Positions 1 to 64,000 of a stretch of 64,000 nt of DNA are shown piece after piece. The translations under genes were made by a program, and so were the position numbers. The stretch lies in NCBI RefSeq assembly GCF_964355755.1, contig NC_092675.1:24338912-24402911 (forward strand). The letters are read 5' to 3'. This stretch comes from Antedon mediterranea. Taxonomy: Eukaryota; Animalia; Echinodermata. The notes beneath the pieces were generated by a model, which was not told the DNA's origin, searched no databases, and saw nothing but the letters and a program-made list of their open reading frames with translations. How positions within the stretch are numbered: the first letter of the stretch is position 1; the number at the start of each line of letters is the position of its first letter.

Positions 1-186
1 TTTGCCAGCCAAGCATTTTACTGTAAACAGTACTATGTTTTGTTTTCTTCTATTATCAAGAGTTGTCGTATTTAAACAATTTAATCTGTTCACATATGGA
101 ATTTCCTGTTTCTTCTGGTGTAGATAATGCGTGTTACTTTTCTGTGTACTCTTTCAATTTTTGAAGAAAGGATTTCCGTATAGGGG
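1..186 (-). mobile_element. 3' part of an older CR1/L2-type LINE ORF2 (host element split by the LINE at 189-4005)
   Basis: The minus strand reads PYTEILSSKIERVHRKVTRII...IPYVNRLNCLNTTTLDNRRKQ, typical post-RT LINE sequence. It continues the LEYGLCSWN that stops at about 4010. Confidence 0.75.
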
Positions 187-188
187 TT

Positions 189-3100
189 TTTTTTTGTTTT
201 TTTTTTTCATTTCATTTTATTGCATATCAAAATCGCAGCCAATGGCTGAATTACATGATACTTACAAATATAAAAACATTTAAAACAGGCATAAAACAGT
301 ATATATAGTGCACATAGAAATCAAAGAACAAATAAAAGTGGAATCAAACATATTGCACAAGAAAAATACATAAAAATACAAATTTAGCTAAAATTTATCT
401 ACAAATTAAAAAATTTAATTAAATAAGGGAAATATGGAAATTGATTATTTATTTACAAGATTATGAAATTTGATAAAATTAGAAAATGTAAAAATTATGG
501 AGTTATTAAGTAATTTACAGTAGTATTATATTTATTTGTACATATTCACATATTATGTTTAATTTATTTATACATCTTCAAAAAATGTCTTTAGTTTTAC
601 TGAGTTAAAGTCTATCTTTCATTAAGGAGGCGTGTAAGATAAAGCATAGGGCTATTATAGTATCGGTTTGTTTTACATAGGGGCTCAACAAATTCTTTTC
701 TTTTCCTAAGTCTAACAGAAAGCTCAGGATTTCTAATAAACCAATCCTTGAATTTATTAGATGTAATCTGTAGCAAATTTACGACATATATTTTCGCGGC
801 GTTCATCTAGTCGTTTAATATTCAAAATGTTAAGGGAAGTGTTGTAGTCTTGGTAATCTTTACCCAAAATTATCTTACATGCACGTTTTTGCATGGACTC
901 TATGGCATTTGTCCGCGCAACAGTAAGACTAGAGTGCCATACTGGTATTGCATACTCGAAAATTTGTCTAACATATGTGGTGTAAACTTGGGCAAGGTCT
1001 TCAAAAGGAATCCCAAACTGTTTTAAAAGGCTAAGCATGTCTAGACGTCTTCCTCCATTACTAAGGATATGGTCAACCTGGACATAAAATTTTAAATCAT
1101 CCTAGATGAAAACACCGAGTATTTTTGCATAGTTAACTAATTCACAGCCATTTATGTTGATAGGTGTCATATAGGGTGGCGACTTCATGAAACAAAATTT
1201 AAGTTGTTTGCATTTTGATGGGTTCAATTGAAATTTGTTCATGGTTGCCCATTCGACCAAATCATCAACATCATGTTGTAGTGTAGACGTTGCATTAGAG
1301 TTAACTACCTCGCCCAGTGAAAGATCATCAACGAACTTCCACTTTTCACAGATTGCTTCTTTCACAGCATCGTTGATGGCGGCACGGAATACAATTTCTC
1401 CAAGCTTAGTACCTTGTGGCACACCACAGGATAAGGTTTCCCAGTCTGAAAAAGTCGATTGGTACTTAGTCCATGGGATTTAGACTTTTAACTCACACAA
1501 ATTGCAAGAAAAGGTTTTTTTGATGAAATGTGTTCTTTAGACCCTACTGAACACATTTATCAACGTTAGGACATTTTTCGACAACGGGAAGTAGCCTAAT
1601 TTGCATAATTAAAAATGGCCGCCATTTTTAATAACGTACTCTGTATCTTGGAAACCGCTAGTCACAGATACTTAATTATGGTGTCAAAATCGTTATTCAC
1701 TTTATTGAAAAAGTTTGTCCAAAAATCAATGGAAGTGCTATTTCTAACATTATTGACCTTTGACCTTAAATTCTCATATCTCAGCAACCACTAATCGGAG
1801 ATATACAAATTAGGGCTTAAATTGTTCAGAAACTACACATTTATATCCAGTCTAATGTGATGTAGCATCCTTTCATACACCCATACTGGCTAGTGTCCAT
1901 ATTCGGTCCAATATCGTTTAAGAAAAGGTTGTATACAATTCCTTCTGCTACTTTGGCAAATTGTGAAGTCAAAGAAACTGGTCTTAGTTTATCTTGTTTA
2001 ATCGGGCACTCTTTTGGAATAGGACACACTATGGCGTCTTTCCATTGCCGAGGTACACAAGATTGCCTAAAGGAAGCATTTACAATGTTTGTTAATGGGA
2101 AACTCAATTCACATGCAAACATTTCGATAATCTTGTTGGGCACATTATCAGGTCCAGCAGATTTTGAAACTTTAACTTTTTTTAGGTGGTAGAACATTTC
2201 CCATTCCTCCAGTTGGGGTGGATTTTCAGCTGGTAAGAAATTTGGAAGACTTTGACGCACCAAAAGTTTCTTACTTTGCGAGACCTTGGAGAAAGAAACA
2301 TTGATATCTTGAGCTATAGCAAGATCATTGTTAGGGGCAATGTTGGGTATTTGAATAATAGGTGGGGGTTTTAGTTTATTTGCCATAAGCTGGATACCGT
2401 GTTGCCATTTCACTGGGTTAGTTGATTTGAGGCTTTTAAATCTTTCGTTATAGAAGTTAGACTTTGCACGTTTAATTTCAAGTTGGACACGGTTACGATA
2501 GAGTTTCAATTGATTAGACTTTTTCCTCATTAGCAAAACATTTTTTTCGTTTTAAAATAAGGTCTTTCACTACCCTATTCATCCAGGGCTTGTCACTTGA
2601 GTGAAGTCTAAATGATTTCAATGGAAAAAACTTGTTGATTTTAACATCTAAGATACTATAAAAAGCATTTGCTTTCTCTTGGAGATTAGACATGTTAACA
2701 ACTTCGGTCCATGGGTACTGGGTGTAATCCATTCACCAAATTGCTGGATTGCATGGGCAGGCATCAACCGATTGGTCTTTTTCAAGGTTCTATGTATCTT
2801 GTGTTGGTAACATTTGGGCAACCAAACAACAACATTGTGATCGCTCAGACTAATTGATGATTGTATCACATGATTATTGTAGTATCTACTTAGGTTGGTT
2901 ATTATTAAGTCCAAAATGGCATCATTCCTGGTTGGTTTATTTACAACTTGTTTGAGAGCGTGTGTCTTACAGATGGTATTAATTTTAGATCGGTTAAAGT
3001 CTCCTAGTATATAACTAGCATTAGGGTATTTCTGTTTTAACTTATCGAAAGATTCTGTAAGGTAGTTCATAATCTCATTCTTAGGACCATCAGGTGGAAC

Positions 3101-4005
3101 ATACACTCCACAAACAACAATGCCAGATATATCTCAGGGTAATCTTCTAGGGCGAATGTGAACCCAAACGCACTCGTATTCGCAGTTGGTATTTGGAACA
3201 GTGTCAATGATCCTGGAGTAAAATGAATCCTTAACGTATACCGCAACGCCTCCTCCACGTTTATGGGCTCGGTGGTAAGTATAAATTTGGTAGTTCTCAA
3301 CAGCAATCGAGTCGTTACTTATTTGCTTTGTTTGCCAAGTTTCAGTAAGAACAGCAATATCAGACAAGTTAACATTAAGCAGTGACTGCAGTTCATCAGT
3401 ACGGTACACAATAGACCTTGCATTACAAAGAAAAATGTTCGGAAAATCAACTTTAATGCTATGCATGTTTTGGTCAGGTCCCTGCTGCCGATGAAATTTC
3501 AAGGTATGTTGTGACTTCGTAGATTGACGTATCATTATCAATGTTCTAATTTTTCTTACTTTGTTACGGCCACCGCGACACCCTCTTGCTTTTGTTCGGA
3601 CTACACCAAGTTTATTAGCCACACTAAAAGAATCTTTTGGTGGCTTAAAATCTAACCGGCAAAGATCAAGGAGTTTTTGTCTTGAATACCTCATGGTCAT
3701 GTAAGCTAGGCTGGTAAACAAAAAAGGCTCCAGAGGCGATCTCTCAGTAGGCACAGGGGCACAGGCTACTTCCTTTGCTAGTCGAGACAAAACAATGTTG
3801 AATAGGCAGGCTAGCAAACAGGTTGAACAACTCTTACAAAAATTCAACAAATGTCTCAACATAACGAATAAAAAACAACTCTGTGCACAAAACATACAGA
3901 TCCAAAAACTTTGACTCAGAAAAAGTTATAAAAAAAGGTAGAAATAACTTAGTAGAGAGACCAAAGTAAACAAACAGCTGCCACCCAGGCGCCCTCCCTT
4001 AGCCT
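189..4005 (-). mobile_element. Near-full-length, frameshifted non-LTR retrotransposon (CR1/L2/Rex-like clade; APE endonuclease + reverse transcriptase)
   Basis: The ORF fragments carry RGCRGG and the APE motifs CNARSI, LTETW, RGGGVAVYVK, GDFN, PTR..LDLI and SDH (2648-3895). RT motifs are KSAGPD, WKDAIVCPIPK, RPVSLTS, PQGTKLG and FVDD (1102-2536), followed by YAIPVWHSSLT (757-1038). The 3' end has the hairpin CAGCC-AAT-GGCTG (236-248), AATAAA (216-221, minus) and an ATGAA/A-rich tail. Confidence 0.9.
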
Positions 4006-4575
4006 TAGGTTCCATGAGCATAGTCCATATTCTAAAGTTGGGAGAACAAGTGTTGAATATAAGGCAAACAGGGCTTTAGTTGAACAAATGGCCTGCAACA
4101 TGCCAAAGGAAACCCAGAAGTCTAGAAGCTTTGTTGACAATTTCATTCACATGTTTATTCCATTTCAGATCATAAATTATTGAAAGTCCAAGATATTTAT
4201 AGAATGTAACTTTGGAGAGATCTTGATCACCGATGTTATATGTGGGTAACGCATTTTTCTTTTTCGCTGAACGCGTCATATGCATCACTTTTGATTTTTC
4301 TGCGTTGAAGTGAATATTATTCATAATGCTCTAATTGTATATGTTGTCAAGATCATGTTGTAGATTTATCTCATCACTAGTAGAGTAAATAGGCTTATAC
4401 ATAAGAGTGTCATCAGCGAAAAGTAGTGTTTTGGATTGAATACCTGTAGCAATGTCATTGATGAACAGGTTGAATAATAAGGGCCCCCAATACACTTCCC
4501 TGTGGTACTCCTCATGTTACATATGACCACGGCGATAGAGACCCTTTGAATATCACTCGCTGTTTCCTAAATAGA
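4006..4575 (-). mobile_element. 5'-truncated older LINE RT fragment (upstream half of the element continuing at 1-186)
   Basis: The minus strand gives RKQRV...GVPQGSVLG, LFINDI, LLFADDT, FNAEKSKVMH, YKYLG and LVLPTLEYGLCSWN, with stops and frameshifts. Confidence 0.85.
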
Positions 4576-5055
4576 TATAACATTTGTCAGCCATTTTGAA
4601 AAATAAAATGACTAACTAAATAACGTTATAATATTTATTATCTAATTAATTCCTTTTCTATTTAGAGTAGGCCTATAATGTTGAAATGTCTAAACAGAAC
4701 TCCATATTATAGACAATAAACATGTTTACCATGTCACTATAGAGACAATAAGCTGCCATTCAACAATACAATAAACTGAAGTGTCAACAAGGCCTAAAGG
4801 ATTCCTTGTGTGAAGTACATGTGTTTAGACACCAATATTGTGTATCTACCATATTTAGATCTGATTATATGCACATGTTATATAATATTCGCGGCCGCCA
4901 TTTTAAAAAATGGCCGCCATTTTAAGGCAAGGAAAACAATGTCAACAGGGCTTAGAGTGATCAGAAGGGATTAATTAGGATATCTGACAGACTCTAACAT
5001 TCCACTCCCCCTACATTGATTTCTAAGCATCTTTAAACATTTTTGTCCCAGACTA

Positions 5056-5120
5056 TTAGTGTTTACCGACCAACCGACCGACATAATGAGCTGTAGAGTC
5101 GCGTTGTACGCGACTAAAAA
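5056..5120. repeat. End of a short dispersed element ((CCGA)n + GTCGCGT/ACGCGAC hairpin), HINE/Helentron-like; second copy at about 8505-8623
   Basis: ttagtgtttaccgacc(aa)ccgaccgacata.tgagctgtagag.cgcgtt..acg.gactaaaaa occurs at about 5056 and about 8547. Confidence 0.55.
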
Positions 5121-5316
5121 CATTCAATCGAGTTAAACGACTAAATGACCTTCACCCAGATGGTTAAAAACGGAATAAACTAACTTGGGAGCGGTAGTCG
5201 AGCATTATCTACCAAGCTACTTTAACTTGCACCAATGTGACAGCTGAAGCTTATCATTAGACCCTTAGAACAATGCCATTTATATACATTAACTCAGTAA
5301 TAAAAGTAAATAAAAT

Positions 5317-6248
5317 AACTAGATTTAATTCGTCACTATGACGAATTATAGGTTATATGCATTGATTTAAATAAAGATAATTGATTTTTAAAAGATATAT
5401 TGATTGATTGATTTTCTCAGAATCTTTAATTATTTATAATATATGATAGGACCTTGCTAACGCGAACACCATAGCCGGTATCACAATCCGATCAAAGATC
5501 CATATGCGTATAATGTCATAAACCACATTTGTTGTTACATAATAATAAAGACATAAGTTAATTTTTATCTAGATTTCGTTATGTGTATAATCTATACACT
5601 AAGAAATAAATTTGAACAAACAATACGGATAATAAAAAAAAATCTTATTTCGTTTCCCAAGGTGAGACTCGATCTCGGTACCTTGAATGCCATAGACACG
5701 AGCACAGACCATCGAGCCATACACAACTGACTTAAAGTTGTAAAAAAATTCCTCCGTGTATTTACTATGCAGTAACCACTTTGGTGCAAATAGATTATCA
5801 CATACCGAAATGAATTATAATTTTTTACTATGATGAAATCTTTAAAATGTAAACAAAGCATGCGTTATATGCGCTACGCACGTAATTGTATTGCCATATG
5901 ATGAAATATGACCTGAAATTTATGAGTACCAAATTTTGTTTAAAAATGATTCATGCTTGTGAAGATATGATTACAAACGTGATTTCATTAAATCGCCCGT
6001 ATACCACGTAATGTTTGATTGCGCACCGTGAAAACATAACCACATCGATTCCTGGCCATAAGGAATATACTCCGAAAAATTGACTTAGCTAGATGAAACT
6101 GATATCAAGATAATTCACGGACAAAATAGTGCTAAGGAAAGAATAAATAAACAAATAAAGATTTTGACAGAATCAAGAGGTTATATGCATTATAAATAAA
6201 GATTCTGACAGAATCAAGAGGTTATATGCATTAATGCATATAACCTAA
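5317..6248 (-). mobile_element. Non-autonomous Helitron/Helentron (HINE-like) element
   Basis: CTAG at 5319-5322 lies next to the hairpin AATTCGTCA-CTA-TGACGAATT (5327-5347). The subterminal motif AGGTTATATGCATT at about 5350 recurs as a perfect 28-bp palindrome at 6219-6246. Confidence 0.6.
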
Positions 6249-8504
6249 ATATGCCTGAAATAATTTAAAATTAAAATGCCATACAAAAAATAATAAATTT
6301 GCTAGCTGAGGAGAACATGGTCTAGACAGACATTAAAAAAACACTGTACAGTACAGACAGTAAATATTTTGTTTTAACGAGAGACGTTTCAGAAAGTATT
6401 GCGTCTTCTGAAAGCAATCTCCATCGAATATGGTGCTCTGTATAGCATCCCCTGGCACTATACAATAGCCTTTATTTTCAAAGACGTTATTTCACCACAT
6501 TCAAGTTACTAATATAAGTTAGGTGATATGGCAGGACCTGTCAGCAGACACTACTGTACGACGTTTATTGTCGCTAAACATGATACGGTAGGGATATAGC
6601 CTGAAATAGGTTAATTAATTAATTTAACTTACATATATGTTCCGATTGTACAAATGACACCAATAAAAAGATGAGTGTACATCCCAACATAAAACAATTG
6701 CTCATACTGTCAATATAAGTTGCTTAACATCTCTTAAACGTTGATTAAATGTCTATACAATGTTGCTCAAAAGACGGCTGTTGGGTTTGTGGTTGACAAA
6801 ATTTTGAAACAACCTGTTTGTTAGAACTAGGCCTACTTTCAATACACTATTATACAGTACATTGTTTATTAACAATAACAATATTTGAAGACTACTCAGC
6901 CGTAATCAAAAGACATGGTTATTTCCTCTTACAAAGAAATTAATATTGCAGCATTATTTAAGAACACTGAATATAGATCATTTTGAGTCTAAATCCATTA
7001 TCAAAAATAAATATAAAACTATGGTCATTAATCAAATAATTAACAGAATGATTTTACCAAAATAGCAAAACATTATATTCGCTTCAGTTAATATTACATC
7101 TGTGCTTTCAGTTAATAACATCATTTATAGACTCATTGTAGTCGTATCCAAATTTGAATCTGAACAATGCGCCTCGATAGAGATTATTACTTGTGTAGGG
7201 ACAAATACGGAGGAAAAACATGAAATTATTGACAGATAGATGGGTTATGAAAATTAAACGAAATGAGCCCGCGTCTGTCTCATTTAAACCGATTACAAAT
7301 AAATGTTTTAGAGTTGTGTTTATTTTATAAGAAATGGCCCAATATCGAAAACTCGAAAATAAGCCCTTGGAACTTCCTCTTAAATAATCCCGTTCTAATT
7401 ATCAAAACGGTATAAGATATAGTTAATAACTCTATTGCAATTTCACACCCTAGTCTGGATTATTTTATTCGTAATAATTCTGCAGGTACTACTAGGGTTA
7501 CAGAACTAAGCAAGAACAATTATTAGGCATTAAGTAATTTTTGAAAGGAAAATAATTAATAACATTTTATTTTATTTTGTATGGGTACATTTTCAGATCA
7601 TTGATTCATTTTATTGTTGGAGCAAGAGGTTGCCCTAACGTCAGGCATTGCTGTGTATGCAGAAAGGCTACAGTAGTAACTTCCCAAAATACAATACCTA
7701 CAATTAAAAGTATATAAAAACAAATAATATATCTTTCCAGTGTTTAAACTTATGAATCATTCAAATTGTTGGTAAAATCCATTTGAAGAAACTTTATAAT
7801 CCTGTTATGGGCGTATAACTGCATTATTGTTACAGTCACAATGCAAGTAAAATAAAAAGAGGATTACGAAATTCAATAATACAAACCACACTAGAAACAT
7901 AACAATAAATGGTAGCATACATGTCCTTAAGCATTTCAATATTATTTCAATAGCTGCAATTGTTCTCTATTAAGATGTTGCACTTTTGGTCGAAATTTTA
8001 TTTCCTTATCCTTTCTTTGCGATTCTATACATTCTGTATCTTTGAAATTTAAATTTAACTCGTTAGTGACCTTTTATTCTCTGTGCGTTTTACTAGGAAT
8101 TTGTGGCTTTTTAATAAACGAACCAAGACGTCGTCTCTGTAACAATAAAGTAGAATTGACGTACATTGTGCAAGGTATGGCGACGTACCAGTTTGTACCT
8201 GGTATACATAGTTGTATAATGGTATGCATTATAGGCCTATATGTATAGGCCTACAAAAGCTTTATTGTGTTTGGTCAACAATCCATGGATGATCTTCAGC
8301 TAAAATGACATATACATTCTCTAACGTCGTCTCGTCAGCGGAGTTTTAGACAAATTGTCGAATTATGTTCCGTTATTAATAAAAATCTTCGATTCTCCAA
8401 ATCAGATAAATTACTTTTAAAATGGTTTCCAATTATTATAGAATAAAATCCAACAGAAAATGCCGCGGTGTCAAATTTCAACAAGGTATGCTATATTGGA
8501 ATAA

Positions 8505-8623
8505 GGTACAAACAAGGCCATACATGGCTGCAGTCGCGTGCTGAAGTTAGTGTTTACCGACCGACCAACTGGCCGACCGACCGACATAGTGAGCTGTAGA
8601 GACGCGTTACACGTGACTAAAAA
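8505..8623. repeat. Second copy of the short (CCGA)n/hairpin dispersed element
   Basis: It shares about 65 bp with 5056-5120. Internal AGTCGCGTG (about 8532) is inverted relative to the terminal CACGTGACT. Confidence 0.5.
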
Positions 8624-10235
8624 TAGCTTAGTAACATGATATTACAGCATTATTGTACTGTATAGCCAAAAACAAATCAACCAAGCATGCAATATACTTT
8701 ATTATAACAACCATCTAGATGTTCTGGCGTGACAGGAGATGGTAAATGGTAGAGATTATCGAGTGCAGATATAACACTACTTTAACAATTAGCTATACAA
8801 ACTCACAGCCAAGTTGGCATTGTTGATATTATCGTGAGTGGTACTGTATTTATTCATTTATAAATATTTTCATCATTTCAAATCATTGGAATTTACTATT
8901 ATCATTGTAAATCGGCCTGACACAATAAAATATACACACATAGAACGTATATGTTACTTTCACATCTATCCTCACTGGTAACATGTTATATTCTTTTAAC
9001 AATTTGGGCTTACAATGAGACACTGGTATCCCTAATATGTGACACTTTAGGAAATTCATAATCCTTCATTAAGACGGAACATCATATTATAGTTTAGATT
9101 TCAATAATTATTTTAGTTACCATTTCTGTGCCTACCTTTATACTCCTGAATCTCTGTGAAATTAGAGAGAGATTCGTCTTGGTTTATCTTTACCCGCACG
9201 ACAACGAATTTGCCATACAAATAATACACAAAGACAGCATACTGGGTATGCCTGGGTAAATACAATAAGCGAAACCAGAAACAAAGGGTTAATTTACATA
9301 TACAGGTTCCAGACGGAGTTTGTAGCAAGGACTGGAAAGTTGACTGCAGCCACGTGAGTAAAGCTTTAAGGTCAACACAGGTGTTCTACGGAGAAATAGA
9401 TGAGCTAAATTCTCCTTTCGATCACTGATACTATCACGATAAAGACATTACACGAATCATCAAACACGGGAAAAAAAGATTACGGTTTACAGCAGCCACT
9501 CAGACATACATTGACAAGTTATTGAAGCGTGTTTACACCAGGTATGGTAGAATCATACCATATCAATCGTGTAAACACGCTTTAAATTAACTTGTATTTA
9601 TTATCTGGTTGTGGAAGTATGGATTACGCAAGAGTAGGCCAGATCAGGGGTGATGATAAAAATAATACTCGTATGTTGTGTTGCTCGTTTTCGTGGGTAA
9701 TGTTTGTGAGACATAGGGAATTTGCTGACGAAAATCATGATACGACTTGGCCAATGTAGATTGATTTTACTAATAAGTTACGGCAAACGCGCTCATCCAA
9801 GAACAAATCATCGCGGACAATATTATTTTACCCAGTCAAAGAAAATGCATAGACTTTGAAGAACTTCAACATTCTTTGCTACATTTAATAAGTCATGACT
9901 ACTTCTTAAATCTGCGTATGTCCAGATATGCAATAATTATTACTATGGTATACCTTACTATTTGACGTAAGCTCGACGATTGATAAGGCATGAACCAATT
10001 TAAATCTTAGAGATGGCAATACCATTATTATAAGTATTAAATAAGTTCTATGAATTGAAAGGTGCAGTACGTAACTAATAATTATTTATGGTATTCAACA
10101 TGATTAAGCATTTTATATTATTTTGAAATATTTTCATTATGCATTAACTTTAACTATAAATTCGTATCTCCGTATATTATAAAATGTAGTTACAATAGCC
10201 TGCCTACGTTTACAAATTGTCTATGTTATAGTAAT

Positions 10236-10688
10236 TAATTAATCTGGGAATACATAATGTTAATGTTTATAATATAATAAATGTATAAATTTAATAATAT
10301 TGACAGTTTTAACTGATATTGCCAGCAGAAGTCAATATTACTGAGTATATTAAATTAATCTGAGCATACATATTTTAATGTTTATAATACAATAAATGTA
10401 TAAAATTAATAATTAATATTGACAGTTTTAACTGATATTGACAGCAGAAGTCAATATTACTGAGTATATTAAATTAATCTGAGTATACACATGTTAATGT
10501 TTGTAATCTAATAAATGTATATAATTGATAATATTGAAAGTTTTAACTGATATTGGCAGAAGTAAATATTACTAAATATTTTTAATCAATCTAACCATAC
10601 ACATTTTAATGTTTGTAATATAGGCCTAATAAATGTATAAAATGAATAATATTGACAGTTTTAACTGATATTGGCAGAAGTAAATATT
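10236..10688. repeat. AT-rich tandem repeat, unit about 115-120 bp, about 3.7 copies, directly downstream of the predicted stop codon
   Basis: aatattga(c/a)agttttaactgatattg recurs at about 10296, 10416, 10531 and 10649. Confidence 0.85.
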
Positions 10689-11512
10689 CTATCTTGCGCT
10701 ATTTTCAAGCCAACGCTCCTCATCGAATTCCATTCTACTTTGATTTTCATACACAGTCTATAAACAAAATGTAAAAATCAACTATGTTTAATAATACAAA
10801 ATAATATTTACGAATGAGGGTACGTTTATTGTAAATACATACTAGAAAAATAACGCTTAAAAAACGACGTTTCGACTCCATTATGGGGTCATTATCAAGT
10901 CCAATGAATTAAATTTTTAAAAAACAACTAATTGAATAATGGGTCAAATAATATTTGTTATAAAAAAAGTATAATATGTATAAAAAGAGGAATACTACTA
11001 GAAAATATGTATGTAAAAATGTTAAATAGAAAAATATACATGATATTATACTGAAAATGTATTTAGAAAATAGGAAATAGAATAAGAAATAAAAGTGGGA
11101 TTAACCCACGTAAGACAAAATATAAAAATTATTTTATTTGAGAAAGTTAAAACTAAAAATGTTGTGGTGCTATTGATAATTTGTAGGCCTAAATGTTGAG
11201 ATAAATATATTATAGGCTAAGAGGCATCAATGATGCCAGTACTATACAATGCCTCTTATTAGGCCTATGTGTTTATACTGTAGAAGCTTAAAAATGGTAG
11301 GCTTACAGTTCGTTTATTGCCTGTGGATTTTTTTTTTCTCAAGGGACTATGAGAGTAAATTAAAGTCTCCCTTATCAACTTGGATTAAATTACCGACTTT
11401 ATTCATGACATAAATTATTTGGAATACATTGACTTACCTGTTCTTCGTTTCCAGTTGCAACAAAGGGACGTTGGAATTCTGTGTGAGCCATTGATTGAAT
11501 GTAGGCACCAAA
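10689..11512 (-). CDS. Cytoplasmic tail exons (11438-11512 and terminal 10689-10757)
   Basis: ataaag|[25 protein letters not shown]|gtaagt, then tttatag|[22 protein letters not shown]. Both junctions are phase 0. Confidence 0.65.
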
Positions 11513-13088
11513 CTTTATTAAAATGAAAATAATACCAGTTTAAAAAAAAGGTAATATGATAACTATTATATTAAAAGTTTTGTAAAAACACAACAACATG
11601 AAGTAAAATTGACAATATTATTTTATGTTGTTCGGATCGATAACGAAGGCAAATAGCAATTGTTATTGCACAAAAAGAAATGAGTTGTAATCCCGGTTGT
11701 AATGTAATAGCAATTGTATTACATGAGTTACATAAGGCATGTTTACAACAGTAAATACTGGTGACAATGGTCTACTAACCCGAGCTGTACGTCGTTGGTT
11801 CTCAAACATATCAGAAAGCGATGAGTTTGAAACGCTGCTAGCATTGAAGTCTCTGGACAAGTATGGCATGCTGCGTTGACCAGGATATTGGTAACCATAT
11901 AAACTTCTTTTAAGATTTGTTCTCCGTTTGTAGACAACAAAAGCCAATACCCAAAACAATACCATTACAAATAAAATCACTACAGCACACACACCGACTG
12001 TGATGAAAATATTTAAGCCTGCAAAATGAAATAGTACCATTTAAGCCAACGAATCTTCATCATTTTGTAAAGAATATAAATAAATAAATAATTTATTAAC
12101 CTCAAATACATCAAACACTCCTTATAATATATCAGTACCAAATTGTTATCTCTCGGTAATTTATTCTATCTCAATAGTTAATGCTTATAATAATATATTA
12201 TATAAGAAACCAATAAGCTATGATGATATTATTAATCAATCATTATGGGGTAATGCATTTATATGTATTGAAAAGAAGCCGTTATGTAACTGTAACTGCA
12301 TTAGATCAAGGTTTTTAAAAATAAGTGATGTAATAAATAATGTGTTTAAGCCTGCGATAGAGATAAAAAGAGGGTTAAGTTGTTCAAAAAATTCGATTAG
12401 TGAATATTCTTGTATATTGAAAGCCATTCCACATGAATGGAAATGTATTTAATATCAACATGTGACAATTATGTAAATGATATACAATAACAATAATGTT
12501 AAAAAGAGGAAAAAAAAAATGCTAAGTTTATAAATAGATTAGCAAACATAAATTTGGTTAAATGATAATGTACGTATAAAACAAACAAAATATATGTAGC
12601 AAATATGTATAAGCACTAACATGTTTTGGAAATATATTAAAAGATGATATGTATCAAAATCATAACAGTTGTGGTAAATAATGATACTGGATTGAGAAAT
12701 GAATACAAGAAAATCATGTATGTAAACATATTATAACAAAAATACAATGTTAGAAAAACTATGTATACATTACTATATTTATATGAAAAGTTACATGATG
12801 GAAATAAAGTGGGATGAACACACACAAGACAAACAAAAAAGAATATAAATAAATTGTGTACCGAAAATGTAGGGTTGAATAAGGAAAACGTAAAAATGAT
12901 GACAAAGCTACCATTTTTCTGTAAAAATCTATATATTTTAGTTGTTTTAATTTGTATTGATATAGGCCTACAGGTATGTGCATAGAAGAAAATAAATTCT
13001 AGACTTTAATCTTATCTATTTATGAATTCACAAAAAAACAGATGGTATCACATCTTCATCTACAATTTTTATCTTAAAAGTAGGAAAG

Positions 13089-13162
<74 letters not shown>

Positions 13163-13208
13163 CTTTCCTATATATATATATATATATATATATATTGCCT
13201 AATGTGTT

Positions 13209-13285
<77 letters not shown>

Positions 13286-16200
13286 ATATAATAATCATCA
13301 TATTCCAAATGTGAACACTACTGAGTACTGGATGCAACATACTAAATGTTTTAGTTTCAACTTACCGTTATCTACATCCTGACACCTATCTCCACCATAA
13401 CCTTGGCGACATGTACAGGTTGGAGGTTGCACATCGTCGTTGCAGATTCCTTCATTTTCACAGTATTCAGAGGTGCATAACTCTAAAATGTAGATTATTA
13501 AAATGCATACTTTCATAACTTATTTTAATAAGTTATGAAAGTCTGCATTTTAATAATTTAAAAAAGGGTTTCTGTACTAGACCCACTGATGTAGTAGATT
13601 GAGCTTGTCACAATGAATACCCGGCTAATATAGTAGCAAGGGGAATGTTTGCACAATTTAATGGAAAAATTAAAAATCCCTAATAGTCTCGGCTTATGTA
13701 GAACAAATACCAGTAAAGCAATTAGGGAAGAATGTGATTATATGTAATAGACAGGACAAGAACGGACGGAAAATCAACTGAATTACAACTACCTACTAAT
13801 CAAATTGTCTAGTACAGTTTAATTAAAATAGTCAGCTGAAATGACTGATTAACCACTTTCCCGCTGTTCAGTACGTTTCTGATTGAAAAATAAATATACA
13901 ATCTACAATAAGTATTTTCCCAAATGATTATATAAGCCGTTTAATACTGCAATAGTTTAATTTTGTTGTTACGCATATTTTACCTTGATTGGGTACTACG
14001 GTACATCCCATATTATAACATTTGATTTGACTAATATCTCGTAGTTTTAAACATAAGCGATGGAAGTGTACTACCATACAACTTTTCCGGGTTGTAAAAG
14101 AGCAACAAACCAAACTGTATGCCAATCTGTTTAACAACAAAATACATTTCGTGCTCAAAACACCAAACATCAGAAAAAATATGTTTACCTTTAACAGTTA
14201 TGAAATCAACAAAAAACTGAGTAGTTGGTAGAGTTCCATTTTGTAGGATTGAATTTGTAAGGACAGTTTGTATTTCATCAGCAGTTGTTGTACCATCTCT
14301 AAATTCTATCTGCAGGTTGGTAATTATACTGCCTGGTTCAAAGCTTGCACGACAACTTTGAGTATCACTGAATATTCCACTTCCTTTCAATGTGTTCATC
14401 GCCTTCATTGAAAAAATACAAGATAGGAAATTACAGTAAAGTATATCATTAAAGAACATATAAAACTAGTTAAAAAAAAGAATCAATACTTGGTTTTATA
14501 ATATTCATCCTCAATTGACGATTAGACCCATGGTAGCAAGTGTCTACTGTAAACGACCAGCATCCTACTCTCGAATAGTGCTTTGGGTTGTTTAAAGTAT
14601 ACATGAGCAAGTCAATAAAAATAAGTCTTTTTATTGTGTTTACCACAAGAAATATGGTCGAGGAGAACCTTGAACTTATGCTGAGTTTATTGTCTCCCTT
14701 TTGCGGCGCCCCTGACTTAACCTCTCTGCCCACTATTGCTATAATGACTATAAATTGTGATTTTTATTCATTACGTAACATTTTCTGTACACAACATTTT
14801 TGTTATTTTGGTCATGGTAATCAACTTTGTTTGTTTCTATTTTGAAACATATTTTTCAAAATATTTATTTGAGATGCGTTTACGGTATAACATTCCCTGT
14901 AAATACGATCTTACATTAGTTTCTTATTTGATTATCTGTAAAACATTTAAAACATAGTGTTATACTATTAATAACATACAAAGGAGCACAAAATTTGTTC
15001 ATATTCTATGTAGAGTTCAGATTCACTGTCATCAAGGTCACTGTCATATATTGCTTCATTTTCTCCAATGTGTGTTATCGTTATAGATACCGAAAAACTT
15101 TCTGATCCTGAAATGAAATATTCGAAATAAAAAGTATTTATAGTAAATTAAATACTATAAATGATATAATGACACATTATAATACACAATTCACACTTTC
15201 CTACATACCTAGTACAGAGAACATATGGAAAGGGTACTACTTCATTAAAGATGCTATATTTTTTACATTTTGTAAACGTGGCAGGCCCATCTGGAATTCC
15301 TGCCAGACAGTCGGGACATGGATTCAGGTCGTGTAGGTCAAGCCGGGTCCGGGATTGGTATAGGAGATCGGGCCGAAATTTTTACTTGAAAAAAAGACAC
15401 CTAATAATAGGCCGAGAGCTGTGTTGTGAAATAAACATAAACTAGAATAATTTAAATAAAAACTAATACTTTCGTATAGGGTATAATTATGTAAATAATA
15501 AAACAATTACCTATTTCAGCTAAGACTGTTGTTTCAGAATAAATTGTTGTTTCTTTAAGATCAGTTGCAGGCATTGCGGTAGCTACTGTTGTTGTTACAT
15601 CAGTTACCTTTATGGTAGACATTACTTCTCCAGACTGGGTAGCAGTATTTTCTTTGAGAGTCGTTGGCTGGGGTGTTGTATCTCTCTCTGTTGCCATTTC
15701 TGCAAGAGATGTATGTTGCATTGTTGTAATTGTTTGCTGTTCTTCATCTTCGGTGACTGTTTCTTTCATAGTACTTTGTTCTATTGTTGTTGGGATTGTT
15801 GGCTGTTCTTCATCATCGGTGACTGTTTCTTTCATAGTACTTTGTTGCATTGTTGACATTGTTGGTTGTTCTTCATCTTCTGTCACTGTTTCTTTAATAG
15901 TACTGTGTTGCAATGTTGTTGCCATTGTTTGCTGTTCACCTGTGACTGTTTCTTCCATAGTAGTTTGTTGTATTGTTGTTGGCATTGTTGGCTGTTCTTC
16001 ATCTTCGGTGACTGTTTCTTTCATAGTACTTTGTTGTAATGTTTTTGGCATTGTTGGCTGTTCTTCATCTTCCGTGACTGTTTCTTTGATAGTAGTTTGT
16101 TGTATTGTTGTTGACATTGTTTGCTGTTCTTCATCTTCGGTGACTGTTTCTTTCATAGTACTTTGTTGTATTGTTGTTGGCATTGTTGGCTGTTCTTCAT

Positions 16201-19200
16201 CTTCAGTGACTGTTTCTTTCATAGTAGTTTGTTGTATTGTTGTTGACATTGTTGGCTGTTCTTCATCTTCAGTGACTGTTTCTTTCATAGTACTTTGTTG
16301 TATTGTTGTTGACATTGTTTGCTGTTCTTCATCATCGGTGACTGTTTCTTTGATAGTAGTTTGTTGTATTGTTGTTGACATTGTTTGCTGTTCTTCATCA
16401 TCGGTGACTGTTTCTTTGATAGTAGTTTGTTGTATTGTTGTTGACATTGTTGGCTGTTCTTCATCTTCACTGACTGTTTCTTTCATAGTACTTTGTTGTA
16501 TTGTTGTTGACATTGTTTGCTGTTCTTCATCATCGGTGACTGTTTCTTTGATAGTAGTTTGTTGTATTGTTGTTGACATTGTTTGCTGTTCTTCATCTTC
16601 GGTGACTGTTTCTTTCATAGTACTTTGTTGTATTGCTGTTGGCATTGTTGGCTGTTCTTCATCTTCAGTGACTGTTTCTTTCATAGTAGTCTGTTGTATT
16701 GTTGTTGACATTGTTTGCTGTTCTTCTTCACCTGTCACTGTTTCTGTCATAGTACTTTGTTGTATTGTTGTTGGCATTGTTGGCTGTTCTTCATCTTCAG
16801 TGACTGTTTCTTTCATAGTAGTTTGTTTTATTGTTGTTGCCATTGTTGGCTCTTCTTCATCTTCAGTGACTGTTTCTTTGATAGTACTTTGTTGTATTGT
16901 TGTTGGCATTGTTTGCTGTTCTTCATCTTCAGTGACTGTTTCTTTCATAGTAGTTTGTTGTATTGTTTTTGGCATTGTTGGCTGTTCTTCATCTTCCGTG
17001 ACTGTTTCTTTCATAGTACTTTGTTGTATTGTTGTTGGCATTGTTTGCTGTTCTTCATCTTCAGTGACTGTTTCTTTCATAGTAGTTTGTTGTATTGTTG
17101 TTGACATTGTTTGCTGTTCTTCATCTTCGGTGACTGTTTCTTTCATAGTAGTTTGTTGTATTGTTGTTGGCATTGTTGGCTGTTCTTCATCTTCAGTGAC
17201 TGTTTCTTTGATAGTACTTTGTTGTATTGTTGTTGACATTGTTTGCTGTTCTTCTTCACCTGTCACTGTTTCTTTGATAGTACTTTGTTGTATTGTTGTT
17301 GGCATTGTTGGCTCTTCTTCATCTTCAGTGACTGTTTCTTTGATAGTACTTTGTTGTATTGTTGTTGACATTGTTTGCTGTTCTTCATCTTCAGTTACTG
17401 TTTCTTTCATAGTACTTTGTTGTATTGTTGTTGGCATTGTTTGCTGTTCTTCATCATCGGTGACTGTTTCTTTGCTAGTAGTTTGTTGTATTGTTGTTGA
17501 CATTGTTTGCTGTTCTTCATCTTCGGTGACTGTTTCTTTCATAGTACTTTGTTGTAATGTTGTTGGCATTGTTTGCTGTTCTTCATCTTCAGTGACTGTT
17601 TCTTTGATAGTACTTTGTTGTATTGTTGTTGGCATTGTTTGCTGTTCTTCATCTTCAGTGACTGTTTCTTTGATAGTACTTTGTTGTATTGTTGTTGGCA
17701 TTGTTTGCTGTTCTTCATCATCGGTGACTGTTTCTTTGATAGTAGTTTGTTGTATTGTTGTTGACATTGTTGGCTCTTTTTCATCTTCAGTGACTGTTTC
17801 TTTGATAGTACTTTGTTGTATTGTTGTTGACATTGTTTGCTGTTCTTCATCTTCGGTAACTGTTTCTTTGATAGTAGTTTGTTGTATTGTTGTTGACATT
17901 GTTTGCTGTTCTTCATCATCGGTGACTGTTTCTTTCATAGTACTTTGTTGTATTGTTGGCTGTTCTTCATCTTCTGTGACTGTTTCTTTTATAGTACTTT
18001 GTTGTATTGTTGGCTGTTCTTCATCTTCTGTGACTGTTTCTTTCATAGTACTTTGTTGTATTGTTGGTTGTTCTTCATCTTCTGTGACTGTTTCTTTCAT
18101 AGTACTTTGTTGTATTGTTGGCTGTTCTTCATCTTCTGTGACTGTTTCTTTGCTAGTAGTTTGTTGTAATGTTGTTGACATTGTTTGCTGTTCTTCATCA
18201 TCGGTGACTGTTTCTTTGATAGTAGTTTGTTGTATTGTTGTTGACATTGTTTGCTGTTCTTCATCTTCAGTGACTGTTTCTTTGATAGTACTTTGTTGTA
18301 TTGTTGTTGACATTGTTTGCTGTTCTTCATTTTCGGTGACTGTTTCTTTGATAGTAGTTTGTTGTATTGTTGTTGGCATTGTTTGCTCTTCTTCATCATC
18401 GGTGACTGTTTCTTTCATAGTTCTTTGTTGCAATGTTTTTGACATTGTTTGCTGCTCTTCATGGTCTGTCAATGTTTCTGCTGTCATAGTACTTTGTTGG
18501 AATGTTGATGCTATTGTTTGTTTGATAGTAGTTGTTGGTACTGTTTGTTGTTCTATATCTTCTGTCACTGTTTCTTTCATAGTAATTTCTTGTATTTTTG
18601 TTGGCACTGTTGGCTCTTCTTCATCATCGGTGACTGTTTCTTTCATAGTTCTTTGGTGCAATGTTGTTGACATTGTTTGCTGTTCTTCATCATCGGTGAC
18701 TGTTTCTTTCATAGTTCTTTGTTGTAGTGTTGATAGCATTGTTCGTTGTTGTTTTTCATATGTGACTGTTTCAGTGATGGTACTTTGTTGCAATGTTGTT
18801 AACATTTTTTGTTTGTCCTCTTCATCTGTGACGGTTTCTCTTTGATCACCTACTGTACTCATTTCTTTAAAAGTAGATAGATCAGTTACTGTCGTCTGTT
18901 GGTTAAAATTAGTTGACTGTATCGTCGTCGCAGCTGAGGGTGGATTTGTTGATATTTCCGTATATGTAGGTAATTGTGTGATAGTTACCATATCTTGCTC
19001 TAAAAAATAAAATAATGTTGGTATGTTTTAGAATAGTAAAAATAATGCGTACGATAAGTTTGATATATTGTGAAATAACTAAATCTAGCAGTCTCTTAAT
19101 GTATATTATTATAATAGTATTAAAGATAGTTTGTGATCGAGTGTAGTTACAATGTACAGTAATCATCTAAAACTGTAGGTCTAGCTCATAAAATGTACTT

Positions 19201-22200
19201 AGAAATCAAACATTTCGTGGAATTCTTTAAATCATTCTTTACTGTCTTGTAAACATTTCGGAGCTGATAAATATACAAGATGTAATAATGGTAATAATGT
19301 TAATATTTTTACAGGCATGAGCGTCTGCAACACTGTGCGTACATGGATGTATTCTGTAATACACAGATTCTTACCATGTGTAATGATTATCCAATATGTC
19401 CTATCAACATTGTTGTCTGGGGGCAGATGCATGTTATCTGAACCTGTTAATTCTCCAAAAAATGCTGTAACAATATCCGTTTGTTTAATGTTCGTTGATA
19501 CAGGAAAATCGATTCTGAGAGTCACTTCAACATAGGGGTAAACCTGTCTGTGGTTTGCTACACTTACGTGCAGTATTGAATCACTAATGTTCGTCGATTT
19601 CATTAATTGATAAACCTAAATGAAATAGGAATTTAAAGAAGTATTAATATTGTGTGGTGTTTATTATGCAATGTGAACAATTAGATATATAATTTAACAA
19701 TGTCTATATATTGAAATAATAGTAATAACATACATCTTCAGCTAGCATAGTTCGAGTTTCGTATGAATTCAAAACACCTGGATTAATGCTGGCGACCATA
19801 CCCTTGATGTCCGTAAAGTTTACCACCAAGTCTATTGTCAATGCACCTAAAATATAATTATAACAATAAATATAGTATTTAATATCGTTATATATGCCTG
19901 GCTATTTTGATAAATGATCAGAATCATATCAGAGTCAAATGTAAATTGATAATTATTAGTTTAGAAATGTGTTTCTTTAAATCTTATCCCCATAATAAGA
20001 TGAACAGCAATACCGACAAAGCTTACGAAAAGGTTGTGGATATATAATATATCCAATGGCTATTAAAAGTAAGATAGTTCGGGTGCAGTCAAACATTAAA
20101 TTTAAACTTGAAATGCAATTCTTAACTTGCCTAGAAAGAAACAACAGTCAATACAACTTGTTATCAGAATGTTTGAGAATAAAGATGATTCATTGATTTA
20201 TACAGTATGTGATACTATGCCACCATATTTGTCTACCCAATTGGATGCGAAAGCTCACTATCGCTGATTATGACAACATTATTTGGACGCGGGTACATAA
20301 AAAAAATACTGTAAATACAAAATGTGTATAATTCTTGACAAACTTACCGATACAAACATCATTTTCATTAACAAAGTTAATCATACATATACATGTATAA
20401 TTTCCTTGAGTATTCTCGCATTTCTTGTTTTCATTTGAGTCACAGGGATTCTCAATCTCGCATTCATTTATGTCTGTATAAAATAAATAACAATTGCTGA
20501 TTGGTTAATAATTTAAAACACTATAAGACACATAATTGCTCTATATAAAAAGAAAAATCTTCCAAATAATTTTCTTCAATCGTTTTTTTTTACAAACAAA
20601 ATCTCAGGATTAAAATCATGCACTGATGAAGCGTGGTACCCGAAATTTATTTGTAAACCTGTCAAGTGACTGACATCATTTATCAGTAATTTGATTAAGA
20701 TTGAAATAATAATAATATAAACAATTAATTTAGCAGTATTAACCTTTTAAAAATGAGAAGAAGCAAATCCAATGTTAACAAATTTTTTAAAATCATAAAT
20801 ACATAATAAGCGAAAACAAACCGTTATAGTATCAGTTCCTCGTTCGTAATTTTATGTTTTTGCCTGAAATAGTAAGAAAATAAACAAAAACGGTAGAACC
20901 ATCAATTTAGCCATACCTGCACATTCAACTCCATTACCAGAATAACCATCGTTACAAGAACATTTGAATCCACTGACAACATTTTGGCAAGTTCCTTCAT
21001 CCGAACAATTGTGTACATTAAGCTGACATTCATCAACATCTACAAATAAAACGGAGTAGAAGAGAAGTATGAAAAGATAAAAACAATTATAGTGACAATT
21101 GATCATTTACCTACCTGGTTCCCCGATCGTCTCTAATTACACAATTAGGCCTACTACTCTGAAAGTCTTTTTTGCGTAGAATTTTTTTATTATATTACCA
21201 TGTTTATTAAATCATTAGGCCTACTACAATATTTATTAGGATTACAGCGGAGCATCACTTATACTATAATCAAAAATGTAAATTGTGCCAATTCCAAGAG
21301 AATGATCAAAAAAAAAATCAGAACAAATACATTTATAAAAGTGTTTTGCAAAGTAAAATATACCATCAAACATACCATCACAATTGCCAATTATTCCACT
21401 TCCTCCATTACTGCTAAAATAACCAGCATTGCAAACACATGCGTACGAGCCTTCTGAATCAATGCATAGCGCATTTGTATCGCAATTATCTTGGTTAAGC
21501 GTACATTCATCCACGTCTTTAAAAAAAAAGGAAATACTGTAGGTACATACATCGTTGATGTGGGATGGTAGACAAATCGATAGCAAATTAATCGTGTGAA
21601 ACCGCCGCTTGAAAATCAATTTGTAAACACTTTCAAAATTAATTATATACAAGCGAACATTGTTACTTTAGGAACTTATGTTCTGTTATCTATTAATCAT
21701 TTCATACATTAAAACGATATCTGTATAATAATTCGAAATTCCAAAACTATAACTGTCACAGCGGCAAAGAAGAAAAATGATGAGATACGGTAAACAAAGA
21801 AAGGAAAGAAAGAAATAGCAACAACGGTAGCCTTATGATATTTTCATACTTTCACATATCTGTCCAGTGCCATTAAATCCAGGATTGCACATGCATGAGA
21901 ATGAACCAGGAGTATCAGTACAGGTTGCCTGTTGGTGACAGTCATTGGTGTTGTCTGTGCATTCATCTATGTTCGTGCAATTTTTCGATCCATCTCCACG
22001 GTAACCATCTACACACATACATTGGTAGGACCCTACTATGTTTGTACATTCAGCTTTTGTATGACAACTACTGTTCACATGACATTCGTTAATATCTGTA
22101 CGAAAATAATATACATGTTATAACACAATAGTGATAATTCATTTGGTTTAAATATTGATTATCGGCGATTCTCGACTTAAAGATGGCTATAGTCCCCCAA

Positions 22201-25200
22201 AAAAATGAAAGATGAAGGCAGTTTTAATCAAGTTATTTACTTCCGTAGAAAGTCAAAGTAAACGGTTAAATTTTACAGGCAATTTAGACTATTTGGGCCT
22301 TAAAGTACTGCTTTTCCAATTTGTTTGGACAATTATGCAATACTGAAATGGTATATTTAGAAAAAGTGTATAGATATTTCCTTATTCATTGTACATTATG
22401 TTATGTTTGTGTTAAAACATGATATCGGAGTTTAGTTTAAAATGTTGCTTTTAAATGTCTCACCTTCACAAGTTTCGCCATCGCCAACAAATCCAGAGTT
22501 ACATGTGCATGAATAATCACCAGGTGTATTGGTACAGGTGGCCATTGAATCACATGGCATGGTTGAACACTCATTTATATCTATAAATTAACATTTTTAA
22601 AAGGAGTATACAACATTACTGTAAATGAAAACATAATAGTTAATCTTACGTTTTCGTTATAAAAATAACGTTGAACTTGACAACTTCGAGTTAAAGGAAG
22701 AGGACTACATTAATATATTTTAGCATTAAAATTACTAATTTTCTTTCTTGCAATATGATATTATTATTATTATTTACTTAATAAACAAAATAATCCGTTT
22801 AAGCAGTTTAATTCTCTCGATGGTTATAGATATACATACGTTTTTTGGGAAGCACTTCCCATCATCAGTGTGAACTATATTATTATGTTATTTGTTTATA
22901 ATGTGTGTTGCAGTAAGTAAAAATAACAGCCAGAATAAGTGCATGTAAAAGGAGAATAACCTATTTTAAGAACTATACTCACCAAAGCACATCATTCCAT
23001 TTCCAGTATATCCGTCATTACAGTGGCACATGTAGGATCCATTATTATTGTCGCAGTACGCAGCATCATCACATCGCCCATACTCGCATGTTTCATTTCC
23101 AGTACAGTAAACACGAATATGTTCACATTCATCTACATCTATGGAATTAAAGCATAAACATAACTTGTATAAACTAGTGATTTTTTTTATAATAGCGGGA
23201 AGAAATCTATAATTTAAATATTGATAATTGGGGTAAATCTGTTGTCAGAAAGTTATTTTTGATGATAATGTAATGTTATTAAACCCCATGGTTTTCTTTT
23301 TCAGCCTGCAGTATTATGTCTGCTGAAAATTAGTTGTGTTCGTTTTGTTTTGAAGGATCAATGTGTGTTTTTACTTCTAGTTAAATACTCATACCACTTT
23401 AATGCTGATTTATGTAGCCTTCATGCTTCTATCGATGCTATGCTTATTATGTTTTGTATTGACCATTATATAATTCAGAATTGAAAAAAATGACCAAGAC
23501 AATTCGTTGGAGGGATTAATATGAGTGTTTACATCAAGTTATTCCGATCCATGTAATGGTGTCTTTATCTATTACTCGTGCATCTTATGTTATTGCTAAT
23601 ATTTATGTAGCCTTCATGGTATCTAATAATATAGGCCTATATATGTATTGACCTGTATACGTATTGACCATTATGAAATCAATGTTAAAATTAAAATATA
23701 AAAATTGACCTTGATATCTTTACACATTGTTGTTATAAGTATGTAAAATAACTTGTTGCTTACTGTATAAAAAAATCATTACCTTCACATTGCTTTCCGT
23801 TTCCTAAATATCCTAAATTACATGAACATATGTACGTTCCAGGGGCATTTGCACACATTGCATTTTGGTCACATGAAGACGAAAAATCACATTCATTTAT
23901 ATCTGAAAAGGTAATTCAATAAGATAAGATAAAATAAGATAATAATAAGAATTATAAAGCGCACATACCCACAAAGTGCTCAAGGATCTTAAAGAAAATG
24001 AATGGAATTCTGCATAATATTGTGTAGTATTGTATGCATCATTAAGGGAAGTTATACACAACATCTAACTTGTATAAAAGTCAAACCCTTTGTAAATTAT
24101 AAATTATAATAATTTACTAACTACACGCATACAATTCTACAAGGACGGATTCAATCGAATGAGAATTTGATTTTGTCTATTTATTATTAAGTAGGTAAGT
24201 ACTAGCATACCTTCACAGTTTCTCAGATCTGCCGATAACGCATAACCGTCGCCACAAGAACAATTGTACGATCCATCCGTGTCAATGCAAACGTCACTAC
24301 ACATATGTGTAGTGTTAGTGCATTCATTTACATCTAAAAATAAATCACAGTAGTAGTAATGTAGTTGATAACCGTAATGTTTATTTTACCTTTACTTTTT
24401 TATATCCATATAAATACTGATGAATGCGTAACGGCTTGCAATGGACTTTCTAGACATGAATAATGGTGGTGTAATTTAATAGCTCAAGACAATAACACAA
24501 ATTAAAGGCCAAAATAGCATTACCCGTAAATTGTTATTAAAATACAAACCATCATCATGTGTGAGAAGAGGAAAGATTGAAACTAAATACTGTATTTACT
24601 TTAATAATTATAAAATTAAACTGTAAATCTAAATATTAATCACGTTACATACTTAGACAATGCGTTGTATTCCCGTCAATCGCTTCATAGCCGGTCTTGC
24701 AGAGACACGATACATCATTTCCGTTCATTGAACAAAAGGCATTCACACATGGGTCGGTATTGCATTCTGCCCCTTGTATAGCTATGTGAAGGTAAGTCAA
24801 ATATGTTACTTTATTTAAATATCATTCAACTAGTATAAACGTCATCCGAGCATAGGACAACATTTACCTAAGACATGATAACTATGTAAACAAATATTAG
24901 CAATCGATTGGGTCTATTCCTTACAAAGTAAAGTTAAGAATGTTATGATACAACTGTGCCTTCTCGAGTGAAAATAAGTCTCGATTTTCTCTTTTCTTTA
25001 TTTAGAAATCACACACACACACACACACACGGCAATAATATGGTTTCATAGAACGTAATATTTCAGTTAAGCTTAACACAATGACTACTCCATTTAACAC
25101 TTACGTCATCAACCGTGACATTTTAGTATAGGCCTATGGCCATAATTTATGTGCGCAAAACGAGTTTGTAGACCAATCGGGTTTGAAAATCAACCTGTAA

Positions 25201-28200
25201 TGTCTATAAACATTCATTATTAATGTGTATATTAGTTGATAAACAGAAAAACAATCTGTAACTTACGTTGACAGGATACGCTATCATTGCGTAGTTCATA
25301 GTTGTTGTTACAATAACAACTATAATGTCCTACTGTGTTGTTACACATTTGATGGCAGTCGTTAATTCCAAGTTGGCATTCATCAATATCTGCAATTACA
25401 TTACACAATATAATCTTACAAAATTGAATACATGTCCGTTTTAGACGAAATACAGAGAGACATGTATATACTATAGCTTGTTCAAAGTGTCCCAACTTTG
25501 TATGTTTTCAACAATTCAACAATCCCCACCTTTTTTAATGTATCGTGTATTATTTGACCACATACTAACTGATGAATGCCCACCAAGTTGGGTTGCGTTT
25601 GCGTGGATCACATAACCCGTTTATGACGAGTTCAAATCTACCTGTAATATTTCTATTATTTCTTTAGGCTTACCTTTACATTCATTTCCAACCAATGAGT
25701 AGCCAGACTGACAGGTGCACACGAAACTTCCAGGTGTATTGCTACAGTGTGCATTTATGCCACACGTGTTATTTGCCAAACATTCGTTTATGTCTAAACA
25801 AAACGTATACATTAAGTTATAAACTCGTACATTGTAAATTTTGTTAATCATATTACTGATTCTGTTATTTATTTAGAATTTGTATTACAATACCTGAACA
25901 TTCCTCGTTATTTAACTCATAGCCAGGTTTACATGGACAATCAAATCCTCCATTTGTATTTGAGCACCTAGATGTTTCTAAACAGTCATGAGTGTTGCTA
26001 GAACATTCATCAACGTCTGTTGGAAAGACAATATCGTATCAAGGTATCCTTATTCATAAAATCAAATAATAAACAGCAATATAATCAATCTCATTTGCAG
26101 TAAAACACTGAAATGTGAACAAAGAGTATACAGCGCGAGCGGCGGAAGATAAGTCAAACTTCGAACTTGGTCTAGAAATCTGCACTAAGTCCCTCCCACA
26201 GCCTTGGAAACGTTTCCACGACTTCAGATGCATTGATGTTGCTGCCTTATGACATGGTGGAAAGAGGGGCGTATAATTCTGTGAACCCTAAACACAGTAG
26301 CTCGCATATCTTTAACTCTATTCAAACACGGAACGTTCCGACCAGCGTGGGATTCTAACCCCTGTAATTCGCGTTGTTAACACGACTGAACTAACCGGTC
26401 ATCTTGTTTATAGGTTAAGGTTAATACAAGCTTCGTTTTCTCAAGATGAAGTTCATGAATATACATATATATGACGCCACATGAATCACGTAACATGAAT
26501 CACGTATAAATAGACTATTGTCTAACCGTAACGGGTAATGCTCTGTTTTGATAACCACACCTCTAGCCCCGGTTCAAATCTCTAATGATTTTTTTTAATT
26601 ATTTTTTTTATGGAAAATAAATATTGTTTTTATTTTATTTTGAAGAAAATATTTGTTTCAAAGGACAATTATATTACAATATATCTTGAATTAATATTAG
26701 TTATTTTAGAATATTTGAATTGGTAACATTTTATTATTACAAATTATTTATTTAAAACAGTACCATATAATTATTTACATGAAGAATTCATTAATCTAAA
26801 ATAAGACGACAACAAAGAGGTTCTTTAAAATTACTTATCCGGCCATCAAGAAGAATACTTTTTGTACTTTTCGTAAGTTTTTTAAAATACGACTGTAAAT
26901 CACTAAATATATTGGTATTGTATGACTCCAAACCACAGTTGTTGGTTCGAGAAGAAAGAAAGCACAGCTACGCATAAAGCAATGATCTTTGAACGTGTTT
27001 CAATAACGTTCTAGACATTTTTAATCACTTATTGAAACATGCAACATGTGCCGCAAACATTAATGTAATCAAGTAATTAAGTAAACTAAATATCTATACT
27101 TTAAGAATTATTAATTATAGTTACCAATGCATGTAGATCCATCTCCAACATAACCACTAGGACAACTACAAAAGTAACTTCCAGGTGTGTTTTCACAAAT
27201 TGATCGATTACCACAAACACTAGCAAAGCATTCATTGATATCCTCGCAGAAAGATCCATTACCAGTCCAACCAGGCAAGCAAGAACATCTATAGGACCCT
27301 TGAGTGTTGATACAGTCTGCGAACATGTCGCAAGAATGAAGTTCACGAGTACATTCATTAATATCTGGTGAAATATGGAAATTACATTGTTAATATTGTG
27401 TTAATATTATCTAGTGTAAAAGAAAAATAATACGTGTTCTAGATTAAAACGATTTAGCCTAACCATCCCACTTATATAAATGTTATTTCTACAGTACCAT
27501 GAAATGAGTAATACATTGGTATCGTAAAGATAAGCACTTTGTAAATATGCAAAAAACAAATGCGTGTATACCTTGACAGCCTTTTCCATCTCCTTCATAT
27601 CCATTTACACATTGGCAAATATACGATCCACTAGTATCAGTACAGTCAGCATTTTCATCGCATGGATAATCAGCCATATTACATTCGTTTATATCTTAAA
27701 ATACAAACATTAAACTCATTTTAATTATCTATTTATTTCTGAATCGACAAAAAAATAAACTTTAAACAATAAAATCAAATGGAGGTGGAAAGAAAGGGGG
27801 GAAAAGGCAGTAAATTTCCCTCAAAGTCTTTATTGTTTTAATATTTAAAAGGCTAATAGTAAATTTTCAGCAGAATCCACCACAGAACTTACTGTTGCAT
27901 ATCTGTCCATTGCCATTGTAACCTTCTGAGCATGTGCAGTTGAATGATCCTTCTGTATTTTCACAGGTTGCATACTCACTACAATCATCAGTCATCATCA
28001 TGCACTCATCAATGTCTATGAAATATTAATAGTAAATTACAATCTATCTTATAAAACGAATAATCTGTCACGCTAGTACATGTATGCATTATTGTACTAA
28101 CTGTCTCGTTTGACAAGATAGAATGAATGTTCCTTTTATTGTCCTGATTTATGTATACATATCATATATTTTTTAATCGATATATTGATGCCAAAACAGC

Positions 28201-31200
28201 TTGTTATTGTATGCTCTGGTTGTCTGTACAGAGCCGAAATATAAAAAACGCGCATTTTTCACCGATAAAATGGTTCACAAAAACAGAGGTTCAGTATTTG
28301 TTCATGCAGCTACTAAAAAAGTATTTGTCATATTAAACTAGTAAACTTACACTTACAGCAAATAATCTGAGCGTTTCAATTTATATGTTTAATATCAATA
28401 TTATTTATGTAAGCTTACCATCGCAATTCTTTAGATCAACATTTAAAACATATCCTTCTCTGCAGCTGCAAGTGTATGAGCCCAAAGTATTGGTACATTC
28501 CTGTTGGCAGAACGGTACACCATCTTCTCTGTCATGACCTTCAGTACACTCATCAAAATCTGAATTACAGCAAGTAATATAATTTATGTTACAGGTTAAA
28601 AATAACTGATAAGACCTAATGATAAAATGTGTATGTTATTTAAGAGTTAAATATATTACACTGTATGAAGCGAATACATGTTAAAGATTCATTTATTTCA
28701 AAATACCTTACAAATACCTTAACAAATGAAACAAATCGTCGATATGAGTACATTAAAAAAAATTGTGTACTAAGAAATAGTTTAAAAATAATTAGTATAA
28801 ACACGTATAAGCTAGACCAGAGGAAGAGTTACAATAACGTGGGTCATAAGGTCATTGGAATTATTTAATGATATTAGAGAGAAATTACGTACCGTAACAT
28901 TTGAATCCATTTCCTATTAAATCACCAGGACATGTCGAACATGTAACATTTATTAAGGGTGCCATTTGATCGGTACATGTGACTCCAGGATAACAAGGGT
29001 TATCTAAACAGCCATCGTAATCTTCACTGCAATCAAACCCGGTCCATGCAGGAGTGCACTCACACTCGGACACCTAAAACGATAACGAAACGTATTAGAG
29101 TGGTACTTAGTGTGTATTATGTCACTACAGCCGTCGCTTTTTACCACAATAACTAAACTAATACCAACATTGAATGTTGAGCATCCACAATAATTCAGTT
29201 AAATCTTGCTTTTAACATTGATGATATTATTTTACATTATGAATGGTACTTGCAGCTGCTGCTGAAAGTATCTACATTTTGCTTTTTTCTCTTTTCAACA
29301 ATACATGATCAAATTATGAACCCATCTTTAATACAAAATATCAACATAAAATAGATGTACTTTTATTTCAAAACAAAAAGAATAAACATGTAACTAACTG
29401 CAAAATGATTGTTCAGTAAATCTGATCTTTCAACGAGAGCATTAAAATTGCAAACCCCGCCATTCTCACAATTACATATAATGACATCTAGTGGGAAGGA
29501 CGCCGCTGCTCCTTGATCATCCATTGCAACAAGTGTGATCTTAACCTGGTCAGTTGCAAGAGGGGTCCATGTGAAAACACCATCTTAAAAAGAAACAATC
29601 ACAGTTAAACAAAACATGTAGAAGAATAACAATGTGTCGAGTCTCGAGGCGACTGCTCAGTTTTACCAAGTATTATATAACAATTTTTCCATCAGTTCAT
29701 TTTATCATTATTAGTTTGCCATTTTCATAGAAATATTATAAATATGTTAATATGTCAATGGCTAACAACAATATCATTCAAGAGGTTGCAAATTCCGTGG
29801 TATTATGCAACGCATGTACACGCATTTAAAGTATGTACCCCCCTAAAACATATTATATATATTTTCTTAATATGCCATTTTAATTTTAATGTCAAGTAAT
29901 AGTTATTCACTTTGACCAAAAAAATAATTTACCTGAAACAAAAATAATTTAAAGATGTATTGTCCCCTGAAAAAATAATTCTCAAAATGTTTGTTGTTGA
30001 ATATTCCATTTTAATGTAACATAATAGTTATCGACTTTGATCAAAAATTGGATTCGAAAAAAAAATGTATTTACCTGACAAAATGTAATTTAAAGCAAAA
30101 AATGGTCAAATTGGCTGCCAGCCAATGGATTTTTTGTTGAATTTAACCATTTATTTTGTCCTTTTATTTACAAGTGAAAACATAATAATTTCTATGGAAG
30201 TTATTAACTTTATTAAAACTACAAAATAACATATTCAAAGTCTGATTTAATTAATCTTCATTTTTCATGTTTTTGGGTGACAATACATCTTTAAGGCCAA
30301 AAAAAAAAATTGTCTGTCAGGCAATGGTTTTTTGGTTCAATTAAATGTTTCTTTTGTCTTTTTATAAGTGAAATAATTAGTGAATAACTATTATTAAAAC
30401 TGCATAATGGACTTTTGCAAAATATAATGGTGATGCTATGATTAACATAAAATGCCTTAAAATGGGATTGAATTGAATTATTTAATGTATAGAGTGTCAA
30501 TATTTAATAACATTTTCAATAACTGATGTATAAAATTAATTTAGTTAGTTTCTCCATGGAGGTCCATGGTTTCTCGTAATTTTTTACCTGTATCAATACC
30601 AGCACCAGGAACAGAATCTTCAAGGGAGTACGTTACAGGACTGTCTTCTGGGTCTGTTGCAACAACTCTTAATATGTACTGAATGCCTACCATCGCCAAC
30701 AGTTGGTTTGTACCATTCAAAGCATTAGGAGGAGAAATAGCAAGGACACTCGTAATGTTTGGTGGGAAGTTATCTTTAAATGAAAGACAAATGTAACTTT
30801 TTATTACTTGTAAAGTCTTAATACATAAACCAAAATTATTTGTTAGCAGTTTGAACAGTAAAAAGAGAGGACAAACATCTATACACAATACTTTAATACA
30901 GTGTCAGTTTAACCATTTTCATAATATTAGTGGTATTAGTAAGATATTATAGTGTAATGGTTAAAATTTCTTGCCAAAATAGGTTCGTATTCTTTGTTTC
31001 TACTTTTGTAAATATGCCACTTTAGGTGGTTGGAATTTGATATTTTATATCCGGATAAATAAAATAAATTGTTGAATTGTTTACCCCATTAGCCCAGGGG
31101 ATTTTCTAAATGTTAGCTAAGCCTCCCTAGGATTTGTTCCTTTTCATGAAAAACCTAACCTACGTCCTTGGAATTTTGGTTTCATACACATATTCTTTTA

Positions 31201-34200
31201 TTAAGTGTAATGACTGGGAACGAAATTGTAATACATCCAATGTAATTACAATAGTTACATGCCGTCGTTGTCATGACTAGAAGAAGAGATTTATGGGTGT
31301 TAATGTTGAGCTATTGTTTATGTATTATGTTTGTTATAACAAAACATGTTTGTATTGTTTCGGAAGACCTATCAACAATACGCATATATAACATAATTTA
31401 TGAGCCCTTGGCTTAACACGAGTAGGTAAATGTATGGGCCCTTGGAGAATAAACTTACAACTGAGATAAGTATTGCAATACTTTGACAATTTGTAGATAC
31501 GTAATAACCATTTTTGGTCGCCATTTGAATCGACATTTTCTTACTGTGAATGTGGTTACTGTTAGATATATAAACACATATACAAAGAACATTTATTACT
31601 GTGACTGTGGGTAGGCTCTACTGCTGGATATTTAAACACATAATATATAAATAAAAACTTTATTACTGACAACTGTTTCTCAACGTTTGTATTAATTAAT
31701 AATAAACGTCGTAGTGTTGTATCGTTACATGTACTTTACTATTTCAATCTACTATAACAGGGACAGTTTTCAAAAAGTATTAAATCGAAAATGGTTTACT
31801 GTGTTTAGTGGTATATTATTTATAGGCCTATAAAACATTTAAAGCAATATTTCGTTACTGAGTGGATAAAGAATATATGTAAAAAGTGTTCTTCCCATCT
31901 TCTTTCCCATCCCTCAACTCTAATGTTATATACAAAACACAAATTGTTTTTTTTTTAAAGACAAGTTTCTCCTTCGGAAGTAGGCCTAATTCCCAGGGTG
32001 CTAATTTTAGTAGACTACATTAATCATCGTGTCTATTTATTCGTTTCTGAAAACGACAATGTATTTATAATCCTGCGGTACGTACATTTGAAATCGCCAT
32101 TTTTTCCCCTCTGAAATTACTGTGTATAACATAATTTAAACAAATTTCTAATTTAAAGATTTTAGAAATAACAGTTACCATTAATATATCAGTGCGTAAT
32201 TGTATGTGCAAGTGCATATTTTATATGGTATTTGATATATTTTTGTACACTGACGATGTAATTTGTAAACACTATTATTTACCCAATTCGTCTAAATTAT
32301 TGTTGTTATTTTCATTGGTTGACTTTGTGATTTCACCAAAAGAAAGATCACTCGTAATTAGAGTGTCAAACAGACACGTTCTATCATTTCCACACATTTT
32401 CACTGCCTGGTCGTAGAAATCAGTTCCATTATGGTTCTGAACAAGATCTTCGAATAATGCAGGCTTAAAGGTGAGGTTATTTACAGAGTACCATGTTTCA
32501 CCATCGACATAGGTAAACAATGATGTTTCGTTTGTTGTTCTCCCTAAAAAACAAATATGAAAAGTATTCTTTTTAGTATTTCTAATATTTGTTATAATAT
32601 AGAGATTTTACAACAGAAGATGTCTTTATCTTTCTGATGATGTATATTAATTCATTTCTCGAAATTTGGTCTACTTCTTGCAAAGACTATGTAAACAAGT
32701 TAATTCTCCACATTCCTAAACACACGTTTAACTCCTGCTTCACTGTAAATGACATGTATTCACATACGGTACTTATGTTATATGTATTCTGTATGTCACT
32801 GCCCGTTTTTGTTTATTTCAGGTTTTCTATAGTGTAATTTTAATAAAATAATATTAACTAAAAGGTACAAGAAAGCTAAATTTGCGTACAAAGTTAGAAA
32901 GGGCATTTTTATTATTAATTGCGATCGGTATTTATTCTTATTTCTTGTTTGGATTTTTATTCATTCTTACATGTGCTTCCAAACTGTAAAGCATATATGT
33001 CTGTTACGGTTGTGTTTGGTTCAATAACAAGTGTTGTGCCGTTCGATAAAAGAAAGTCATCAGTAACGTTGTCATTCCAAACACCTACAAAATATGGTTA
33101 ATTTCAAAATTGCAGTAACAAATTGTTGGATGGTAATTCAAATTATTATAGTATTATAATATAACTTGTTTTTGTGACGATATTGTTGTAAGTGTACTTC
33201 AGTATAATAATAATATTTATTTCTTCGAAACAAATAAAATACATTAGTAAGCCTACCGTATAAGCCATTTGTTTGTCCTTTGTAACTGTCAGGAATGGAT
33301 GCAACTACGTCTATTGCTGTTTTCACTAACCCAATTGATAGAGAAATACCAGATGACCATGCGGCAACAACACGGTTATCAGTTGAATTACCAGAAGGAA
33401 GACTTATCGAGAAAGTGCTATCAGATTCTGAAACATACGGTTCTACAGAAAAAAAAAAATCATATAATACATATCATTAGGCCTATATCATAAAGTTCAT
33501 TCTTGCTTATTGATAAGTTAAATTATGTTACCGGTATTAGTTTTGCTGGTCGAAAATATGATATATTTAATGGTAATATTTTTTCAAAATCTTTAGAACG
33601 CATCCAATTGGTTGTATTGTAAAGTATCTCCACAATATAGTAGGCTTATTATCTATTTATTATCATAATAAAATAATAGTCAATCTTTCAACTCCATAAA
33701 ATATTCTCCTCGTACAATGCATAAACATTAATTATTTGCAGTATTGTCATCAAACATTTCATGAAGTAAAAATAATGTATATTACCAGTGCCTAAGTCTG
33801 TTTTATTAACAGCAATGCTACCATTTACAACAATTTCAAAATCACTAGCATTCGAATTTAATTTAAACTCCACCTGTAAATCAAGTAAAATATTATTACA
33901 AATAACTGTATAAATACAAACCACACAGTGGTATCTGGAATTTATTATAATGCAAAACTATGAAGATGAGGAATAGCCGCAGATGTGGTGTAGTTGAAAT
34001 ATTGATTCTATAACTCTAGTTTTACTCATTCTGATTTATTTATATCAAGCTATTTGTAAAAGTTTGAATTAAGTACTATTTTTTGATAATTTTATTAATT
34101 TCCAGTTGACTTTAAACTGGCATTAAGCTTGGTTCCCACTTGAACGTAACGCAAGGACGTAAACGCAACGCAAGCGTTTTAACCAATGACAAGCGAAGTT

Positions 34201-37200
34201 ATATACAGTTAGCAATCACAAGCCAATAAGCCATCGCTTGTGATTAGTCAATTCACTTGATGGGTTTGTTTCTTGATGGGTTTGTTTCGAAACAAACCCA
34301 TCCAATACGTCCTTGTGTTGCGTCGCTAGTGGGAACCACGCTTTACTGTTAGGCCTAAGTATTAGAACATAATTTTATACAAAACAATAGTTATATAATG
34401 TCAATAGCTTTATAAATGTTAGCTACGTAAAATCTATTAAAAATAATATTTACTTTAGTAAAACCAGCCTGAGCTGCAATTGCTGTAAAGACTGTAGCAT
34501 CTACATCGTTCCTAAATTTCTGCATTCGTCCTTGTAACATGAATTCGTCGTTGACATTCAAAAGTAAAAATTCCCCCATTGCATTAAATGTATATTCAAG
34601 ACCATCCAGCGTACGCATGTGCGGATCACCAAATACCCATCCTAAATACAATTTCATTGTTTCACTTATTATTAAGTGTTTTGCGTATTTTCCACTAGAT
34701 TAAACCAATCATAAAAGTTTGTTTCGTCTTTATTATTTTGAAAAATATAATTATATAATTTACAAATAAAAACGAAACAAACTTGTATGATTATGATTAT
34801 TATTTGATTATGATTATTAGTTTAAGATTAAGTTTTAGGTTGTAAGTAATAGTAAATAGTATTAGCCTATTCTGACTTGTTGTTCTAAATATTTTGTTAA
34901 CGGACACAAAACTATCACCATGACTACATTTTGGGTTCGTTGGAAGAAAGAATGTGTCATTTCATTTCATTAGAATTAAAGTAGTTAGCCCTACATATTA
35001 TGTTTAATAGTTAATTATACCTGTATGAAGTCAACATTGATAATTTTGTTTTTATTTATCTGTCAAGTTTGCCTATCCGTTTATCAATTATTTTGTTCAT
35101 CTGTCTATTTGTCAGTCCGTGCATCAATCTCCATCCATAAGTCCAACCAATAGTCGGTCCGTCTGTCCGTCTATCTGTTTTTACAAGACTTACCGATATT
35201 TGGTGGTATGTATCCTTGGCAAGTACCTTTTGGTCTTACCTCCGCATACAAGTTACAATAGTAAGGATCATTTGATTCAGAACAGCAAACGTAGCGGGGA
35301 ATCCAGTCCAAGTCTAAAATAAAGGTTTTTTAAAAATTATTGTTAACCACATACAAAGTGTAATATCGTGTGTAAATTAAATATCTACATTATAAGAAAT
35401 GCCTACCGGTTTTTATTTTTACAAAAAAACTTGCTTGTTGCTATTTGTATCTAACACTTCTTTCCAAATATAGTTTTGTATTTTATTTATGTTTATGTAC
35501 GGTTTGCTGTTAATTTTTGCGGTTTTAGAATCGATCTGATATTGTTATATGTAATATTTTAAATCTTTTTCTGTAAATGATCTTAACAGTAATTGAATAT
35601 CACAAGCATATAATTCTACACCAGTTATATTACCGACTTACAGAAATGTAGAAAAAATAGAAAGAAATTGTTATCAACAAAATGATATCGTTCCACGAAA
35701 CTACTTGAAAACACATTGCCTCCATATCCTTCAATGAGTGACCCATCTCCCCTGTAACAACATGTCATACCCGCTCCTGACCATGATGCAACTTGAGTCT
35801 GCAGACAAAAGGAGTTTCCTAAAACATAAATATATACTTATATTAGATTTATATTATATCTAAATAGAATAAGTAACTCTTCTATAGTGTGGTCAAGCAG
35901 AGACCACGTTTGTTGACGAGGAAATAGGTTGACGAAGAAATAGGTTGATAGACATGGGAAAGATCGATGTTACATTATGCTACATGTAGTTTTGCTTATT
36001 TATTTACGATCACTGTCACAATAGTAACACTAACAATAAAATGACCATTTTTCCCCCAACTGCCATCTTAATCGGTAATGATGATTCTTTAAAAGTTGTA
36101 TTTTTGATGATTACACTGGTTATGATGACATTAAAGTTTTGAATTATAAAATGTACAAGTAATAACTCACCATCCGCGGCGTTAATGGCGTCTACCAGTT
36201 CTGGCGAAACAGAAGATGTTCGGGATGCCCGCCCGCGTCTACTATTTCCAAAAGATAAATCGTTGGAACTCTGTGTATGTACGCATGGACATACTCCAAA
36301 TCCACTTAACCACCATAGGTTACTCGATTCTGTGTTTCTCCAATCCATACAATATTGCCTGTAATTGACCGTATCTTCGGTATTCATTTCCAATCTAAAG
36401 AACCATTGACCATTTAAGCCAGTATTACTCGTGGAATCTGGAGAATATCTTGAGTTAGCAGTTGGAAAATAATTTGAATCTAGCTGGACGTTGTTGTATT
36501 CTCCATTTACTCCTACTCCATAACCAATAATCACATTTTTCTTATCAAGAACATCTGGATTCCACTTCATGCCATTGATCTCATAATTAAATAATGTAAA
36601 ACTATACACACCGTCTGTGATAAGTGCTGCTTGGAAGGTTGCCGTCTGTAAATATTAGAATGAACATGTGTGTTATGCATAATGGTTTACTATGCTATCA
36701 ATTTTACTGTGGCGTGCAGAAGCAATTTCATTACCTCCTTTTCACACACCGCTCCACCCACTTTTTCTTCTGGAATATTCAGTAGTTAAATAAGACAAAT
36801 CGAAAAAAAGAAGACATAGCAGCCCGAAGGCTCAAATACGAATTAAATTTATAATCACTCGAATATTAAGAGATTATAAATGCATGACATTCAATGGTAA
36901 AAATAATAAAATGTCGTAAGGAAGAAAGATAGATTAAAATTCAGCTGATGTGATCATATTTACCAAGTAAGAGATTTGATTATTCTGATAGTTTTGCATA
37001 ATATATAGTGTTAGTTTGGTATTGTATTCAATTTATACTAATCGTCAGGAAATGGTAGAAGGTAGAAAATATAACCCGTACTCTTCAAGCGGTAAGTTAC
37101 AACAACACACGCAATACTTTTGCTTCACCATTATTTTGCATGAACTAAAAAATATAGTGCAATGTATTACCTTCCCATCATTATTTTCTACCGGATATTG

Positions 37201-40200
37201 TGGTATTTTCTCCCATGTTACAACCAACATCCACTTGCCCATCCAATTATCGTCGAGATTCAGAATACCCAATTGACTTGAAAATTGCCTTGTGCGATTT
37301 GATGCTAATGCTAACATTTCTATGTCACGTTCACCTCCTGTGTCCATATTATTTTGGTACACCTAAATTTGGAAAACAACAGTTGTTGCATTTGACTAGT
37401 AAAAGTAAAATTTTAAATGTTGAATAGTAGTATTACACCGTTGTAAACTAAAATAGCTATTATAGTGCATGGTCTATGTCTATGTCTATGGTTTATTTTA
37501 TTGGTTTTCATAATGTCTTATCATTTTCAAATCTGGTAGGTATTTATTTGACGAGAATAAGAGTGTGCTACTACAATATGCCTAGGCAGCCTATGACAGT
37601 GAATACCTTTATAAAAATAAGTAGGTTTAGTTGTTTTTCGATATGCTACTGATCAGAATAATGTAGGCATACCGTGCACAATTATACTTACGTTGTAATA
37701 CACTTCACCAATGTCACCCGATAAATCGGAATCCGCCCAGAACGGAGCGATAACTTTAAACGGGTAGTTTCTGTAGAGACCATCGGTTGGTGGATTTGCC
37801 AGTCCATATTTTGGAGCATTTTCTTGAGACAAAACAATTGCTCCATTTTCAGTACACTACAGGTAGTTAGTACATAAAATAATTGAAAATTTAGTTTGTA
37901 ATGGTTTTCGTTAAAGAAAACCTAGAACTATTGTTTATGGAATTGTTCTATGTGTGGTAATGTTTTCTAAAACAAAACAAAAACCTAAAACGAATTATTT
38001 GGGAGTACAATAATAACAGTGAGATTGTATTGACATATAATGAAAACAGTTCAAAATACTTAACTGACATAGGATAGAAAATCATAAATGTTGATTTGTG
38101 TACTCTCAGTATACACAGTAGAGGGTACTTACGTATATACTGTATATAAAATCGCCATGGAATGGAAATCCATTGGTAGGTTTAAAAGTCGGCGATACCT
38201 TCTCTGGTATATCATTGGAAGACAATTCATAAAGGGTATTTAGACTGTCGTCGCCTTGTTCGGTACCCCACGGGAAGAAGAAATCAACTGGAATATATAA
38301 TACATTAATGTTATTTTATCGTTATTAATTCATCCAAATATTTTTCAAACATCGTATAATTATTGTTGTTTTAATCATGTTATCTATCAATTAAGAGATA
38401 TGGCAATACTAAAATAAGGCAGGGAGAGCACATTTAGAAAGAAAAGCCAAACAAAATAGAAAGAATATCAAGAGCAATCAGGGAGTTTTAAATCCGTCAA
38501 AGAGTAAAAAGAGAAAAATTGTCGATAATAAAGGAGGCAACAGTCAATTAATAAATGTTCGATGCCCGAAGCATGCAGCATAACAGTTCGCCGTGACATC
38601 TAAAATCCTATTTAAAATGATTTGCTTTATACTATCGTATTACTGCAATAACGAGCTGTTTAGAGAAATACTCCCCCCTCTTCATAAGCCAGCTCGGTCT
38701 CTCAGAGTCAACCGCTTTCTCGAATTACCTCATTGTAAAACCAGCAGACTTAGGTCGTCTCCAGTTCCCACCATGGTTGATATAATTAATAGGCACCACT
38801 AGCTTTTTTTTCGTTAAGTCAATGGGCCTTGTTTGGTTCCTTGTTGTAATTTGGTACCCCAGTATTTTAAAGATATTTAATAAGTGAATGTTTTGAGGTT
38901 TTTTATTCATGTATGTTTTATAATTCATGGTACGATATTTAATTTTAATAGGATGGTTCTATTTTTATAGCAATTTTATCAAATTTTTATATTTTTGTAA
39001 TGCAATTCATTTCAGTCCTTGACCGTCGTTTTGTAATTGGCTGTGTTTTTAATATACCGAATAAATAAAAAAAAAATAAATAAATAAATAAATTAAAAAA
39101 ATGACCAAATCTAAAACATATTATTCGGGTAAAACGTAGTTCATTACCTTCACAATTATATCCATCTCCAAAGTAACCTTCACCACATTCACATGTGTAA
39201 CTTCCGTCACTGTTGAAGCACATGGAACCAATTTCTGCACATTCGTTAATCAGAAGGCATTCGTTTATATCTTAAAATAGAAAATATAATAATGTTGCTC
39301 TATTTATAATATTAACGAAAAGGAAGAAAACGAAAAGTAAGAAAAAAGAATATTTGGTCTTTGTTTAGAAAGTATTACATATTATTAGGAGAAAATGAAT
39401 AATATGTGAATGAGTGAGAGTAAACGAGAGAAAACATTAAAATTAAATGCAAAGTTAAATATTTAATTAAAATAAATGATAAAGATTTGTTAAATAAATA
39501 TTACACTTTACCATTGCATTGTGTACCATTAACAACATATCCATCAGGACATTCACATCTGAAACCACCATCTTCGTTGATACAAGTTCCAATTTGATCA
39601 CATGTATAAGGATTTTTTGTACACTCATCAATATCTTGAGCACGTAAACAATATTATTATAATTTATAAATTTGCAGAGTAATTAATACTATTTCTTTTT
39701 TACTTTACAGTTAGGGAGAAAATGGCAAATTCAGCCATCAACACATTTTAGATATCTCAATTATCTGGGAATGTTCAATTCACTACATGATTCTATTTCG
39801 GTTACTTTCTCTTGTGCCGTGTTAACCAATTCCATAATGTGTTCATTATTTGTATAGTTATCGAGGGAGACAAAGCTACACTGCAGTGATCACAGCGTTC
39901 ACTTTAAACAGAAGTGTTGTCAAAACAATATAGATTAACTGATAACATTTCTAGAAAGTAGGAAACCTTTTTCCATTTTTCCCCTGACTGAAAATAGCCT
40001 GAGTTTAAATAAAATGTTACTAATTGACTTTATTGTCGGCATACATACCTCGACACCCACGAGGAGCAGGCTGATCATATATTCCATTGTTACAAGTTGT
40101 AGCGACAGCTGAAGTTGGAATAAGCTCATACCCGTCCATTTCACAAACAAATTGCAAGTTACTACCATGCGTATACGAACCAGTAATCTCAACACCATCA

Positions 40201-43200
40201 ACCGAGAGTTGAGGACAATCAGCTGTTTCAACAAAAGCATGGTTAATTTCCAAAAACCAAAATATTTAGACGATTACACAATTAAAAGCCAGAATAGTTC
40301 TATTATGTCTATAATAGGTAACGTATGCCAATGTTATATTACCGTAACAACTAGGGAACTGAAACACACCGCCGATCAGACAAGGACTAACTGGCATACC
40401 AACTAAAGTATATCCGTTAAAACAGCTATATGTTATGTTTTCTCCAATTCCAAAATTACATTTCGTTCCTTCTATAATAACAGCCTCAGGTATTATTGAA
40501 ATATCCCACTTGCAAAATCCTTTGATATAAAATACATAAAATTGTTATTTCTACTGTACAGAACATCACATAATCTTTCAAGGCATGTATATTTTCATTC
40601 TGTGTTTGTATTTTTAGCCTACTTTGATGGCTACAACATTATAACATAATGCATCGGTTGCTCATGTGGATAAATGATGATAAATGTACTCCGCCGAATA
40701 ATAAATGGTTTATTTTGAAAAAGAATATTATGCAATAATATTAGATAAAATGAATTAGAAAAATACAAAACCTGAGCAAAACGACTCTTCTTCTTCGGCA
40801 TTGTTATAGCAATCGAAATAGTTGTCACAAACATAACACTCTTGAATACATTTTGAACTGTTAGGACAACGGAACTCGGTTGAAAGGCAAGACCCTATAA
40901 TTGTGTAACGAATTAGGAACACATGTTAGATATCTCAATTATCTGGGAATGTTCAACTCACTAAAGATAGCAGAGTATTGGGTTTTAAAACAAATATATG
41001 TAGTATTTAACATACCACAATTTTCTTCTGATTCATCAAACGCGTCTTGACAATCCGGTAAGCCATCACACTTGAATCTGTCTGCTATACACTTTTCTGG
41101 ACAGCGGAAGAACCCCACGTTACAGGAAGCACCTGTTAGTAAAGAAGGCAGTGACAACAGTATTTACGTATACCATTTTAGTAAAAGAAAAGGCCTCACT
41201 TTTTTAGGCGAATTGCGGTTACAATTTATGCTAATGCCGCACTGTGATGTAATTTACCTTTACATGCATATCTCAAAATTAGATATATAACTGCCCTGTA
41301 TATATACATGTTGAACTATTACTATACTGTACATTCATGCAAAACACCAATTTTTGGGGGTTATTTTATTCGTAAAAAGATTAATTACATTTGTTTCTAA
41401 ATAATTATTTGTTTTTAGTCTTCAAGAAAACCATTGTACAAATCAAATTATTTTCACGTTATGATTTGGTGAATAAACGTATTTGTAGCTTGATAAAAGA
41501 GCTTATCTATAAAAACCTACTTTTGTTTAATTGACCCCTAAACGCGTTTATTTTTTCACTTTAAAAGTGTTTCAAATAATAAATGTCATCTTCATCATAA
41601 ACATGTTGTGTGATATATGTTCAATTCAAGTGATATGTACCCTCACTTACCAGTTATTTCAATTGTAAAGGAACACACAGAAATCAGTCCTTCGTCATCA
41701 ATTGCAACGTACATTAATGTATATTCGCCTTCTTCAAATGAATCTCCAGAGACATACATATTACTGGCGAAGGGTATGACAGTAACACCGCCAGCATTGT
41801 CTGTAGCGATTGCATCATTCCATGTAATAACAATGCTATTCGTGTTAATAGCCAGCATTGTATTAATATTACTTGGACATGTTATTCTTGGGGGTTCCAT
41901 ATCTAAAATAAAAATGATATATATTTATATTATTATGTACATTCTTTGTGATCTACGTAAAGATCATAATACACAAAAATCAAATAATAATTTTAACCGT
42001 TTATTAATTCATATTTTTGCTTTGATCAATATATAGAATATATAACAGCTGATTCTCGTATGGTGTTTTTTTTTTCTACCGAGCAAAACATCGTGCACTA
42101 TCGTTGGTACTGGGCCATAATGGACCATCATTCCTACGTAACCCTAATCCTCTAAATAATTTCTCACATTATGAAAATAAATATACAACCAGTAAAATAA
42201 ATAAGAACATGAATATCAATTAAACATACAGTTACTAAACTGTTCTTTTTTTTTTTCTCCTTTTCATTTCTCCAAAAAGAAAAAAACATGGAATGATGAC
42301 GTAACAAATATGACTAGCAAATTGTGCAACTACATATTTACATATAAATACATATTTATACAGGATTACACAATCAGGTAAAAGAAAAACCTGTTTTATA
42401 TTGTGGTCCTGTCAGCATCCACTACATAACAGTAGTCAACATCAACAAGTTCGGATGAGCTGAGGCGGCTAATTATAGTGAATGAATTAGATCTAATATC
42501 CATTTCAATAGTTTGTTTTTCAAAATACACTTACTAAACTGTGTACAATTTGGGACGCCATAGTTACATAGCTTAATAATGTAAATTGTGTTTAACATGT
42601 ATTATTTTAAAAGGAAATACACTATGTATTTACTAAATATATAGGCCTGATGTCGTTGAATCACCATCTTAAACTTTCTTCATGGATCACCGGGTTTGAC
42701 TAAAAACTAAGATTGCGTAAGCGCAGATTCGCAGTCACCGGTGATGATCAAATTTGCATAAGAAAGAAGGACCGACACAAAGTTGATACGTTGATTCCAA
42801 CCAAAAGGAATAAACGGTCGATTCCTATCTCTTGGATTGTGTCAGATGTAATGCTATAATTCTTACAAACGAAACAGGTATAGAAAATGTAGGTTACCTG
42901 ATAAATTCGTTAGTAAACATTTAACTATGAATAAAATATACCTGCGATGGTAATGTAGTAAACACAGGATGCATGTCGCCCCAAACTGTCTTGTGCTGTA
43001 TATGACACGTTGTGTTGGCCGATTGGAAATTTAGTTTCTTCTGGAATAACATTTACATAAAAGTCACCATAAGCTCCACTGATAGTGGGCTCATCCAATT
43101 CAACAATTGCATAGTTTAACCCTACTCCAGTTGGAAGCGTGACGTCTGCTGGACATTCAATGACAAGTAGCACTAGTAATTTAAAATCAAACATAATGTA

Positions 43201-46200
43201 TTATTATTATTTATATTTTTATTATTATTATTGTTAATTATAAAGTAAAATTTTAACCTAAACATGACCAATTTCAAATATATTTGAGGGTAAAATAATT
43301 GAAATACTGATTAACTTCTAATTAAATGAGATAGTCACAACTTACACAGGTAAATACAAATATAAAATCTTATTTACAAATTATAGAAATGGTTACTGAA
43401 GAATTAACTGTAATAACATATGAAGGTACTTACAAGGGGAATTTGTTGTCGGAACAGCTACAGTGGATGAACTAATACATTCGAGTAAAACGTCAAAACA
43501 ATCATTTTCAGAACAGCTACCAGGTGAACTAATCGTAACAGTTTTACTAATTAGCGTATCATCAAAGCAAACTGCTGATACATTCACAGTCTCGCCAACA
43601 GGAACCTCAGCACAAATACGTCCCTTGTCATTTGTCATGTACATGGTCACAGAGTCAGATTTCGAAATACTAAAGTAAAATTGTAGGCACGTTTAATACA
43701 GTAATCTAATCAACTTTAATAATCAGTATTATAAAAATAGAAATAGTGCGTTGGGGAGGTGTAACTTGTTAATTTGCTTGCCTTCCAATCCCAAGGTATA
43801 AGGTTCAATCCGGACATAGTGAAAGTGTTGTAACTCACGACTCTCTATATTAAGCCTTAAAATGAGACTTAGTTTATAAGCACAATACATTATAAAATAG
43901 TTTATCCATCTTGTAACTGCCAAGTTGCTCGCTGTTGGATGCGTATTAAATAAAAAAAAAACTACAAATTAAAAACCGGTAAAAAATATAAGTAATACAT
44001 AAGAACACTTGAAATTTTCTAGTATCTCTAATTATTGTGCATTGTAAGCTGTAAATTGGAGGACAATACAAGAGAGACACACAAAATGCCATAGATTCTT
44101 GTCATTTCATTGGATGATCGTACAGTACATTGAACTCCTGCGTTATCATGATTTCGTTCGTTATAATGAGAGTAAAGTTTGGTTACTAGAGTACGTGTTT
44201 TCGTGAATTTCGTTATACGTGCGTGGTTTATAACTACAAAGCGAGCAACCACGCAGGACAAGAGACGGTTGGCTGATCGCATTCGAAAATCAACCAGACG
44301 TGTCCGCCGTCTATAAGTGTTCTGGTAGGCCTACCCATCTATATGATTTGGGCATTGGCCAGTCAGTCGTTAAAATTAGTATTAAACAAAATTGTTTTAT
44401 ATTCGTGTAATAGAACAAATAATTTCATTCGGTGAAAATGTCTTATATTCACCTAATGGAATTATTTGTATGGCTACCATTCCACTCATGGAAATTGACT
44501 ATTTAAAAAAAATATCAGATCATAATAGCTAGCAATGACAACACATCAATATAAAATACCAATACGGTAACGCATCGCGAACAGACCGATCAACGACACA
44601 CTATGAAAAGCATATATAAACGTTCTGCCACCAGAGATTGTTTATTTTTGCTATTAACTGTTCTACTCCGCGTCCGAAAATGGAGCGCTGACTTTTTGAA
44701 TGGTCAAGCTGTCCGACATGATTAAAAAAGTATTAGGCCTAATTGAAAACAAAATAGAACAGTAAGTTTTGAATTCTTGAAGAGCTTGAAAATATCTCAT
44801 ACAATGAAGCAGTCAATCATTAAAAGCATGAAATACAGTCATGCCGAACACACAACAATTACAAACTGTCGAAGATGAACATTACAATTTAAGCGAAAAA
44901 TGACAATAGAAAAAGATAACATAATAAACTAAAATGTCTTACGATATATTATGTCTTTCAATAGGAATATTACACTGGTCGTCACCACAAGTTTGAATAT
45001 GAACACATCCCATTGCATACGGTGTAGTAAATGATTCTGGTAATTGTGTTGTTTGTTCCCGACATTGGAGAATAAGAGCAACTTCGCTACAAGTTCCTAC
45101 AACACAATCACCGGTGGTTTCCGGAATGACTGTTGCATTAGCAATTGGTCCATCCTCACATAACGCAGAAATAGTAATTAATTCACCGACCGTAGCAGCA
45201 ACACATACAGTACCGTTAACATTAGTGGTATGCATTTCAATTATTCCTGATGACTTCTCCAACACGCTAAAACAAAACAGGTAAACAAACAATAGTAAAT
45301 GTAATAGAAAATAATATCATAAATGAAAATACGGCATCAATACTTAATTTCTATCAATTATGGAAGAATAACTTTGATTTGTTACCGAAACATATTATTT
45401 AAAACTTACGTTATGTTTGTAAAAATAACTGGTTCAAGACACTGGTCGTCAGCACAAGTTTGAATATGAACACATCCCATTGCATACGGTGTTGTAAATG
45501 TTTCTGGTAATTGTGTTGTTTGTTCCCGACATTGGAGAATAAGAGCAACTTCGTTACAAGTTCCTACGACACAATCACCGGTGGTTTCCGGAGTGACTGT
45601 TGCATTGGCAATTGATCCATCTTCACATAACGCAGAAACAGTAATTGATTCACCGACCGTAGCAGCAACACATACAGTACCGTTAACATTAGTGGTATGC
45701 ATTTCAATTATTCCTGATGAATTCTCCAACACGCTAAAACAAAACAGGTAAACAAACAATAGTAAATTTAACAGAAAATAATATCATCAATAAACATACA
45801 GCCTCAATACTTAATTTCCATAAAATATTGTAGAATAACTTTGATTTGTAATCAAACATATTATTTAAAACTTACGTTATGTTTGTAAAAATAACTGGTT
45901 CAAGACATTGGTCATCACCACAAGTTTGAATATGAACACATCCCATTGCATACGGTGTAGTAAATGATTCTGGTAATTGTGTTGTTTGTTCCCGACATTG
46001 GAGAATAAGAGCAACTTCACTACAAGTTCCTACCACACAATCACCGGTGGTTTCCGGAATGACTGATGCATTAGGAATTGAGCCGTCCTCACATAACGCA
46101 GAAATAGTAATTGATTCACCGACCGTAGCAGCAACACATACAGTACCGTTAACATTAGTGGTATGCATTTCAATTATTCCTGATGACTTCTCAGACACGC

Positions 46201-49200
46201 TAAAACAAAAAGTAAAGAAAATAATATCATCAATGAAAATACGGCATCAATACTTAATTTCTATCAATTATGGAAGAATAACTTTGATTTGTTACCGAAA
46301 CATATTATTTAAAACTTACGTTATGTTTGTAAAAATAACTGGTTCAAGACACTGGTGGTCAGCACAAATTTGAATATGAACACAACCCATTGCATACGGT
46401 GTAGTAAATGTTTCTGGTAATTGTGTTGTTTGTTCCCGACATTGGAGAATAAGAGCAACTTCGCTACAAGTTCCTACTTGACAATCACCGGTGGTTTCCG
46501 GAGTGACTGTTGCATTGGCAAATGATCCATCTTCACATAACGCAGAAACAGTAATTGATTCACCGACCGTAGCAGCAACACATACAGTACCGTTAACATT
46601 AGTGGAATGCATTTCAATTATTCCTGATGACTTCTCCAACACGCTAAAACAAAACAGGTAAACAAACAATAGTAAATTTAACAGAAAATAATATCATCAA
46701 TGAACATACAGCCTCAATACTTAATTTCCATAATATTTGGGAGAATAACTTTGATTTGTAACCAAACATATTATTTAAAACTTACGTTATGTTTGTAAAA
46801 ATAACTGGTTCAAGACATTGGTCATCACCACAAGTTTGAATATGAACACATCCCATTGCATACGGTGTAGTAAATGATTCTGGTAATTGTGTTGTTTGTT
46901 CCCGACATTGGAGAATAAGAGCAACTTCGCTACAAGTTCCTACCACACACTCACCGGTGGTTTCCGGAATGACAGTTGCATTAGCAATTGAGCCATCCTC
47001 ACATAATGCAGAAATAGTAATTAATTCACCGACCGTAGCAGCAACACATACAGTACCGTTAACATTAGTGGTATGCATTTCAATTATTCCTGATGACTTC
47101 TCCAACACGCTAAAACAAAACAGGTAAACAAACAATAGTAAATGTAATAGAAAATAATATCATCAATGAAAATACGGCATCAATACTAAATTTCTATAAA
47201 TTATGGAAGAATAACTTTGATTTGTTACCGAAACATATTATTTAAAACGTACGTTATGTTTGTAAAAATAACTGGTTCAAGACACTGGTCGTCAGCACAA
47301 GTTTGAATATGAACACAACCCATTGCATACGGTGTAGTAAATGTTTCTGGTAATTGTGTTGTTTGTTCCCGACATTGGAGAATAAGAGCAACTTCGCTAC
47401 AAGTTCCCAACACACAATCACCGGTGGTTTCCGGAATGACTGTTGCATTAGCAATTGAGCCATCCTCACATAACGCAGAAATAGTAATTGATTCACCGAC
47501 CGTAGCAGCAACACATACAGTACCGTTAACATTAGTGGTGTGCATTTCAATTATTCCTGATGACTTCTCCAACACGCTAAAACAAAACAGGTAAACAAAC
47601 AATAGTAAATTTAACAGAAAATAATATCATCAATGAACATACAGCCTCAATACTTAATTTCCATAAAATATGGGAGAATGACTTTGATTTGTAACCGAAC
47701 ATATTATTTAAAACTTACGTTATGTTGGTAAAAATAACTGGTTCGAGACATTCGTCATCACCACAAGTTTGAATATGAACACATCCCATTGCATACGGTG
47801 TAGTAAATGTTTCTGGTAATTGTGTTGTTTGTTCCCGACATTGGAGAATAAGAGCAACTTCGCTACAAGTTCCTACTTGACAATCACCGGTGGTTTCCGG
47901 AGTGACTGTTTCATTGGCAATTGATCCATCTTCACATAACGCAGAAACAGTAATTGATTCACCGACCGTAACAGCAACACATACAGTACCGTTAACATTA
48001 GTGGTATGCATTTCAATTATTCCTGATGACTTCTCCAACACGCTAAAACAAAACAGGTAAACAAACAATAGTAAATTTAACAGAAAATAATATCATCAAT
48101 GAACATACAGCCTCAATACTTAATTTCCATAAAATATGGGAGAATAACTTTGATATGTAACCAAACATAGTATCTAAAACTTACGTTATGTTTGTAAAAA
48201 TAACTGGTTCAAGACATTGGTCATCACCACAAGTTTGAATATGAACACATCCCATTGCATACGGTGTAGTAAATGATTCTGGTAATTGTGTTGTTTGTTC
48301 CCGACATTGGAGAATAAGAGCAACTTCGCTACAAGTTCCTACAACACAATTACCGGTGGTTTCCGGAGTGACTGTTGCATTGGCAATTGATCCGTCTTCA
48401 CATAACGCAGAAACAGTAATTGATTCACCGACCGTAGCAGCAACACATAAAGTACCGTTAACATTAGTGGTATGCATTTCAATTATTCCTGATGACTCCA
48501 ACACGCTAAAACAAAACAGGTAAACAAACAATAGTAAATTTAACAGAAAATAATATCATCAATGAACATACAGCCTCAATACTTAATTTCCATAAAATAT
48601 GGGAGAATAACTTTGATTTGTAACCAAACATATTATTTAAAACTTACGTTATGTTTGTAAAAATAACTGGTTCAAGACACTGGTCGTCAGCACAAGTTTG
48701 AATATGAACACAACCCATTGCATACGGTGTAGTAAATATTTCTGGTAATTGTGTTGTTTGTTCCCGACATTGGAGAATAAGAGCAACTTCGCTACAAGTT
48801 CCTACAACACAATCACCGGTGGTTTCCGGAGTGACTGTTGCATTGGCAATTGATCCATCTTCACATAACGCAGAAACAGTAATTGATTCACCGACCGTAG
48901 CAGCAACACATACAGTACCGTTAACATTAGTGGTATGCATTTCAATTATTCCTGATGACTTCTCCAACACGCTAAAACAAAACAGGTAAAGAAACAATAG
49001 TAAATTTAACAGAAAATAATATCATCAATGAACATACAGCCTCAATACTTAATTTCCATAAAATATGGGAGAATAACTTTGATTTGTAACCAAACATAGT
49101 ATTTAAAACTTACGTTATGTTTGTAAAAATAACTGGTTCAAGATATTGGTCATCACCACAAGTTTGAATATGAACACATCCCATTGCATACGGTGTAGTA

Positions 49201-52200
49201 AATGATTCTGGTAATTGTGTTGTTTGTTCCCGACATTGGAGAATAAGAGCAACTTCGCTACAAGTTCCTACAACACAATCACCGGTGGTTTCCGGAATGA
49301 CTGTTGCATTAGCAATTGAGCCATCCTCACATAACGCAGAAATAGTAATTGATTCACCGACCGTAGCAGCAAAACATACAGTACCGTTAACATTAGTGGT
49401 ATGCATTTCAATTATTCCTGATGACTTCTCCAACACGCTAAAACAAAACAGGTAAACAAACAATAGTAAATATAACAGAAAATAATATCATCAATGAACA
49501 TACAGCCTCAATACTTCATTTCCATGAAATATGAAAGAATAACTTTGGTTTGTAACCGAAACATGTTATTTAAAACTTACGTTATGTTTGAAATAATAAC
49601 TGGTTCAAGACACTGGTCGTCAGCACAAGTTTGAATATGAACACAACCCATTGCATACGGTGTAGTAAATATTTCTGGTAATTGTGTTGTTTGTTCCCGA
49701 CATTGGAGAATAAGAGCAACTTCGCTACAAGTTCCTACAACACAATCACCGGTGGTTTCCAGAGTGACTGTTGCATTGGCAATTGATCCATCTTCACATA
49801 ACGCAGAAACAGTAATTGATTCACCGACCGTAGCAGCAATACATACAGTACCGTTAACATTAGTGGTATGCATTTCAATTATTCCTGATGACTTCTCCAA
49901 CACGCTAAAACAAAACAGGTAAACAAACAATAGTAAATTTAACAGAAAATAATATCATCAATGAACATACAGCCTCAATACTTAATTTCCATAAAATATG
50001 GGAGAATAACTTTGATTTGTAACCAAACATATTATTTAAAACTTACGTTATGTTTGTAAAAATAACTGGTTCAAGACACTGGTCGTCAGCACAAGTTTGA
50101 ATATGAACACAACCCATTGCATACGGTGTAGTAAATATTTCTGGTAATTGTGTTGTTTGTTCCCGACATTGGAGAATAAGAGCAACTTCGCTACAAGTTT
50201 CTACAACACAATCACCGGTGGTTTCCGGAGTGACTGTTGCATTGGCAATTGATCCATCTTCACATAACGCAGAAACAGTAATTGATTCACCGACCGTAGC
50301 AGCAACACATACAGTACCGTTAACATTAGTGGTATGCATTTCAATTATTCCTGATGACTTCTCCAACACGCTAAAACAAAACAGGTAAAGAAACAATAGT
50401 AAATTTAACAGAAAATAATATCATCAATGAACATACAGCCTCAATACTTAATTTCCATAAAATATGGGAGAATAACTTTGATTTGTAACCAAACATAGTA
50501 TTTAAAACTTACGTTATGTTTGTAAAAATAACTGGTTCAAGATATTGGTCATCACCACAAGTTTGAATATGAACACATCCCATTGCATACGGTGTAGTAA
50601 ATGATTCTGGTAATTGTGTTGTTTGTTCCCGACATTGGAGAATAAGAGCAACTTCGCTACAAGTTCCTACAACACAATCACCGGTGGTTTCCGGAATGAC
50701 TGTTGCATTAGCAATTGAGCCATCCTCACATAACGCAGAAATAGTAATTGATTCACCGACCGTAGCAGCAAAACATACAGTACCGTTAACATTAGTGGTA
50801 TGCATTTCAATTATTCCTGATGACTTCTCCAACACGCTAAAACAAAACAGGTAAACAAACAATAGTAAATATAACAGAAAATAATATCATCAATGAACAT
50901 ACAGCCTCAATACTTCATTTCCATGAAATATGAAAGAATAACTTTGGTTTGTAACCGAAACATGTTATTTAAAACTTACGTTATGTTTGAAATAATAACT
51001 GGTTCAAGACACTGGTCGTCAGCACAAGTTTGAATATGAACACAACCCATTGCATACGGTGTAGTAAATATTTCTGGTAATTGTGTTGTTTGTTCCCGAC
51101 ATTGGAGAATAAGAGCAACTTCGCTACAAGTTCCTACAACACAATCACCGGTGGTTTCCGGAGTGACTGTTGCATTGGCAATTGATCCATCTTCACATAA
51201 CGCAGAAACAGTAATTGATTCACCGACCGTAGCAGCAATACATACAGTACCGTTAACATTAGTGGTATGCATTTCAATTATTCCTGATGACTTCTCCAAC
51301 ACGCTAAAACAAAACAGGTAAAGAAACAATAGTAAATTTAACAGAAAATAATATCATCAATGAACATACAGCCTCAATATTTAATTTCTATCAATTATGG
51401 AAGAATAACTTTGATTTGTTACCGAAACATATTATTTAAAACTTACGTTATGTTTGTATAAATAACTGGTTCAAGACACTGGTCGTCAGCACAAGTTTGA
51501 ATATGAACACAACCCATTGCATACGGTGTAGTAAATGTTTCTGGTAATTGTGTTGTTTGTTCCCGACATTGGAGAATAAGAGCAACTTCGCTACAAGTTC
51601 CTACTTGACAATCACCGGTAGTTTCCGGAGTTACTGTTGCATTGGCAATTGAGCCATCCTCACATAACGCAGAAATAGTAATTGATTCACCGACCGTAGC
51701 TGCAACACATACAGTACCGTTAACATTAGTGGTATGCATTTCGATTATTCCTGATGACTTCTCCAACACGCTAAAACAAAACAGGTAAACAAACAATAGT
51801 AAATGTAATACAAAATAATATCATCAATGAACATACAGCCTCAATACTTAATTTCCATAAAATATGGGAGAATAACTTTGATTTGTAACCAAACATATTA
51901 TTTAAAACTTACGTTATGTTTGTAAAAATAACTGGTTCAAGACATTGGTCATCACCACAAGTTTGAATATGAACACATCCCATTGCATACGGTGTAGTAA
52001 ATGATTCTGGTAATTGTGTTGTTTGTTCCCGACATTGGAGAATAAGAGCAACTTCGCTACAAGTTCCTACCACACAATCACCGGTAGTTTCCGGAATGAC
52101 TGTTGCATTAGCAATTGAGCCATCCTCACATAACGCAGAAATAGTAATTGATTCACCGACCGTAGCAGCAACACATATAGTACTGTTAACATTAGTGGTA

Positions 52201-55200
52201 TGCATATCAATTATTCCTGATGACTTCTCCAACACGCTAAAACAAAACAGGTAAACAAACAATAGTAAATTTAACAGAAAATAATATCAATGAACATACG
52301 GCATCAATACTTAATTCCCATAAAATATGGGAGAATAACTTTGGTTTATTATTTAAAACTTACCTTATGTTTGTAAAAATAACTGGTTCAAGACACTGGT
52401 CGTCAGCACAAGTTTGAATATGAACACAACCCATTACATACGGTGTAGTAAATATTTCTGGTAATTGTGTTGTTTGTTCCCGACATTGGAGAATAAGAGC
52501 AACTTCGCTACAAGTTCCTACTTGACAATCACCGGTGGTTTTTGGAGTTACTGTTGCATTGGCAATTGATCCATCTTCACATAACGCAGAAACAGTAATT
52601 GATTCACCGACCGTAGCAGCAACACATACAGTACCGTTAACATTAGTGGTATGCATTTCAATTATTCCTGATGACTTCTCCAACACGCTAAAACAAAACA
52701 GGTAAACAAACAATAGTAAATTTAACAGAAAATAATATCATCAATGAACATACAGCCTCAATACTTAATTTCCATAAAATATGGGAGAATAACTTTGGTT
52801 TGTAACCGAAACATATTATTGAAAACTTACGTTATGTTTGTAAAAATAACTGGTTCAAGACACTGGTCGTCAACACAAGTTTGAATATGAACACAACCCA
52901 TTGCATACGGTGTAGTAAATGTTTCTGGTAATTGTGTTGTTTGTTCCCGACATTGGAGAATAAGAGCAACTTCGCTACAAGTTCCTACTTGACAATCACC
53001 GGTAGTTTCCGGAGTGACTGTTGCATTGGCAATTGATCCATCTTCACATAACGCAGAAACAGTAATTGATTCACTGACCGTAGCAGCAACACATACAGTA
53101 CCGTTAACATTAGTGGTATGCATTTCAATTATTCCTGATGACTTCTCCCACACGCTAAAACAAAACAGGTAAACAAACAATAGTAAATGTAATAGAATAT
53201 AATATCATCAATGAACATACAGCCTCAATACTTAATTTCCCTAAAAAATGGGAGAATAACTTTGATTTGTAACCAAACATATTATTTAAAACTTACGTTA
53301 TGTTTGTAAAAATAATTGGTTCAAGACACTGGTCATCACCACAAGTTTGAAAATGAACACATCCCATTGCATACGGTGTAGTAAATGATTCTGGTAATTG
53401 TGTTGTTTGTTCCCGACATTGGAGAATAAGAGCAACTTCGCTACAAGTTCCTACGACACAGTCACCGGTGGTTTCCGGAGTGACTGTTGCATTGGCAATT
53501 GATCCATCTTCACATAACGCAGAAACAGTAATTGATTCACCGACCGTAGCAGCAACACATAAAGTACCGTTAACATTAGTGGTATGCATTTCAATTATTC
53601 CTGATGACTTCTCAGACACGCTAAAACAAAACAGGTAAACATACAACAGTAAATGTAATAGAAAATAATATCATCAATGAAAATACGGCATCAATACTTA
53701 ATTTTTATCAATTATGGAAGAATAACTTTGTTTTGTTACCTAAACATATTATTTAAAACTTACGTTATGTTTATAAAAATAACTGGTTCAAGACACTGGT
53801 CGTCAGCACAAGCTTGAATATGAACACAACCCATTGCATACGGTGTAGTAAATGTTTCTGGTAATTGTGTTGTTTGTTCCCGACATTGGAGAATAAGAGC
53901 AACTTCGCTACAAGTTCCTACCACACAATCACCGGTGGTGTCCGGAATGACTGTTGCATTAGCAATTGAGCCATCCTCACATAACGCAGAAATAGTAATT
54001 GATTCACCGACCGTAGCAGCAACACATACAGTACCGTTAACATTAGTGGTATGCATATCAATTATTCCTGATGACTTCTCCAACACGCTAAAACAAAACA
54101 GGTAAACAAACAATAGTAAATTTAACAGAAAATAATATCAATGAACATATGGCATCAATACTTAATTCCCATAAAATATGGGAGAATAACTTTGGTTTAT
54201 TATTTAAAACTTACGTTATGTTTGTAAAAATAACTGGTTCAAGACACTGGTCGTCAGCACAAGTTTGAATATGAACACAACCCATTACATACGGTGTAGT
54301 AAATATTTCTGGTAATTGTGTTGTTTGTTCCCGACATTGGAGAATAAGAGCAACTTCGCTACAAGTTCCTACAACACAATCACCGGTGGTCTCCGGAGTT
54401 ACTGTTGCATTGGCAATTGATCCATCTTCACATAACGCAGAAACAGTAATTGATTCATCGACCGTAGCAGCAACACATACAGTACCGTTAACATTAGTGG
54501 TATGCATTTCAATTATTCCTGATGACTTCTCCAACACGCTAAAACAAAACAGGTAAACAAACAATAGTAAATTTAACAGAAAATAATATCATCAATGAAC
54601 ATACAGCCTCAATACTTAAATTCCATAAAATATGGGAGAATAACTTTGGTTTGTAACCGAAACATATTATTTAAAACTTACGTTATGTTTGTAAAAATAA
54701 CTGGTTCAAGACACTGGTCGTCAGCACAAGTTTGAATATGAACACAACCCATTGCATACTGTGTAGTAAATGTTTCTGGTAATTGTGTTGTTTGTTCCCG
54801 ACATTGGAGAATAAGAGCAACTTCGCTACAAGTTCCTACTTGACAATCACCGGTGGTTTCCGGAGTGACTGTTGCATTGGCAGTTGATCCATCTTCACAT
54901 AACGCAGAAACAGTAATTGTTTCACCAACCGTAGCAGCAACACATACAGTACCATTAACATTAGTGGTATGCAATTCAATTATTCCTGATGAATTCTCCA
55001 ACACGCTAAAACAAAACAGGTAAACAAACAATAGTAAATTTAACAGAAAATAATATCATCAATGAACATACAGCCTCAATACTTAATTTCCATAAAATAT
55101 GGGAGAATAACTTTGGTTTGTAACCGAAACATATTATTTAAAACTTACGTTATGTTTGTAAAAATAACTGGTTCAAGACACTGGTCGTCAGCACAAGTTT

Positions 55201-58200
55201 GAATATGAACACAACCCATTGCATACGGTGTAGTAAATGTTTCTGGTAATTGTGTTGTTTGTTCCCGACATTGGAGAATAAGAGCAACTTCGCTACAAGT
55301 TCCTACAACACAATCACCGGTGGTCTCCGGAGTTACTGTTGCATTGGCAATTGATCCATCTTCACATAACGCAGAAACAGTAATTGATTCACCGACCGTA
55401 GCAGCAACACATACAGTACCGTTAACATTAGTGGTATGCATTTCAATTATTCCTGATGACTTCTCCAACACGCTAAAACAAAACAGGTAAACAAACAATA
55501 GTAAATTTAACAGAAAATAATATCATCAATGAACATACAGCCTCAATACTTAAATTCCATAAAATATGGGAGAATAACTTTGGTTTGTAACCGAAACATA
55601 TTATTTAAAACTTACGTTATGTTTGTAAAAATAACTGGTTCAAGACACTGGTCGTCAGCACAAGTTTGAATATGAACACAACCCATTGCATACTGTGTAG
55701 TAAATGTTTCTGGTAATTGTGTTGTTTGTTCCCGACATTGGAGAATAAGAGCAACTTCGCTACAAGTTCCTACTTGACAATCACCGGTGGTTTCCGGAGT
55801 GACTGTTGCATTGGCAGTTGATCCATCTTCACATAACGCAGAAACAGTAATTGTTTCACCAACCGTAGCAGCAACACATACAGTACCATTAACATTAGTG
55901 GTATGCAATTCAATTATTCCTGATGAATTCTCCAACACGCTAAAACAAAACAGGTAAACAAACAATAGTAAATTTAACAGAAATTAATATCATCAATGAA
56001 CATACAGCCTCAATACTTAATTTCCATAAAATATGGGAGAATAACTTTGGTTTGTAACCGAAACATATTATTTAAATCTTACGTTATGTTTGTAAAAATA
56101 ACTGGTTCAAGACACTGGTCGTCAGCACAAGTTTGAATATGAACACAACCCATTGCATACGGTGTAGTAAATATTTCTGGTAATTGTGTTGTTTGTTCCC
56201 GACATTGGAGAATAAGAGCAACTTCGCTACAAGTTCCTACTTGACAATCACCGGTGGTTTCCGGAGTGACTGTTGCATTGGCAATTGATCCATCTTCACA
56301 TAACGCAGAAACAGTAATTGTTTCACCAACCGTAGCAGCAACACATACAGTACCATTAACATTAGTGGTATGCATTTCAATTATTCCTGATGACTTCTCC
56401 AACACGCTAAAACAAAAGAGGTAAACAAACAATAGTAAATTTAACAGAAAATAATATCATCAATGAACATACAGCCTCAATACTTAATTTCCATAAAATA
56501 TGGGAGAATAACTCTGATTTGTAACCAAACATATTATTTAAAACTTACGTTATGTTTGTAAAAATAACTGGTTCAAGACATTGGTCATCACCACAAGTTT
56601 GAATATGAACACAACCCATTGCATACGGTGTAGTAAATGTTTCTGGTAATTGTGTTGTTTGTTCCCGACATTGGAGAATAAGAGCAACTTCGCTACAAGT
56701 TCCTACTTGACAATCACCGGTGGTTTCCAGAGTGACTGTTGCATTGGCAATTGATCCATCTTCACATAACGCAGAAACAGTAATTGATTCACCGATCGTA
56801 GCAGCAACACATACAGTACCGTTAACATTAGTGGTATGCATTTCAATTATTCCTGATGACTTCTCCAACACGCTAAAACAAAACAGGTAAACAAACAATA
56901 GTAAATTTAACAGAAAATAATATCATCAATGAACATACAGCCTCAATACTTAATTTCCATAAAATATGGGAGAATAACTCTGATTTGTAACCAAACATAT
57001 TATTTAAAACTTACGTTATGTTTGTAAAAATAACTGGTTCAAGACATTGGTCATCACCACAAGTTTGAATATGAACACAACCCATTGCATACGGTGTAGT
57101 AAATGTTTCTGGTAATTGTGTTGTTTGTTCCCGACATTGGAGAATAAGAGCAACTTCGCTACAAGTTCCTACTTGACAATCACCGGTGGTTTCCGGAGTG
57201 ACTGTTGCATTGGCAATTGATCCATCTTCACATAACGCAGAAACAGTAATTGATTCACCGACCGTAGCAGCAACACATACAGTACCGTTAACATTAGTGG
57301 TATGCATTTCAATTATTCCTGATGACTTCTCCAACACGCTAAAACAAAACAGGTAAACAAACAATAGTAAATGTAATAGAAAATAATATCATCAATGAAA
57401 ATACGGCATCAATACTTAATTTCTATCAATAATGGAAGAATAACTTTGATTTGTTACCGAAACATATTATTTAAAACTTACGTTATGTTTGTAAAAATAA
57501 CTGGTTCAAGACACTGGTCGTCAGCCCAAGTTTGAATATGAACACAACCCATTACATACGGTGTAGTAAATATTTCTGGTAATTGTGTTGTTTGTTCCCG
57601 ACATTGGAGAATAAGAGCAACTTCGCTACAAGTTCCTAAAACACAATCACTGGTGGTCTCCGGAGTCACTGTTGCATTGGCAATTGATCCATCTTCACAT
57701 AACGCAGAAACAGTAATTGATTCACCGACCGTAGCAGCAACACATACAGTACCGTTAACAATAGTGGTATGCATTTCAATTATTCCTGATGACTTCTCCA
57801 ACACGCTAAAACAAAACAGGTAAACAAACAATAGTAAATTTAACAGAAAATAATATCATCAATGAACATACACCCTCAATACTTCATTTCCATAAAATAT
57901 GGGAGAATAACTTTGATTTGTAACCAAACATATTATTTAAAACTTACGTTATGTTTGTAAAAATAACTGGTTCAAGACATTGGTCATCACCACAAGTTTG
58001 AATATGAACACATCCCATTGCATACGGTGTAGTAAATGATTCTGGTAATTGTGTTGTTTGTTCCCGACATTGGAGAATAAGAGCAACTTCGCTACAAGTT
58101 CCTACAACACAATCACCGATGGTTTCCGGAATGACTGTTGCATTAGCAATTGAGCCATCCTCACATAACGCAGAAATAGTAATTGATTCACCGACCGTAG

Positions 58201-61200
58201 CAGCAACACATACAGTACCGTTAACATTAGTGGTATGCATTTCAATTATTCCTGATGACTTCTCCAACACGCTAAAACAAAACAGGTAAACAAACAATAG
58301 TAAATGTAATAGAAAATAATATCATCAATGAAAATACGGCATCAATACTTAATTTCTATCAATAATGGAAGAATAACTTTGATTTGTTACCGAAACATAT
58401 TATTTAAAACTTACGTTATGTTTGTAAAAATAACTGGTTCAAGACACTGGTCGTCAGCACAAGTTTGAATATGAACACAACCCATTACATACGGTGTAGT
58501 AAATATTTCTGGTAATTGTGTTGTTTGTTCCCGACATTGCAGAATAAGAGCAACTTCGCTACAAGTTCCTAAAACACAATCACTGGTGGTCTCCGGAGTT
58601 ACTGTTGCATTGGCAATTGATCCATCTTCACATAACGCAGAAACAGTAATTGATTCACCGACCGTAGCAGCAACACATACAGTACCGTTAACATTAGTGG
58701 TATGCATTTCAATTATTCCTGATGACTTCTCCAACACGCTAAAACAAAACAGGTAAACAAACAATAGTAAATTTAACAGAAAACAATATCATCAATGAAC
58801 ATACAGCCTCAATACTTCATTTCCATAAAATATGGAAGAATAACTTTGGTTTGTAACCGAAACATATTATTAAAAACTTACGTTATGTTTGAAAAAATAA
58901 CTGGTTCAAGACACTGGTCGTCAGCACAAGTTTGAATATGAACACAACCCATTGCATACGGTGTAGTAAATGATTCTGGTAATTGTGTTGTTTGTTCCCG
59001 ACATTGGAGAATAAGAGCAACTTCGCTACAAATTCCTACAACACAATCACCGGTGGTTTCCGGAGTGACTGTTGCATTGGCAATTGATCCGTCTTCACAT
59101 AACGCAGAAACAGTAATTGATTCACCGACCGTAGCAGCAACACATACAGTACCGTTAACATTAGTGGTATGCATTTCAATTATTCCTGATGACTTCTCCA
59201 ACACGCTAAAACAAAACAGGTAAACAAACAATAGTAAATGTAATAGAAAATAATATCATCAATGAAAATACGGCATCAATACTTAATTTCTATCAATAAT
59301 GGAAGAATAACTTTGATTTGTTACCGAAACATATTATTTAAAACTTACGTTATGTTTGTAAAAATAACTGGTTCAAGACACTGGTCGTCAGCACAAGTTT
59401 GAATATGAACACAACCCATTACATACGGTGTAGTAAATATTTCTGGTAATTGTGTTGTTTGTTCCCGACATTGGAGAATAAGAGCAACTTCGCTACAAGT
59501 TCCTAAAACACAATCACTGGTGGTCTCCGGAGTTACTGTTGCATTGGCAATTGATCCATCTTCACATAACGCAGAAACAGTAATTGATTCACCGACCGTA
59601 GCAGCAACACATACAGTACCGTTAACATTAGTGGTATGCATTTCAATTATTCTTGATGACTTCTCCAACACGCTAAAACAAAACAGGTAAACAAACAATA
59701 GTAAATTTAACAGAAAATAATATCATCAATGAACATACAGCCTCAATACTTCATTTCCATAAAATATGGAAGAATAACTTTGGTTTGTAACCGAAACATA
59801 TTATTAAAAACTTACGTTATGTTTGAAAAAATAACTGGTTCAAGACACTGGTCGTCAGCACAAGTTTGAATATGAACACAACCCATTGCATACGGTGTAG
59901 TAAATATTACTGGTAATTGTGTTGTTTGTTCCCGACATTGGAGAATAAGAGCAACTTCGCTACAAGTTCCTACTTCACAATCACCGGTGGTTTCCGGAGT
60001 GACTGTTGCATTGGCAATTGATCCGTCTTCACATAACGCAGAAACAGTAATTGATTCACCGACCGTAGCAGCAACACATACAGTACCGTTAACATTAGTG
60101 GTATGCATTTCAATTATTCCTGATGACTCCAACACGCTAAAACAAAACAGGTAAACAAACAATAGTAAATTTAACAGAAAATAATATGATCAATGAACAT
60201 ACAGCCTCAATACTTAATTTCCATAAAATATGGGAGAATAACTTTGATTTGTAACCAAACATAGTATTTAAAACTTACGTTATGTTTGTAAAAATAACTG
60301 GTTCAAGACATTGGTCATCACCACAAGTTTGAATATGAACACATCCCATTGCATACGGTGTAGTAAATGATTCTGGTAATTGTGTTGTTTGTTCCCGACA
60401 TTGGAGAATAAGAGCAACTTCGCTACAAGTTCCTACAACACAATCACCGATGGTTTCCGGAATGACTGTTGCATTAGCAATTGAGCCATCCTCACATAAC
60501 GCAGAAATAATAATTGATTCACCGACCGTAGCAGCAACACATACAGTACCGTTAACATTAGTGGTATGCATTTCAATTATTCCTGATGACTTCTCCAACA
60601 CGCTAACACAAAACAGGTAAACAAACAATAGTAAATGTAATAGAAAATAATATCATCAATGAAAATACGGCATCAATACTTAATTTCTATCAATAATGGA
60701 AGAATAACTTTGATTTGTTACCGAAACATATTATTTAAAACTTACGTTATGTTTGTAAAAATAACTGGTTCAAGACACTGGTCGTCAGCACAAGTTTGAA
60801 TATGAACACAACCCATTACATACGGTGTAGTAAATATTTCTGGTAATTGTGTTGTTTGTTCCCGACATTGGAGAATAAGAGCAACTTCGCTACAAGGTCC
60901 TAAAACACAATCACTGGTGGTCTCCGGAGTTACTGTTGCATTGGCAATTGATACATCTTCACATAACGCAGAAACAGTAATTGATTCACCGACCGTAGCA
61001 GCAACACATACAGTACCGTTAACATTAGTGGTATGCATTTCAATTATTCCTGATGACTTCTCCAACACGCTAAAACAAAACAGGTAAACAAACAATAGTA
61101 AATTTAACAGAAAATAATATCATCAATGAACATACAGCCTCAATACTTAATTTCCATAAAATATGGGAGAATAACTTTGGTTTGTAACCGAAACATATTA

Positions 61201-63865
61201 TTTAAAACTTACGTTATGTTTGTAAAAATAACTGGTTCAAGACACTGGTCGTCAGCACAAGTTTGAATATGAACACAACCCATTGCATACGGTGTAGTAA
61301 ATATTTCTGGTAATTGTGTTGTTTGTTCCCGACATTGGAGAATAAGAGCAACTTTGCTACAAGTTCCTACTTGACAATCACCGGTGGTTTCCGGAGTGAC
61401 TGTTGCATTGGCAATTGATCCATCTTCACATAACGCAGAAACAGTAATTGATTCACCGATCGTAGCAGCAACACATACAGTACCGTTAACATTAGTGGTA
61501 TGCATTTCAATTATTCCTGATGACTTCTCCAACACGCTAAAACAAAACAGGTAAACAAACAATAGTAAATTTAACAGAAAATAATATCATCAATGAACAT
61601 ACAGCCTCAATACTTAATTTCCATAAAATATGGGAGAATAACTCTGATTTGTAACCAAACATATTATTTAAAACTTACGTTATGTTTGTAAAAATAACTG
61701 GTTCAAGACATTGGTCATCACCACAAGTTTGAATATGAACACAACCCATTGCAAACGGTGTAGTAAATGTTTCTGGTAATTGTGTTGTTTGTTCCCGACA
61801 TTGGAGAATAAGAGCAACTTCGCTACAAGTTCCTACTTGACAATCACCGGTGGTTTCCGGAGTGACTGTTGCATTGGCAATTGATCCATCTTCACATAAC
61901 GCAGAAACAGTAATTGATTCACCGACCGTAGCAGCAACACATACAGTACCGTTAACATTAGTGGTATGCATTTCAATTATTCCTGATGACTTCTCCAACA
62001 CGCTAAAACAAAACAGGTAAACAAACAATAGTAAATGTAATAGAAAATAATATCATCAATGAAAATACGGCATCAATACTTAATTTCTATCAATAATGGA
62101 AGAATAACTTTGATTTGTTACCGAAACATATTATTTAAAACTTACGTTATGTTTGTAAAAATAACTTTTTCAAGACACTGGTCGTCAGCACAAGTTTGAA
62201 TATGAACACAACCCATTACATACGGTGTAGTAAATATTTCTGGTAATTGTGTTGTTTGTTCCCGACATTGGAGAATAAGAGCAACTTCGCTACAAGTTCC
62301 TAAAACACAATCACTGGTGGTCTCCGGAGTTACTGTTGCATTGGCAATTGATCCATCTTCACATAACGCAGAAACAGTAATTGATTCACCGACCGTAGCA
62401 GCAACACATACAGTACCGTTAACATTAGTGGTATGCATTTCAATTATTCCTGATGACTTCTCCAACACGCTAAAACAAAACAGGTAAACAAACAATAGTA
62501 AATTTAACAGAAAATAATATCATCAATGAACATACAGCCTCAATACTTCATTTCCATAAAATATGGAAGAATAACTTTGGTTTGTAACCGAAACATATTA
62601 TTAAAAACTTACGTTATGTTTGAAAAAATAACTGGTTCAAGACACTGGTCGTCAGCACAAGTTTGAATATGAACACAACCCATTGCATACGGTGTAGTAA
62701 ATATTTCTGGTAATTGTGTTGTTTGTTCCCGACATTGGAGAATAAGAGCAACTTCGCTACAAGTTCCTACTTGACAATCACCGGTGGTTTCCGGAGTGAC
62801 TGTTGCATTGGCAATTGATCCGTCTTCACATAACACAGAAACAGTAATTGATTCACCGACCGTAGCAGCAACACATACAGTACCGTTAACATTAGTGGTA
62901 TGCATTTCAATTATTCCTGATGACTCCAACACGCTAAAACAAAACAGGTAAACAAACAATAGTAAATTTAACAGAAAATAATATCATTAATGAACATACA
63001 GCCTCAATACTTAATTTCCATAAAATATGGGAGAATAACTTTGATTTGTAACCGAACATATTATTTAAAACTTACGTTATGTTTGTAAAAATAACTGGTT
63101 CAAGACATTGGTCATCACCACAAGTTTGAATATGAACACATCCCATTGCATACGGTGTAGTAAATGTTTCTGGTAATTGTGTTGTTTGTTCCCGACATTG
63201 GAGAATAAGAGCAACTTCGCTACAAGTTCCTACTTGACAATCACCGGTGGTTTCCGGAGTGACTGTTGCATTGGCAAATGATCCATCTTCACATAACGCA
63301 GAAACAGTAATTGATTCACCGACCGTAGCAGCAACACATACAGTACCGTTAACATTAGTGGTATGCATTTCAATTATTCCTGATGACTTCTCCAACACGC
63401 TAAAACAAAACCGGTAAACAAACAATAGTAAATTTAACAGAAAATAATATGATCAATGAACATACAGCCTCAATACTTAATTTCCATAAAATATGGGAGA
63501 ATAACTTTGATTTTTAACCAAACATAGTATTTAAAACTTACGTTATGTTTGTAAAAATAACTGGTTCAAGACATTGGTCATCACCACAAGTTTGAATATG
63601 AACACATCCCATTGCATACGGTGTAGTAAATGATTCTGGTAATTGTGTTGTTTGTTCCCGACATTGGAGAATAAGAGCAACTTCGCTACAAGTTCCTACA
63701 ACACAATCACCGATGGTTTCCGGAATGACTGTTGCATTAGCAATTGAGCCATCCTCACATAACGCAGAAATAGTAATTGATTCACCGACCGTAGCAGCAA
63801 CACATACAGTACCGTTAACATTAGTGGTATGCATTTCAATTATTCCTGATGACTTCTCCAACACG
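10689..63865 (-). CDS. Giant type I membrane mucin-like protein (MUC4-like NIDO-AMOP-VWD core with EGF/SEA/HYR and an N-terminal 108-aa repeat array); 5'-partial, 87 exons in the window
   Basis: The hand-traced GT-AG exon chain has consistent intron phases from 63865 to the TAG at 10691-10689. Summed length is about 24.2 kb (about 8,070 codons). Individual exons are listed in the features below. Confidence 0.85.
11732..12018 (-). CDS. Transmembrane + juxtamembrane exon
   Basis: ttgcag|[30 protein letters not shown] followed by KRR (stop-transfer). The donor is either after PY (11732) or after TV (11747); both are phase 0. Confidence 0.85.
13089..13290. repeat. (TA)n microsatellite cluster in intron
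   Basis: Several long pure TA runs are directly visible. Confidence 0.97.
13366..13482 (-). CDS. Membrane-proximal EGF-like exon
   Basis: [39 protein letters not shown]; 6 Cys, 117 nt, phase 1-1. Confidence 0.9.
14189..15107 (-). CDS. SEA domain (exons 14980-15107 and 14189-14402)
   Basis: SFSVSITIT...[17 protein letters not shown]... followed by [16 protein letters not shown], matching the SEA F-x-x-G/S-I/V-I/V motif. Phases 1-0-1. Confidence 0.8.
15511..18999 (-). CDS. Single 3,489-nt mucin exon: Thr/Gln/Glu-rich 22-aa tandem repeats
   Basis: It lies within ORF 15452-18991. Acceptor tttttag at 19000-19001, donor gtaatt at 15510; phase 1-1; 1,163 codons. Confidence 0.92.
15720..18840. repeat. 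Coding minisatellite, 66-bp unit ([22 protein letters not shown]), roughly 47 copies, including four 54-bp variants near 17940-18140
   Basis: The periodicity is directly visible in both DNA and translation. Copy number is estimated from span divided by unit length. Confidence 0.95.
19375..19846 (-). CDS. Divergent SEA-like module (exons 19734-19846 and 19375-19615)
   Basis: About 118 aa, Cys-free, with an alpha/beta-like pattern. It has the same two-exon 1-0-1 phase layout as the SEA at 14189-15107, but no GS[IV][IV] motif. Confidence 0.55.
20348..28559 (-). CDS. Tandem of 18 EGF domains (mostly calcium-binding, D[IV][DN]EC) on 16 phase 1-1 exons
   Basis: Exons: 28419-28559, 27893-28015, 27572-27694, 27125-27364 (2 EGF), 25894-26016, 25674-25793, 25267-25389, 24653-24781 (non-Ca), 24211-24333, 23783-23902, 22983-23138, 22464-22580, 21850-22095 (2 EGF), 21376-21516, 20917-21039, 20348-20473. 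All lengths are multiples of 3 with GT-AG ends. Confidence 0.93.
25010..25030. repeat. (CA)n microsatellite
   Basis: Visible CA run. Confidence 0.9.
26340..26400 (-). repeat. Degenerate tRNA-derived (SINE-like) head in intron
   Basis: The minus strand has A-box-like TAGTTCAGTCG and B-box-like GGTTAGAATCC. No full cloverleaf is present. Confidence 0.4.
28893..30773 (-). CDS. Cadherin/Ig-like module plus two EGF-like domains (exons 30588-30773, 29399-29583, 28893-29073)
   Basis: DNFPPNIT...[14 protein letters not shown]...GVFTWTP...TLVAMDDQG, then CNCENGGVC...[12 protein letters not shown] and [14 protein letters not shown]. Phases 1-1-0-1. Confidence 0.82.
32283..34641 (-). CDS. von Willebrand factor type D domain and following region (exons 34454-34641, 33786-33873, 33257-33442, 32971-33084, 32283-32543)
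   Basis: [50 protein letters not shown] and [10 protein letters not shown] are MUC4/SUSD2-type VWD motifs. Confidence 0.92.
34126..34342. mobile_element. PIF/Harbinger-type (Tourist-like) MITE in a VWD intron
   Basis: Imperfect TIRs of about 36 bp (AGCTTGGTTCCCACT... / ...AGTGGGAACCACGCT), flanked on both sides by TTA. Confidence 0.75.
35194..36645 (-). CDS. End of NIDO plus AMOP domain (exons 36171-36645, 35642-35818, 35194-35313)
   Basis: [21 protein letters not shown]...[13 protein letters not shown] is the NIDO end. CMDW...CPC...[12 protein letters not shown]...PRYVCC...[19 protein letters not shown] is AMOP. Confidence 0.9.
37171..38287 (-). CDS. NIDO domain, N-terminal exons (38133-38287, 37692-37856, 37171-37362)
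   Basis: [36 protein letters not shown] and WMLVVTW are nidogen G1-like motifs. Confidence 0.9.
38570..39092 (+). mobile_element. 5'-truncated LINE 3' end in intron, antisense to the gene
   Basis: LPP...RSLR...[14 protein letters not shown] is a typical CR1/L2 ORF2 C-terminus. An AT-rich 3' UTR and an AATAAA/(AAAT)n tail follow at about 39060-39092. Confidence 0.7.
39148..39634 (-). CDS. Two calcium-binding EGF exons (39512-39634, 39148-39270)
   Basis: [29 protein letters not shown]... and [29 protein letters not shown]...; 123 nt each, phase 1-1. Confidence 0.92.
40049..40222 (-). CDS. Sushi/CCP domain exon
   Basis: CPQL...[18 protein letters not shown]...[15 protein letters not shown]; 4 Cys, 174 nt, phase 1-1. 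Confidence 0.85.
41016..41132 (-). CDS. LDL-receptor class A repeat exon
   Basis: [36 protein letters not shown]; 6 Cys plus the acidic DC.D..DE motif. Confidence 0.9.
41651..43172 (-). CDS. Two HYR (hyalin repeat) exons (42942-43172, 41651-41902)
   Basis: IECPADVT...[28 protein letters not shown] and [13 protein letters not shown]...WNDAIATDN...[19 protein letters not shown]. Phase 1-1. Confidence 0.88.
43434..43669 (-). CDS. Diverged terminal copy of the array repeat (phase 2 to phase 1 adaptor exon)
   Basis: [34 protein letters not shown]...GSC....C...ECISSST aligns with the array exon and keeps its first five Cys. Its 236 nt link the phase-2 array to the phase-1 HYR exon. Confidence 0.85.
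44943..63865 (-). CDS. Array of 41 near-identical 324-nt coding exons (108-aa, 8-Cys repeat) separated by introns of about 142 nt
   Basis: Each unit reads ttttag|C GTG TTG GAG...AAC ATA AC|gtaagt (phase 2-2). The first exon is 44943-45266 and the last complete exon is 63542-63865. No stop or frameshift occurs in any copy. Confidence 0.9.
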
Positions 63866-64000
63866 CTAAAACAAAACAGGTAAACAAACAATAGTAAATG
63901 TAATAGAAAATAATATCATCAATGAAAATACGGCATCAATACTTAATTTCTATCAATAATGGAAGAATAACTTTGATTTGTTACCGAAACATATTATTTA
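44971..64000. repeat. Tandem repeat, unit about 466-467 bp (exon+intron), 41 copies, running off the window edge
   Basis: ORF spacing is 466/467 bp, with exceptions of 444, 451 (x2) and 463-464 (x3). Confidence 0.98.

Follow-up and report, generated by a model that had tools for sequence, protein, structure and literature searches.

A MUC4-like crinoid gene with an array of at least 41 near-identical, spliced exons

The stretch of Antedon mediterranea contig NC_092675.1 analysed here (64,000 nucleotides, referred to below as the window) contains a long tandem array of near-identical exon and intron units, which raises the question of what protein these units build and by what process they have come to be so alike. 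The initial annotation took the array for the stalk of a possibly undescribed surface recognition or adhesion system, and drew parallels with the egg receptors VERL and EBR1 and with the exon clusters of Dscam.

An intact exon array and its transcript

Tandem Repeats Finder reports a single array (44972-64000; period 467, 40.9 copies, 94% matches), which we resolved into two features.

44943..63865, minus strand: tandem run of 41 phase 2-2 exons, each 324 or 321 nt long, with 40 introns (120-143 nt), defined by repeat finding, splice sites, the joined frame and a joint in run X1
63866..64000, minus strand: partial intron of the next upstream unit; the window stops 135 nt into it, about 8 nt before the donor

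The initial observation is confirmed, on the minus strand, which had been left out; the array is therefore N-terminal to the rest of the gene, which extends toward lower coordinates. Every one of the 41 exons has its AG acceptor and GT donor and is in phase 2-2, and joining them yields 4,424 aa with 0 stops in the coding frame, against 399 and 141 in the other frames, as expected from the reading of more than 4,400 aa in intact cassettes. Exon length is 324 nt in 38 units and 321 nt in the remaining three (starts 62933, 60136 and 48505), which have in common the loss of one codon already noted in the initial annotation. The junction codon is ACC at 39 of 40 junctions, encoding the anticipated Thr, and AGC (Ser) at the donor variant at 52364; this variant and the GTACGT donor, located at 47253, both retain GT. 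Four gap patterns distinguish the introns, of 1 nt (17 introns), 13+3 nt (two) and 23 nt (one); the values of about 15 and 22 nt in the initial annotation were approximately right. Pairwise identity among units is 88-100%, with 38 distinct sequences among the 41 exons; units 18 and 20 are identical, as are units 29 and 32. The last unit (unit 41, 45266-44943) has nine divergent final codons and a donor of its own. At the other end the array runs past the window, which does end just before the next donor, so that it comprises at least 41 units. RefSeq fragment P0003 contains units with no verbatim copy in the window, and units 37-38 are identical to an A. mediterranea RefSeq fragment.

Transcripts of the array exist, and their splicing uses the predicted sites. 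Reads across unit junctions had been proposed as a check, and contigs of run X1 do join unit to unit over the predicted 143-nt intron: the joint 45266-45410, with CT..AC ends, leaves out 143 nt; it reaches a depth of 715.6 in X1 and 0 in DNA run X4. The RNA evidence comprises the contigs of this one public run, of unspecified tissue and with an RNA type that is the tool's guess; no run is recorded as RNA, and we take X1 as such because its contigs are spliced. One X1 contig of 4,510 nt, at depth 17.4, leads from unit 41 to 43669, 41902, 36645 and 32542, joining the array to HYR, NIDO and MUC4-type C8 exons.

The gene downstream of the array

The following features lie downstream of the array.

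43434..43669, minus strand: exon finishing a divergent last repeat-domain copy, 31% identical to the unit and spliced in frame to unit 41 in the X1 contig
41643..43200, minus strand: two HYR-domain exons (PF02494, E 1.6e-08 and 2.2e-16); 41649-41902 is on the X1 contig
38987..41163, minus strand: LDLa and Sushi exons, another Sushi-like exon (by eye, without a Pfam match) and Ca-binding EGF exons
36016..38315, minus strand: NIDO exons (PF06119, E 9.9e-11 and 5.5e-05); 36170-36645 is on the X1 contig
35625..35837, minus strand: AMOP exon, partial (PF03782, E 0.0037, 17.8 bits against a cut-off of 25)
33138..34699, minus strand: VWD exons (the first matching PF00094 at E 0.0012, short of the cut-off), with a GDPH motif at 34630-34619 read from codons
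32283..32542, minus strand: MUC4-type C8-3 exon (PF23263, E 8.2e-13), on the X1 contig
20268..29073, minus strand: run of EGF and Ca-binding EGF exons, in which 11 ORFs match EGF-type families, two of them twice
15452..19027, minus strand: single large mucin-type exon of about 1,170 aa, with a 22-aa repeat and a composition of 28% Thr, 16% Glu and 15% Gln; putative link upstream
11663..14465, minus strand: SEA-like exon (by eye), EGF exon, and an exon in which basic residues come after a hydrophobic stretch; putative link

The host gene belongs to a crinoid and is MUC4-like, with the domain set of human MUC4. NIDO and the MUC4-type C8 (PF23263) score 42.4 and 47.9 bits, each against a Pfam cut-off of 25; putative AMOP and then VWD exons follow NIDO in the right order, scoring below cut-off as single exons (17.8/25 and 19.6/22.9). 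The available text of PMC8660890 defines MUC4-like proteins by GDPH at the VWD start together with the MUC4-type C8, both of which are present here. MUC4, the Actinia mucin4-like protein (PMC9080433) and Acropora B3EWY9 (PMC3748352) share NIDO, GDPH, C8 and EGFs with the crinoid gene, and their AMOP-VWD series and transmembrane end have likely counterparts here; cnidarian members also have extra N-terminal domains, sometimes with SEA. A long tandem array N-terminal to NIDO is another feature that the gene shares with MUC4-like proteins. EGF-type families are matched by 12 of the 17 ORFs scanned after VWD, and 27125-27364 within the EGF run lies on a second spliced X1 contig. The hydrophobic exon, called by eye at 11663-12040, is likely a transmembrane helix and tail; Pfam gave no SEA match for the SEA-like exon. 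For the 5' end we infer RefSeq model P0001, which has a signal-like N-terminus (by eye), a FAM171_N-like head, LDLa and an older sub-array. The surface location suggested by the initial annotation is probable, but the kind of system is not an undescribed one, since the host gene is a MUC4-like mucin.

The repeat domain and a proposed bead chain

A single unit supplies the final five predicted strands of an 8-Cys domain, a linker of about 17 aa in which Thr and Pro occur, and the opening strands of the domain that follows. Modeling predicts that the repeat is a transthyretin-like/CnaB β-sandwich with eight Cys, interrupted by an intron. The model (pLDDT 84.2, pTM 0.75) is a seven-strand prealbumin-like sandwich whose structural matches, at Z of about 8-12 (best 11.7 to 9.4) and 6-22% identity, include pilin/CnaB domains, fly teneurin and the transthyretin-like domain of human carboxypeptidase D (5aq0_B; Z 10.2, rmsd 2.4, 81 residues aligned). 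Foldseek gives the same fold class, with no E below 0.001. Similarity of fold is not in itself a sign of function. The ZP-N fold, to which the VERL repeat belongs, does not appear among the 50 structural matches listed. All eight Cys are present in 38 of 41 units, three units having lost a Cys, and the 4,424 aa include 125 sequons.

A Pfam search with the unit returned three weak matches, all below cut-off and none placing it in a Pfam family, and a profile search of PDB sequences gave 0 matches. The unit gave Atlas leads under 0.9 only, several of them CarboxypepD_reg clusters, and P0001 residues 20-362 reached bacterial CarboxypepD_reg / FAM171_N clusters at 0.92-0.93; we do not take these bacterial matches as evidence of gene transfer, and found no evidence of descent from bacterial proteins. 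EKR, Lamp2 and similar Pfam matches on P0001 and P0002 were set aside as repeat-summed noise, and a P0002 fold made without an alignment (pLDDT 54) gave a meaningless Foldseek list. Homologues came only from Antedon and Anneissia, in searches with length and word limits that make absence elsewhere weak evidence. A search of cluster representatives gave eight matches, five of them crinoid; P0005, P0007 and P0010 were dropped as unrelated repeat proteins because their scores sum many weak stretches. Anneissia P0009 has the same order, repeat-HYR-HYR-LDLa. The predicted seven-strand sandwich is like that of carboxypeptidase D, teneurin, Gram-positive pilins and the SdrD B repeats, and in bacteria tandem copies of such domains act as stalks; unlike the known members, the crinoid repeat has four probable disulfides, no Pfam family and relatives found only in crinoids.

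We propose, with a probability of roughly 0.62, that these at least 41 spliced, near-identical exons of a MUC4-type gene likely encode a long chain of predicted transthyretin-like beads, which would form the outer end of what is probably a membrane mucin. The protein would begin with P0001, pass through the EGFs and the Thr-rich exon to the transmembrane helix, and amount to a predicted 9,000 aa or more. As is supposed for MUC4, the protein may undergo self-cleavage at GDPH, after which the chain would either stay on the membrane-anchored subunit or be shed. Each bead would have four disulfides and about three N-glycans, with an O-glycosylated linker between beads, and the chain could serve as a tough spacer of some hundreds of nanometres in the epithelial glycocalyx or mucus. 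Whereas vertebrate MUC4 has PTS peptide, the array here consists of predicted folded 8-Cys β-sandwiches, one cassette each; it also differs in that the Thr-rich region lies near the membrane, C-terminal to the array, and in the insertion of HYR, LDLa and Sushi exons.

The same gene and splicing could instead yield a protein that is secreted or shed and serves in a matrix, in adhesion or in the skeletal matrix, with the Thr-rich and transmembrane exons omitted or part of another transcript. We consider this improbable, though it is the strongest of the alternatives. The link to the transmembrane exon lies outside what the X1 reads span, the Acropora skeletal matrix includes a mucin-4-like protein (PMC3748352, available text), and sea star footprint proteins contain HYR and EGF domains, but the available portion of that footprint paper (PMC9382459) mentions neither NIDO nor AMOP, and the EGF, Thr-rich, EGF and hydrophobic exons lie on one strand in membrane-mucin order.

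Homogenisation of the units and their probable joint use

Repeats are about 93% identical within species and 33-43% identical between Antedon and Anneissia, and the copies are mosaic. Four-gamete conflicts affect 326 of 630 site pairs and rise with distance from 16% to 68%; units 28-30 are a near copy of units 31-33; and the last repeat of P0001 matches that model's older repeats over its first 35 aa, then a window unit at 59/60 positions. Exons and introns have thus been homogenised together as mosaics, which, with the high within-species and low between-species identity, indicates concerted evolution. With unequal crossing-over and gene conversion among the 467-bp units, the array would vary in length and new variants would spread while the frame stayed intact, because an in-register crossover rebuilds a whole domain. 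Selection on the frame, as the initial annotation had supposed, is seen in 0 stops against about 4 expected (P ~0.016); pN/pS is 0.49 (95% bootstrap 0.27-0.93; distinct-variant ratio 0.70), so that purifying selection is modest and selection on residues weak.

Such concertedly evolving exon and intron arrays are already known. Schistosoma SmPoMuc exon 2 (PMC2576457) and Argiope MaSp2 (PMC9779670) likewise homogenise exon and intron jointly, form higher-order blocks, and break up assembly and annotation; the available text of these papers cites SOWgp and tenascin-X as further cases. SmPoMuc has up to 20 copies, against at least 41 here, and in contrast to both arrays the 467-bp unit here specifies an entire folded domain, as predicted, whose limits do not coincide with those of the exon. 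The novelty lies in the repeat domain, in its occupying the position of the MUC4 PTS repeat, and in the scale.

It is doubtful, if conceivable, that the gene encodes a crinoid-wide giant MUC4-like receptor whose 50-80 disulfide-locked transthyretin-like domains present a surface that serves species-specific recognition in relation to gametes, settlement or microbes; concerted evolution would then rewrite that surface per species, and copy number or skipping would tune its reach. A gamete-recognition receptor like VERL or EBR1, with concerted evolution spreading a species-specific binding surface over the copies, is likewise improbable. The contrast in identity within and between species would suit it, a like pattern being described for VERL (PMC2704960, available text) and near-identical repeats for EBR1 (PMC13672419, available text), both large extracellular proteins with species-homogenised arrays of 100-150-aa domains; homogenisation, however, is the default of tandem arrays, seen also in silks and parasite mucins, and the comparison among copies (pN/pS 0.49) shows no sign of positive selection. 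The domain set is that of MUC4 and not of EBR1 or VERL: the ADAMTS-like, CUB and TSP1 domains that belong to EBR1 have no Pfam match in the 26 + 17 ORFs plus P0001 and P0002 scanned (short exons partly covered), and the VERL array is intronless (PMC2704960, available text), against 40 introns here. The early parallel with these receptors holds for the mode of evolution only.

Alternative use of the units, mutually exclusive or by heavy skipping, to give many isoforms as in Dscam is very unlikely, even though symmetric phase 2-2 permits any in-frame skipping and the 41 exons include 38 different sequences. Dscam cluster exons do not join each other, one being used per mRNA, whereas here the unit-to-unit joint has depth 715.6 against 17.4 for the unique exons (one run). 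The depth ratios are 41, 47 and 51, although contig depth gauges expression poorly. Such an excess favours constitutive joining over a choice of the Dscam kind. It suggests that units are strung together and not chosen singly, and that most probably enter each mRNA, although contigs cannot separate adjacent joining from skipping. Introns are homogenised along with exons, and because units are 88-100% identical, isoforms from alternative use would differ little. The Dscam parallel is not supported, and the array is no new splicing-diversity system; some length-varying skipping is possible, as is in-frame length change through copy number. That the array arose in assembly, or is a non-coding satellite whose frame is open by chance, is largely refuted: the identical units could be assembler duplicates, but short-read DNA depth suggests about 46-80 copies (a rough figure and not a copy number, from runs possibly of the assembly's own sample), 38 exons are distinct, RNA splicing is exact and Anneissia has orthologous repeats.

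A literature search, with subscription papers and supplements outside its reach, returned no title or abstract about this gene. What RefSeq lists as at least three 'uncharacterized' fragments is recovered here as a crinoid surface protein that is probably very large, and the data define a domain family that has no Pfam model and a confident predicted fold. The bead-chain proposal would make it a MUC4-like mucin with folded beads in place of the PTS peptide of vertebrate MUC4. The gene, which combines two sub-arrays and mosaic units and has an orthologous array in another crinoid, also offers a compact case for work on the homogenisation of exon and intron arrays.

A repeat array within a MUC4-like mucin gene

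The array described in the initial annotation is real and expressed, and is well supported. Its 41 units lie on the minus strand, and Tandem Repeats Finder returns a single array at 44972-64000 (period 467, 40.9 copies). AG and GT ends are present in all 41 units; exons measure 324 nt in 38 units and 321 nt in three, the 40 array introns span 120-143 nt, and the joined exons, 38 of the 41 distinct in sequence, encode a stop-free 4,424 aa. The threonine claimed for the unit junctions is found in 39 of the 40 junction codons, the other being serine, and the array does continue, as the window terminates within the next unit's intron.

Exons of the host gene in order after the array, all on the minus strand
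Divergent last repeat exon
Two HYR
LDLa, Sushi and EGF
NIDO
AMOP (under the Pfam cut-off as a single exon)
VWD with GDPH (under the Pfam cut-off as a single exon)
MUC4-type C8
Series of EGFs
Thr/Glu/Gln-rich exon, ~1,170 aa
SEA-like exon (judged by eye; no Pfam match)
EGF and hydrophobic exon (link of these last exons to the gene putative)

This layout agrees with the cnidarian definition of mucin4-like proteins in the excerpted text of PMC9080433 and with the MUC4 layout as outlined in part of PMC8660890, the array occupying the place of MUC4's tandem repeat.

Toward the 5' end, the joined units 37 and 38 match residues 4-219 of the A. mediterranea RefSeq model P0002 at every position, which makes this feather star the most likely source of the window. 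The model with the next accession number, P0001, opens with a signal-like sequence and also has FAM171_N as a weak match (E 1.6e-05, under cut-off), LDLa and five repeats of an older type, 93% alike mutually and 78% like the window's units; its sixth repeat begins as the older type and changes mid-unit to that of the window. A loose end in the DNA run X4 reads as the older type, and a third model, P0003, carries further units, none of which occurs verbatim in the window. We infer that the three models and the window are one gene broken up by annotation, with ~9,000 aa as a floor for the whole protein, based on a head of ~420, older repeats of 540, the array's 4,424 and an estimated downstream part of at least 3,500 aa. 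Residues ~270-360 of P0001, after the FAM171_N-like region, match the repeat domain at 20% identity; the array may have arisen from this highly diverged copy.

Other features were seen in and near the gene. A second array, with a 66-nt period, lies within one exon of the same probable gene (15721-18839), and the long antisense ORF over it (15543-18845) is likely a by-product. Allele differences are dense in the C8 exon (32378-32497, at least 14 other letters) and a VWD exon (33308-33390, at least nine), at about half depth in runs X2 and X4 and full depth in X1, possibly reflecting old divergent haplotypes; the NIDO exon (36170-36645) has none in X1 among the matches listed. Very high-depth interspersed repeats occupy the gene's introns (~29900-30350, 31500-32100, 34100-34350, 43500-44100), with none within the array's introns. 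Near the gene's 3' end are a four-copy, 119-nt tandem repeat (10230-10688) and a long TA microsatellite (13089-13290). A broken minus-strand LINE-type retrotransposon (757-3925) is spread over several ORFs (endonuclease PF03372, PF14529; reverse transcriptase PF00078), with an additional RT-like fragment, recognized by eye, near 4076-4566.

The repeat domain and its proposed role

The repeat domain belongs to no Pfam family. In true register it runs from ~85 residues into one exon to ~67 into the next, so that an intron interrupts the domain. The predicted structure (9-row alignment input, pLDDT 84.2) is a seven-strand sandwich, whose best matches among 48,161 chains are transthyretin-like/CnaB domains (Z 11.7 for 6hif_Y, 11.1 for 3e8v_A, 10.4 for pilin BcpA, 10.2 for human carboxypeptidase D, 9.4 for fly teneurin); Foldseek agreed in kind, with no match at E 0.001. 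Eight cysteines are present in 38 of the 41 units, with ~3 N-glycan sequons per unit and a linker that is 39% Ser/Thr/Pro.

We propose, with a probability of about 0.62, that the product is a type I membrane mucin that probably cleaves itself at GDPH and would hold out a chain of putatively disulfide-locked, glycosylated beads tipped by the FAM171_N-like head. Such a chain would act as a long spacer on epithelium in a protective, lubricating or particle-catching role. A secreted matrix or skeletal protein is an unlikely alternative; points of comparison are a coral mucin-4-like protein reported as skeletal in the excerpted PMC3748352 and the sea star footprint proteins of PMC9382459 (in part). 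A gamete receptor is somewhat less likely again. EBR1 is described with near-identical CUB-TSP1 exon repeats (PMC13672419), and the VERL array is intronless (PMC2704960), whereas the Antedon array has 40 introns.

Expression and unit usage

Five public runs cover the region, none recorded as RNA; X1 behaves as RNA. Splicing across units was looked for and is present in X1, where the joint 45266-45410 skips 143 nt with CT..AC ends; this joint was not found in X4. A 4,510-nt X1 contig starts in unit 41, leaves it at 44943, resumes in frame at 43669 and then spans the HYR, NIDO and C8 exons. (A 40-nt stretch of the intervening intron, 44878-44917, is absent from an X4 contig, probably as an allele.) X1 depth is 715.6 at the unit junction, 812-883 in the unit exon body and 17.4 on the unique 4,510-nt contig, a ratio of 41-51, although contig depth is, by the tool's own warning, a poor measure. 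Contigs retaining the intron account for ~7-18% at unit junctions. Most units are likely used constitutively, to judge by this one run (tissue not given), in which contigs do not separate adjacent joining from skipping.

Dscam-like choice among units, a parallel raised initially, is very improbable, as mutually exclusive use predicts no unit-to-unit joint and a ratio of ~1. Nothing in these data points to a new system for generating diversity. That the array is an assembly artefact is hardly credible, since unit depth in the DNA runs is ~46-80x single-copy depth (a rough figure; the runs may derive from the sample that was assembled), which argues against inflation.

Selection, homogenization and relatives

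The proposal that the array is under selection stands for the reading frame, which is maintained; residues are under lax selection. Stops number 0 against ~4.1 expected among 97 distinct exon variants (P ~0.016), and distinct Cys-loss variants two against ~6.4. Across units 1-40, pN/pS is 0.49 (codon bootstrap 0.27-0.93; pN 0.033, pS 0.067), or 0.70 with each variant counted once, and exons diverge less than introns (0.042 versus 0.060; intron core 0.072). The contrast in indels drawn initially is weak by itself, with one exonic event versus four intronic gap patterns.

Four-gamete failures among the window's units (326 of 630 site pairs) rise from 16% at <10 nt to 68% at >160 nt, and blocks are duplicated (units 28-30 and 31-33; 18 and 20). 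The units are thus mosaics, a pattern that fits unequal crossing-over and gene conversion.

A search of 1.84 billion representatives gave eight matches, five of them crinoid, namely P0002 plus four Anneissia japonica proteins; the other three were excluded as unrelated. Anneissia P0009 has the same repeat-HYR-HYR-LDLa junction as Antedon; the other Anneissia copies lie on ~1 kb contigs and carry a longer Thr-rich linker. Three of them start where the Antedon exon does, so that these model ends suggest a common intron position. Those copies are 90-97% alike mutually and 33-40% like Antedon; a second Anneissia type, P0004, is 43% like Antedon.

Repeated, homogenized exon+intron cassettes are already known as a kind of arrangement, from SmPoMuc (up to 20 units of ~1 kb; PMC2576457, in excerpt) and Argiope MaSp2 (PMC9779670, where Flag silk, SOWgp and tenascin-X are mentioned as further cases). 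Our literature searches found no description of the crinoid gene or its repeat domain; what is new here is the crinoid domain array itself, previously undescribed and carried by a MUC4-like mucin.
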